Program-made: the position numbers and the translations under genes
Assembly (NCBI RefSeq): GCF_026571515.1
Contig: NW_026867195.1
Span: 1-64,000 of the forward strand
Direction of reading: 5' to 3'
Source of the DNA: Ruditapes philippinarum
Taxonomy: Eukaryota
DNA length: 64,000 nt
The notes under the pieces: model-generated
Database searches by the model: none
Seen by the model: the letters and a program-made list of their open reading frames with translations, nothing else
Told to the model about the DNA's origin: nothing
In this document: positions 1-64,000 of the stretch, piece by piece
How the letters are laid out: each line of letters starts with the position of its first letter
How positions within the stretch are numbered: the first letter of the stretch is position 1

Positions 1-452
1 TTTTACGTAAAAAAGTAAACTGTTGTCAAAAATAGCGAACTGTATTCCTGCGTCCAATATCGGGCAAATTTTGAAACGTATTGAAGCATCTACCCAGCAA
101 AACAAAACCAAATTCAAACAGTAGAATCTGTAAATAAAATAATAAGATTTAAATGTACGTGACCACTCCATATCAAACAGTTTTATTTGGCTTTAAAACA
201 TATTTTCAATCTGCAAATGCATGCTATTTTAAAATATATATATAAAGTTGCTATTTTTAATCAAATACTGGTTAACCTGTCTGTTACCTTCCTCTGCAAA
301 TTTTGTTTGCTACAAATAAATAAATGTTTTGTAAATGACATCATAAACGATTTCACGCTATAAATGCATTAAAATTCAGAAAGTTGCAGAACTTCCAGTG
401 GACATTACCTATACATTGAGTATCATTTTTTGCGGGGAATGAAAGAAATTGA

Positions 453-2350
453 TAGAGTGTGGGTATTACCGAACACTTAAGGTGAAATAAGTATTATTCG
501 GTAATACACGCAGTAATCATGATTTTCAATTGACATTTGATGAATATGAGTTTTCCTTTACATGTGCATGCAAGAAACACTTATCCTACGCACATTATCT
601 AATGAGTTATGACATTTTCATATATTATAGACCTGACCGCTTTTCTATTACCGACCATATGCGTGTAAATACCGAACATACATACGTGTTATTTCCGAAC
701 ACTGCCAACTTTTAAAAAAAAAATGTTTAATCTTCACCTGAAATATAGATAAGTTTAAAAACAAATCATTTCACTATTGATGTAAGCAATAATATGTTTT
801 CGCAAGTATTCACTATTGAACAATTATAATTACCAGAGACCATAGATAACATGTTAGAATTACGTGTTCAAATGTGAAAATATTAAATAATTTAAAGACC
901 AATTTAATTTTTATACAAATAACAGCCTTTGAACCATGTGATCTTAACAATATTTGTACTCCCAAAAGAGGTATTTGTCAGATACTCAGGTAATTTTAAA
1001 ATCTACGTAAGATCTGCTATTCCTTTAACTCCTCCTTAAGGTTGTGTTTGAAAAATCAGAAAACCATCTTTTTAACCTTTTCTGGGGAAACAATTGATCT
1101 CTCTCCCTCTCTCTACTCTTTCCCCAAGCTGAATGGTTGTACGAAGGGTTCAGTTTCACGGTTGCGGCGAAAATACCCTCCGGCCAGATCTGCCGGGTTT
1201 GTTTTCACGAAAGACTGTTTTCTGCGACCTTCACCCATAAAGTATTTTTTCAAAGTTCAAGTTGGTGTGCAAGCTCCTGTCTGGTTTCTCCATAGCCGAT
1301 AATTACGACATGTACATGACCAATTTCAACAATACGTCTATCTTCAGACTTAGATATAACTGTTCATCTTATGACCAGTGTATTTCATAGGGACAGCTAG
1401 TATTGTGAGGATGGACTTTGGAATCCCATCATTTTTTTGATGTTTGGTTTTCAACTAAAAGAGTTTAAAGAAACTAATTCAGCTACATGGTCAAGCATTT
1501 AATTCTGCTAAATAACGCTGCCGTTTTGCGTTTATCTGCTTGCTCATTCATAAAAAGGAAATTAAAAGAAATTGTCTATGTCTGTCTGATCATTTTTTTT
1601 CTTTTTTTAGAGCTATTTATTTGTTTATCTATTTATTTGTTATTCTAATTTTATATGTACTTATTCATTTATTTCTCTTTCTACATATCTTTTTGATTGG
1701 TTGAATGAAATAATTAATTAATTAATTAATTTATTTATTTATTTATTTTAATCAACATATTAATAATTGATTAATTATTAAATGTATCTATTTATTTATT
1801 TTAAATGTATAAAATTATTCATTTTTTGTATTTTAGATAAATAAATTCATAAAGTTATAATAATGATGAAGTGTTTGTTTTTAGTCATTTGTAAACATTG
1901 TGTTCGGTAATACACGCATGTCAAAATTTAACTGCTTGTAATTCCGAACATGCAAATAAACTCATTAAATAAATATCTAAGTGACATAATGGAGTTTTTT
2001 TCCATATCACAGTACATGTATTAGTTTCACAAAAATAACAAGAAAAATTGAATGATTTATCGAAATCAACGAGACCAGATAACCTTATGACGTCAGGTAA
2101 TCTAAAATTAGAATATTTGTAACGGAGCACATACTTGTCAAAGCGTAGTAGTATTTTAGTCTTGGAAATCTTTTGTTTTGTCCCTAGTATCACGTTTTTT
2201 GAAAATATAACAGATATGTCGGGAAAGGAAGTGACATCATGTTTCTTGAAATGTCACTGCCTTATTAGAAGAATATTAAGAAGGTTATGGTGAGAAAAAA
2301 AAATGTGTTCGGCAATACACGCACGTTCGGTGATACCCACACCCGCTCTA
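453..2350 (-). mobile_element. Internally deleted pogo/Tigger-like DNA transposon
   Basis: Left end TAGAGTGTGGGTATTACCGAAC (453) is inverted to GTTCGGTGATACCCACACCCGCTCTA (2325-2350), with TA at both ends. The motif TTCGGTAATACACGCA recurs near both ends. Confidence 0.75.
1040..1550 (-). pseudogene. Frameshifted pogo-type transposase N-terminus (psq HTH + CENP-B HTH)
   Basis: Manual translation across frames gives GIPKSILHN, IGYGETRQELAH, LRTTIQLG and IVSPEKVK..WFSDF, typical of pogo-family DNA-binding regions. No DDE domain was seen. Confidence 0.7.
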
Positions 2351-2599
2351 TAAAATCATATATCAAACATTAAAATATATTTTACTGTAAAGATGAACAA
2401 AGGAAACCCTATGTTTCGATATGTTTGAAATAAAAATGTATGATGAATAGATTCTTTGGGGTACAATACCTGTATTATAATTGGTTTAAAGGCAAATGTT
2501 TCTATTGTTCGGACATGTTCCGGAAGTTCCGTGAAAGGAAATGATCGCACTTCACATCTGCATGTCTTTAACTAAAAATCATAATATAAAAGGTATGAG

Positions 2600-4080
2600 T
2601 CATCGTTAATTGAATTTCATGATCGGATATGATTAATAAAAATTTTCATTAACAAAAACAAAAACCCAAAATTTGGGAAATTTTTTTTAAAAATAAAAAA
2701 AAAAGAAAAAGAAAAATTTTCCCCCATTAAAAAACCGATAAAAACCCGCTTAAAAGGGTGGCAAGACCCCATGAAAAAAGATATAATTTTCCCCACAAGT
2801 ATTTTTCCCGTGAGTTTTAAACGCTCCAAAAAAATCCTTTTTAAAAAAATAAAATACTATCCCCTGAAAAAAAAGAAAAACGTTTTTTTTTTAATAAAAT
2901 TTAACGTTTTTTTTCTAAAAATAAATGTTTTCATTTTTTCTTTACCACCAGCCTTAAAAAAAATAAAAATGTTTGGGAAAAAATCAATTTTTCCGTTTTC
3001 CCCCTGGGCCCGGGGAAATTTAGCCCCCAAAATTTGTAACCAAAAATTATTTTTTAAATTTAACCCCTGTAAATTTCCCCCGTTTTCCCCATAATACCTT
3101 GGTGTAGGGCCGAAAAAACCCCCCTTGGGGTTCCGGGGTAGTGCAAAAGGAAACTATAGCAGTAAAAAATAACTGGAAATTTTGGAATGTCCCTTTTGGG
3201 GGCAGACAAAAATTTTCCCCCCAATTTTCCCCAGGGAATTTCCCTCTCTTTTACCTCTTTGGGGGAGTTTTTTTACGGAAAGGGTTTAAAATTTTTTTTG
3301 CAAATGGGGCCCCATTTAAATTTTCCTTTAATTTGAAAAAGGAAACCCTAATCTGGGAAAAATTTTTGAAAAAAAAGAAAAAAGTTTTTTTGCCCTTTTC
3401 AAACATAAAAACCCCAAAATTTTTAAAGCTTTTATAAAATTTAGGTTTTCCCTTTGGGAAATACCAAATGTTTTACATTTTTGGGGTTTTTAACCCCCAC
3501 TTTAAAAATTTTTATTTTTGGGATTAAAATGTTAATTTTTCTTTTTATGGCCGAAAAATGGGCCCCGAAAGAAGGAGTGCCTTTTTTTTTTCTTTGGGGA
3601 AAACCTTTTTTTCTATTTTTTTATTTTAATTTAAAAATTTTTCATTTCTTCCGAAGGTTTTTTCCCCCCCTTTCGGGGCTTTTTTTTTCCAGAAAACTTT
3701 TTAAATAAAAAAGTAAAAAAGGGGCAAAACAAAACAAACCTGTTTTTTAAAAGGGTTGTGGGGAAAAGGTTGTTTTCAGGCCGAAGGCCCCAAAATAATT
3801 TTAAAAAATAAAATAAAGAATCCCCTTTTAATTTTTCGTTTTTTTTTCCCCACCTTAAAAAGTGGGGCCCCGAGGTTTTTTTTAAAAAAAACCCCAAGTC
3901 TGGGCCCCGTAAGTTTTTAATATTCGGGAATTTAAATTTTACTGTTCTTGAGTAAAAAACATTTTATTGAGGGAAAAAAGTTTTTTCTTTTTAACTAATT
4001 ACAAATTGAAATTTCCCCTTAAATAAATAGTTTTTTGCCATAAATAAAAAATAAAACAATTCTTTTGTTGGAAACAAAAT
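2600..4080. other. Homopolymer-saturated, probably low-quality consensus sequence
   Basis: Abrupt switch to dense A/T/C/G runs. ORFs here are strongly enriched in F, K, P and G. Confidence 0.75.
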
Positions 4081-4198
4081 ACATTGAATTCCATCATATC
4101 ATTTTTGTTCAATTGATACAAATACATTACAGCAAGATGGTGATTGATATTTAAATCTCAGAAAGCTGATAGAAAATTCTAATTTAAATAGTCGAAAC

Positions 4199-5970
4199 TT
4201 AAAGAAATGCGTACATCGTGTACATATATCTAGAATCTTTATTACACCAACAACGGTGAAAATGGACACTACAAACTTTATGACCCGCACAGCCAGTTTC
4301 TGATCTGAAATAATACTATAAATATGACATTTTGATCTGATAATTCATGTAATGAATATGATATATTCGATTAATTAAAATACAAAAAAATGATTAATTT
4401 TCACTTCTAGTATTAATCTTAACAATAACAGCATCAAGCTTCAAAAGTTAAATGAATATCACAAAATCCCTAGAGCTACATTTGTAATATAAGTGACAAC
4501 AATGTTTTTTTAAAATAAAAAATCATCACATAATATTATAAAAGGATTTTTGATCAAATGCGATGTTTTTCCCATTGTTTTACAAAAAGGCAAAATTGGC
4601 GCGAGCTAAAAATGTTCATGTTCAGCAACACTTTTAGCAGGAGTTTTGTTTATCTTTTCATTTAGTTGGAATACAGAGCCGACTATATAAATTCATTTCC
4701 TATTGTAAATAATTTACAGACAGTGACATGATGATATAAGGTTTTGATATTATAACTGATGTCATTAAGAATTAAATATAAATACTAGATAAATAAACTC
4801 ATGTTTAACATTTCCTTGCAATGCATTCGTCGGGTGATTGGTGTCTCATTTTATTAGGCCCTGTAATGAAAAGACATTTTGCTAACTTTTTTTTTCATTT
4901 TCAAATGGAGCTGAATTGACTATATGTTTCAAAAGATTTACTGTTATTATGTCACTGACCAATAGTTGATATTCGAAAATATTCAGGATAATATATATAT
5001 TTCGATTACATATATTTCAATGGATACTTACAGAAATTTTCTTAGGACCCATTAGCTATCTATCATTCATGCAATGTAAATTATAAAATTGAAATGATTT
5101 AGTGCAATTTGTAGTTTTATTTTGACTTTCACCAGATCCCCGTTGAATGATCATAAGGTCACTTAAGTACCTGTTAACTTATGAAATAACTCTCAGCACG
5201 TAAAGCACGTGGTTAACATGATTTTTGTATATGATACAAAAGCGTTTCTTTTTAATAGCATACTTACCCTATTTTTATAGTTATCCTATGTTTCTAACAA
5301 AGTCCGATATATATTATGCCCATTAAGTGGAACATCATACCACTTTAAAAACTTCGTTCCAATTTCGCTCCGTGTTTTGAAATAAGTCAAAGTATCAACA
5401 TACATGAAAAAAGATTAATTGTACTTCTGATATAGAAATGAACAAAAAAACGAAATAAAAAGATAAGAAACAAAATGATTAATTGGTATTACCTCCGAAC
5501 GCTCTGTGAAAACTTCCAACATTTTTATAAGTGCCGTACAAGCGAAGACCATATTAAAAACAGCACTAAACCTAGAACAATGAGTGATACAGTAATACTA
5601 AAATGACACTTAAGACACTACTGGCGAAGGAAATTTGTATATATTGAAAGATATAAAATCGTTTACTTTCAAATTTATGACATTTTCGCTACATTTATTT
5701 TTTAAAACGATTTAAGATAGACCTTTAATATATTTATCTGATATTAATTATGTCTGTAAGCAAAACAATAAATTGATTTCAAATTTTATACATGTGTATG
5801 AAACAGGCTTAACTATGCCTATAAGATATTTACATATACAATTATTTACAAAAGAGTCGTTTCTATGTCATTGAAATAAAATTTTACGTGTCCGACTTAA
5901 GGCAGTGTTGCACTTCTTCTGGAGAAACACTCAAGGCTCCCATTATGGACAATCTTTAGTATGCTGAGTA
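4199..5970 (-). pseudogene. Intron-containing pseudogene of unknown family
   Basis: Exon-like blocks with AG acceptors: 5571-5493 (FSAVFNMVFACTALIKMLEVFTERSE), 5426-5268 (KYN*SFFMYVDTLTYFKTRSEIGTKFLKWYDVPLNGHNIYRTLLET*DNYKNR), 5170-5032 (YLSDLMIIQRG...HCMNDR*LMGPKKIS), 4860-4803 (GLIK*DTNHPTNALQGNVK) and 4304-4199 (SETGCAGHKVCSVHFHRCWCNKDSRYMYTMYAFL*). The first three have GT donors. In-frame stops and one phase slip are present. Confidence 0.5.
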
Positions 5971-6239
5971 AAAAAGAATATCCAATATTAAGCGATATAC
6001 TATATAAACCGATTGCACTTTTTAAATGCACCTTGATATTATCATATCATGACATAATTGTATATAATAATGTGCATTTTATGACTCAAGACTAAAACAA
6101 ATTAACTCAGTACGTAGTTAATGTAATAACCATTAGATTTCGTACATAATCTTAGTAAAATAAAGTAAAACGCTGTTTTAAATTGACTGTCTACATGTAC
6201 ATATACCGATATTCACCGCTGATTTTAAAGCACCTGTGA

Positions 6240-9200
6240 AAAGGAAAAGTGTATGATTAAAACCCATAGCTTTAGGAGTTACAGTAAAACTGAGTAAATC
6301 CAACACGAAAAGGCCTTAGAGTGTTTTTAACCCAAAACCAAACCCCCGGTTTTCAAGCCTGGGGGAAACATTAAGATGATAAAAACCTAGGTTTTGATAG
6401 GTCTTTTAAGTATTTTCTTAAATGAAGTCAATTCGGTTCTACCCCGGGGGAATACAATAAAAGCTGACCAACCAACGTGATGGGCCATTGTATTTGTTCA
6501 TAACGAAAACCAATTTGTTAAAACCCTTAGGGGAAAAGTCAAGCTGACAAACCCTCAGGGGATAGACCCCTAATTTTTGTAGTTAGTAACGAAAAGCCAA
6601 GCATGGTTCACGCCATAGGGAAAACAGTCAAGCTGACCAAACCCACGTTAAAAGGCCTTACGAGAAGTTCTTTACGGATACCAAAACATGGTTCTAACCT
6701 CAGGGAATACATTTAGGCTGACAAGCTGACCATACCCACGGTGATAGGCATTTCTAGTAGTTCTTAACGGAAAACCGAGCATTGCTCTAGCTTCAGGGAA
6801 TACAATCAAGCTGACCAAAGCCACGGTGACAGGCCTTTCTAGTAGTTTGAAACGGACAACGGACAACGAAATCTGGTTCAAGCCTCAGGGAATACAGTCA
6901 AACAGACCAAACCCACGGTAATTTACCATTGTTCTAGCCTCAGGGAATATAGACAAGATGAACAAGCCCACATTGGTTGGCCTTTTTAGTTGTTTTTAAC
7001 GAAAACGAAGCCCGGTTCCAGCCTCAGGGACCAAACCCACGATGATAGGCCTTTCTAGTAATCGAAACGAACAACAAATCCTGGGCTTTCCTCAGGGATG
7101 TCTGTCTGGCTGACAAAGCACACGGTGATTAGTCTTTCAGTAGTTCTTAGCGGAAAACAAAGCCCGATTCTATCCCCAGGGAATACAGTCAGGCTGACAA
7201 AACCCACGTTGATATGCCTTTCTAGTAGTTTTTTTTCAGAAAGTCAAGTCCGATTGCAGCCTCAGAAAATACAGCCAAGCAGACAATACGTACAGTGATA
7301 GGGCCTTTAAAATAGTTCTTAACGGAAATCGAAGCCCGGTTCTAGCCTCAGGGTATACAATCCAGCTGACCAAACTCACGGTAAAAGGGTTTTCTAGTAG
7401 TTGTTATTGAAAGGCCAATCCCGGTTCATGCCTCAGGGAACAAAGTCAAGCTTAACAATCCCAGAGGGATAGGCTTTTCTAGTAGTTCTTCTCGAAAATA
7501 CAGTTAAGCAGGCCAAACACACGGTGATAGAATTTATCAGTAGTTCATAACAGAAAACCAATCCCGTTTCTAGCTTCAGGAAATACAGTCTGACTGACCA
7601 AACCTTTGGTTATAGGCCATTCAAATAGTTCTTAAAGAAAAGTCAAGCCAAGTTATAGTGTCAAGAAATGCAGTGAAGCTGATCAAACTCACGGTAGTAG
7701 TCCTTTTTAGTTGTTCTTAACGGAAAACTTAAGCCCGGTTCTATCACCAGGGAATACAGTCAAGCTAGTGTAACCCACATCGATAGGCCGCTTTTCTAGT
7801 AGCTTGTAACGAAAAGGCAAGGATGGTTATAATCTCAGCGAATAAAGACAAGCTTTTCAACGCACGGTGATAGGCTTGTTATTCTTAATGGAAAACTAAG
7901 CCCTGTTCTAGCCGCAGATAAAACAATCAAGCTGACCAATCCCACGGCTAAAGGCCTTACGAGAAGTTTTTAACGAAAATCCAAAATGGTTCAAGTCTCA
8001 AGGGATTCAGTCAAGCTTACAAAACCCACTGTGATAGTCCTTGTTAGTAGTTCTTGAAGAAAAACCCATGTCTGATTCTAGCCTCAGGAAATACAGTCAA
8101 TCTGTGTAAACCCACAGTTATAGGCCTTTACAGGGGTTCGAAACGAACGCCAAAGCCCTGTTATAGCCTCAGGGAATACAGTCAGGCTGACGAAACCCAC
8201 GGTGATAAGTCTTTCAAGAAGCTCTTCACGAAAAGCGAAGTCCTGTCGTAAGCTCAGAGAATACAGTCACTCAGACCAAACCCATAGTGAAAGGCTTTTG
8301 AGGTAGTTTTTAACGGAAAACTAAGCCCGGTTTTATCCTTAGCGAATACAGTAAAGCTGATAAAACCCACGGTGATAGGCCTTTCTAGTAGTTGTTAACG
8401 AAAAGTCAATCCAAATTCCACCTTCAGGGAACACAGTCAAACTGACTTAACCCACGAGGATAGGCTTTTCATTTAGTTCGTAACGGAAAGAGCAGAATGG
8501 TTCTAGCCTCGTGGAATACAGTCAAGCTGACCAAACCCACGGTGATAAGAAATTATAAGTTCTAAAGGGAAAACCAAGTCTGTTTATAGCCTCAAGACAT
8601 ACATTCAAGCTGACCAAACCCAGGTTGATAAGCATTTCTAGTAGTTCGTTTTTAAAAAAAAACAGTTCTAGCTTCAGGGAATACAGTCAAGTGGATCAAA
8701 CCCAGGGTGGTAGGCCTTTTTAAAACTTTTAATCGAAAACCAAGCCCGGGTTTAGCCTCATGGAATACCGTCAAGCTGACCAAACCCACGGTGGTAGGCC
8801 TTTTTAGTAGTTCTTAAGGAAAACCCGGTTCTTGCCTCAGCAAACAAATTCAAACTGAGCAAACCTACGGGGATATGCCTGTCAGGTATTTCTTAACGAA
8901 CAACCAAGCCCGGTTCTAGCCTCAGTGAATACAGTCCAGGTAACCAAACCCATGATGAACGGCCTTTCTAGTAGTTAGTAACAATTGGCAAAACATAGTT
9001 TAAGCCTCAGGGAATACAGTACAGCTAACCTAACCCATGGTGATAGGCCTTTCCAGGAGTTCTAAAGAAAAACCATACGTAGTTCTAACCTAAGAAAGTA
9101 CAATCAAGCTGACCAAACCAAAGATGAAAAGTCTGTCTAGTAGTTCATTACGGAACACTAAGTCTGGTTCTGCTCTCTAGGAATACAGTCGAGCTGTGCA

Positions 9201-9830
9201 AAATCACGTTGATAGGTTTTTTAGTAGTTTTTAACGAAAAGCCAAGCCCGGTCTTAGCCTCAAAGAATACTGTCAAGCTGTCCAAACCAATGTTGATAGG
9301 CATTTTTAGTATATTCGTAACGGAAAGCCAAGTTCAGTTCTAGACTCAGGAAATATAGTCGTCAAGGTGACCAAATCCATGGTGATAGGCCTTTTTAGTA
9401 TTTCTTGACGAAAAGCCAAGTCGGGATTTTGCCTCAGGAAATACAGTCACGCTGACAAAAGTCACGGTTTTAAGACGTTCTAGTGGGTCTAAACGAAACC
9501 AAGAACGGTTCTAGCGTCAAGGGATAAAGTCAAGGTGACCAAACCCAGGGTGAAAGGACATTTCAGTAGTTCTTAAAGAAAAACAAATCTCGGTTTTAGC
9601 CTCAGGGAACACAGTCAAGCTGACCAAACCCAAGGGGATATGACTTTCTAGTAATTCTTAACGAAAGGCCAGGCCCGGTTCTAGCCCCAGGTAATACAGT
9701 CAAGCTCATCAAAACCATGGGTCTTTTCCCGCAGTATTTTTACGGAAAATCAAACCCGGTTCGACACTTAGGGAAAACTGTCAAGCTAACCAAACCCACA
9801 GTGATTGTCGTTTCTAGTAGTTTGTAACGA
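6240..9830 (+). repeat. Tandem satellite array, ~84-85-bp monomer, ~42 diverged copies
   Basis: Approximate consensus CCTCAGGGAATACAGTCAAGCTGACCAAACCCACGGTGATAGGCCTTTCTAGTAGTTCTTAACGGAAAACCAAGCCCGGTTCTAG; period e.g. 8681 to 8765. Confidence 0.95.
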
Positions 9831-10228
9831 AATGCAAACTGAAGTTATTTTTTTTTGTAGACAATGATCATATTTAGTATTTGAGACACGGACAATGTTG
9901 TTGAATTTGCTCGACGCTACGTAACATCGCCTTTGCGCGAAATATTTGTTTATGTTATACGCGTATGATAGTAAAGGTATTATCCAACAATGTTGACCAA
10001 GCACTTCATTAACTATCGTAAAGGTCATTTGAATATGCACTGAACATATCGATATATTTGCTAACTTCACTCTTTAGTGAGGCGTGGTGTATTATTATAG
10101 ATGTCGGACTACCGATCTGAAGGTATCTGGTTCGATTACTTACCCTTACCAACCCAAGATTTTTTTAATTAACTTATAAGAATGTATTTTAAATCGTTAA
10201 ACTACACCCGGTTTTATAATATTTTTAA

Positions 10229-11023
10229 GGTAGACCATGGGTAATGCATTACCTCCACTTTGAAGAGTATTCAAATAGGCTAGAATCGCTTGTAAACTAC
10301 ATTGAAATTGAGGGGCATGGGTTCAAACCTCAGAAAGGGTAACTTTTTTTTCTTACTTTTTTTCTTTTAAACATTATTTATGTATCTCTCTGATCCCTTA
10401 TGGTAGAAAAAAAGTTTGATTTAAATTATATAATAATTTTAGGTTTTTTTTTTTGCTAAATAATGTCAAAATTTATAGCAAATATGATACCAGATATTTT
10501 CAAAGTTCGATAAAATAAAAACGACACGGTAAAAATATTTTATATTTAGCATGATCAACTAATATACCTTTGAAAAAATTTAGGCACACTTTGAAAACAG
10601 ACCCTCATTTCGATAAATTTTAGGGATATTTTGAATAAGGCATTTTAGATAGGAAAATAGTAAAATTAGTGTTAAAAGTGGGTGGGGTAGGGTAACATTT
10701 TTATACATATTTAGAACATTTTGTTTAGAAACAAACATTTTGCTTGTGTAATGTGTTACCTGAATGTTATTATTTGTTTCTTAACAATGAGCAATAGAAA
10801 AACATTTTTTATAATGATGATATTACAGATTATTTACAGTTTCCTTATTTCTGAAAATAAGCCCTTCTAATGGCAAAGTCTTAGGTCAGAAATATATCCA
10901 TAACTCATAAACCACACGGTAAATTTTATTTAAATTTTGCATACAGGTGACCTTGAAGACATATAACTGTCCTATGTTGTCAAATTTACAGTTCCTTATG
11001 GTGCCCATTACCCATGGTCTACC
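10229..11023. mobile_element. Non-autonomous Kolobok-like MITE, 795 bp
   Basis: Perfect 18-bp TIR GGTAGACCATGGGTAATG (10229-10246 / 11006-11023). TTAA TSD at 10225-10228 and 11024-11027; RR..YY termini. Confidence 0.85.
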
Positions 11024-11641
11024 TTAAAGAGGTATTTTATACACAATTATATCTTTTATTTTATTACAGTATTTTTAACGTTTCTCTTTGTAACATTAGG
11101 CAATCGTAATATCCTTAAGCGCATACACGTTATAAAGGCAGTTATTAAAAATACAACATAGATATAACACATAACAACAAACAAAAAGTTTTGCAATAGT
11201 TTTAAGAGAAAGGTAATTTTAAAATTGAAATAAAAATAAATTGCTGAAATAGGATTCGAACCTACAAGCTTACGTCTACATCCTTCCACTGAAACCCCTT
11301 ATTAACTGCACTTACAGGGATTTTAATATTACAGCATTTAAATAATTGAATGTTTACATTCATATCGATTTACAAGTAGATCGTAAAGTTTACGGAGTAT
11401 ACGACTTACATTGTCAAAAGCAAGATTGCCAGGTCAATATGTTATTGGACAATAAAGGAACTGTAAATAAAGCATTGTTTACTTATAATCGCATTCTCAC
11501 AAGGTAGTTTACCAAAATCAGTTTTTCTCGCATAGTAACTTGTATTGATGAACAACATATTCACCAAGTTGTTAACGCAGTTAACTCGGTCATCTATGAA
11601 CACGAGCATACTGGATTGTTGATTTGTAAATGTGTAACTAA

Positions 11642-12230
11642 AGCCCCAGTCACATTAGAGTTTACGACCAGTAAAGACCAGTTCACGGTCACCAGTGACC
11701 ACTGGTCGCAGTCAATCTTGAAAACGTAATACGACGGTCATCGGTGATCTTCGATAGTCGCAGGTTATCTTATTTAGGTCCCACGACCAATTTCAGTCGA
11801 GGAAAGGTTTTTGAGCTTGCACAAAAACCTCTCTGTGATCAAACAGTTTGCTAGTGATCTTATAAGGTCTTAAGCTGTCGCACGATCGTCGCTCGAAAGT
11901 GCGACAATCTTACGACAGTCTTTACAAATTGCCACTAGTCACTGATAATCTTGAGTAGTCTTTATTAATCATATCATGATCGTAAAACAAGTTGTAGGTT
12001 ATCGCATGACAAGTCACGGGTAGTCGTAAGTAATCCCAGGCAATCTTGAGACCATCGTACGTTTACTGATGACCTGTCGTGCGATTGTCAATGATGATTA
12101 GTCGTACGATAATCGAAGAAGTAGATTTATTTGTTCAGAGATGGCTTGGTCGATGACAATCGCCGATGATCGTCGGTTTTACACGTCACCCGTAGTCGCA
12201 TGTTATCGTAAGCTCTAGTGTGACTGGGGT
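11642..12230. mobile_element. PIF/Harbinger-like MITE, ~590 bp
   Basis: ~25-bp imperfect TIR AGCCCCAGTCACATTAGAGTTTACGA / TCGTAAGCTCTAGTGTGACTGGGGT with TAA on both flanks. The interior is rich in ACGAC/GTCGT motifs. Confidence 0.8.
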
Positions 12231-13382
12231 TAAAAAAGTAACCTATATATAATATTAACCGAGTAGTTTAAAAGCATAGAATATTTGCAGTCTAAGTCCG
12301 AGTAAAAAGTCAAACCCTGTAACGTTTGCATAAATCTGTCATATCATTGTGATATAATTAAGAGTTATGCATGTTTGTCCATTATTATTTTTGCTTTTTT
12401 TGTCGTTTTTGTTTTTATTTATAAAAAATAACGTGAGTATAAACAGGTTAATCTGAGTAGAATAGTGGTAAAAAAGGTTTAGGTTATGCAAATTGTGCAT
12501 AGTTTTTGGTATGATTTGTGTTATTTTCAGATTTATATGTTTTATTGTTTGGAACTTTTCTCTTTTATTTATTTGTTATTTATTTAGAGTAAATGTTTTG
12601 TACATTTCATGCAACATATTGAAAAAGTGTTATTAAATTATTCTATTTGAAAATCTGAATTTCATTCGCTAAAGTCTTAACAATTTCGAATAACTTGTTT
12701 GAATACATGTGTGTGTGTCCTTCGATTGCTAAAATATCACCCTTATCACGCCTTTGTTTTCTTTAACTTAGCCTGTAGAGTGCAAATGAGTGTAGAAATA
12801 AAATGTTCACAAATAGCATCGTTTTGAATAAATTCACGATGAACTAAAATCAAAAAATTAAATAAAAATGACTTTTCAGGATTTGAAGCAGGTTCTCTAC
12901 ACTCACTAAGCAACACTCTACTAGGCTGAACTGATAAGAATAAGTAATTGTTAAGGTGGTTAACGATACAGGTGATAAATTTTATGCTTTTATATAAGAT
13001 TTATATATTGGGCATTAAAAACATTGACTGTCTTATAATTATAAACCGGAACGTTGTTGTGTCACTCTTTCCTTATACAATGTGCACTTATAAAGAAAGT
13101 ATGTGGATGCATCCTCATATGAATTCAATTTAACAATATATGATGTCTATGTGTCTTTTTATGATGTCAACCTATCATTTTACGACGTGAATCATTAAGA
13201 GTCAACTAATCAATATATTATTTCCATTTTTCATTATACGATGTGAATCTATAGCATTGTATAGTTATACGATGTGCATTATGAATATATTATGTGGTAG
13301 CATCATTATATATGTCAACTTATCAATTAACGACGTCAATCGTTCATTATACGATGTGAATCTATTATTATACGATATGCCT

Positions 13383-14158
13383 GTAAGAAATAATATCGGT
13401 CTAAGCGGTGTTTATCGGCTATTTAACACCAGTTTGGAGTGTTGATGTGAAGGCATTGACCACGAAGGCCGTAGGCCTGAGTCGTAAATTGTTTTTTGCA
13501 TCAAAACGACAAAACCTGTTTTAAATATGATATGATATTATTTCGATTTTAACAAGATAAAATAAAAGAAGATCACTTATATTATTTTTTTCAAGCGGAA
13601 ATAACTTCTTGTGTCGATTTTCGTATAACGCATTTCGATTTCGCACCCTACTGTTGCTAAGATATAGAAATTATTATACAAATTAAATAATAAGAGAAAT
13701 CAGTTACTTTTATCAAGTTTTCAACAATGAAAACTTACGTCTTAGAATGGATTGTGTTGTGTTTACATCCGTGCCCAAATTATCATTCTTGATTGTTTGA
13801 AATGACGTAAGCGTTTATGAGAAGTTGTATATTTAGGATGTCGTCATTACGCTGCTTCCGGATTGTCGCTGTTTTGCCAAAATATTTATTAACTGATATT
13901 GATCAAATCTGTGGCGTTAGTGTATGTGAGATATCATTTCAGTATTGTATGAAAAACAAACATTATAAGACCTGAAATATCAATAAAAATGTTTTCATTG
14001 TTGCATTAAAAGGCTTTGTTAATTATATAATAGAGGGAGAAAACATACCAGCCGCATATACAAGTAGACGGTAGACCCTCACCGTGTTTATTGGCAGTTT
14101 GACAACGTTTTTTTCCCTCTTTGTCGATATTGACAAAATCTCGAGGATTGTTAGAATT
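13383..14158. mobile_element. Insertion in the foldback arm, possibly a non-autonomous Crypton-type element
   Basis: Interrupts the 21-bp array. Begins with an imperfect ~160-bp palindrome centred on AGGCCGTAGGCCT (~13466-13478) and ends in GTTAGAAT. No TSD seen. Confidence 0.45.
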
Positions 14159-14324
14159 ATAAAAAAAATCATGTCATAGCATCATTATATAGAAATCTGG
14201 AAACTTAGTGATCCCTTGGAAGCATTAATAACAACAAAATTTCATGAGAATTGCAGACTCGGTTTGATTGAATTTGTACATGAGGGATAATGAATAAGTG
14301 CAACATCCCTCACGCCCCCTAGAA

Positions 14325-14910
14325 TCAACTTATCAATGTATTATGTCAGTCTTCCATTATACGATGTGTATCTATTATTATACGATGTGCATTTATGAAT
14401 ATATTATGTGATAGCATCATTATATAATGCCAACTCATCAATATGTTATGTCAGTCTTTCAGTATACGTTGTGAATCTATTATTATGCGATGAGCATTTA
14501 TAAATAAATTATGTGTCAGCATCATTATATAATGCCAACTCATCAATATGTTATGTCAGTCTTTCAGTATACGTTGTGAATCTATTATTATGCGATGAGC
14601 ATTTATAAATAAATTATGTGTCAGCATCATTATATAATGCCAACTCATCAATATGTTATGTCAGTCTTTCAGTATACGTTGTGAATCTATTATTATACGA
14701 TGAGCATTTATAAATAAATTTTGTGTCAGCATCATTATATAATGCCAACTCATCAATATGTTTTGTCAGTCTTTCATTATACGATGTGAATCTATTATTA
14801 AACGATGTACATTTATGTATACATTATGTGATAGCATCATTATATAATGCCAACGCATCAATATGTTATGTCAGTCTTTCATTTTACGATGTGAAACTAT
14901 TATTATACGA
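14325..14910 (+). repeat. 105-bp tandem repeat (5 x 21-bp subunits), ~5.5 copies
   Basis: AGCATCATTATATAATGCCAAC at 14413, 14518, 14623, 14728 and 14833. Confidence 0.95.
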
Positions 14911-16791
14911 CCGCAGCTTTCTATGAAGTGCAAACATCATAATATCGTGTGCTTCTGTCACTATACAGGGTACTGTCTATTTTTGAACGTAATAAAATCC
15001 CAAGACTTGAGAAATCACGGGCGGTTTTAAACTGCTAACGAATTGTTAAGTTGACTCTTTATAAAGCCGATTCCACATAACACAGTATTGTTTTGACTCT
15101 ATATAAGAATGGTTCCACATAATATATTCGTAATTGCAAAATATAATGACTGACATCATTTAAGAGCATTAACATCATACACTGTTACCATGACTCTATA
15201 TAAAGATGGTACTACATAACATATTCATCAATGCACATCGTATAATAAAAGATTGACCTCATATAAGGACACATTGGTATTATATATGGTTAAGTTGTCG
15301 CTATATAAAGGCGATCCTACAAATATATAGCATTATTTTGACGCTATATAAGAATGGTTCAACATAATATTCGTAATTGCACATCATATAATGAAAGGCT
15401 GACATCATATTAGGACAGATTGACATCACATACTGTTGTAATGACTCTATATAAAGATGATTTCACATAATATATTCATTAATGCACATCGTCTAATGAA
15501 CTATTGCCATCATAATTAGTATGGCTCTTTTACACCATGTAATAAGTTGACTGTATTTAACTTGTTAAAGGATTGTTTCACATAAAATACTGAAAATTGC
15601 ACATCGTATAGTGATAGATTGATATAATATAAGGGAACATTTACATCATATAATGTTACACATAATATATTCATTATTTCACATCTTATAATGACACACT
15701 TAAATCATATAAGGACAGATTGGCATAATATATTGTTATTTTGACCTTATATAAGGATTGGTCCACATAATTTATTCAAAAATGCACACCGTATAATGAT
15801 ATCATATAAAGACACAGTGACATCAAATATTGTTCAATTGACTATATATAAGGATGGTTCCTCATAATATATTCATGAGTGCACATTGTATAAAGTAAAG
15901 GTTGACTCGATATATTGCTATTTGGACATTACAACGTTCAGGTTTATAATTATATGACAGTCAAGGCTTTCCATAATTTAGTCCTAACGGTATTTAGGTT
16001 ACTCCATTTAAGGGTGCGTCTGCATATTATCGGAATTTGAATAATGAATGTGTATCATCGTAGTGGTTCAGTTGCACTGCCACTTAAAAAATAGTTTGCA
16101 ATCTTAGGCTCGAGTCTGTCATTTTATAGTAATGATGCTGTTATATAGTTTATTCTCCTTTTTATTTACTTTGTATTTTGTATGATTATTTAAATCAATA
16201 TTGTTCTTCTAAATTTCTATTTCTTGTTTCGTTTTTATTTATCCCCACCTTTTTATGAAGAAAACAACTATAAGTCAAGTTATTACATTTTTTAAATTTT
16301 ATTAATTAAATTTTTAAATATTCTAAATACATTACGATTACAAAATAGCAAAAATTTGAATACACTGTATATGGATCAATATATAACACACTTTCTTTAA
16401 TTATGTATTATTTATATTGCTAATAATCCCTTTATTGTCTTTGACGTTTTCCCCTATCTTTAAACATGTGCATATCAATTCGTGTACAAACATATTCATG
16501 CATTTGAAACAATTTAAAACAAAACCGGGCAAATACACTCAAATTCAATTGTAACTAACCATACTATCAAAGCACATGAAATATGATGCTTACGTGTTTC
16601 ATTTATTAGGGTTCAGACTGCTTTACCTATTTTTGCATTCTAATTTATCTCTGTTATGTAAACAAAGGCTTTAATTATCATCCTTGGGCAGTACCCCCTT
16701 TTCATATCAATAACATTATATTAACACAGACAAAGTTTATGATTTGTACAGAGATATATTAACATTTTTTGTGTTGTGTAGAAGGTAGGGG

Positions 16792-17148
16792 GGGGACTCC
16801 ACTGAGGTTTATTTGACAAAACGTGATTGGAAATAATTTTTTGAGATTATTACTCCATTTGATGTAGATCTATTCTAATAAATTATGTGCAAAATTTGAG
16901 ATCATTAGCTCACTCCGATTTTTCAGAATAATTATTATGATAATGAAAAATGACACAAAATTGAAAAGCGTTTAAACGCTTTTCACTCAAATCGGACTGA
17001 GAATAGCACAAACATATGATTTTCAATGCATTTTTTTGTGTATTTCTTAGTTATGTTTTATTCATAATTCTGTTTAAAGTGCTCATGTTTATCTATGTGA
17101 AAAATTAAAATGTTACGTTTTAGGCTTATGAACCTCAGTGGAGTTCCT
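16792..17148. mobile_element. Kolobok-like MITE, ~355 bp
   Basis: ACTCCACTGAGGTT (16796-16809) is inverted to AACCTCAGTGGAGT (17131-17144). The right end is CCT followed by TTAA; the left TSD is not intact. Confidence 0.7.
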
Positions 17149-18247
17149 TTAATACTTCGACATTTACGAAACAAGGACTTAACTATCGTAATTTGTAATC
17201 GAGCCAATACTCTTAACTTTCCTTTTTGCCTTGCACTTGGTATAACAATAAATATATCTTTATATTAAAAATAATATCACTGCTTTACATCGATTTATGA
17301 CTTTTTAAAAAATTCGTGACACAGAGAAATTCATAATTAGCTGTTACTGATCTCTTGTTATACCATTTACTTTGTATTGATACGTAAGCGTGTAAATTAT
17401 GAAGCCATTAGTAAAGGTAAACTTCAAATATCCAACTTGCCCGTTTAGGTTAACCATATCTTTTTCAGTTACATTGCCATATTATAAACATTTTGTATTA
17501 TTCAGCATCAGATTATTAACAAAGTAGAAAAGATTCTTATGTCGCCTGCATGCCACCGTCGGATCACGATGAGAACAGGAATTTATGTCATGAACAATAC
17601 ATCTTCAATATAATATGTACAGTGATGTATAATGCAAAAACGTGATAAGGCATAAACTTATAAATACTAAAGTTACATTACACCCAACGTACATCGCACC
17701 AACATGGTAATACTTATGGCAACTTTTCAGCAGGACTGCTTGAAAAAACATCTGCATCATCACCAATACAGTCTGAACGAATTCAAGACGCTGCATATCC
17801 ATATAGCTAATGTCATATTGTCCGCATAATTTACATTAATATGAATAGAAAATACAACAGAGAGGATAAACTCATTATTCTCTGATACTTGTATATACTT
17901 TACTTGTGAATGATGGCATGGTTAGTAAAATAATAAAATATTACATTTCTTGTTTCCGAAAATAATGTAAACAGTCTCCGGAATAAGTTTACAAATCCTG
18001 AATTTTCGCAAACTCAACTATCCTTCTGAATACAGTTTCAATACAAAAAGTTAAATCAAAGAGTAACTTGGATGGAAGTAGACGATAATTGGCCGTTTAT
18101 ATAAAGATAACAACAATTAAGCGCTGTGCAAGCAGTCAAAGGTTGGCACCCCATGTGATTTGTTTAATTCTCACATTGGGTTTTACGTGTCCCATGGGAG
18201 ATCTACCAATTTTCATAAAATGGCAGAAAAAATACGTGGCAGAAAAA

Positions 18248-19474
18248 AACAAGAGCCCCGTTTGAGCCGGGTGATGCTCCCCGAATAGGTTTTGGACACA
18301 GGAAAGTACACCTCTTGTAGTTTCAGAGTTATGTCCGTAGAAAAAGTTCAAAGTGCAATAATCCCAAAATTAGGCAAGGAAGAGTTACTGTTCTGTTAGC
18401 ACTGCACTTGTAATCAATGTGATATATCAACCTACAAAGTTATTTGTTGATATCTCTTTTGGTTTCTGAGTTATGTCCAGGACAACTTCAAAAAGTAAAA
18501 ATAAACAAAGGGCAATAACTCCAGAATCAGGCAATGCAGAGTTATGATTCTTGTGCACGTACATCTACCCATTGAGATATATCTACCTACAAAGGTTCAT
18601 GTTGATATCTCTTATAGTTTACAGCTATCTCCTGGACAAGTTTTTTCTAAAAGGGGAAATAATTCAAAAATGAGGCTTAACAGAGTTATGGTTCTTTTGC
18701 ACTGCACTTCTACTTAATGTACCTTAATCTACCTACAATGTTTCATTTTGCTATCTCTAATAGTTTTAGAATAATGTTCCGGACAAAGTTCAAAGTGTTA
18801 AATTAACAAAGGGCAATTACTCCAAAATTAGAAAAAAAGAGTTATTGTTCTTATGCACTGCACATTTACCCATTGAGATATATTCACCTACAAAGTTTCA
18901 TGTTGATATCTCTTATAGTTTAAGAGTATGTCCCGGACAAGATTTTTCTATAAGGGGAGATAATTTAAAAATGAGGCTTAACAGAGAGATGGTTCTTTTG
19001 CACTGCACTTCTACACAATGAGATCTATCTACCTACAATGTTTCATCTTGATATCTCTTACAGTTTTAGCTTAATGTTTCGGACAAAGTTCAAAGTGTTA
19101 AAATTAACAAAGGGCAAAAACTCCAAAATTAGGACAAAAGGAGTTATTGTTTTTATGCACTGCACATCTACCCATTGAGATCTATTCACCTACAAAGTTT
19201 CATGTTGATATCTATTATAGTTTTAGAGTTATGTCCCGGACAGGATTTTTCTATCAGGGGAGATAATTCAAAAACCGGGCAAAATAGAGTTATGGTTTTT
19301 AACACTGCACTCCCCCTCAATGCCCTCTACCACTGTATGAAGTTTAAACAAATTATCTCCAAGGGTTTTCAAGTTATGCTCCGGACAAGACAACAGACGG
19401 ACAGACGGACGTATGGACAGACAGACAAGGCGCCGACTATATGCTCCCCTGAAATTTTTCGGGGAGCATAAAAA
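18248..19474 (+). mobile_element. Complete Helentron-associated element (HINE; pearl/DTC84-type architecture)
   Basis: AACAAGAG start; subterminal ATGCTCCCCG (18274); ~150-bp core repeats paired as ~300-bp dimers (AAGTTCAAAGTG at ~18787 and ~19087); (GACA/GACG)n; terminal hairpin TATGCTCCCC...GGGGAGCATA followed by an A run. Confidence 0.85.
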
Positions 19475-21264
19475 CATGTCTAAATATTTTCACATGTTTT
19501 GATTATTGTATATGATTAAAATGAACTTATAAGTTATAAATATACATATCTAAAGACATTTGCAATCCCCCCTTGGCGGATCTAACCAATTAAGGAAAGT
19601 GAAGAAATCTCCCAAAATTAGAATGGGAGATAATAGCCCATTACAGTATAAATGGAAAAATACTCCATTACAGCGTAACGAGAGGATAACATAATGGGAG
19701 AATTTATCCATATTTTTGTTTAACAAATCTGACAAGAAGTTTAAAGTTAAAAAATTTGTATCACTTGATATTCGGTCTTGGACTTTTTAAAATGAAAATA
19801 GTGCGAATATTTATTTATTTATCTATTGCGTTACTGCGATACGTAATTGTTTATTTTAACTGCACACAAAGGTTCACATTCACAGAGAAAATCACGCGAG
19901 TGCCATCGTTGTTTTACATTTGTAATTTGCGTGATGAAGGAAACTAAGTAAATTTACATTTTTAAAAATCTCAACCGTACAACAAAAATCTGTACAAGAT
20001 ATTCTGTACCGATCAATCGAACAAAACTTCTATACAAAAGCACATTTCATGATATAAAAATCATGTTACATCTATTCTAGGACAAAAATGTTTTTGGTTC
20101 CTTATCTCATGTAAATATAAAAAATATAAATTTGTTTGGTCCAACGAACAAAAAAAAAATGATAAAAAATTTTGTTTAAGAATTCCTGTATAAGATATTT
20201 TTGTGAAAATATAAAAAAATACATTTATTCTTTTCACCAAACAAAAAATCATCAAAATCCTGTGTAATATATATTTTCACATTCATGCCAGTTTCATTCT
20301 TCCAATTTTGCTAATTCTTTTAGCATCATTGTAAAAATATTGTTAATTATCATGCTTGTCAAATAATTTGTTTTTATACCCATTTAGTATTCTCACCAAT
20401 TTCATGCATTTCCCTGGAATAAAAAAATACAATATTTTGATATGAATGGTTAGAATTGTGAAAAATTATTTCATCAACAGTTCTTTAAATGTAGGGTTTG
20501 ACTCAATTGTGCATTACTATATTTTGTTTACTTATTTAACAAATGATATCAACGAATCACTTTTTTATTTTGACTGACATTGACAAAAACGCTAACATGT
20601 TGAATTTTTTTTAACGAACAGAAAATCATATTTTCTTGTAATATAGCGAACAAAATTAACAGTCATATATATATATTATAATGTTTCATCTTTTCTCATG
20701 ATCAGTATGTTTGAACGACTCTTCAGTTACTTTAGAAAAGTACCTTTGTTTTGATACTTACTCTTCATTACGGCTAGGCGCCTGTTTACTTCTACCAAGT
20801 AATTTATTTTTGATCGTATGTAGGAACTGATTTTTCTTTTGAAAAATACAATATAAATACGAAATAAATAAAAAATAATAATTTTTAAACCACAGATTTA
20901 TCGTACTTTGAAATGATTATGTATGCGTAAAATAATTTGACTAGACAAGTATAATATTAAAACTGTTGTTAACCAACTACTTCGTAAAAGTTAGATTAAA
21001 ATGCGAATGGTATAACGATTAATAATTATATAATTTATTATATAAACAGAATGCTACTAAAATGAATTTTCTATTTCATCTGTTTTCGGGACAAATCTCT
21101 TATCTTAAACCAAATTTAATATTATAATACTTACATTCTTTCCGACGACATTCGTTGCTAAAAAGAAAAGAATCAACAAGCGCTATTAATTAAAACTCTT
21201 AAATCATTATAATTCTACATTCAATAAAGTCATAAATGCATTAGTTTTTTGTCATTCAATAATA

Positions 21265-21920
21265 AACAAAAACGAACCAAATAATGCTCCCTGAATAGGT
21301 TTTGGACACAGAAAAGTATATCTCTTGTATTTTTACAGTTATGTCCTGGACAAAGTTCGAAGTGCAATAATTCAAAATTTAGGCAAGACAAATTTACTAT
21401 TCTTTGCACTGGTCAATGATATATATCTACCTATACACAGTTTCTTGTTCATATCTCTTATCGTGTAATGTTCTGGACAAAGTTCAAAATGTTAATATGA
21501 ACAAAGGACCATAACTAAAAAATTAGGCAAGAATGAGTTACGGTTCTTGTGCACTGCAAATTTACTCAATGAGATCTATCTGCCTACAAAGTGTTTTGTT
21601 CATATCTATTATATCTTCCGAACTATGTCCTGGACAATGTTCAGAGTGTAAAAATGGACAAGGAGCAATTATTAGGCAAGGCATAGTTAGATTTAATTTA
21701 CACTGCACTTCAATGTGACCTATCTACCTACAAAGTTTCATGTTGATATCTCTTTAAATTTTAGAGTTCTGTCCCGACAAAGTTCAAAGTATAAAACTGA
21801 ACATAGGGCAATTACTCCAAAATTAGGCAAGGCAGAGTAACAGTTTTTAAACACTTCACATCTACCCAATGAGATCTATCCACCTACAAAGTTTCATGTT
21901 GTTATCTCTTAAAATTTCTG
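21265..21920 (+). mobile_element. 3'-truncated HINE, same family as 18248
   Basis: Shares the head ATGCTCCCTGAATAGGTTTTGGACACAG and the core repeats. Confidence 0.8.
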
Positions 21921-22029
21921 AATAGTCATTAATCGAACAGAACATGTAAATTATATTTTGAATCTTAAATCTTTTAACTTTTTCAAAAATATTAGTACAT
22001 TCTTCTCAACTTTGATTAAATTGACATAT

Positions 22030-22720
22030 CTTACAAGAAACTTTGAAGGTAAATAGTTCTTATTGGATAAAAGTGCAGTGCAAACGAACCATAACTCTGC
22101 CTTCCCTAATCTTGGATTTAAATATTGCCCTTTGTTGGTTTTTACATACATGTATATTTTACACTTTAAACATTTTCCGGGACATTGCTCTAAAACAGCA
22201 AGAAACTTTTGTAGCTAGATAGATCTCATTGAGCAGAAGTCAGTGCAAAAGAACAGTAACTCTGCCTTGCCTAATTTTGGAGTTATTGTCCTTTGTTTTT
22301 TTTACATAACATAACGTTTAAACAACAAGGGGTATTAACAACAAGGGGTATTAAGAAGAAAAGTTGTAGGTAGATAAATTCCATAAAGTGGGAGTGCGTA
22401 ATGCAAAAAAAAACACAAAAAAAACAACAACATAACTCTGTGTTTCATTATTTGGATGAATGCCGTTTGTTCATTTTTACAATTTGAAATTTGTCTGGGA
22501 CATAACTTGACAACTATAAAAGGTATCAACTAAAAACTGTGTAGGTAGATAGTTCTTAATAAGAAAAAGTGAAGTGCAGAAGAACAATTACAATGGCTAC
22601 CCTAATTTTGTAGTTATTGCCCTTTGTTCATTTTTACACTTTATACATTGCCCATGACATAACTTGAGAACAATGAAAGGTATAAAGATGAACCTATATA
22701 GGAAGAGAGATCTCACTCAG
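22030..22720 (-). repeat. Inverted, diverged array of the same HINE core repeat
   Basis: Reverse-complement core motifs TGTAGGTAGATA, AAGTGCAGTGCA, CCTAATTTTGGAGTTATTG. Confidence 0.75.
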
Positions 22721-23965
22721 TAGTGCAGAAAGCTTAGGGAAAAGAACGTATTGTCCTTAAAAGAAGTCATTAAACACCTTAAATCCAAACTTAAATTTAT
22801 CTTTTTGATTAATGTAGGACAAATAATTCAAAAACAGTTGAAAAAAAACTATAAATTATTGCATTCTCCCAGTGTGCACAATTATTAACTAACAAACACG
22901 TTTTCTGACAAGCGTGTCGGGAGTTATTCTGTAATTAGGATTTTAGGACTGGCGGCAAGCTTGTTTAAGAGACCAGAACCAACCACCTGAGCATTTGTAT
23001 AGGCAACTTTTCTAGAGTCATTCTTGTAGAGTTAAATTAAAATTTATAAAAAAAATAAATAAAAGGACAATAAATTAAAAATTGAGTAGATCTCCCTGTA
23101 TAAATATTTATTTAGCTTCGGTGGCCATCATGCAGGACCGGAACAAATTTAACCATTTAGTTAAAGACTGCCCAATATTCTTTTCTGTAGAGTTTCATAA
23201 AAATCTTTTGGGTGGTTCAGGACAAGATGTTATTTAACAGTTCTTTCTTTTTTAAGCATTTGCGTCCGTCTTGTTTAAGAAAACGGAACTATTTTTAGCT
23301 CATCTAAGGGTCATTCCTTTACAGTTACATCAGAATCTACACAGTAGTTAAGGAGGAGATATGTGAAGTTTCTTTTCTATTTTGGCCATTTTAAGGGGAC
23401 CATCTCAGGATAATTATTGTATTTGAGTTTTATTTCTTTTGGTCCAGGTGTATAAAGAGAGATAAAGTGAAAATGTTAACGACAAAGGTGAATTACAATA
23501 GCCAAACCTGAGCATGTGTAACCAAAAACATGAAGGTGATTTTGTTCTTCAAATTGGCAAGCAAAATGTTAACGCAGAAAACAGATACGTCATCGGAGTG
23601 CTTAGGACTTTTGTGAAGTGTATATATGTTTTGATGATGAACAAATGATATTTAAAATGTTTATGAAAATGTTTTGTTACTAACCGGATAAGTTTTACGT
23701 TGATTTCTATTGGTTCACAAATGGAGATATATACATGTGTATATGTTTCGATCAAACAGACTCATTAAAATCCGTTGTTGTTTTTTGGAATGACTTGTTA
23801 AAGAGACGAACGGTGCAGACGTATTGTTCAGAATTACAATTCTAATTACAATTGGTTCTGGTACGTCAAATTGAAATATCATTATAAAGGCGACTATAAA
23901 TATGTTATATAAATATGAAGAATTGAAGAATAGCCTTGAAATGCAATTTGTACAAAAAAAGATTT

Positions 23966-24200
23966 TCAAGGAAATATATTAAGGTGTAACTGGTTTTTTG
24001 ACATGAAAATTTGTGTTTCATTACTATTGTTAACAGAACTGTGGTCATCATGTACGTTGTTGATGTTTTTCGGACAAAAAGTGATACATGGCCCGCTTTT
24101 GTCTTTCTTTCTTCCCATAATCAAATATACGATCGCGCCTGATGTTAATCCTAATATGGCACTTCCACCTAAAAGTCCACCAATTATAGCAGCCACATTT
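23966..24200 (-). CDS. Single-Sushi membrane protein, last exon (TM helix + cytoplasmic tail)
   Basis: Acceptor TCTTTCACAG, phase 2. Encodes NVAAIIGGLLGGSAILGLTSGAIVYLIMG-RKKDK (hydrophobic helix then basic stop-transfer) through to NIFP-TGA. Confidence 0.85.
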
Positions 24201-24621
24201 CTGTGAAAGAACAACGAATGAATTAAGTAGAAAAAATGCTGATAATGTTTTCTGTTTACATGAAAGCAGAACTTAGTATGAGTAATAAGAATAATAGTAA
24301 GGACTCAGTTTCCGTGTGTACTATTGTAGAAGTACAACTCATACTTTGGACGAAAATATGGTTTGGCATGATTTAAAGATCATGGCCGAAAGGTCATTAT
24401 TATTCTATGTCTTTGATACATGTTTCATTTATTTCTGGCACTTGGAATGATCAGCTTGTTCATGAGAGAAACTGTATAATGCAACGCACATAACGTCTTC
24501 ATTAGCAGTGAAAAACGTGATGCAAGAAATCATCTAAATAGATTATAAACACTTAATGCAAGTTGTCTTGATACCAGTTGCAATACAGAAATTTACAAAT
24601 TATTTTGTGAGACAAACTTAC

Positions 24622-24640
24622 GAGGATGATTCCTTCGTCT
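24622..24640 (-). CDS. Single-Sushi membrane protein, 19-nt microexon (ETKESSS stalk)
   Basis: TCTATTTCAG|AGACGAAGGAATCATCCTC|GTAAGT. Converts phase 1 to phase 2, exactly as needed to join the Sushi and TM exons. Confidence 0.85.
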
Positions 24641-24869
24641 CTGAAATAGATAAGAAATTGTTGTTCATATACATGTATTTTGTATTTTATCTGAAATGTC
24701 ATTAAATTATTGTAGGAAGTAACTTCTATTCATAATTAACTTCAAAGATTGCGGCAATTTTACTTTAATTAGCATTAAATTTAAATAAAGTTGATATTAT
24801 ATTGATTTAAATAAATAGAGGATATTCAAGTTTTTTCTATAAAACATGATTTATTTACATCGAGTCTTC

Positions 24870-26040
24870 AGAGAAGATGATTTTTTAAGTTTTTACTATA
24901 TACATATAAGGGAAACCTATGGCCCCGGGGTGGGGCTAATTTTGACATTAGAGGCAAAATTTGAACAACTTTGGTAGAGTACCTATAGATAATATTATTT
25001 AAATATTAAAGCTCTAAGCCTTGTACCGTCAGACAATAAGATTTTTTGATGTTTTACTATATGTATATATTGAAATCAATGACCCCCAGGGCGGAGGCAG
25101 TTTTGACCCTAGGGCTATAATTTGAACAATCTTGTTAGAGGTTTGCTACACAATGTTTCATGAAAAATATCTAACCTCTAGCATTTGTCAATTGCTAGAA
25201 GAATTTCTTTTAAAGATTTTACTGTAAGTTTTTACTATATACATATAAGGAAAACCAATGACCCCCGGGGCGGGGCCGATTTTGACCCCAGGGCTATCAT
25301 TTGAACAATCTTGGTAGAGGTCTACCAGACAATGCCATATACAAAATATCTAAGCTCTAGGCCTTTTGGGTCTTTAACAAGAAGGTATTTTAAGTTTTTA
25401 CTATATGTACATAAAGTGAAAATCAATGACCCCCGGGGCGGGGCCGATTTTCACCCCAGGGCTATAATTTTAACAATCTTGGTAAGGGTCTAACAGGTAA
25501 TGCCTTATGCAAAATATCTAAGCTCTAGGCCTTTTGGGTCTTTACAAGAAGGTATTTTAAGTTTTTACTATATGTACATATAGTGAAAATCAATGACCCC
25601 CGGGGCGGGGCCAATTTTGACCCCAGGGCTATAATTTGAACAATCTTGTTAGAGGTCTACCAGACGATGCCTTATGCAAAATATCTTAGCTCTAGGCCTT
25701 TTGGGTCTTTACAAGAAGATTTTTTTAATTTATTCTTATAATTCCTTTTGGTTGCCATGGCAACCAGATTTCTGCATGGAATGGAATTATTTGAACAACT
25801 TTGGAAGCCCTTTACCCAAGGATCAATCCTGCCAAGTTTAGTTGAAATTGGACTAGTGGTTTTTCACAAGAAGATTTTTTAAGTTCACTATATAATCTAT
25901 ATAACACACACACAAACACACACACGCACACACACACACGCACGCACGCACCAACACACACACATACACACACACATGTGAATCGCTATATGCCACCGCA
26001 TCTATGCCACCGCATCGCAGATGCTGCGGTGGCATAAAAA
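24870..26040 (+). mobile_element. HINE (second family) with ~167-bp core repeats, 5'-truncated, intronic
   Basis: AATCAATGACCCCCGGGGCGGGGCC at 25421 and 25588; (CA)n-type tract; terminal hairpin TATGCCACCGCA...TGCGGTGGCATA followed by an A run. Confidence 0.85.
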
Positions 26041-26047
26041 ATAATTA

Positions 26048-27197
26048 AGAGAGTGCATCTATAAATTCGTTAACTAATTCAATAGCGGGGAAATGATTTA
26101 ATTCAATATCCTTAAATGATTACTCCTTCTCAAACTAACGTCCTATGCACGATTTGTCCAATTTCTCGACCCATGAATCGAACACGTGTTATAGCGCGTC
26201 ACGTGACTTCTCCCGCAGCCGTTGTCTGTCCACGGCACACCTCTTTCTCTCTTGATTCAAATTTTGTACTACGAAGAAGACTGTTTTTTTTAAATTGGAA
26301 ACAGCCAGAAGACACAAATTGCTAGGTCCGGGCTGAAGGGTAGGTGCAGTAAAAGTTCGACGTCGAGTTTTTCTAGTGTATCAATGACAACGTGGCTTGA
26401 ATGGCTCGGCGCGTTGTCGTGATGTTATGTGAATCCGGACTTAAGTAGATCTGGGCGCTTTTCCCTATTGCCACGAATGAGTCCCGTTCTAAGTAATGTT
26501 GCATTATAGTTCCGAGTGACTGTCGTTGTCGAAGGAACAAAGTGGTTAAGCACTACACCGTATGTATCACAGAATATTTTGGCCTTAACCTTCACGGCTG
26601 ACTTTGGAATTATCGCTTTTGTAGGGGAAGGCAAAGAAGGATGCTTCCAGACTCTTGACGTTTGCTTTCCGGTTCAACAAAGTGAATCCACTTTTCATCA
26701 CATGTTATCACTTGATTTAGAAAGTTATCGCCTTCTTCACGATACATTGTGTCGTACATTTACTCGTCTCTCTAGGAGTATTTTACTCTTGAATGGCAAC
26801 CACTGTTTCTTCACCTGTGACAGTCACTAGTCTACCGGAACGACTGTCGTCTTCAGTTGCCTCTCAAACGTCTTTGAACCGCTTCATCCACTTCGAAATG
26901 GTGTCTTTTGATAAAGTAGCCTATCCGTAAACTTTTTTTGCAAATTTTCACGGACTTTTATGTAAACCTTTATAACGATGCGCTGTTCGTTGACGCTGTG
27001 TGACGCCATTTTCGAACAGATGCCCCGTAACGTGACGTCATTAACGGTTTATGACGTCATAAGTGATGACGTTAAAGTTGTGTCATAGTACGATTCAATT
27101 TTAAATAATCTTTTCACAGCATTTGAAGTTTAATTTTAAACGGACCATTAGTTTTGACGCTATCGAATTAGTTTACAAATTTAAAGATGCACCCTCG
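26048..27197 (-). mobile_element. Decayed mariner transposon, 1150 bp, intronic
   Basis: TA-flanked ~40-bp imperfect TIR (CGAGGGTGCATC...). Minus-strand relic from ATG 27009: MASHSVNEQRIVIK, KWMKRFKD..EDDSRSGR, HHDNAPSH, FSPDLAIC. Contains stops and frameshifts. Confidence 0.9.
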
Positions 27198-27639
27198 TAT
27201 GTTGACTTTATTTCGATAAAATAATGAAAGTAAGTTGATTTAGATTGCATAACAAACATGCGTTTTATGCTTAGTAAGTTTAATGACAACGTGCATAAAG
27301 TAAGACGTAGAAAAAATTACAATCTGTGAACAGAATTAGGTAGCAGAACTTGATACCTATTACATTTTTATGTTTAGGTTTACGGAAAATATAATTTTCT
27401 GTTATTTTTGCTATAATACAGGCTTGTTGATAAGTACAAAAACACAGACCTAGAACATGAAACATACATGTATATGTTTTATTTCTATAAGAAATATTTT
27501 TACTTTCAAGTTTTGGATAAGATATAAAAGTACCGTGATTCACCCTACAAACACAATTTGTTACCACTTAAATTTATTTGATTATCATTCAAACAATATA
27601 TCATTATACATGTATTAACTTTTATTTAAATATTTGTAC

Positions 27640-27807
27640 CTAAAAGACAGCTAGGGGTTCTTCCATCCCATTCTCCGTTACTTGCACAAACTCTATGTGA
27701 CTGTCCATTCAAAACATAGCCTGAGCTACATAAATAAACTGCCAAAGTGGGATCGCCCTTACTTATTATAACAAACCCGTTTTCTGGAAAATCGGGTGTT
27801 TCACATG
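27640..27807 (-). CDS. Single-Sushi membrane protein, Sushi/CCP exon
   Basis: 168-nt symmetric phase 1-1 exon (TTGCAG| ... G|GTACAA) encoding CETPDFPENG...AVYLCSSGYVLNGQSHRVCASNGEWDGRTPSC, with the 4-Cys + Trp CCP consensus. Confidence 0.92.
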
Positions 27808-27924
27808 CTGCAATTGAGATATGATACACGTAGGATCATGCAAACAAAAAAGAGAAAAACATTATCCTTTAAGAACGTAAAAAAACACGACAAAATCGAA
27901 AATGTTGCACACTCAGTTTAATTG

Positions 27925-28260
27925 AGACTCTTCATGGACGGCACTGGAAAGTGTAAGCTGCAGCCCACTGCCCTAGCATCGGTCTAAGCAGAATTCAAAA
28001 TTCAAACAGTGGCGTATGGTCCCAAAGTAAAACATTGGTGTGCCCTAGACGAGAAAAGAGGGGGGGGTCGCTAAATTTAATGTCATTTTGAAAAGTAAAC
28101 CAATGTTATGAAGCCTGTATATGTGTATATGACAGACAAAAAAACGTCAGAAACAAACCATAAAACAGGCAACATATCATAATGGTGATATTACAGTGTT
28201 TAGGTCGGAATTCTGGAACCAGTCACTTAGAAAAGAGTGTAATTTGATAAAAGAGTTTGC
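27925..28260 (+). repeat. Unclassified dispersed repeat, copy 1 (others at ~40640-41030 and ~44590-44770)
   Basis: Shared blocks GGCGTATGGTC-CAAAGTAAAA, TGCCCTARACGAGAA and TTATGAAGYCTGYATA in the same order. Confidence 0.65.
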
Positions 28261-28330
28261 AATCATGCATTAATGATGAAACAATCAGTTTATGCGATTT
28301 GCGACAAAGATTAATAAAAGGCCTACTTAC

Positions 28331-28360
28331 ACTTATTGTTCAATGCTGCGATACTGCAAA
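28331..28360 (-). CDS. Single-Sushi membrane protein, 30-nt microexon (end of signal peptide)
   Basis: TTTTTTGTAG|TTTGCAGTATCGCAGCATTGAACAATAAGT|GTAAGT, phase 1-1; encodes VCSIAALNNKS. Confidence 0.85.
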
Positions 28361-28547
28361 CTACAAAAAATAAACAAATGCATACGTACTTTAAAAGACC
28401 TTTTAAAAGTATAAACTGTTTTCAAATTAGCTGTCTATACAATTTTGAGTGGTGGATAAAAGAAATATTATCTTAAATCATAATCGTTAATCGCATATTA
28501 ACTTGTAAAAACAAGTAGCGGCTCATAAGATAATAACGCTAATACTA

Positions 28548-29845
28548 CAGGGGCATTTTTAATAAGTGGCAACGGGAGTGCATTTCTGTCATACCTGTTA
28601 AAAATGATAAGTAGAGTTTCTCGAAATATTCATCATAGACCTCTACACAATTTTCCAACCTCAAAATCCATTCCGAAACAAAAGCATTTTTGAACTGTTC
28701 TTTGGGTAAACTGTTTAAACTGGTAGAAGGCGCTTCTAACGGCACTACGGGTTTCGAATCATCGACTGCGAAGGCAAAATTTGATGTATGGATTTAACTA
28801 AAAGTCAAAAGGAGAGAGGTCAAGATTATAAGCGTGATGTAGCACAACCTCAATGTTCTGTTCCTCTAAATAAGTTTGAACAAAGGCTGACCGGTGCGAA
28901 GGTATTTTATCATGGAGGGGTTTGATCCTGCGCACCCGGACCCTGAGTTTCTTTGTAATGTAGTGATTATCTACAGCAGTGAGAACATGGTCAGTGTAAA
29001 ATGTTTCATAACACTATCCCTCTCAGGCACAGCAACATGGGCTATTATTCCATTACTTTCAACAAATAAAGCGTACTTAACTCTTTTAAAGCCCTTGCTA
29101 CGTCGAGCAACAACTGGGCGATCGCTGTTTTCACCTATCCACGTTTTGTTACTGAGTTTATTGTCGGGCTAAAAAATAAATAAAAAAGCCACGTTTCACC
29201 CCCTGTGAATTTTTTTCTCAGGGACTAAGGTCCCGATCTTTCAATCCAGCCAAAAAGGCCGAGGAACCCGCCCCCTTTTCTGGTCAGAAGTAAGTAAATG
29301 CAAGATTCTACGGGCGCATACTTTCCTTAACTTTAACTTTTCTTTAAAGATAGAAAACACATATTACGCACTAAGGCCCGACATGGCACTTAACTCCTCC
29401 ACGATAAATTTTGCATCTTTGTTATCTATGACTTTGGCATTGCTAATGTTATTTTAAGAGGTAGCGGAAATTGGAGGGGTTCTATCTTTCTTAAACATTG
29501 ACGCCCACCTGGCAATTGTACGATATGGAAGGGCATTTTCTCCATAAACTAAATCAAGATCCGTTTTAATTTCTAACGCGCATTTAACAAATAACCCGGC
29601 ACGAATTTTGTAATAACCTATTTGCTCCTCTCTCAAATCAAAATGTAACTTAGCCATATTTACAACCAGTATACAAAACTACATGCATTAAAATGACCTA
29701 CTTAAATTTCTTTTTGTGCATGCAAATCGTGCGAAAATAAGACTCTTGGTTAGAAAAATAAAAAATATAAAAACTTTCCAATGGTATATTATACATGTAT
29801 CATGGTTAATTTGAGTTGTTGCCACTTCTTAAAATATGCCCCTTG
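28548..29845 (-). mobile_element. Decayed mariner transposon, ~1.3 kb, intronic
   Basis: TIR CAGGGGCATTTTTAATAAGTGGCAAC / GTTGCCACTTCTTAAAATATGCCCCTTG. Relic MAKLHFD...VYGENALPYRTIARWASMFK, LHDKIPSH, YNLDLSPFDF, ..EWILRLENCVEVYDEYFEKL. Confidence 0.9.
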
Positions 29846-29912
29846 GCCTTAGTTAACTAAGGAAATGGTACTGCTTAATTTTTAAGTTAGTTTTCTATAA
29901 GTTTGACTACTA

Positions 29913-30527
29913 CTGTATAAGTGGTTTTTTCTGTGGGCTCCAAATTCTGCGGTTTTTCCAAAATTTGGCATGTTTTTATTTCTGCGGACTTTATTTCTGC
30001 GGCACATTCTTTTAACAAAACGTGTTTAAAATTCTGCGGCTGATCTTATCACGGTCTAAGTCTCATTACTCTTCCTATTTCATTTGCATGTACAAATTCG
30101 CATTAATCGTCATCACAAAAAAAAAACAACAACAAAAAAACAACAAAACATTACAGCAATTACAAATTTATGATTTAGTGGTAAACAAACATTTCGGCGT
30201 CCTGGCAAACACCTTATTCATGTACATGTATTATGTTTAAAAAAATGTATTCACAAATTGGCATAATTAACAATAAGTACATCATTAAAAACACAGATAC
30301 AAACTTAGCTGACGGGCAAGTTTATAAAAATCAATGACCCGCCGACCGTTATGATCCGTTAGTCGCTATTACTTTTGGACGAAACAGGTCATAATCTAGG
30401 ACACATATCGTAACAGGTTAAAAAATAAAACTTGGAGAAATATTCTGCGGTTTTTATTTCTGCGGTGCTGAAATTGACCGCAAAATACGCAGAAATAAAG
30501 TCACCGCAGAAATAACCACTTATACGG
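29913..30527. mobile_element. Tc1/mariner-type MITE, 615 bp
   Basis: TA|CTGTATAAGTGGTT ... AACCACTTATACGG|TA, with repeated subterminal TTTATTTCTGCGG. Confidence 0.85.
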
Positions 30528-32899
30528 TAATTAGGAGCATATTCAGCCTAATTAAGAAACGTTTTTTGAATTTTATCTTGTTATCAGGAGTAGGATTTTA
30601 GTAACCAACCATTAGGGGTAGAAAGCATAGTTAGGAGAAATGAAATCCTTAATAGGAATCTGAAAATCCTAAAAATCAGTTATAAAAACCCATTAAAAAT
30701 TAAAATCCTAACTACAAAATGTACTTATATGCCTTATGTTGGGGTTGCGTTCATTGAACGCCGCCTTTTCTTGTTGATCTTGTTTATCATATTTTATCAA
30801 GTTTTTTAAATCTAGTATCATAGTTCTAATACATATTTTTTCATATCTAAGCTTTCAAACACCTTAACATGAGATATAAAGTCCTTTAAGTATTTCGTTT
30901 CAATCTCATAATAAGACATATTGAAGTCTTAGTTTGAATTGTATTTCTCCTTATTAGGCTTTATAAACTCCTAATGAGATGAAACCAAGTCATATTAAGG
31001 CTTTTTGTTATAAAATTCAATTCTTTTTTTGGATTTTATTACACAAAATAAGGAGAAACAAAAGCTTGAAAAGCTTTTATTACAATGTATTTATTACAAG
31101 GAATTACAAAATCCGCATTAGGATTCTATCTCTTCTAAACATATTTTGGCTTCTCGGTTACTAGATTACAAAGTTCTGATAAGGCATTTATACTTACTTA
31201 AATTACTTGCCATTATATATGTCTACGTCCCCGCGAGGTGTTTGCCATTAATGGAAGATAGATAGATTAAATGAAAAATACATATTGTTTCACTTATTTT
31301 GAAAATTTCTATAAAACCTTTTGTTTTCAAATAATGTAATATTCAGAATCGTGGGGAGTTGGTATTATCACACCAGGATAAAAAAGTGATGGAAATATAG
31401 CAAGTAACTTCAGGCGTATCGGTTAATCAATATCAAAGCTAAAGTATATTTACACACTTCTATTGATAGATTAATGTGATGGCCAACAGAACATGATAAA
31501 CGTGCTCATAAAATGCAGTTGATTATGACAAACGTTCTCAGTAAGAAAGAAAAATGTTGACTGTGTATTTATCGAATTCAAGCAGTTTTTATACCTGATT
31601 AATCACAAAAACGTATCAATGAAAATTTCAGTACTCGGCTTATATACAAGTCAGACTTGTCCTCCTTCTTTGAAGTGTTCCAAAAAATCAGGCAGGATGA
31701 TTCAATTACTTTATACTTGTTACTTGTTATGTTATTTCTAAATGATAGTGTGAAAGTCATTACATCTGGTTTGCCAGGTTCAATAACCTTAAATATTATT
31801 ACATTATTTTCATTTATACAGACGACATGGTTTTGTTCTAAAAAGCCCGATTCTTTAAGAACCATGTTAAAGGAAGTAAAAAACCTATCCTAACACATGG
31901 ACTTTAAATAAGCCATTCAGATTTCCGAATCTGGTAGGTCATGTAAATATTAGTTTCGAAATTTACGGTACTCTATTAATAGAGGCTGGCGAGTAGTCTA
32001 AATACTTGGGTTTCAACCTGTTCAAAAATGACAACTTTCATCGTTCTCAAAACATTTCCCCAGGTTTGCTCTTAACACATTATTTCAAGTATTAAATATG
32101 GTATTGAATTGCAATTTATATATATATTGGCTTTGTACTCTCAGAAATCTGAGGCTTTCAACCAGCCACAATTTGAAATGGTTTACACAAAAATAAAATT
32201 CTACGTAATGTTCTTGAAGTTAGAAAGTCAGCGCTTTACGGAGAATCGGGTGGTGGCGTCTCTATGGTTATTCAAAGAAAAAAATATATTCGATGAAAAC
32301 AATATCTCTTGTATTAATGGTATAGCGGAAATATGACAGACTGGCTTCAGTGTTCTTACAGACTTCTCAGATACTGCAACACACTCATTTTCATGGACCA
32401 AAACAGGTTTATTACTGTACTGTACTGTACTGTACTGTACTACCCTGGTGTACGCACCTTAGAAACGATCACTGTGCTCCAAATCAAATTTATAATAACT
32501 TATAAATTACCTTAGCAATGGAAGTTTTATTCATTAATCCATCTTTTACATTTTTTATGAGCTTTAAACTATTGTTAATACAAAAACAATCAAAATATGT
32601 CAAGGGATGATTTCTAATATGGCGGATATGAGAGTACAAAGAAGCGACGCGTTTGACTGTTTTCTATATTTAATCTTACCAAACTAAAATACACTTCCTT
32701 TTCACTGCGAGAGTACAGCAATTCTTTAAGCAGCACGAACTACTTTTAAAAATAATCATTTCACAAAAGCACAAAAATAAAATAAAATAAAACCTGACTG
32801 TAATTACAAGATTTGCAGTCTTTCAAAGTCTTACATTCAAACATGCTTATCATTATTAAAAAAAATTATAAACAACAACAATTACATACATTTACTATT

Positions 32900-34830
32900 T
32901 TTATTCCTCTTGACAACATATATGGTCACCTCTTCTAACAACAGCTATTTGTGCAATATTTCAAGTATGTCCAGTGTCTATCATCATCATTAACATTTGT
33001 AAAAACTTCAGGCTGCTTTCTGACAGAGGTACTCGGGACAGGGTCAGGTTTTATTGGTTACCTTTTTTGATGTTTTTTCCCTTGACCTGTATTAGATGGT
33101 TTCCGAGCAGCTTCATGTTTTTTTTAATAGCTTCAAAAAATCATCCTCTGTAATTGCCCTACAACCCACAATTGTACTTAAATATTTTCTTTTCTTAGAT
33201 GGTGGCTTCTTACATGTCAGAGAGGTTTCTTTATTCTTGAAAAAAGAAGCAGAAGAGACAGTTTTAGATGTAACAGTGTCCGGTTCATTGTTTGACTGGG
33301 TAGAAGGTTCGAATCCCGGCATGTTAGATAGTTCAAGTTCTGGCTTGCTGTATGGTTATGATGATACATTTCCTGTTGTAAAGCAGAGGAAGGGAGAAAG
33401 TGTGAAGGATTTACAGCAGTTTGGTTCAGACAAAGCATTCCCGACTTTCTGAAGGCAGACTGCAAGTTTTCGGGTAACAGTGTCTTTAAATAGGCACTGC
33501 ACGCCAACTGACATATTTCGAAAGCAGTGAAAGGGAGTAAGTGTGACGGAATTTCAGCATTTGGGTTCAGTGGAAGCATTCCCGACTTTCTGAAGGCAGG
33601 CTGCAAATTTCCGGGTAACAATGCCTATTTAAACTGACATATTTAAAAGTTTGAGATTAATCCTCAACTTGTCTCCCTCATAAATTTATGTCCGCATCTA
33701 TTAATTTTTTTAAAGGTCCGAAACAACTTACATCCATAGGCAGAAGTATGAGCAGGAAGACAAAATAAAATAATGTTTTCTTATCTTGACCACTATTCAG
33801 ATTAATGAGAAATTTATGCCCATCATAAATAAAAGAACTGTGCAAGATTCAGATCAATTTGGAAAGTACTTTATCAGATGTGATTGAATACAGTGCTTAA
33901 CGATTTCACTATTTCTCCAACCAGTCTCTGATACAGTACCATCAGCCCTAGGAGTACTACCGTTCAACAATGCGGAATTCATGCAACCACCAGGAAATGC
34001 AAAGTATCGAGGTATTGGTTGACCTTGAACATTACCGCAACCTTACACGGTTACATTATCCCTACTGGATGACACTTCAGCTTGGGATTTTACTTGTTCA
34101 GAGACAACAGGTGGAGGCTTATGTCTAGTACTTAAGCCTTTTTTGTCAACATTATAAAGAATCATTGGACGATCATAAGGTTATATGTTAGAAGAAACAT
34201 TGGACGATCACAAGGTTATATGTTAGAAGAATCATTGGACGATCACAAGGTTATATGTTAGAAGAATATATGAAAGTTCTTTATAATACTTCTCTACACA
34301 TTCCTTTGAAATTGCCTTGGCACATTTAAGTTCAATGCCTCTTGGATCTGCTCCGGCCAACGCGACTTGAAAAGAACAAACCAAACCAGCCAACAGATAA
34401 AGTTTCCCCCTGATTGTTTATGACCCAATGCAACAACATTCTCTGTGGCAATATCAATAACTTCCTTCCTGGAAATAAATAATTGTTTTTGTATAATTGT
34501 CATCAATAAATAATTTTTAAAAATATTGATTATAAATTAAATTTATGATTAAATATTTAAACACATAAATTAAATAACATAAGATAACGTCAAAATACCC
34601 ACCTGCTGTATCCTTTTCCCACAGAAGCAGTGAACGTAAGTATTCAACTAGAAAGGCTTCCTCTTCATGGGTAAATAAATGTGGTGGTCCCGAACAAACA
34701 ACCTAGCCTCTGGCACACTATATTGACTAGCAGTAGTTCTAATTAGGGCCCTTGTCTCCCTGCATTTTTAATAACCTGAGAACATTAAAGTTTGAGAGTT
34801 ATTCCTGACCTTAACTTTAGGTGTCTGTAA
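32900..34830 (-). pseudogene. Decayed pogo/Tigger-like (HTH + DDE_1) transposase with an apparent intron
   Basis: Fragments GPPHLFTHEEEAFLVE, GYSR|KEVIDIAT, WFVLFKSRWPE, YNVDKKG, GADG-like RADGTVSETGW, LPAHTS..PMDVSCFGPLKK, NLQPAFRKSGMLPLNP, and C-terminal HWTYLKYC. TIRs not resolved. Confidence 0.8.
34157..34267 (+). repeat. 35-bp tandem triplication within the pogo relic
   Basis: CATTGGACGATC at 34163, 34198 and 34233. Confidence 0.9.
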
Positions 34831-35259
34831 AAATGAAATGAATAATAAAAAAGGGTTAACAAAATACTAACTTTAATATATTGGTATTCTATAAAAATAA
34901 GAGTACATCTTCCTATACAGTGAATTATATATTTTGTGGTCACATTACATGCGGAGTGAGGTGTCGGCTGGTCTGACTGTCATTTTTATAAATTTTCTGA
35001 AAAATTCATTTTCAAAGTTATACAGAAATATTTATAAGAAAAAACAACATTTATACGTTAAAAAGTATGAAAAGAGTACCTCAAAATTCCTGACTCTCCA
35101 AATTTTTGCTGCGAGAAATAACCGTAATGTTTACTAACAGATGTGCGTGAGAGTGACGTCATACGGAAACCAGAAATCGAAATCGAGGTCAAAACATAAA
35201 CGGCGGCGTGATTAAGATGCGTCGAAATAAAGTACAGGAGAATACAACACTATACTTCC

Positions 35260-35695
35260 CAATGCTATGCTATGGTATGCTACGCTACGCTTGACTACAC
35301 GGCAAGGCACGGCACGACAGGACACTATACTTTGCTACACTATACTCTATTATACGATACGAAACTTATACCGATACCGATAACTAAACCTATAATTACA
35401 CTGTACTGAAACACTACAATACAATATCCTATCCTATTCTGTCCTATTCTATGCTATGCTATGCTATGCTATGCTACGCTACGCTACGCTACGCTACGCT
35501 ACGCTACGCTAAGCTATGCTATCCTATCCTATTCTATCCTTTACTATCCTATCCTATACTATTCTATATACATGTACTCACCTATCTGACCGAACGACCG
35601 GCCGGCGGCCTGCCTGCCTGCCTGCCTTCCTGTCTGCCTTCCTGCCTACCCACCTACGTACCTACATACCTACCTACTTACCCACCTACTTACTT
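35260..35695 (+). repeat. Compound microsatellite (CTATG/CTACG/CTATC, then GCCT/ACCT)
   Basis: Directly visible. Confidence 0.95.
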
Positions 35696-35938
35696 AGAAT
35701 TTTGAATATTTTATCATCTAATTAGCGAAATTAAACTTTTGTTTAAAAGAAAAATATTTATTTCAAGCTTTAGAGCTACGTTGTTGTTTTTTTTTCTATA
35801 AAATACCTTTTAAATAACTTCACACATTGAAAAATAAGACAAAACAATGATCTATAACGATATCTAAAAAATGTAAAAATTGTAAAACAATAATATTTGT
35901 CATTATTTTTAGCTTCATAAAACATAATAATGTCTCAC

Positions 35939-35984
35939 CTATATTCATCACGAGCAAACACATACCGGCGTTGGTAGAAAACAT
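35939..35984 (-). CDS. Single-Sushi membrane protein, first coding exon (signal peptide start)
   Basis: TTCGTTTCAG|ATGTTTTCTACC...AATATAG|GTGAGA; encodes MFSTNAGMCLLVMNI, ends in phase 1. Confidence 0.8.
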
Positions 35985-37876
35985 CTGAAACGAACAATTG
36001 TTTTATAAAATACCAAACACATAAGAGGGGACATTAAATAAGAAAAAAGAAACTGTACAAATGTTTTGTTTTTATTTCTGACTGAAGTGGTTCCGATTTT
36101 CGATATCATGTGGATGATATGAAATTGTTGAATGGAACTTATCTTAATGTCAGTCTTACTTAAAAATGACATAAATTTTCTTCTTTTTTTCAAAATATTT
36201 ATTTAAAAGAAAACATCAGCTGTACTTGTCAAGCAGTTGAACATTTATGTATTATTTAAATCCGATACAAAAGATTTTCTATCGAACCACTTCAACAGAA
36301 GCAAACAAAACCATAAACATCAATAATAATTAAACAAACGAAACTATAACAAGAAGATTACAGGTGCCAAATAATTATGTATAGGGCTATGCATGTTTCG
36401 TTTCACAACCAAGTCAATGCCCGTGTAGAAATGTTTTTAAATATATTACTGATAATATTGCTGCGAATCATATAACTGTATCAAGAGACTATTAGTAAGA
36501 GCACATAAACTGACTTTAGTTTTGCGAAAGAGTAATTCTATAATAATAATAAATACACATTAATATTTCCATGTTGCTATTAACCAGCATATTAAATAGC
36601 TTAGAACACCAACTTTATAAAACTATATTAAGCTGAGAAAGGAAATCACAAAAATACCTGTCCTTTCTTTTATATTATCATACCTGTCCACAGAAAATTA
36701 CAGCATTTGATAATAAGCAAAAACTGGTTGAAACTAAATATAATGTGTCACCAGAAGATAAGTCCTGCTGCTACACATTTATGTCACACAAAATCAGCTT
36801 TCTGATTAACGGGAATAACAGGAAAGATTTAATTTAGTTGGACATCACAGCCAATTGTGAAATTTGTTGAAAATAAGCTGTCGGATGAAGGTAATGATTT
36901 AAATGAAATTAATTTGAAAATAAAGGCAGGGATACTGAACTATATGTCTTCCTAAGAAGCCAAACCTTGCATAGATGAAAAGGCGAAAAGATGCAAATTG
37001 CGATTCAGAATTTCAGTTTGAATCTTTGGAGTCGAGTCAAATTTTTTGTTGATACGGATAATAAGACTCTTTAGTAATTAAAATGCTCCATAATATCCAA
37101 CATTTAATATTAAATGTTTAAAAAACACCGTTAAGCTATTAATTATAGACATGCCAGGAAAAAAGCTAGATTTGAAACAAATAAGCGCAGTATTATAAAA
37201 ATGAATACATAGATATAAAGAATTTGAAGACCAAATTTAATTTCAACAAAATATACTGTTAATACACAATGCAATTTTAGGTAATCATCCAATCATGATC
37301 GGTAAATTTGACACCTTTTTTAGCTTTAATTCACATAATAAACATTCGGTTTACTTCATGAGTGTAACTTGAATTGTTGTGTCTGTCAATATATTATGAA
37401 GATTTCGTTTTATGTAAATGATAAACGCACACTCGCACTCGGTTGACATATGTTTTTATTTGTAACTTATCTAGAATCAGTTTGATACAATTTAACAGTA
37501 ATGATATGAAAACTAGGTGTTCTATGAAATGCGTACATAGGACAAAAACAGTGAGCTTAAACAAGTGGTATTTCGGACAAAGAAGTTAAATTTGTTGAAA
37601 AATTATCAGAGGAAAATTGATTGTATAAGGGCTTGGGTCGTTGCTCTAAATATTGATTCTGTCGGTGGCTCTAGTTCAAACAAAACACATGCTTTCAGCT
37701 CAGACTACTGATTTATTCCCAAAAACTTATATTATAAGACATGCCTGACATATTAAACTGATAATTTTATAACGGGTTGACGGACCAAACTTTTTCGCAA
37801 AAATTATGTTGTATTTACGGCACAACGTCCCCAGTATTATATTAATTAGCTGATGATACTTATTTAATTGTCTGAC

Positions 37877-37910
37877 CTTCCTAGACGACGTCTCAGCTGC
37901 AACTCAACTC
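37877..37910 (-). other. Putative non-coding first exon of the Sushi gene
   Basis: Starts ~30 nt downstream of the TATA box and ends GGAAG|GTCAGA. The ATG directly follows an acceptor, so an upstream exon is required. Confidence 0.55.
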
Positions 37911-37932
37911 CTCAAATCTGTCTGCGTCTCTG

Positions 37933-38015
37933 CTTTTATATTAATACAAGAACCACGTGATCTCTGATAACCAATGAAATCAATCTACATACCTTACTGT
38001 ATTCTGATTGGCTGC
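37933..38015 (-). promoter_or_regulatory. Pol II core/proximal promoter
   Basis: On the minus strand: GCCAATCAG (CCAAT 38011-38007), inverted CCAAT (37971-37975), E-box CACGTG (37954-37959), TATAAAAG (37940-37933). Confidence 0.65.
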
Positions 38016-38299
38016 CTATGAATTATTCTTGCTCCAAGAGCGTCTAAAAGTTTAATGATTAACTTGCTTGACAAGTGTCTAAATATATATTACTTATAAA
38101 GAATAATCATATTTATATTAGCTTCCTTAAATAACTAATTCTAAAGTCTTTAAGAGATCTATAAACATAAACAAATCACAAGCGAATACTATTTACCTAC
38201 GTTTCATATACGTTTGTTTTTAACCATGCAAATAGGTTTCTAAAACAAAGGGGAATAACTCTGTTAATTAATATAGGTATTAGGCTATTTTCGTCACAG

Positions 38300-39060
38300 T
38301 AGCATTAAATGACAGCAATAGTGGTTGAGTTTACTGAGTCACAAATGTGAAAACAAGTTTGAACGGTTATGATATGTTTTATGTTTTGATCGATCGACCA
38401 AATTGCATAGATAAGATTATATTTTTGACAGACTTAAAAATCGCATTTTAGATGTTGTCAAAAAGGAATGGTTTGCTAACTTAGAGTAAAGTTCCTTAAA
38501 GATGTCAAGAGTACATTTGAATATAAGGAATATCTAGTTATTTTACCAAAAATGATTTAGATTCTATTTTTGTAAATTAAGAATGAGGGACCTGGCTCAT
38601 AGAATTCAAACAGGGAGATTTTAAACAAAAACCTTATTCCTCGAAATGAACGACATTGTTTATGTCGTAATAATTTAGATATAGAAGATGAATATTATGT
38701 TAAGTGTATATGTAGCTTTTATTTAGAATTAAGAAGAAAACGCATTAAGGACATTTACAAACAAAAGACATCAGGTCTATAAATTAATAAAATCTTTAAA
38801 TTCTTTTGATAAAAATTGAGCTCATACAATTATCATTGCTCATCAAAAACGCTCTTGCTTTAAGAAATTTAAATTGAACTGTAGAAAATTACTACGAGAC
38901 CTGTTCTATCTTCTTATAAATAATAAATTGATTTATACGTATCAAATTCTAACATAAATGTAAAACATTAGTTCATTCTTATGGTATTTCACGTTGACAT
39001 ACATTTATTTATATGTATATACTATATGATGTATATGTGCAATTCTGAATAAATTAGCTC
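38300..39060 (+). mobile_element. Decayed LINE ORF2 3' end
   Basis: Translates ..RILDVVKKEWF.. and TGRF..LIPRNERHCLCRNNLDIEDEYYVKCICSFYLELR (C-terminal Zn-knuckle region); AATAAA near 39048. Confidence 0.75.
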
Positions 39061-39902
39061 TTCTGTTCTTCCGGTTTTGAGATCTCACCTACATAACGGG
39101 TAGCAACTCTTACATCTGTGTGATACCAGACTTTGTATTTTTATACTTAAACAATTAACGATAATTTTACTCGGAAATTAGGAAAAATAAACTTATTTAA
39201 GGTTGTTCTACTTGATCATATGTTAAAATTGATACATGACTATGAAGGCGCCTGACCTATAAGAATGGGGAACTTCACATTTTTTTACCGACAACCTAAC
39301 TTTACCGCTTCATTTTGGTAGGTCATTACCTTGTTTGTACTTGTAACTTCTCACCTAAATGAAAAATCGATATGAACAGTAATACAGTCTAAAAATTGGT
39401 CAATGTCTATGATACTTATATCAATATGTAACAATAACAATTAATAGTGACACCATAAGATTATCGTTAATTTATTTTTATTAATTTTTTAAATCTATTA
39501 TTATAATTTTAATTTTATTTTTTAATTTTACTTTCTGTGAATATTTATTACTCCATCTGCTCTAAACTATAATCTGATTTTTTGGTCCTGATTTTTTTCT
39601 GAACTTTAAATTGTTCTTCTTACCAAGGAGGTTTTCATGGCCATTTTAGTTCAATAAATGCATAATATAGGGAACATCTTGCATATATGGTAAATCTGTT
39701 TAATTTTAGTTTAATTAGTTTAAAATTATTCACCGCTATATTTGTACTAGTATGCGACTTAAGAGATAGATGGTAATAAAACTGCAATATCCTTGAAAGT
39801 GAAAAATACATTATTTTGCCCTTTCTATTTTTAGAAAACAAATAGATAATTCCTTGAATAGGAACACAACAGAACATAAAAATAATGGTCGTCATGTTAC
39901 TT

Positions 39903-42855
39903 CACCGTAGGTAACGTGTTACAGTATCGCGCTTTCTGGTAACAGTATAGAATTTTCAAGATGGAGGATTATTTGTGGGGAAGACGGGTAGGTGATTTTA
40001 TTCCGGTCCATTCCGAAGTTCAGTTTCTAAAGGATGTGCTTGTGCTTTGCTTGTAAGAAACTGGATCCGGTATCTAGTCATGTATTCCTCAGACCCTACA
40101 ATGCAGATTTATCTCTATATTGTCTCATAAATATGCAGATTTGACAGTTTGAAAATTTGAATCGAGAGACCAACGCATTTATCTCCAATTCCGACATTAT
40201 TTAAGCATGCCTACAAAAATTAAACCAACGTTAGTCCTTTGTGTTTAGAAACGTTTATAAAAGTAAATGACCAGTTAAACCTATTTTCTTGTTCGTTAAA
40301 TGCGTTTGAAAAAATAAACAATGTTGCAGTATAGAGCGAGGTAAGTTTTGCAGGGTTACAGTATAGACCGAGCGACTTTGATCCGATTTTGTTACAGTGT
40401 ATACCCATATTTCGGTTACAGTTTAGATACTTGCCAAATTTCAAATAAAATGTGTGAATCAATTATTTTTTTTATAAAATAGCCAATACTTTTCTATTTA
40501 ATATGTTCTTGAAAGCTGTTTTATTGCCATTTTTTTCTTCAGCAGAAAAGTTACAGTTTAAAATACACATTATAATGCGTATTAGTTATAAAATAGAGAA
40601 AAGGAAAGTACAACACGGCAAAAAGACTCGATTTGTTTGAGCCTGTTCATAACTGCAAGCTACCGTCCACGCCTCCTAGCACCAGCTTAAGCAGAATTTA
40701 ACATGAACTGGTAAACTTAAATAAGAATTATTTTAACATCTGTATATGTGTTCATATGGCGGCTACCATGGAACCTTCATTGTGACACATTAGTGCCATT
40801 TCATGAAAAGCGGCATATTGTCCCAAAGATTAAAAAGTTGCGTGTGCCCTAAACGAGAACACAATGGGTGAAACTAAATAAAATAGAATTTTTGAAAGAG
40901 AATCGGAGGTTATGAAGTCTGCATACCACAGAAAAACTGTCAAAAGTCACGATTAAAAAGCAGGAAACATACCCTAAGGGTGATTAAACAGTAATCAAGT
41001 GAGAAAAACTGCAACCTTAAAACTTATTTTAAGTATTTAAAAGGGGTGGTTACTTCTTTTTCACCTATATTAAGGTCCTTTGTGAAACATTTCAGACAAC
41101 AGCGGGCACCTGACTAGAACCACCGACCTTCCGTAAACTAGCTTGACAGATTCCTCATATACAAGGAATCCAACGTCATGGCGGAATTCAACCGCAGCAG
41201 TAAAAGAAAGATGATTTGAAGTCGGCAACCTTAACCCGATTCTGCCACTATTATGTACCTCCATCAGGCTCTATGGAAAATATATTGTAATTGTCTGACC
41301 TTTTTGTTAGATATTTTCCTTTTCAGAAACATGAAAACTTCCATACAGAATGTCTGAAATAAATAACACGACTATTAATTCAATAAGAACAAAATAATTT
41401 CCATTTCAACAAGGAGCATTCAAAATGACGCCAGGGTCATGATTTTATCTTTCTTTGCAAAATTCTTCACAGCAAATGCTTTTTGGTTCGGGGGAAGAAT
41501 GATTTATATTGCCTTTTTTAAAAATCTATATTTTTGGTTTTGTATCCCAGATTGCAACCGAAACCATTCCCAGTTTGAACAACTTTGGTAGAAATTCATG
41601 TGCACTTCATCAAATCTGGCCAAGTAGTTACTGAGCGGATGCCATTGGACACACATGTGTACGACAGACGGACGAATAGTCATCGGGCCAATAAGCTTAG
41701 ATTTAAAAGTGTATAATATAATTTATACATTTAACCTAGTATATTATCATATACCAATTATCATTTCCGTAACCAACACATATTTTGCAATTATGCTTGT
41801 CATGTTATAAGTTAAGTGCTCATCGCCCTATTATTAAAATAGAAAATATCCTGACCATTGAAACGATGTAACTTAATGTTATGAGGTCGTTGTATAGAGG
41901 CCAGTGGAAAATGTTACACAAAGCCTTATTTGAAATTAGAGTAACATGTAGAATTTCAGTGGTAAAAATGATATTTAAAAACGGAATTTAACAATCATTT
42001 TAATGATGCTGTTTAATTATCCTTATTACTATGTATATGCATTAATAAGGTGTCAACATATCACATCATTTACTCATGAAACGTAAAATGAATTTGGATA
42101 TGGAAATGAAATTTGGTAGGCAGGACACATCTGATGAAACCTAAATGGAAACAATACTCGCAATATTTATCGCTGCTACCACTTCAGTCCTGCAGAAGAA
42201 TATTAACACAACTTACTGGTCATTTTTTAAAGAAGTTTCGTTAAATTGCAGTGGAAAAAAAAATATTTGAGAATTTGTAAAAATAAAATAGAATGACCCG
42301 TATATAGAAAATATCGATGTCTAAACTGTAACCGAAATCTGGGTATAAACTGTATCAAAATCAGATAAAATCGCTAGGTCTATGCTGTAACCCTACACAA
42401 TTCACCTCGCTCTATACTGTAACATTGTTTATTTTTTCAAACGCATTTGACGAACAAGAAAATAGGTTCAACTGGTCATTTACTTTTATAAACGTTTCTA
42501 AACACAAAGGACTAATGTTTTGTAGCTTTATTTTTTGTAGACATGCTTAAATAATGTCGGAATTGGAGAAAAATGCGTTTGTCTTTCGATTCAAATTTTC
42601 AGTCTGTCGAATCTGCACATTTATGAGACAATATAGAGATAAAACTGCGGTGCAGGGTCTGAAGAAATATATATAACTACATACCTGATCCAGTTCCTTA
42701 TAAGCAAAGCACAAGCACATCCTTTAGAAACTGAACTTATTGTAGTATGGACCTGAATAAAATCACCTACCTGTCTTCCCCACAAATAATCCTTCATCTT
42801 GAAAATTCTATACTGTAACTGGAAAGCGCGATACTGTAACACGTTCCCTACGGTG
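39903..42855. mobile_element. Non-autonomous long-TIR DNA transposon with Transib/RAG-like end signature, 2953 bp
   Basis: Inverted arms 39903-40427 and 42320-42855; termini CACCGTAGG...CCTACGGTG; 5-bp direct repeat TACTT at 39898-39902 and 42856-42860. Confidence 0.8.
41075..41245 (-). mobile_element. Diverged tRNA-SINE, same family as 49729
   Basis: Reverse complement contains GGAAGGTCGGTGGTTCTAGTCAGGTGCCCG. Confidence 0.75.
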
Positions 42856-43689
42856 TACTTGAAACATTTGTTTACAAACATGAAGTAATGTGATATTTGT
42901 AAAAAATACATCATTATATTATGTTTACATATATGTTTTCTTGTAATCAAATTTCTATTTTGATGTGCATGTATTCGACATAATAGTTAAACATCCGTGA
43001 CTTAATGTTATTTAAAAAAACTATAAAGTTGAATACATTCTTTCAACAGTCAAATGCCTTTTTTTAAAATGAATTGTTAATTTTGTTAATTTAATCTAAA
43101 TATTTTCTGGGACAGTGTCCCAGATATTTTCATGTGTAGGTCATAACAATTGAGTAAAATTTAACATTCTGATGGGGCTGGGGGTATGAAACTATAATAA
43201 TGCTTCAATACTGATTAAACTTGGCACGAATGTTGACTGGACCATAGCCTTGCTCAATCTAAGATTTCCTGTTACCATGGCAACGGGGGACGTGTCAAAA
43301 TTGCCAAAAGTTTTGCGTTCCAAACGCTGAGATCTCTCAATGGATTAAGATAGAATAAAAGGGCTTTTCATCGTTGTTTACACGTTGCATTAACAGCCAT
43401 TTGAGGCCATATTTATCCTGACACAAGTCCTCAATTTTCTCGGCGATAACGGTTGTTACTGCCCCCTTCAAACCCCCAAACAGAATAAGGCACGTCCTCT
43501 CTCTGGCACCCCTTGCTGTATCTTTTTGATAGGGCTCGGCCCAATAAAAGTGATCTTTTTAACAACATTTTTTTACACAAACGAAAAACATTGTTTGGAG
43601 TCTAAATAGGCAATTGTTTTACAGTTTCAGTTCAGTTATTATTAAACCAAGGCATATAATATGCAACTGGTTATAACAAAAAACAAACA

Positions 43690-44490
43690 TCAAAAAACAG
43701 AAAAATAACAATCAAAAACCACTAATATCACAATAGTAGAATATAATTATGACTAGCTAAATAAACAAAAAAGGAGATCATATTGTTCATTTCAAGTACT
43801 GAATTCAATACAACATGTATTTTACATTGTAACAAATGGGAACGGAGAATGAGAAGTATTAATTATCTAATTTTTAACATCATGTTTTTACAAAATAAAG
43901 ATAATTTTAGTAGAACCTTTTTATCACAACTATTCATTAATGTGTCAAGTTTAAAAACATTGGGATGAATGTAAAACCTGGGAAGAAGAGATTTACGTCT
44001 TATGTCATTAAAGTACGAACATTGAAATAAGTGGAGAAATTCATCACCTATAGCTTGATACGGACATAAGGAACATAGCCTATTATTATGATCATTGCCA
44101 AATGTCTGCCTTTTTCAATTGGTAATTCATTGTTCTAAATTTACATAAATATTTGCATATGTCAAAAGGAAGTACATCTAGAATTTTTTTAAAAACAATG
44201 AGTTTTTTTTTTATATCTACGATACAGTAAACACTTAGAGGATGTATCAATAGTTCTATGACAGTCTTGTAAAAAATTATCTTTTAGTCTAAGCTTCACA
44301 ATATTTTTAAAGTGATTAATATTATCTACCTTCTGTAAATGAAAATATTCTGACGTGTCAAGATTACTAAGTGTTTCTTTCACAAAATGTATCCATTTAG
44401 AATTAACAATATTCCTAGAGGACAAAGACAACATTGTTTTATAAAGAAGTTTACATATCTTATTTTCCTTGGCATTAAAAATTTTACACA
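43690..44490 (-). mobile_element. 5'-truncated decayed LINE (ORF2 C-terminus)
   Basis: SKWIHFVKETL...FKNIVKLRLKDNFLQD, then CSLCPYQAIGDEFLHLFQCSYFNDIRRK...PNVFKL. Confidence 0.8.
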
Positions 44491-45957
44491 ATTTGAGGGT
44501 GAAAAACCGTCAAAAGACGTCAATATGAGATAAAAGGTTAAATAATATTTAATATGAAATCATAATGGTAAAATTTTGAATTTTGAAATATCAGCAGATG
44601 GTTATCATGCAACCTTCAACGTGACCATTCCATGAAAAGCGGCGTATGGTCTCCAAGTAAAATAACGCTTATGCCCTAAACGAGAAAACAATAGGCGGAT
44701 TTAAACAACATTACATTTAAAAAATCGATCGGAGATTATGAAGCCTGCATATCACAGATATGACGTCAATAGACAAGGTTGTGTAGATTATAGGGAATAC
44801 TGGAACAACCCAACTTGAACATAGCCAAATAGAAAGAACTTAAATACCACAAGCATAGCAGCATAAAATATTGTGCTGAAAGATCATTTAGTATCGAAAA
44901 TATAACATCCTATTGAATGTACGGCGACTTTTTAAGGCCCTCACACGACACACAATGAGAACTTTCAAGAGGGATAAAATAGAGATTAATTGAGAATACC
45001 TAAAGAACGCACAAAACGACACAACTTAAAATACTGATTGATGTTTTAAAGGTAATTTATATACACGTAAGTATAGAACTATTTAGACAATCAGACGGAA
45101 AGATGTTACAGAAAACAGTTTATAGCTGGTGAAACTTGTGCTTTTCTTCCATGATGATAAATCAACCGCCATACAGGCAGTCCTTGCCCTAAATGATTAT
45201 TATTCGAAATTTGAAGTCTAACTTTAGTTGAACAAAAATTCTCGAAACGAATTTTGGCATGAATAAATTCGCAGATCTTAAACGACTTTACTTGATTTTA
45301 TTGATTTTATAAATCAAAAGTGTGAGTGAGTACAAAGGCTTCCATAAGAGTAGGAGGCTTCAATGTACAGTTTGAGCTTCTCAGCAAACAATTAACCGTG
45401 TATCAATCAATGTCTTCTTACACAGAGACTTGTGCGTCATCCAACACCTATGATTTCTGATGAGTAATATGAAACTGATTAACAAACTTGAAGCTCAAAT
45501 ACCCACTTAAACTTCATTTCTTTACGGTCTCCTATTTTCAAATTCGACCCTGGAAAATTCGAAACTAAGAAAACGAAACTGTTGCGTGCATTCTATTTTA
45601 AAGAATCGTGAAGCGATGCAAAATTAATTTCAAGATGAACTCGTTTCTTGTTTTGTTTTGTTTCATTTTGTTTTTGCTGTTTTTTAATGAACTAAACTGA
45701 ATTTAATATTTGTTGACTAATCTAACTACAGTATCGTTCGATATATATTCAAACTAAATGTCGGCGCTTAACGGTTATTTCAGTTATCTCTGATTTATGT
45801 TATTGTAACTTAATTAGTTTATAAAAAGATGAACTTTCAATCAAATGACACAAAATAATCAAGGGCGTTTACTTGTTTAAGTGTATGTCGGATAAATTTG
45901 TGTCAATGTGCGGTAAAATTATCAGAAAAGATCATGTCTTCTTCCTATTTCCGGACC

Positions 45958-46001
45958 TGTCTTTCTTTTTTCTTTCTTTCTTTTTTTCTTTTTTTCTTTT
46001 T

Positions 46002-46041
<40 letters not shown>
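45958..46041 (+). repeat. (TTTC)n microsatellite
   Basis: Directly visible. Confidence 0.95.
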
Positions 46042-47350
46042 ACACGTTTTTGATAAAAAAAAATATCGTTTTTAACTTTTTTTAACAATTTCCGAGCAAC
46101 GTCTTTTCATCTACAGGGCATTCCCCCTTTTCCGTCCCCTTGCATTTTTTATTTTATTTTTTAAAAAACGAAGCAGGTTATTAATCAAAACCTGTCACGT
46201 AAGAGTTGTCGTACGTTTACGTTTATAAGGTTTTAGGATAAAACCAAATGAAATATGATGCCATTTACCGAGTACGTAATCTACAGATTTGATTACATCA
46301 GTACTGCGATCTACCATTTTGTCCGAAAATATATTTTGCACCTTTTTTTAAAAATGTCATGTTAATTGTATAAATCACCAAGGAAGTAATTAATGAATTA
46401 AAAATTACATCACAAAGTTTATCAACCTCCAACGTTTCGCGGGGTTAAACGCCTATTTATCAAGTTTGCTGTTTAATTTCTAAATCACGTATAAATCTTT
46501 TCCCCTACACAGTGTTTTTTTTGTAAAATGAACATTCTTTATATTTATACTTAATTCGAAACTTATCTCCTTAATATATGAAAATCAAACAGGTTCATCA
46601 TGGCTCCTGTTGATTTTTGTTATTAGGTGAGATATATTTTATTTCATGTAATGTTTATTGTATGAATTAAATGCTCATGATTATTTTTTATGATAACCAT
46701 ATTACTATTGGCTTTGTTGCGGTCATCGTCGTCGATGTTGTTCACAACCTGTGATATTGTTTACTTCTCTCTTTCCTTCGGTACGTAAAGCACAGGGCAT
46801 CGACAGGTGATGGAAAATCCACTGCAACATGTAAGACGTGTACGTTTCCATTCTCTCTTCAGCTCGGGGTAACGTTTTTAGCGACACAAGTTAGTTTGAA
46901 TGTATGAGGTAAGCTGCCAGATTCCTGACTTAAACCTTAAATGTGGTAGGGACGACAAGGAAAGTGCGCTTGGGTGTGTGAGCGAAAGATGCTTTTTGTT
47001 ACATAACAGGCGAAAGAAACATCATTAAACATAGAACACATACAAACATACTAACGCACACACGCACGCCCAACATACACACCTTCAACGGACTATCGGG
47101 AGTTAATTTTCTTTTATTTTCATTTTCTTATTTCATTTATTTTTTGTGCTTATTATTTGTTTATATTTTTCAGATATCGAATTTTTTCCACACAAGTTAA
47201 TAAAAATATCTTNNNNNNNNNNNNNNNNNNNNNNNNNNNNNNNNNNNNNNNNNNNNNNNNNNNNNNNNNNNNNNNNNNNNNNNNNNNNNNNNNNNNNNNN
47301 NNNNNNNNNNNNNNNNNNNNNNNNNNNNNNNNNNNNNNNNNNNNNNNNNN

Positions 47351-47855
47351 TACATATTCGCCAAAAGGATCTTCCATATGTACCTCAACATATTTACAAC
47401 ATATATACATCAAATAATTGTACAAAAAGCAATGTAATATTATAAAACATAGCATTGACTAGTTATAAATACAATGACAAATTAAACATAAATATTAACC
47501 ATTAACAACGAACACTGAGTAAACATAATTATACAAACATAATACTATGGTACTGGTTTAACCAGAGTACTTCCACTTTATGTAAGCTTTTTTGAATTTT
47601 TCAGTACTTTCAGACTGACGTACATAGAGTGGTATATTATTCCAGATTTTAGTTCCAGAAAAAGAAAGTGATTTACGGTAAAACTCAAGATTTGGTTTAG
47701 GGACATGTAGATTAAGATTGTTTGTTGATCTGCGATTTCTGTTATGTAAAGTTGAGACAAAATGAAATTTTTCTTTCATGTAGCATGGTGAATTTTCTTC
47801 ATGTAATGATTTGTATATCAGGATAGCCTTTTTGTACTGAACCCTGTCATTACTA
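47351..47855 (-). mobile_element. 5'-truncated L2/Crack/CR1-group LINE
   Basis: Open C-terminus DRVQYKKAILIYKSL...LHVPKPNLEFYRKSLSFSGTKIWNNIP...FKKAY*. The 3' end runs into the N gap. Absent from copy B (~56735). Confidence 0.85.
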
Positions 47856-49728
47856 TAACTATAATATGCCGATGTAAACACATGCCAGATAGAGATATCA
47901 TACCTTAAAAATAAACTTTTACACGAAATTAGTTGTCATAACAACATGTGTATGTATATGTATATGCGTATATTACGTAAACTACATAAGGCGGGTAGAT
48001 AAAACACAATTTTGGTCATTATAGATATCCATATGTTAAGTTCTTCCCATGAAATCTATTTTCGGTAAAACGACCTTAAGCTTAGGAATGTTTTCATATA
48101 CGGTAATATGTTGCAAAATAACTCAAATGGATGAATATCCATATATTAAGTTCTTTCCATGAAATCCATTTTTGGTAAAACGACCTTAAGCTTAGATATG
48201 TCATTGATATGTTTTCATATATGGTAATATGTTACAATATAGCTCAAAAGAGACGAATATCCAATGTAACCGAAGATATTATATACATACTGTACAGAGT
48301 TTTATTCGTCCTTTTGAAATAAAGATTAAATTTTATAGACAGTGTGTATTTATTTTTAATTCAAGATGTCGTTGATTTTGATTTAGTTTAAATACATATT
48401 ACTTGTAAAACAAAACATCAAGTTATTCTATGTTTTTCTAAAATTATATGTACATGTACTTAAAACTGATTAATACATGTATATAAAACATTCGGTCAAC
48501 ACTATGTAGTTATATATACAGTTATTCTAAAATTAACACATTTTGCATAATTTTACTTGTCTAAACATATGCCTGTTATGATTATGTAAAATCATGAAGA
48601 AACCGTACACACATCTCGGAATATAGTAATGTAATTTTCTATCATACATATACAACACAATGGTAATGCAAGATGAATGCAATGCGACATCATGAAACAT
48701 AGAACACATACAAACATACTCACGCACACACGCACGACCAAGATACACACCTTTACCGGACTATCGGGAGTTAATATTCTTTTATTTTCATTTTCTTATT
48801 TTGTTTATTTGTTTGTGCTTCATTATTTTTTGTTTATATTTTTCAGATATCGATTTTTTTTCCACACCAGTTAATAAAAATATCTTATTTATTTGTAAGA
48901 CTAAAGTTATGCCGATGTAAACACTTGTCAGACAGAGATATCATACCGTAAAATAAGCTTTTACACGAAATTAGTTGTCATAACAACATGAGTATGTATA
49001 TGTATATGCGTATATTACATGTACGTAACCTACATAAGGTGGGTAGAAATACACAATTTTGGTCATTATAAATAGTGATATATAAAGTTCTTTCCATGAA
49101 ATCTATTTTCGGTAAAAAGACCTTAAGCTTAGGAATGTCATTGGAATGTTTTCATATATGGTAATATGTTACAAAATACCTCGAAAGAGACGACTATCGG
49201 ATGTAACCGAATATTTTATATACAAACTGTACAGATTTTTTTGTCCTTTTGAAATAACGATTAAATTTTATAAATATTCTATATAATTTTTTAATTCAAA
49301 ATGTTGTTGATTTTGATTAAGTTTAGATACATATTACTTGTAAAACAAAACATCAAGTTATTCTATTTTTTCCAAAATTACATGTACTTAAAACTGTTTA
49401 AAACATGTATATACAACATTCGGTCAACACTATGTAGTTTCGTATACAGTTATTCTAAAATTAATAAATTTAACACTTTTGCATAATTTTATTGTCTAAA
49501 CATATGCCTGTTATGATCATGTAAAAAGATGAAGAAACCTTACACACATCTCGGAAGATAGTAATGTAATTTTCGATCATACATATACAAAACAATGGTA
49601 ATGTAAGTTGAATGCAATGCAACATGGATGTCAGTCATCATGGTAACAAGGCAAGTTATGATAGGGTAAGGTATTGGCAATACAACGTGAGGGTAATGCA
49701 ACATGAATGTAAACCATCAAAGTTTCTA

Positions 49729-49991
49729 GGGGCGTCCGTGGCCGAACGGTTAAGGTCGTCGACTTCAAACCACTTGCCCCTCACCGCTGTGGGTTCGAAT
49801 CCCGTCAGGAACTTTGAATTCTTTCATGTGAGCCAGCTAGCTAATGGAACGTCGGTGGTTCTACTCAGGTGCCCGTTCGTGCCTGAAATAATGCACGGAA
49901 GGTCACATGAGGTCTTCCTCCACCAGTAAAGCTTGAACGTCGCCAAATGACCTATTTTGTGTCGGTGTGACGCAAAACCGTAACAAACAAA
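49729..49991 (+). mobile_element. Full-length tRNA-derived SINE with TSD
   Basis: A box TGGCCGAACGG, B box GGTTCGAATCC, central domain, (CAAA)n tail. TSD CATCAAAGTTT at 49715 and 49992; single site in copy B at ~57670. Confidence 0.92.
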
Positions 49992-50024
49992 CATCAAAGT
50001 TTTTTTTATAGTAAAATAATTTAA

Positions 50025-50160
50025 AAGTAAAGTAAATTGAAGTAAAGTAAAGTGAAGTAAAGTAAAGTGAAGTAAAGTAAAGTAAATTCTTTATTTAAAG
50101 AGGCTGCACATTTGGTACCCAATCTTCCATGTGGGCTTCAATAAACAAATATTCCACAAA
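50025..50160 (-). mobile_element. L2-like LINE 3' tail with (ACTTT)n; paralog at ~57685-57800
   Basis: Minus strand reads CCCACATGGAAGATTGG...AATAAAG then a tandem tail. Confidence 0.55.
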
Positions 50161-50726
50161 ATAAGCACAAAACATATTTCGTGAGTATCGTACTGCAATA
50201 TCATTGTGAACAAGAATTTCAATATATTTTCGTCTGCACTAAAATATGTTTTGTATATTTCTTGCTGCTAGAATAAAATGAATTCAGGGCCCTCAATAAA
50301 TCTTCAAGCTATTAGTTTAAACAAATTTATTTATGAATGATTGCGAAACACGTTCTTTCAACTTATTTTAATCACTCTAGAGTCCGCTTCCTGGAACTAA
50401 CCAGTACTGGTGTCAAATGTGGATACATAGTCGTGAACCCGCAATCCTATGTTTGAGAGGCAAACATCTTAGCAATTAGGCCAGCACTACACCTCATCAT
50501 TGTATCATCCATACTTTGTGATTCATCAGGAAAACATCACATCTTGCTAGAGCTATAATGGCAGCAATGCAAAAATCAAACGTAGAATTGATGTTAAAGT
50601 ATGCCAAACAGTTTGTATGAAACAACTTCGACGCGTTCAACCGTCATTTTGAATCGTCATTTAAAATGACCATGATGGTTTCAGGCATAAAGTAACGTTT
50701 GAGGGGCAAATGATGTTCAAAAATCG

Positions 50727-52992
50727 TTTTTATGCCACAGCAGCATCTGCGATGCGGTGCCANNNNNNNNNNNNNNNNNNNNNNNNNNNNNNNNNNNNNN
50801 NNNNNNNNNNNNNNNNNNNNNNNNNNNNNNNNNNNNNNNNNNNNNNNNNNNNNNNNNNNNNNNNNNNNNNNNNNNNNNNNNNNNNNNNNNNNNNNACTTC
50901 AAAAATCTTCTTGTGAAAAACCACAAGTCCAATTTCAACCAAATTTGGCAGGATTGCTCCTTGGGTGAAGGGCTTCCAAAGTTGTTCAAAGTATTTTATT
51001 CCATGCAGAAATCTGGTTGCCATGGCAACCAAAAGGAAATATAAGAATAAATTAAAAAAATCTTCTTGTAAAGACCCAAAAGGCCCCACCCAGGGGGTCA
51101 TTGATTTCCACTATATGTACATATAGTAAAAACTTAAAATACCTTCTTGTAAAGACCCAAAAGGCCTAGAGCTTAGATATTTTGCATAAGGCATTGTCTG
51201 TTAGACCCTTACCAAGTTTATTCAAATTATAGCCCTTGGGTCAAAATCGGCCCCTCCCCGGGGGTCATTGATTTTCACTATATGTACATAAAGTAAAAAC
51301 TTAAAATACCTTCTTTTAAAGACCCAAAAGGCCTAGAGCTTAGATATTTTGCATAAGGCATTGTCTGGTAGACCTCTACCCAGATGGTTCAAATTATAAC
51401 CCTGGGGGTCAAAATCGGCGCCGCCCCGTCCCAACAGTTGGTCATAATAAAAGAGAAAAAAATATTTAAGAAAATGAAAATTTTCAACGCTTCTTGCTGA
51501 GGGTAATGTGCTTCTTCCAGTTGGCATGGACAGAGCCACCCTTGGAGTTGTTGAACTTGGGACCCTTTCCAAGATCATTGCTTTTCCTTATATGTATATA
51601 GTAAAAAATTATAGTAAAAACTTCAAAAAAAAATTCTTCTAGCAATTGACAAATGCTAGAGGTTAGATATTTTGGATGGAACATTGTGTAGTGAACCTCT
51701 AGCAAGATTGTTTTCTAGCAAGATTGCCCCAGGGGCCATAGGTTTTCCTTAAATGTATATAGTAAAACTTAAAAATCATCTTCTCTAAATTTACAAAGGC
51801 TAGAGTTAAGATATTTTGCATGAAACATTGTGTTGTGAACCTCTAGCAAGATTGTACAAATTATAGCCCAGGGGTCATTGATTTTCAATATGTACATATA
51901 TTAAAAATTAAAAAATCTTCTTGTTTGAAGGTACAAGGCTTAGAGCTTTGATATATGGTATATAATATCATCTATAGGTCCTCTACTAAAGTTGTTTTAA
52001 TTATGCCCCTAAAATTGCCCTGCCCCATAGGCGATAGTTTTCCTTATATGTATAAAGTAAAAACTTGAAAAATCTTCTTTTCTGAATTGACAAAGCCTAG
52101 AGGTTAAATATATGGCATGAGACTTTGCAAAGAGAGACTCTATCAAGAGTGTTCAAATTATAGTCCTGGGGTCAAAATTGGTTCTGCCCCGGGGGTCATT
52201 GATTTTCATTATGTACATATAGTAAAAAAATATTTTTGTCTGAAGGTACAAGGCATAGAGCTGTGATGTTTGCAATATAATATCCTCTATAGGTCCTCTA
52301 CCAAAGTTGTTCAAATTTTTCCCCTGGTGTCAAAATTATGTACACATAGTAAAAACAGAAAATAAAACAAATGCTTTCTGAATGGGAGAAAACTACAGCT
52401 TAGATATTTGACTTGAAATGTTGTTGGGTGGACCTGTATCAATATTGTTTTGAATTTAACCCTTGGGTTAAAATTTTGCCGTGCCCAAGGGGACAGTGAC
52501 CTACTTTCTTGTCCTTTGATGTACAGCAATGAAATTTTGACCATGTGCACAGTTTTAGTTTTAAAATTGAACTTTGATATCAGGTGACCAAGATTTTGAT
52601 TATGTGACCTACTTTCTTGTCCTTTGATGTACAGCTATGAAATTTGAACCATGTGCACAGATTAAGATGTAAAGTGAACTTTGATATCAACTGACCTAGA
52701 TTTTGAGTGTCTTACTGTGTTGTACTTTGATGTAGTCATGAAATTTAGGCTGTGTGAAATATGACCTTCACCACCAAATTCACTAGACTCAAGTGCATTG
52801 ATATATTCCTACTCTTTTATTGGATTAACAATAGATTTAACAACTAATCTGATAATAAGAATTAGATAGGTGAGGGATCTATGCATTTTGACAATATTCA
52901 ATTGTATAGAAACAAAAAAAACTGATCCTACACTACTATTTAGTGTTGTATTAATGCGGTTGCATAGCATTTTTCTAAATTGCAATCTTGTT
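50727..52992 (-). mobile_element. Full-length HINE (167-bp core family) spanning an N gap
   Basis: Reverse complement of the 24870-26040 family. Terminal hairpin at 50731-50760; AACAAG head at 52992 with subterminal TATGCAACCGCA. Inserted in a T-rich site that is empty in copy B (~58325-58350). Confidence 0.88.
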
Positions 52993-54059
52993 TTTTTTCG
53001 CGATTAAAATAGTTTTGAGTTTGCTTACATCTAAGTCACGGCGAAAATTAATTAATTTTATTTAGTGGTATAACGTCATTTGTAATGTCAAAATCACGCT
53101 TTGTGCGCGTAAGATAAACTTACAGGTTTCATGACCATGCCCCTAGTTCAAATACTGTTGATGCTACAGGCGACACAAGTTGACAATTTCCGATTTGACT
53201 AAGTCAATGGCAATTACTCTGACATGACTGCCCAAATTGACAAGCGAAATCCCAGATGCACAATATCATTTTGCTGACCAACGTTCATGCTAAATTTTAT
53301 GACCCTAAATTATTTATAGAGCAAAACTAAAGATTCAGGGACTCACAGACGCAAGTACTCAGGCACAGGCCCTCGGGCAACTATCAAGTTTACCCCTACT
53401 CCCCTCAGAGTTGGGGTTTCAAAAGACGATATTTTATCTTCAAGTCAATACATATTTATGTCCAAAATATTTAGCACATATTTTCGACAAAGCCAGTCAC
53501 TGTGTATTTACACATAAGTCATCTTACTTGTAAAATGATAAGCAAGGCGGCGTGGACTTAAACAAATATATTTCTGATTTATGCTGATAATGTTTCATTG
53601 ATGATAATGATGTTGTTGTTTTTGTTGTTGTTGATAATGATGATGATGATGATGATGATGATAATGATGTTTTATTAACGTTGATGAAGCCAGGTTAAAA
53701 CGGCGATGACAATGTTAGTATACTGTGTAAAATGTGTGACATAGGCATCTACTACCAAATTGCAGAAATAGCACATAAAGACAGTTCTGATTAATTCGAC
53801 AAAATGTGTCCCACACGTGTGACATATACGTTCTGTGACATATACGGTCCGACATCTGTCCAAACCTTTCATAATATTCCTGCAAAATTGCTTGAGGTTG
53901 TGACCTCAAATATTTCATAAATATTTTTGAGCATCAAACTTTTCTCTTGCTTTTTCTCAGCTTTGAATCTTTTTAAAAATGATATAACATGTACACATTT
54001 ATGAAAAACATTCCAATGTGTGTTTCTTCCCTTTCAGTATTACTTGAAGAAAAGCCATA

Positions 54060-54546
54060 CTTCCTGGAACAGAGCCACTTTTGACCCCAAATCAATGATT
54101 TGAATAATATTAATAGAGTTTCACTTTTATTGGAAAATGAATCATCCTTAATATCTAAACTCTAGTCCATGAACTTTTAAAAAAAGAATTTTCACAATAT
54201 ACATATAAGGAAAACATCCCCGGGGCTGGACCAATCTTGACCCAAGGGCTATAATATGGGAAATCTCGGTAGAGGTCAACAAGACAATGCTCTAGGAATT
54301 TTGGTGTTATTCCTTTCAGTTGCCATGGCAACCGGATTGCTGCATGAAAATAAAATTCTTTGAACATCTTTGGATGCCCTTTTATCCAAGGAAAATTCCT
54401 GGCATATTAAATTGATAACGGACATTATTTTTTTAAGAAGAAGAAATAGTACTTTTTCTATTTAATCTAATATATAATCAATATAACAAACGCACCCGCG
54501 CTGGCACGCACGCATACACACTTACACAAATGGATCGCTATATGCC
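54060..54546 (+). mobile_element. Older HINE 3' remnant related to the 167-bp family; paralog at ~59420-59903
   Basis: GTTGCCATGGCAACC, CCAAGGAAAATTCCTG and GATCGCTATATGCC match 25750-25995. Confidence 0.7.
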
Positions 54547-55243
54547 GGTGACGTTAAAATGTGAACATGCTGTCCGCGGACATGTTTTATTTCAGATTTA
54601 TACCAGATGAAGATTTTTTAATGAAATGTTATGTGTTTTAATAAACCATGATCAACCAAACAAATGACCCTTTGATAACTTAATCATATTTTCTGAATAT
54701 TAAAATATTTTGTTAAAAAACTGCGCAGACTCTTCAACATATTCGGTTATGCTATTTTTAGTGAGTCAGAATCCTTTTTCAATGTCGTAGAGGAAATATT
54801 ATTGCCAATGCGTAAAAGATGTCGACCAGAGCTTATTTTATGTAAGCTGAATACACTGAATATATTTAAGATAATCCGAAAAATGACATACAGTAAGTGT
54901 AACAATAATTTTTTGTATATAGATATTACCAAACTTAATTAATTAAATTTAAAGAATATTCATTGAATGGGGATAGTACAAATCTTACCTTAATCAATTT
55001 GTCCACATAAACTATCCTGTTGAGTTAAGGAATTTTATACTATTTCTCACAGTGTCGAAATGACTGTATCTAGAACACGTATGCCAGAGGTTTAAATTAT
55101 ATAAGAATTGCGTATTTATGAACCCGCGTGAAATGTAAAACTTCCTTTCTTTTCGAAAGGCCTTTTATAATACAATACAACAATACCTTGTACTTATAGT
55201 AAATAGTTTTTAAAACTAATTGTAAATCAAAACGGATTGACTT

Positions 55244-55340
55244 TGTATGTATGTATGTATGTATGTATGTATGTATGTACGTACGTACGTGTGTGCGTGT
55301 GAGTGCGCGTGTGCGTGCGCGCGCACGTGTGTGTGTATGT
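55244..55340 (+). repeat. Compound (TATG)n/(TACG)n/(GT,GC)n microsatellite
   Basis: Directly visible. Confidence 0.95.
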
Positions 55341-55999
55341 TGCTGTACTATTATAGGTATTTGAAAAATATTGATAGATACATATTACCATTATTAAAGA
55401 TTGATATCCGATCGTGTCGGGACTTTAAACACTGGTAATAAATATTTTCAATTAGATCTTAATCAGATATCTTACTTGTATAAATGTTTCCGTTTTGTTA
55501 TCTTTCTAAGGATTTGTGATGTCATGGTAAAACGTATTAAACAAAGTGTTTCTGACACAATTATACATGTAGAAGGTGTTAATTAAACCATATTTTTGTG
55601 TACATTCATTCAATAAGCCTGTTAATTTTGTGTGTGTAATACACTTGTTATCCCCTTCCTGTGGAAAGATGGCCATGGTTATGTATATATATAATTGTCT
55701 GTAACTATACAAAATGTTATTTTTGTAAGTCAAATGAAAGTGGAAATGTATTTCTTAACATTTTTCATCAATTTATTTTGGGAACACACGGAAACGACAT
55801 TGGTCTCAATGCAAACAATATATAAGAAATTAATTTGTGTTTCGGAATTTAATGGATAAAAAGGCTTATTGATGTTGTTAAATTAATTTTTTTAGTTGAA
55901 GTCCTTCCTGCTGTTTTGAAGGGTTAAAGTGTTATTTATAAAGGAGTTTCCTGTTATCATGCATTTCCTAAAGTACATGTTAATGTTCCTTTTTTTACA

Positions 56000-58900
56000 C
56001 TATGTTAAACGTAAATTGCACATATTTATTTTTCATTTCACAAAACGAATCTGCTTTAATATGAAAATTATTAATTCACCATGGCTCCTGTTGATTTTTA
56101 TAAAGGTGTTTTATTACAGTTAATGTTTATTGAATGAATTAAATGCTCATGATTATTTTTTCATGATTACCATATAATTATTGGCTTTGTTGCGGTTGTC
56201 ATCGTTGATGATGTTCAATTATCGTATGCACATGATGATGACATGTATATGAAACATAATTAAAACCTGTGAATATTGTAGACTTCTCTTTTTCCCTCGG
56301 TACGTAACGCACAGGGTACCGACATATGATGGAAAATCCACTGCAACGTGTAAAACGTGTACGTTTCCATTCTCTCCTCAGCTCGTGGTAACGTTTTTAG
56401 CGACACAACTTAGTTTAAATATATGAGGTAAGCTGCCAGTGTTCTGACTAAAGCCTCAAATGTGGTAGGGACGACGAGGAAAGTGTGCTTGGGTGTGTGA
56501 GCGAAAGATGCTTTTTGTTACATAACAGGCGAAAGAAATATCATTAAACATAGAACACATACAAACATACCCACGCACACACGCACGACCAACATACACA
56601 CGTTCAACGGACTATCAGGAGTTAACATTCTTCTATTTTCATTTTCTTATTTTATTTATTTTTTGTGCTTCATTATTATTTGTTTATATTTTTCAGATAT
56701 CGAATTTTTTTCACACAAGTTAATAAAAATATCTTGTTTATTTATAATATGCCGATGTTAACACATGTCAGATCGAGATATCACACCGTAAAATAAGCTT
56801 TTACACGAAATTAGTTGTCATAACAAAATGTGTATGTGTATGTATATGCGTATATTACGTAACCTACATAAGGCGGGTAGGAAAAACACAATTTTGGTCA
56901 TTATAGATATCCATATATTAAGTTCATTCCATGAAATCTATTTTCGGTACAACGACCTTAAGCTTAGGAATGTCATTGGAATGTTTTCATATATGGTAAT
57001 ATGTTGCAAAATAACTCAAAAGAGACGAATATCCATATATTAAGTTCTTTCCATGAAATCTATTTTCAGTAACACGACCTTAAGCTTAGGTATGTCATTG
57101 ATATGTTTTCATATATGGTAATTTGTTATAAAATAACTCAAAAAAGACGAATATCCAATGTAACCGAAGACATTATATACATACTGTACAGAGTTTTATT
57201 CGTCCTTTACAAATAAAGATTAAATTTTATAGACAATGTGTATTTCTTTTTTAATTCAAGATGTCGTTGATTTTGATTAAGTTTAAATACATATTACTTG
57301 TAAAACAAAACATCAAGTTATTCTATGTTTTTCTAAAATTATATGTAAATGTACTTAAAACTGATTAATACATGTATATACAACATTCGGTCAACACTAT
57401 GTAGTTTTGTATACAGTTTTTCTAAAATTAACACCCTTCGCATAATTTTACTTGTCTAAACATATGCCTTTTTTGATCTTCTAAAAAGATGAAGAAACCG
57501 TTCACACATCTTGGAATATAGTAATGCTATTTTCTATCATTCATATACAAAACAATGGTAATGCATGATGAATGCAACATGGATGTCAGTCATCATAGTC
57601 ACATGGCAAGTTATGGTACGGTAAGGTATTGGCAATACAACGTGAGGGTAATGCAACATGAATGTTAACCATCAAAGTTTTTTAAAGTAAAGTAATTAAA
57701 AAGTAAAGTAAAAGTTAAATAAAGTAAAGTAAATTCTTTATTTATAGAGGCTACACATTTGGTACCCAATCTTCCATGAGGGCCTCAATAAACAATTATT
57801 TCACCAAATAAGCGCAAATCATAGTTCGTGAGTATCGTACTGCAATATCCCTGTAAACAAGAATTTCAATATACTTTTGTCTGTACTACTATATGTTTGT
57901 ATTTTTATTGCTGTTTGAATAAAATGAAACCAGGGCCATTAATATATCTACAAGTTATTAGTTTAAACATATTTATTAATGAATGATTGCGAAACACGTT
58001 ATTTCAACTTATTTTAATATTTCTAGAGTCTGCTTCCTGGAACTAACCAGTACTGATGTCAATGGGGAAACATAGTCGCGAACCCACAATTCTTTGAGAG
58101 TTAAACATCATAGCAATTAGGCAAGCACTACCCCTTATCATTGTATCATCCACAATTTGTGATTCATCAGCAAAATATCACATGGCAACAATGCAAATAG
58201 GAAACGTAGAACGGTTGTTTAAGTATGCCAAACCAACGTTGACGCGTTCAATCGTCACTTCGAAAATGACAATGAAGGTTTTAGGTATAAAATAACGTTT
58301 GAGGAGAAAATGATGTTCAAAAATTGTTTGCTTTTGTTATGTTTTTTTTCGGATTAAAAAAGTTTTGATTTTTCTCATATCTAAGGCACGGCGAAAAATA
58401 ATTAATGTTATTAATTGGTACAACTTGATCTGTAATGTCAAAATCACGCTTTGTGCGCGTAAGATAAACTTACAGGTTTCATGACCATGCCCCTAGTTCA
58501 AATACTATTGATGCTACAGGCGACACATGTTGACAATTACCGATTTGACTAAGTCAATGGCAATTACTCTGACAGGACTGCCGAAATCGACAAGCGAAAT
58601 CCCAGGTGCACAATAACATTATGCAGACCAAGATTGGTGTCAAATTTTATGACCCTAAATTATTTATAGAGCTACACTAATTCAGGGACGCACAGACGCA
58701 AGTACTCAGACACAGGCACGCGGACAAGTATAAAGTTTACCCCAACTCCCCTCAGAGTTGGGGGATAAAAAGACGATATTTTATATTCAAGTCAATAAAT
58801 ATTTATGTCTAACATATTAAGCACATATTTTCGACAAAGCCAGTCACTGTGTATTTACACATAAGTCATCTTACTTGTAAAATGATAAGCAAGGCGGCGT

Positions 58901-60530
58901 GAACTTAAACAAATATATTGCTGATTTACGATGATGATGTATCATTGATGATAATGATGTTGTTGTTGTTGTTCATAATGATGATGATGATGATGATGAT
59001 GTTTTATTAACGTTGATGAAGCCAGGTTAAAACTTTGATGCTAATGTTAGTATACTGTGTAAAATGTGTGACATATACGGTTAGGCATTTACTACCAAAT
59101 TGCAGAAACGTATATAGCAAATAAAGACAGTTGTGATAAATTCGACCGAATATGTCCCAAACGTGTGACATATACGTTCTGTGACATATACGGTCCTACA
59201 TCTGTCAAAAACCTTTCATTTATATTCCTGCAAAGCTGCTAGAGGTTGTGACCTCAAATATTTTATAAATAGTTTTGAGCATCAAACATTTCTCTTGCTA
59301 GGGGTCAGGACTTTGTCCCAGCTTTGAATCTTTTTTAAAAATGATATAACACGTACACATTTATGAAAGACATTCCAATATGTGTTGTTTCCCTTTCAGT
59401 ATTATTTTAAGAAAAGCCATGCTTCCGGGAGCAGAGCCAATTTTGACCCCAAAGCTATGATTTGAATAATATTAATAGAGCTTCACTTCCCTGGAAAATG
59501 AATCATCCTTAATATCTAAACTCTAGTCAATGAAGTTAAAAAAAGAATTTTTACAATATACATATAAGGAAAACACCCCCGGGGCTGGACCAATTTTTAC
59601 CCAAGGGCTATAATATGAACAATCTTGGTAGAGATCAACAAGACAATGCTGTAGGAATGTTGGTATTATTCCTTTCAGTTGCCATGACAACCGGATTGCT
59701 GCATGAAAATAAGATTCTTTGAAAACTTTTGGAAGCCCTTCATCCAAGGAAAATCCTGGCAAGTTAAATTGATAACGGACATTAGTGTTTAAGAATAGGA
59801 AAATTGTACATTTTCTAGTTAATCTATTATATAATCTATATAACACGCGCGCCCGCGCTGGCACGCACGTATACACACTTACACAAATGGATCGCTATAT
59901 GCCGGTGACAGTAAAATGTTGAACATGCTGTCCGCGGACATGTTTAATTTAAGATGAAGATTTTTTTAATTAAATGTTATGTGTTTTAATAAATCATGAT
60001 CAACCAAACAAATGAACCTTTGATAGCTTAATCATAGTTTCTGAAAATTAAAATATTTTAAAAAGAACTGCGCAGACTCCTCATTATAATCGGTTATGCT
60101 ATTTTGAGTGAGTCAGAGTCCTGTTTCAATGTCGTAGAGGCAATAGTACTGCCTATGCGTAAAAGATTCGACCAGAGCTTATTTTATCATGTTTATGTAA
60201 GCTGGATATACTGAATATATTTAAGATAATCCGAAAAATGCCATGCAGTAAATAAAAAACTTATACAAATAAAACTTATTGTATATAGGTATCACCCAGT
60301 TAAAAGAATTTTCATTGAATGGCGATTGTAAAAATCTTACCTTAACCAATTTGTACACACAATCTATCCTTGGTTGAGTTAAGGAATTTTATATTATTTC
60401 TCACAGTGTCGAAATGACTGTATCTAGAACAAGTATGTCAAAGTTTTAAATTATATAAGAATTGCGTATTTATGAACCCGCGTGAAATGTAAAACTTCCT
60501 TTTTTTCATGTCCTTTAATAATACAATTCA
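56000..60530 (+). repeat. Local segmental duplication, copy B (~4.5 kb, lacks copy-A insertions)
   Basis: Colinear with copy A. Confidence 0.9.
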
Positions 60531-60687
60531 ACCGGATTGGTTAATTTCGCTCTGGTAGTATCTACATTGTTCTGTCATAAAATGGTCAATTTTACGCATA
60601 TAGTCCGAAATAAATTACAAAACATCTTAATGTAAGCAAAAGAATAGACAGGTGCTAAAAAAATATACTGTTTGCAGAGTCGATGTT

Positions 60688-60689
<2 letters not shown>

Positions 60690-60719
<30 letters not shown>

Positions 60720-60928
60720 CGTACGTACGTACGTACGTACGTACGTATGTATGTTGTATGTATGAACGTACGTGTGTGTGTATGTTTCTGTGCGTTTTGG
60801 TGTGTGTGTGTGTGTGTGAGCGTGCGCGCGTGCGTGTGCGTGTGTATGCGTGTGTGCGTGCGTGTGCACGTGTATGTGTGCGTGCGTATGTGTGTGCGTT
60901 GGTGCGTGTGTGCGTGTGTGTGTGTGTG
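60690..60928 (+). repeat. Compound (TATG)n/(TACG)n/(GT,GC)n microsatellite
   Basis: Directly visible. Confidence 0.95.
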
Positions 60929-61459
60929 AATATTCATTTCAATATGAGAACATTACGTTTTACACACACTCCCTTTAAAAAGGTTAAGTTGAAAACAATT
61001 TGTCTTAATTAGGGTGAAAAATGAGCAATGGAAGAAACTTTGATATATGTTTATACATATGAGCCAAAATTGTTAAAAATGTATCGAATGGAATTCAGAA
61101 TTTTAAATAGAATAAAATTGATAATACTACTCAATCTGTTCAATGACTGTTAAAATCAAGTACATTCAATTTTGGTTAACCGTTATAAGTTTAACTTTAA
61201 ATACATGTAGTGCAAAATATTAAATGATTTACAGGTTTATAGAAAGAGAAAATGAAAAGCTACTTGATTCACTTTAAATCAAAATATATTCTTAAAATAA
61301 AAGACATAAACAAAAAATAATAATAACAAAAATGCACAATTGCAGATGTGAACTCGGAAACAAACAATTTCATAACATTTGCTCTACATAATCTGAACTC
61401 TCTAACCACTACGCTACTCGGATGATCGTGTATACTTCTATATTGTAAGCACACGTTAA

Positions 61460-62330
61460 AGGGCCTCCATTAAAGGGATATTCAGGCAAAATAATGACAA
61501 AAATATTAAAATGATCTTTTGTACTCAACTCGCGCTAAAATGACATTTCTAAATGTTTCAGCATGAATTTCTCTTTAAATTCTATATAGTTTGGATTTGA
61601 AACATAAATATATCTATATATGTTGAACAAATTTGAGACTCCAAAAGAATCACCGAAAAGTTTTAAAACAAGTCAGGTGACTTGAACAAATCCTTGAAGT
61701 TACATCAAGAGATACTCTGGACATTGTATGACTGAAACAAGTCAAAATAATTCATTTGACATGTTCTTTAACGTTTCTAGAGTTCACTGTGACAACTATT
61801 GTGAAGTCCTAGCGCTCTAACCTGACCCACGCGGGTCAGGTTAGGAAACCACCATTTTATTCTTTATATGGAGGAAAGTTTTGTTCCTTTGACTGTCTAA
61901 TATATTCATTTTGAGGGCATTTACAAAATTATGAATGAGAAAATGCAAAACTAAGGAATGAAAATTTTGCCTGTGTCTCCCTTTAATTGTGATCATGAGG
62001 TTTAAGACGACTTTTTTTTCAATTCGATCAGATGTTTTAACACAACACAACTCAAATTTTTCATAAAGACTAGACGACTTTTTGTCATTCTGAGTCACCT
62101 CTCTCAAAATACTTGACTGTTTGTCCAAAAAAAAAATGTTTGGCGAAAAACGAAATGATACATTTTCGCCTTGACAAAAACTCCAGAGACGCCGATAAAA
62201 TGTTCGGTGCAATAAAATTAAAATAAGTTCTTTCTGGCTGAAATAATTGATCTGTGTTAAAACGTCTATTAATTAAACCGAATTCAAATCCGTCGGCTTA
62301 CACATTATGATCTAACTTATTGGAGGTCCT
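61460..62330. mobile_element. Kolobok-like MITE, 871 bp
   Basis: TTAA|AGGGCCTCCATTAA ... TTATTGGAGGTCCT|TTAA (14-bp TIR with 2 mismatches). Confidence 0.7.
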
Positions 62331-62742
62331 TTAAAGTTTCCGTAATATTGCAACGAAAATATCTGAATAACTTGCACAGCCCATTATATATCATAACGTA
62401 TAAGTTATCGTGTTCGACTTATATCCGTGAAACGGTATAAGTTAATATAGCATATACATCCATTTTCGGAAAATAGACATTGATACTAGAATGTTGCTTG
62501 CACAGTAATAGCCATATATGTTACCAAATAAATAGAAAAAGTCGACTAACGTATGTAACCGAATACATGTATATTATATCAATCCACTGTTGGAAAAGAA
62601 TGGTGATAACGAGCATTAAATAAATCTTTACAAAGCATTATTTTAGATTTAAGATGCCGTACATTTTGATTAATTTATTTATATGAAATTATTAAAACAA
62701 CAACAACAACAAGTTTTTCTTTTGTTTAAATTGAACTATTAT

Positions 62743-63870
62743 GTTCTTCTTAAATAGATGTGTACGTGTGTGTGTGTGTTTCTACCTTAAAATTTTATTG
62801 TTTGCATATTCATTTACGTTGCCTATGTCTGTTCTGATAATCTAAAAAAATGTAGAAACCGTGCACACATATCGGAATATACACCAGTGATGTAATTTCT
62901 ATCATACATATACAACATAAGGGTAATTCTTCTTAAATAGATGTGTACGTGTGTACGTGTGTATGCGTGCTTGCGTGTGTGTATGCGCGTTTGTGTATGT
63001 CTGTGGGCGCGCAAGTGCGCGTGTGTGTGTTTCTACCTTAAAATATTATTGTTTGCATATTCATTTACGTTGCCTCTGTCTGTTCTGATAATCTAAAAAA
63101 AGAAGAAACCGTGCACACATATCGTAATATACACCAGTGATGTAATTTTCTATCATACATATACAACATAAGGGTAATTCAACATGAATGTCAGTCATCA
63201 TAGTGGCAGGGCAAGTTTTGGTTGGATAAGATATTGGCAATACAACATGGGGGTATGCAAAATATATGTAAACAAACAAAGTGGTAGGGCAAGATAATAA
63301 TATGTTAACATATTTGTTAAGCACCATGAGGATATGAAACATGAATGTCGATTATGAAAGTAGTAAGGCAAGTTAATGGTAAGGTTACATGTTTGCAATA
63401 CTACATGGCAATAATGCAATATGTATGTAAATAATCTTAATGATATTAAGGCGCGATAATTGTTAGGCAAAGTGTTGGTAATGCACCGTGAATGTCAATC
63501 ATCATAGTGAAAGGGCAAGATAATGGTAAGGTAAAACATTAATTATGTAACACGAAGGTAATGAAACATGAATGTCGGCTGCCATAGTGATAAGGCAATT
63601 AAATGACAATTCAAGGGGTTGTTAATGCAACATGCATTTAATGCACCGTTACTATCAATCATAATAATAATAAGGCAAAATGATAGTTTTCGCAAGATGC
63701 TATCCAATATGGTGGACATGCAACATAAAATAATGCAACAAAATGTCTATAACGTAACATGATTGTAATGCAACATTTCGGTAAGGGAATGCGACAAAGA
63801 ATAAACTTGCTACATAGTGACAATGTTATATGATGACAATACAAAATAATGGCAATGGCTTACTTTTGAA
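62743..63870 (+). repeat. Local duplication (62743 / 62927) followed by a degenerate tandem array related to 57490-57670
   Basis: TTCTTCTTAAATAGATGTGTACGTGTG occurs twice. GTAATGCAACATGAATGTCARTCATCATAGT-like motifs recur. Confidence 0.7.
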
Positions 63871-64000
63871 GAGTAACAGAACATTTTTATATTTATTTCC
63901 TAAAATTTCTTACAGGAGGAACCAAAAATCTATTTATCATGTAAGAAAATTGACAAATCAAGGCGCTGTCTTTAACAATCATTCCATGCAAAAATTGAAA

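What the first reader, a model, noticed from the sequence alone, without database searches (positions are those of the whole stretch)
23966..37910. Complete microexon-built gene for a minimal single-Sushi type I membrane protein
Seen: five coding exons with canonical GT-AG and matching phases total 498 nt = 165 aa: MFSTNAGMCLLVMNIVCSIAA-LNNKS-[CCP]-LLETKESSS-NVAAIIGGLLGGSAILGLTSGAIVYLIMG-RKKDKSGPCITFCP...NIFP. Three exons (46, 30, 19 nt) are invisible to the ORF track. The TM has stacked GxxxG/SxxxG motifs, and juxtamembrane cysteines are present. Established: single-CCP type I architecture occurs in vertebrate IL-15R alpha and SUSD3. Inference: a lineage-specific dimerising recognition or complement-control-like receptor; orthology is not claimed.
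Basis: partly seen in the sequence, partly recalled or inferred. Interest (0 to 1): 0.7.

Follow-up and report, generated by a model that had tools for sequence, protein, structure and literature searches.

The report
Clam single-Sushi membrane protein family
This is a real, spliced Manila-clam gene, already in public annotation under a misleading name, for a small protein predicted to sit in the cell membrane with one Sushi domain outside; it is one of six fast-diverging look-alike genes in this genome and likely serves as a cell-surface binding subunit rather than a complement regulator.

Summary
Spliced contigs support the non-coding exon-E1-E2 path for this allele, and E1-E2-E3 and E3-E4-E5 for a ~92% variant. 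No extra extracellular exon appears. The gene has a non-coding first exon 19 kb upstream (about 55114-54989) and eight coding exons; joined, they equal RefSeq XP_060578139.1 (191 aa, Ruditapes philippinarum, named 'SVEP1-like') letter for letter. Six loci in this genome share the layout Sushi exon, 16-25-nt stalk microexon (phase 1 to 2), transmembrane exon with GxxxG. Ectodomains diverge fast, tails faster; one paralogue has tyrosine motifs, this one none. One Sushi cannot form the three-domain unit of complement regulators. Best reading: a likely cell-surface binding subunit; ligand unknown. No relative outside this species turned up in weak searches; the scan had not noted it elsewhere. Known architecture, undescribed small family.

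The parts
54989..55114 (-). 5' non-coding exon (E0); in-frame stop, no in-frame ATG, one 4-codon upstream ORF; 5' end estimated from contig length
   Evidence: Loose end of the X3 contig matches the window exactly here; GT donor and 19,004-nt intron; translation
60341..60468 (-). Second copy of the 5' exon with intact donor, inside a 2.2-kb duplication (52989-55181 vs 58340-60532, 86.7%); possible alternative first exon, use not shown
35939..35984 (-). Coding exon 1 (46 nt): start codon directly after the acceptor, hydrophobic signal-peptide core (predicted)
   Evidence: contigs in X1, X2, X3, X5 with 2, 1, 0, 0 differences
28331..28360 (-). Coding exon 2, 30-nt microexon: likely signal cleavage site and N-glycosylation sequon N24
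   Evidence: exact in X3 loose end; variant between joints in X1; kept in paralogues
27640..27807 (-). Coding exon 3 (168 nt): the single Sushi/CCP domain, C27, C52, C66, C79, W72
   Evidence: Pfam PF00084 E 8.4e-8; joints at both ends
24622..24640 (-). Coding exon 4, 19-nt stalk microexon, phase 1 to phase 2
   Evidence: variant between joints in X1; counterparts in 6 of 6 family loci
24025..24200 (-). Coding exon 5 (176 nt): predicted transmembrane helix with GxxxG, basic stop-transfer patch, two juxtamembrane cysteines
   Evidence: acceptor joint in X1; donor aligned in 4 of 4 close copies
23966..24024 (-).
   Evidence: low-depth contigs cross the donor in X1 (3.59) and X2 (6.9)
21135..21157 (-).
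   Evidence: RefSeq match; same size and splice sites in 2 of 2 close paralogues
20762..20835 (-). Coding exon 7 (74 nt), basic tail segment
20374..20413 (-). Coding part of exon 8 with the stop codon; AATAAA 144 nt downstream at 20229

Best explanation
The window holds a spliced nine-exon clam gene for a 191-residue protein with one Sushi domain, predicted to be a type I membrane glycoprotein that likely works as a small cell-surface binding subunit (adhesion or recognition), and would need a partner to signal because its tail has no tyrosine. Shown: exon structure, splicing of the 5' and extracellular exons, the Sushi domain, six look-alike loci, fast divergence. Inferred: signal cleavage near residue 21; the Sushi domain held about 8-10 residues above the membrane by the stalk microexon; binding of a protein ligand on a neighbouring cell or in the fluid, as single Sushi domains do in IL-15R alpha; lateral packing with a partner through the outer GxxxG; palmitoylation of the juxtamembrane cysteines. 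The family likely grew by whole-gene segmental duplication (introns still align at 65-77%), with copies diverging in binding surface and tail.
For: Eight coding exons join to a protein identical to XP_060578139.1, all introns GT-AG. Spliced joints with CT..AC ends in X1 (depth 102 and 78.4) and X2 (17.4); exon 1 in 4 of 4 contig sets laid, with exact E0 and E2 flanks in X3. Pfam finds only Sushi on the whole protein. Paralogue on C4467 equals XP_060589851.1, 183 aa, same layout. Six loci share the Sushi exon, stalk microexon and TM exon in the same phases. All four Sushi cysteines invariant in 6 of 6; an outer GxxxG in 6 of 6 and at least one cysteine after the helix in 6 of 6, against 14 of 29 and 8 of 29 in other CCP proteins (related copies are not independent). 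Ectodomain dN/dS 0.39-0.80 in three pairs, below 1 but high. No tyrosine in the tail. Nearest Atlas clusters are Sushi proteins, SUSD3-like among the top two by features for both proteins (0.89, 0.91).
Against: No ligand, tissue or stimulus is known: run tissues are not given. The three tail junctions were not seen directly; support is RefSeq's model, conserved splice sites, and word shares of 0.21 in X3 and X5 against 0.25 expected if spliced and 0.64 / 0.94 if read through, an indirect test that allelic differences could mimic. Joints E2-E3 and E3-E4-E5 were seen only for the ~92% variant. Two low-depth contigs cross the exon-5 donor. dN/dS counts are small and untested; Sushi 0.47-1.05, TM 0.78-1.89, so relaxed constraint fits too. 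The Sushi tree does not show the six loci as one clade (3 changes, 0 of 200 bootstrap trees with 1; unresolved). Two raw RNA runs, 4 and 6 in 100 read, gave depth 0-0.13 in the TM-exon bin. No SignalP or DeepTMHMM was available; the signal peptide lacks a basic n-region.
Confidence: 0.5

Rival explanations
1. Non-immune structural role: a SUSD3- or LEV-9-like adhesion, matrix or receptor-clustering accessory protein in one tissue (gill, mantle, nerve, gamete), with divergence from relaxed constraint rather than recognition.
For: CCP proteins cluster receptors at invertebrate synapses (PMC9083331, passages); SUSD3-like cluster nearest by features; weak, below-cut-off Syndecan TM match in the paralogue (E 4.5e-4); low signal in two bulk RNA runs.
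Against: Such proteins are usually conserved (general knowledge); here no relative outside the species was found and expressed variants differ by 11 of 142 nt in the Sushi exon.
Confidence: 0.22
2. Polymorphic recognition family of paired-receptor or fester type: copies and alleles bind different self or non-self ligands, and tails with or without tyrosine motifs give different outputs.
For: Six loci; an expressed form in two studies matches none of them, with 4 of 6 listed Sushi changes non-synonymous; the C11090 tail has YEPV and YETA, this gene none; Sushi exon followed by short stalk exons as in fester genes (PMC11507803, passages).
Against: Only 6 of 11 differences were listed; no dN/dS above 1 with support; no canonical ITIM; no Ig domain and one TM instead of three (PMC12065747, passages); clams are not known to fuse tissues (general knowledge); Manila clam genes are broadly polymorphic (recalled).
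Confidence: 0.13
3. Membrane complement regulator (CD46/CD55-like) acting on clam C3.
For: Best solved-structure sequence matches are complement proteins (CR1, CR2, C2, factor B, factor H, CD46; 38 sequences), all at generic Sushi level.
Against: One CCP only; the smallest regulatory unit is three tandem CCPs (PMC6683126, passages).
Confidence: 0.06
4. Redundant duplicates drifting towards loss; the protein does little.
For: Tails of the three closest copies share only 11 of 67 to 20 of 57 residues and end in different exons; the C11045 copy has Cys for the conserved Sushi Trp; introns carry many repeats.
Against: All examined Sushi, stalk and TM exons in 6 of 6 loci join without a stop and keep their phases; two copies have RefSeq models; spliced transcripts in four studies.
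Confidence: 0.09

Closest known systems
RefSeq XP_060578139.1 (Ruditapes philippinarum, 'SVEP1-like')
   Same: It is this gene: identical 191-aa product.
   Different: The name is an automatic best hit; the protein has none of SVEP1's vWA, EGF or pentraxin domains.
SUSD3 (vertebrate Sushi domain-containing protein 3)
   Same: Single Sushi plus TM (recalled; SUSD family with CCP and TM in PMC9083331, passage); nearest or second-nearest Atlas cluster by features.
   Different: TM-scores of Atlas models under 0.5; no sequence evidence of orthology; single-copy and conserved in vertebrates (recalled) against six diverging copies here.
IL-15 receptor alpha
   Same: Signal peptide, one Sushi that carries ligand binding, TM (PMC10705774, passages); signals through partners.
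   Different: Not among the 38 solved-structure matches; longer stalk and a vertebrate cytokine ligand (recalled).
Botryllus fester family
   Same: Multigene family; Sushi exon followed by short stalk exons, then TM exons; tail variants by alternative splicing (PMC11507803, passages).
   Different: Fester has an Ig domain and three TMs, and over 35 genes paired with tyrosine-motif co-receptors (PMC12065747, PMC12582321, passages); no homology shown.
Regulators of complement activation (CD46, CD55, CR1)
   Same: CCP module on a membrane anchor.
   Different: They need three tandem CCPs (PMC6683126); this protein has one.

Membership tests
Sushi/CCP domain (PF00084) | Profile score above the curated cut-off | tested here: met
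   32.9 bits vs 20.7; 29.6 on the whole protein
Sushi/CCP domain (PF00084) | Four invariant cysteines and a conserved tryptophan | tested here: met
   C27, C52, C66, C79, W72; the C11045 copy lacks the Trp
Sushi/CCP domain (PF00084) | Beta-sandwich fold in a predicted model | tested here: inconclusive
   AlphaFold2 on a 6-row alignment gave mean pLDDT 44.3; Atlas models match Sushi clusters at TM under 0.5
Type I single-pass membrane protein | Signal peptide and one transmembrane helix followed by basic residues | tested here: inconclusive
   Hydropathy only: 19-residue peaks 1.79 at residue 4 and 1.85 at residue 97, paralogue TM 2.56; no SignalP or DeepTMHMM available
Regulators of complement activation | At least three tandem CCP domains | tested here: not met
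   One CCP in the 71.4-kb contig and in the protein; rule from PMC6683126
Regulators of complement activation | C3b/C4b binding with cofactor or decay activity | not testable with these tools
   Needs an assay
SVEP1/polydom (RefSeq name) | vWA, EGF, pentraxin and many Sushi domains | tested here: not met
   191 aa, Pfam finds Sushi only
SUSD3 | Single Sushi plus one TM | tested here: met
   (TM by hydropathy)
SUSD3 | Orthology by sequence or tree | not tested
   No SUSD3 sequence was fetched; Atlas feature scores of 0.89-0.91 are leads only
IL-15 receptor alpha | Binds IL-15 through its Sushi domain | not testable with these tools
   Architecture matches; no hit to it among 38 PDB sequences
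Botryllus fester family | Ig domain plus Sushi plus three TM helices | tested here: not met
   No Ig, one TM; definition from PMC12065747
Botryllus fester family | Multigene and polymorphic, with copy-number variation | tested here: inconclusive
   Six loci and one expressed variant that matches none; no population data
GxxxG transmembrane dimers (glycophorin A, syndecan type) | Conserved GxxxG in the helix | tested here: met
   6 of 6 loci, but also 14 of 29 unrelated CCP-protein helices
GxxxG transmembrane dimers (glycophorin A, syndecan type) | Measured self-association in a membrane | not testable with these tools
   Needs TOXCAT, cross-linking or FRET

The most novel reading that the evidence does not exclude
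A clam-specific, polymorphic family of minimal one-Sushi recognition receptors, convergent on fester and paired receptors: at least six loci plus highly divergent alleles or copies missing from some individuals, tails with and without tyrosine motifs, and a duplicated first exon that offers two promoters.
Probability: 0.13. Interest if true: 0.65.

Novelty: new member of a known kind. Interest (0 to 1): 0.27.

Why it matters
Modestly. It corrects a misleading public name (not SVEP1), which matters when clam QTL and expression studies list 'SVEP1-like' hits, and it defines a six-locus family by an exon-phase signature. If alleles prove to be under diversifying selection and expressed in haemocytes or gametes, it would be a compact, testable candidate for self/non-self recognition in a farmed bivalve. 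As it stands, the architecture is known and the function open.

Tried and rejected
Homodimer prediction (residues 22-135, two copies): no verdict, score 0.02 against a mark of 0.32, controls not folded; used neither for nor against. AlphaFold2 of the Sushi exon: pLDDT 44.3, not used, no fold search run. One search listed no holder on record as RNA; the contig runs are RNA by guess, though their joints have splice ends. A 5' exon near 37910: no spliced contig there in four runs. An N-terminal coding extension from the 5' exon: rejected, in-frame stop and no ATG. Which 5' exon copy the X2 variant uses: 4 against 5 mismatches in 30 nt, counted by eye, not decisive. Variation concentrated in the CCP hypervariable loop: differences among the three closest copies are spread over the domain, so not claimed. 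Orthologues in other species: three word-based searches found only the two clam proteins (1 of 4, 1 of 115, 2 of 683 candidates; the second missed the 58% paralogue, so sensitivity is low); the HMMER search gave 4178 hits, the 150 shown being multi-CCP proteins apart from P0104, so small relatives may lie below the list. Monophyly of the six Sushi domains: tree unresolved. Literature: seven searches; no paper names either accession and no listing described such a clam family; an 'SVEP1' gene in a Perkinsus-resistance region (PMC13504780, passage) could not be tied to this locus; its supplements were not read. Pfam did not confirm the transposase-like remnant in intron 1.
Full report
Observation. 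The 168-nt exon is a Sushi domain (PF00084, 32.9 bits, cut-off 20.7). The small exons are not chance: a scan for strong acceptor-donor pairs 10-60 nt apart finds 6 on the minus strand of the window, 3 of them exons of this gene and a fourth starting at its last acceptor.

RNA evidence. Contigs of runs X1 and X2 (RNA by the tool's guess) join 35939 to 27807 across CT..AC ends (depth 102 and 17.4), with a 30-nt exon-2 sequence printed between them for X1, and X1 joins 27640 to 24195 with the 19-nt exon between (depth 78.4). These contigs are a variant: 11 differences in 142 nt of the Sushi exon in X2. Contigs of X3 (790 nt, depth 28.5) and X5 (865 nt, depth 8.7) carry exon 1 without a difference, and the X3 loose ends are the window's own exon 2 on one side and an upstream exon on the other. 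That exon lies at about 55114-54989, 19,004 nt upstream, behind a GT donor; it has an in-frame stop and no in-frame ATG, so it is non-coding. Nothing spliced lies near 37910. Two raw RNA runs, of which 4 and 6 in 100 were read, gave depth 0-0.13 in the TM-exon bin: the gene is not abundant in every sample; tissues are not given.

The real 3' end. A search with the Sushi exon returned a 191-aa public protein, XP_060578139.1 of Ruditapes philippinarum. The donor aligns in 4 of 4 close copies and the 23-nt exon keeps its size and splice sites in both close paralogues. X3 and X5 hold 0.21 of the words of 23600-24210; 0.25 is expected if spliced, 0.64 and 0.94 if read through. Against it, contigs at depth 3.59 (X1) and 6.9 (X2) cross the donor; X1 has similar low-depth contigs in other introns. 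The 165-aa form is therefore at most a minor retained-intron product.

Family. The Sushi exon's best matches in the genome are C11090 (78%), C4467 (69%), C11045 (53%), C15143 (52%) and C3185 (48%), among 134 matches from 150 of 727 candidates scored. The C4467 model equals XP_060589851.1, 183 aa. All six loci have a Sushi exon ending in phase 1, a stalk microexon of 19, 19, 19, 25, 16 or 16 nt ending in phase 2, and a TM exon, joining without a stop. Searches from the two divergent members and a codon pattern returned only these loci (lower bounds). One CCP was found per contig stretch examined; the 5' parts of C15143, C3185 and C11045 were not fully modelled. An exon 1 on C3166 may belong to the C11090 gene, whose contig begins in intron 1 (inference). 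Introns of the three closest copies still align at about 65-77%, so they arose by segmental duplication. A tree of 87 Sushi domains neither shows nor excludes one origin for the six. The X1/X2 form is closer to this locus (about 92%) than the paralogues are (79-80%): a divergent allele or a copy absent from this assembly.

Protein. Hydrophobic segments at residues 4-22 and about 90-116; a sequon at N24 kept in the three closest copies; GxxxG at 95, 96 and 105; cysteines at 126 and 130; no tyrosine after the helix. An outer GxxxG is in 6 of 6 loci, but 14 of 29 helices of other CCP proteins among 152 examined have one too, and the 105-109 motif is not kept in the two closest paralogues, so 'stacked motifs' is weak evidence for a dimer. 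Pairwise identity is 50-56 of 74 in the ectodomain, 12-15 of 27 in the helix and 11 of 67 to 20 of 57 in the tail; dN/dS is 0.39-0.80 for the ectodomain, 0.78-1.89 for the helix, on small counts without a test. The C11090 tail, as I modelled it, has YEPV and YETA; its last exon border is uncertain.

How it likely works. A single CCP cannot form the three-domain unit that complement regulators need (PMC6683126, passages). Single Sushi domains do carry high-affinity protein binding in IL-15R alpha (PMC10705774, passages). I therefore read this as a small binding subunit at the cell surface, which would rely on a partner for signalling; its ligand is unknown. Fast divergence, an unusually distant expressed variant and unlike tails point towards recognition, and recall Botryllus fester genes (PMC11507803, PMC12065747, PMC12582321, passages), but fester has an Ig domain and three helices, and relaxed constraint explains the numbers as well. 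A non-immune adhesion or clustering role stays open (PMC9083331, passages).

Novelty. The gene is annotated, under a wrong-sounding name; the architecture is known from SUSD3 (recalled) and IL-15R alpha. No paper in the library names either accession, and the listings show no description of this family. No relative outside the species was found, by searches of low sensitivity for this purpose. The scan's notes hold no look-alike. Verdict: real gene, first model partly wrong, new member of a known kind, interest 0.27.

Noticed in passing
window 52989-55181 and 58340-60532: A 2.2-kb tandem-like duplication (86.7%) copies the 5' non-coding exon with its donor and upstream DNA: two candidate promoters. 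Only the proximal copy has the 4-codon upstream ORF.
   Followed up: partly
window about 33000-34800, minus strand (intron 1): Broken, apparently intron-bearing transposase-like remnant with stops and frameshifts; looks pogo/Tigger-like by recalled motifs, Pfam gave no hit on the pieces tested.
   Followed up: partly
window 26428-26673 and 29457-29678, minus strand: Mariner-type transposase remnants in introns 3 and 1 (Transposase_1 E 2.6e-4; HTH_48 E 0.0085; both under cut-off).
   Followed up: partly
window 43866-44509 and 47561-47935, minus strand (first intron): Fragments that look like LINE reverse-transcriptase C-termini (recalled motifs; no Pfam hit).
   Followed up: partly
G000:C11045:11446-11616: The family copy here has Cys in place of the conserved Sushi Trp and seven cysteines in the TM-exon stretch; free thiol or early decay.
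   Followed up: partly
G000:C15143 and G000:C3185: Two family loci 73-88% alike over about 14 kb (recent duplicates or haplotypes), with a longer Sushi exon carrying 24 extra upstream codons; their 5' exons were not modelled.
   Followed up: partly
runs X1 and X2 on window 27640-27807: X1 shows two Sushi-exon forms (depth 78.4 and about 25) that share some differences from the window; X2 also holds a 1552-nt contig matching exon 1 with 3 differences, probably a paralogue transcript.
   Followed up: partly
window 6600-9830, 14326-14910, 18381-19322, 25225-25725, 51082-51428: Satellite-like arrays with periods 85, 105, 301 and 167; the 167-nt and neighbouring repeats are very abundant in RNA runs.
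   Followed up: no
window 39903-40427 and 42320-42855: A 537-nt inverted pair, 89% alike, 1.9 kb apart in the first intron.
   Followed up: no
G000:C14566, C3496, C11876, C2014: Contigs with many CCP exons each, large multi-Sushi genes unrelated in layout to this family.
   Followed up: no
G000:C4467:5391-17924: Several long ORFs downstream of the paralogue, one with leucine-rich-repeat-like text by eye.
   Followed up: no

What the first reader, a model, noticed from the sequence alone, without database searches (positions are those of the whole stretch)
39898..42860. Long-TIR element with CAC ends and 5-bp TSD (Transib/RAG-like) carrying non-transposase cargo
Seen: ~530-bp inverted arms, terminal CACCGTA...TACGGTG, an exact TACTT duplication, and a GTTACAGTATAG-like motif about six times per arm. 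The 1.9-kb interior has no transposase but holds a SINE relic, a HINE-like relic and a repeat found twice more nearby. Established: CAC termini with 5-bp TSDs characterise Transib and RAG-like transposons, whose TIRs are normally short. Inference: either an unusual long-TIR family, or two short elements mobilised together as a composite that captured host DNA.
Basis: partly seen in the sequence, partly recalled or inferred. Interest (0 to 1): 0.7.

Follow-up and report, generated by a model that had tools for sequence, protein, structure and literature searches.

The report
P-like transposon with built-in exonuclease
This 3-kb mirror-ended piece of jumping DNA is one of hundreds of gutted copies of a 10-kb element whose intact relative encodes an enzyme predicted to fold like the fruit-fly P-element transposase with a phage-type DNA-end-chewing nuclease built into its core, so it is likely not a relative of the antibody-shuffling RAG/Transib elements despite having their end signature.

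Summary
The anatomy is real: 39903-42855, ~530-bp arms 89% alike, exact TACTT duplication, six motif copies per arm. It is not a composite and holds no unique host cargo. It is one copy of a large non-autonomous family: 719 exact termini, 43 of 52 two-ended copies with exact 5-bp TSDs, a shared interior, and left and right arms in separate clades. A 10.3-kb sister copy with 99.6% identical arms encodes a spliced ~1,550-aa transposase and a convergent C2H2 zinc-finger ORF; the window interior is its two ends joined across a 7.6-kb deletion, plus two inserted repeats. The transposase model matches Drosophila P transposase (Z 30.7) far better than Transib or RAG1 (Z 11-13). A lambda-exonuclease domain with conserved catalytic residues sits between its first and second catalytic aspartates. 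Ten distant relatives in this genome share long TIRs, 9 with exact 5-bp TSDs, whereas ordinary P elements here make 8-bp TSDs. Homologues occur in molluscs, an annelid and amphioxus. I found no description in nine paper searches, but Repbase was not searchable. The exonuclease likely trims 5' DNA ends during excision; untested.

The parts
39898..39902 (.). left target-site duplication TACTT
39903..40427 (+). left terminal inverted repeat, about 525 bp, with 2 outer and 4 inner GTTACAGTATAG-like motifs (likely protein-binding sites)
   Evidence: motif cores 97.6% versus 93.3% mean majority frequency over 90 arms
40428..40559 (+). left subterminal sequence shared with the autonomous sister element
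   Evidence: 82% to J1 over element positions 1-657
40564..41034 (.). piece of an unrelated high-copy repeat, present in most non-autonomous copies but not aligned to the autonomous copy J1; likely inserted once in a founder
   Evidence: 10 hits outside the family among held loci; very high contig depth
41077..41250 (-). decayed SINE-like relic, also present upstream of the zinc-finger ORF in the autonomous element, so inherited rather than newly captured
   Evidence: 72% to J1 1081-1300; about 70% to free copies
41310..41327 (+). putative splice acceptor before the zinc-finger ORF and junction of the ~7.6-kb internal deletion, with AGA microhomology at 41325-41327
   Evidence: window versus J1 1300-1360 and 8900-8990
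41325..41445 (-). decayed 5' end of the transposase ORF and its upstream putative acceptor region
   Evidence: 77% to J1 8920-9042
   Evidence: 71% to J1 9419-9747
41745..42299 (.). 555-bp insertion private to this copy: a truncated piece of another low-copy dispersed repeat, between GTATAT direct repeats
   Evidence: 0-2 of 51 copies cover it; 6 other genomic matches at 83-95%, outside this family
42320..42855 (-). right terminal inverted repeat, about 536 bp, with the same six motifs
42856..42860 (.). right target-site duplication TACTT

Best explanation
The element is a non-autonomous internal-deletion derivative of a ~10-kb long-TIR DNA transposon, likely moved as one unit by a transposase that is predicted to have the P-element fold with a lambda-exonuclease (YqaJ) domain inserted between its first and second catalytic aspartates. 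Shown: family, 5-bp TSD, shared interior, sister autonomous copy, spliced transcript contigs, an allele without the element, conserved DDE and exonuclease residues. Predicted: both folds. Inferred: the transposase (or the co-encoded zinc-finger protein) binds the outer and inner motif clusters of each arm; the DDE site nicks the 3' ends and joins them to target phosphates 5 bp apart; the exonuclease domain, which keeps the residues of a 5'-end-binding pocket (function of these residues recalled from lambda exonuclease), trims 5' ends made during excision. I think the most likely substrate is the non-transferred strand at the transposon ends, standing in for the 17-nt staggered cut of P elements (about 45%); resection of the donor break to favour gap repair is next (about 35%).
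For: 719 exact 17-nt termini, control 0. 43 of 52 two-ended copies with exact 5-bp TSD. Interior shared; left and right arms in separate clades with 19 diagnostic columns. G000:C10957:78877-89162 (J1): 10,286 bp, TSD TTTTA, arms 99.6% identical, 1,458-codon open frame and convergent 5-finger C2H2 ORF. Window blocks map to both J1 ends at 71-85%. YqaJ at aa 524-669, E 2.4e-7. Model pLDDT 83.9; P transposase Z 30.7, rmsd 3.0 over 323 residues spanning both sides of the insertion; lambda/LHK exonuclease Z about 15 over model 213-418; unbiased search of the C-terminal half: P Z 19.2, the only hit above 8. In 69 homologues of 1,150 aa or more: D1 68, D2 68, E 62 (5 gaps), DxxH 68; exonuclease D 67, E 66, K 67. 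D1-D2 spacing about 540 aa versus 99-101 in 12 ordinary P transposases of this genome. Ten distant relatives (about 30-39% identity) all lie in TIR elements of 8.6-14.3 kb, 9 with exact 5-bp TSDs, 8 with a convergent zinc-finger ORF. Contigs of two putative RNA runs from two studies skip two GT-AG introns not seen in a DNA run, adding 103 aa that resemble the C-tails of homologues. A contig of DNA run X12 joins 39902 to 42864 without the element.
Against: J1 arms are only about 87% like the window subfamily, so J1 is a sister, not the proven parent; the direct parent was not found. Sequence likeness to P transposases is marginal: PF21787 in 12 of 34 at E up to 1, best 0.0012; profile-profile probability under 1%, though DG, DxxH and the last E align. 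No activity of either domain was tested. 7 of 69 homologues lack a full exonuclease residue set while keeping DDE. The X12 junction has 16 letters where a clean empty site would have 3, and the letters were not shown, so it is not a proven pre-insertion site. 9 of 52 copies lack an exact 5-bp TSD; 3 of 7 one-ended loci are truncated arms without interior. The start codon or first exon of the transposase was not found.
Confidence: 0.86

Rival explanations
1. It is a Transib or RAG-like non-autonomous element, mobilised by a RAG1-family transposase.
For: CAC termini and 5-bp TSD match the published RAGL/Transib signature (PMC7204232 passages); two convergent genes, as in RAGL; the model has weaker likeness to HzTransib (Z 13.3) and RAG1 (Z about 11-12).
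Against: The only transposase found inside these termini fits P far better; DxxH motif; second ORF is C2H2, not RAG2-like; terminus CACCGTAGGGAAC lacks the AAA at positions 8-10 of the protostome RAGL consensus; ordinary P elements here also start CAC. I did not search the genome for RAG1/Transib genes.
Confidence: 0.04
2. Two short independent elements flank captured host DNA and moved together as a composite.
For: Some one-ended loci are isolated partial arms (3 of 7); the arms differ by about 9%.
Against: 34 pairs among the first 100 listed termini (my count); shared interior in 43-49 of 51 copies; arm differences are inherited left/right differences; arms have no inner terminus or own TSD; interior maps to the autonomous element.
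Confidence: 0.02
3. The family assignment holds, but the exonuclease domain acts on the empty donor site (resection that drives gap repair, restoring a copy and producing internal deletions) or has no role in transposition chemistry.
For: Lambda-type exonucleases resect breaks for recombination (established knowledge, recalled); deletion derivatives with microhomology are abundant here; KolobokE and ISL2EU carry such a domain outside the core with unknown function (PMC9587614, PMC4482050 passages).
Against: Its place inside the catalytic RNase H fold and its constant position in the family suggest action close to the transposon end; no direct test either way.
Confidence: 0.4

Closest known systems
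Drosophila P element / THAP9, P superfamily (PDB 6p5a, 6pe2; PMC7776569, passages read)
   Same: Predicted catalytic fold (Z 30.7), D-D-E order, DxxH motif, CA..TG ends, cut-and-paste family with internally deleted non-autonomous copies, spliced transposase gene.
   Different: 5-bp instead of 8-bp TSD; ~440-aa insertion with a lambda-exonuclease between D1 and D2 and ~330-aa insertion after D2; stretch from DxxH to E about 40 aa shorter (167 versus about 205); no THAP hit (single C2H2-like finger or basic N-terminus); separate convergent C2H2 ORF; about 1,550 aa; no 16-17-nt TIR-stub footprints found.
Galileo (long-TIR P-superfamily element; PMC3688188, abstract and passages read)
   Same: Long TIRs with several repeated motifs, outer and inner, shown in Galileo to bind transposase.
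   Different: Galileo has a THAP domain and no nuclease insertion is reported in the passages read; its TSD is 7 bp (recalled). Long TIRs alone are not special here: ordinary P elements in this genome have 600-690-bp TIRs too.
KolobokE (PMC9587614, passages read) and ISL2EU (PMC4482050, passages read)
   Same: DDE transposons that carry a lambda-exonuclease/YqaJ domain; Kolobok shares C/DxxH.
   Different: [quoted passage not shown] Here it is inside the catalytic core, with a 5-bp non-specific TSD and CA ends.
Transib and RAGL/ProtoRAG (PMC7204232, passages read; PDB 6pqx, 6b40)
   Same: CAC..GTG ends, 5-bp TSD, two convergent genes (RAGL).
   Different: Transposase fold far closer to P; no RAG2-like gene; TIR consensus differs beyond CAC.
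Tn7 TnsA plus TnsB (recalled, not read)
   Same: Possible analogy: a DDE enzyme for the 3' end and a PD-(D/E)xK nuclease for the 5' end.
   Different: TnsA is a separate endonuclease; here a 5'-end-binding exonuclease fold is nested in one polypeptide. Analogy only.

Membership tests
P superfamily | P-type RNase H transposase fold with D, D, E | tested here: met
   predicted model versus 6p5a Z 30.7, rmsd 3.0, 323 aligned; Z 19.2 in the wide search; residues conserved
P superfamily | C/DxxH signature between second D and E | tested here: met
   68 of 69 homologues; aligns with DxxH of ordinary P proteins
P superfamily | 7-8-bp target-site duplication | tested here: not met
   43 of 52 exact 5 bp, none exact at 6-10 bp; 9 of 10 distant relatives 5 bp; ordinary P elements of this genome 8 bp in the 4 of 11 loci where a TSD at CACAGG ends could be called
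P superfamily | N-terminal THAP DNA-binding domain | tested here: inconclusive
   no THAP hit in Pfam for the 1,458-aa frame or the 33 homologues, but the first exon of the J1 gene was not found
P superfamily | CA..TG termini | tested here: met
   (7 CAC, 2 CAG, 1 CAA among 10 relatives)
P superfamily | GTP cofactor and 17-nt staggered cleavage | not testable with these tools
   the region is ~40 aa shorter; a pattern search found 3 sites with close stubs, none with TIR sequence inside, which is weak
Transib / RAGL | CAC..GTG ends and 5-bp TSD | tested here: met
Transib / RAGL | RAG1-core-like transposase | tested here: not met
   Transib Z 13.3 and RAG1 Z 11-12 versus P Z 30.7; 7.3 and 6.3 versus 19.2
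RAGL | convergent RAG2-like gene | tested here: not met
   the convergent ORF is a C2H2 array
RAGL | RSS-heptamer-like TIR consensus with AAA at positions 8-10 | tested here: not met
   terminus read against the consensus in PMC7204232
KolobokE | TTAA TSD, RR..YY ends, nuclease downstream of the DDE domain | tested here: not met
ISL2EU | YqaJ in a second ORF, GG ends | tested here: not met
Lambda-exonuclease / YqaJ domain | fold and PD-(D/E)xK catalytic residues | tested here: met
   PF09588 over cut-off; Z about 15 to 3sm4 and 3sz4; all four residues in 62 of 69
Lambda-exonuclease / YqaJ domain | 5'-to-3' exonuclease activity | not testable with these tools
   needs biochemistry

The most novel reading that the evidence does not exclude
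This is a superfamily-level lineage of animal DNA transposons, sister to P elements and spread over molluscs, annelids and amphioxus, that excises with two nucleases in one chain: the DDE site handles the 3' ends and a nested lambda-type exonuclease processes the 5' strands. It reached the CAC plus 5-bp signature independently of Transib/RAG, and an intact, transcribed, very young copy is available to test it.
Probability: 0.35. Interest if true: 0.8.

Novelty: new variant of a known kind. Interest (0 to 1): 0.62.

Why it matters
First, CAC ends plus a 5-bp TSD are widely used to call Transib/RAG-like elements; this family has that signature with a P-type enzyme, so gene-less elements called on ends alone in molluscs may be misfiled. 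Second, how P-type transposases cut the non-transferred strand is stated as unknown in a 2020 review (PMC7776569), and the role of the YqaJ domain in ISL2EU is stated as unknown (PMC4482050); here such a nuclease is nested in the catalytic core of an intact, spliced copy with 99.6% identical arms, with hundreds of natural substrates, so both questions can be tested with single mutations. Third, the family is large (1,954 clusters at 50% identity match the C-terminal profile at E up to 0.001, 520 at 1e-30) and its named members are annotated only as hypothetical or YqaJ proteins. The window copy itself is an ordinary dead derivative.

Tried and rejected
Sequence searches of the PDB with the protein and two profiles found nothing; only the fold searches were informative. 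Profile-profile comparison with ordinary P proteins was below significance. Search for P-type excision footprints found 3 sites, none holding TIR stubs; absence is weak evidence. Rfam found nothing real in the element. No relative in viral contigs (57 pattern hits, 0 confirmed). Three hits in prokaryotic genomes are 3-4-kb contigs of Sedimenticola and Thiodiazotropha MAGs, which I read as host DNA carry-over (inference). Eight metagenome loci were too short to show both ends, so TIR and TSD outside this genome were not verified. The ESM Atlas gave one cluster at 0.83, a lead only. No listed run is on record as RNA; the RNA status of X15 and X17 is inferred from GT-AG joints. Codon comparisons were not informative: J1 versus L037 9 silent and 7 replacement codons, versus the decayed C6095 copy 16 and 58. 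The two other large copies owe their size to inserted retroelement-like ORFs, not to a transposase. Yuan and Wessler 2011 is not held. No complex prediction was run, as the report does not claim that the zinc-finger protein binds the transposase. Literature: nine searches; yqaj + transposase + p element gave 0 papers; lambda exonuclease + DNA transposon + transposase + TSD since 2015 gave only the KolobokP paper. Repbase, Repbase Reports, Dfam and subscription journals were not searchable, and no supplements were read; the family may be named there.
Full report
Observation. The element runs 39903-42855 between exact TACTT copies, with arms of about 525 and 536 bp that are 89% identical and six GTTACAGTATAG-like motifs each, two at the tip and four at the inner end. 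The genome is a 1.41-Gb animal assembly, probably a bivalve judging by the named homologues (inference).

It is a family, not a composite. The arm search gave 1,226 candidates and the 17-nt terminus occurs exactly 719 times, control 0; by my count 68 of the first 100 listed termini form 34 convergent pairs. Of 59 stretches examined, 52 had both ends and 43 of these an exact 5-bp TSD, none exact at 6-10 bp, against 5 of 2,652 for cross-paired flanks; the TSDs are 22% GC with no fixed sequence. These copies were chosen from best or exact hits and lean young. Of the 7 one-ended loci, 3 reach a contig end, 1 is a whole element whose second end the pattern missed, and 3 are truncated arms. Most interior bins are covered by 43-49 of the 51 other copies, with dips to 26-39 in three short stretches and 0-2 over 41750-42300. 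In a tree of 90 arms, left and right arms form separate clades in both non-autonomous subfamilies, with 19 diagnostic columns, so the arms travelled together and part of their difference is inherited; one copy has its two arms together, as gene conversion would give.

The autonomous relative. One copy, G000:C10957:78877-89162 (J1, 10,286 bp, TSD TTTTA, arms 99.6% identical), holds a 1,458-codon open frame on the minus strand and a convergent five-finger C2H2 ORF. The window copy aligns to both J1 ends at 71-85%: left arm and subterminal DNA, the SINE relic and acceptor before the zinc-finger ORF, then, across a junction with AGA microhomology, the first 120 bp of the transposase region and the right end. 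Two blocks are not from J1: 40564-41034, a piece of a high-copy repeat found in most non-autonomous copies, and 41745-42299, a truncated piece of another repeat with six more genomic matches, private to this copy. J1 arms are about 87% like the window subfamily, so J1 is a sister of the true parent, which I did not find.

The transposase. Pfam finds only YqaJ (aa 524-669). An AlphaFold model of aa 300-1458 from 34 sequences (pLDDT 83.9) matches lambda exonuclease and P transposase by Foldseek and, by VIA-align, P transposase at Z 30.7 (rmsd 3.0, 323 residues from model 9 to 1157), lambda-type exonucleases at about 15, HzTransib 13.3, RAG1 11-12 and Hermes 9.9. A second model lacking the exonuclease gives P 19.2 as the only hit above 8 among 48,161 chains. 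Among 69 of 180 held proteins that are 1,150 aa or longer, D336, D872, E1417 and DxxH are nearly invariant, as are the exonuclease residues; 53 have both sets complete, 9 lack a DDE residue (6 by gaps) and 7 lack an exonuclease residue. D1 to D2 spans about 540 aa against about 100 in 12 ordinary P proteins from this genome, and the exonuclease lies in that gap. Against this reading, sequence likeness to P is marginal, so the assignment rests on predicted structure and motif order.

The clade. The genome holds many distant relatives (39 scored matches of 274 candidates). Ten with long open frames were fetched: all sit in TIR elements of 8.6-14.3 kb, eight with arms aligned over 428-653 bp, ends CAC, CAG or CAA, nine with exact 5-bp TSDs, eight with a convergent zinc-finger ORF. 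Several show an outer plus inner repeated motif in the arm, clearly above shuffles in one. As a control, 4 of 11 ordinary P loci gave callable CACAGG ends, all with 8-bp TSDs, and several have 600-690-bp arms: long arms and CAC are common to both groups, the 5-bp TSD is what differs. Homologues are named in Mercenaria, Solemya, Mytilus, Pinctada, Owenia, Batillaria and Branchiostoma belcheri; the C-terminal profile matches 1,954 clusters. Ends outside this genome were not verified.

Signs of life. Contigs of putative RNA runs X15 and X17 (two studies) skip two GT-AG introns after the long frame, joints not listed for DNA run X5; the join adds 103 aa that resemble the C-tails of many homologues. 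A contig of DNA run X12 joins window 39902 to 42864 without the element, with 16 letters between where 3 are expected; the letters were not shown and the other three runs laid gave no such listed piece. So the insertion is absent from at least one haplotype, by pre-insertion state or excision.

Mechanism. Cut-and-paste as a unit with a 5-bp stagger follows from the TSDs and the fold. Binding of the repeated motifs is inferred from their higher conservation and from Galileo (PMC3688188, passages). In P elements the 5' cut lies 17 bp inside the end and its mechanism is unknown (PMC7776569, passages). Because the nested domain keeps the residues that in lambda exonuclease grip a 5' phosphate (recalled), I infer that it trims 5' ends made during excision, most likely the non-transferred strand; donor-break resection is the close rival. 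No P-type stub footprints were found, which fits but is weak.

Comparison and novelty. It works like a P element but fails the P TSD criterion and shows no THAP hit, so I file it as a P-like lineage, not a canonical member. It has the Transib/RAGL end signature (PMC7204232, passages) but not their proteins. KolobokE and ISL2EU carry the same nuclease type outside the core (PMC9587614, PMC4482050, passages). Nine searches found no description of this arrangement; Repbase and Dfam could not be checked. Earlier unreviewed notes of this scan reached the same protein reading from broken copies; they are not independent support, and I consulted them after the fold result.

Verdict. Real feature; the window copy is an ordinary dead derivative, but of an unusual and apparently undescribed P-like lineage. 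New variant of a known kind; interest 0.62.

Noticed in passing
G000:C9393, C9423, C2708, C1184 (L174-L183): Ordinary P-type elements in this genome are 8.7-12.6 kb with 600-690-bp TIRs at 94-99% identity and, in three of the four, CACAGG ends with 8-bp TSDs: young Galileo-like long-TIR P elements in a probable mollusc.
   Followed up: partly
L152:2-1345 (G000:C11950): A PIF1-like helicase frame lies convergent with, and overlaps the end of, a P-type transposase frame (label from motif appearance, not searched).
   Followed up: no
G000:C837:282054-295138 (L053, L054): A family copy of 13 kb holds a ~10-kb insertion with RT-like and tyrosine-recombinase-like frames, probably a nested YR retrotransposon.
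   Followed up: no
G000:C788:126180-134143 (L052): A family copy holds a LINE-like insertion with endonuclease-like and RT-like frames.
   Followed up: no
L070 (G000:C1258): Left and right arms group together in the tree, unlike other non-autonomous copies: likely gene conversion between arms.
   Followed up: partly
L090:202-560 (G000:C621): A 360-bp mini derivative: 326 bp of one arm followed by 37 bp of an inverted tip lacking the last four bases.
   Followed up: no
L045, L066: A 121-bp subterminal segment is tandemly repeated three to four times inside these copies.
   Followed up: no
window 6617-9832: 85-bp tandem array, about 28 copies at 65% match in its main block.
   Followed up: no
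window 14326-15893: Cluster of 105-, 146-, 80- and 97-bp tandem arrays built on a 21-bp sub-period.
   Followed up: no
window 25225-25725 and 51082-51428: 167-bp tandem units in opposite orientations, resembling Helentron-associated central repeats (label recalled).
   Followed up: no
L215-L217: Family members lie on 3-4-kb contigs filed in symbiont MAGs (Sedimenticola, Thiodiazotropha), probably host contamination.
   Followed up: partly
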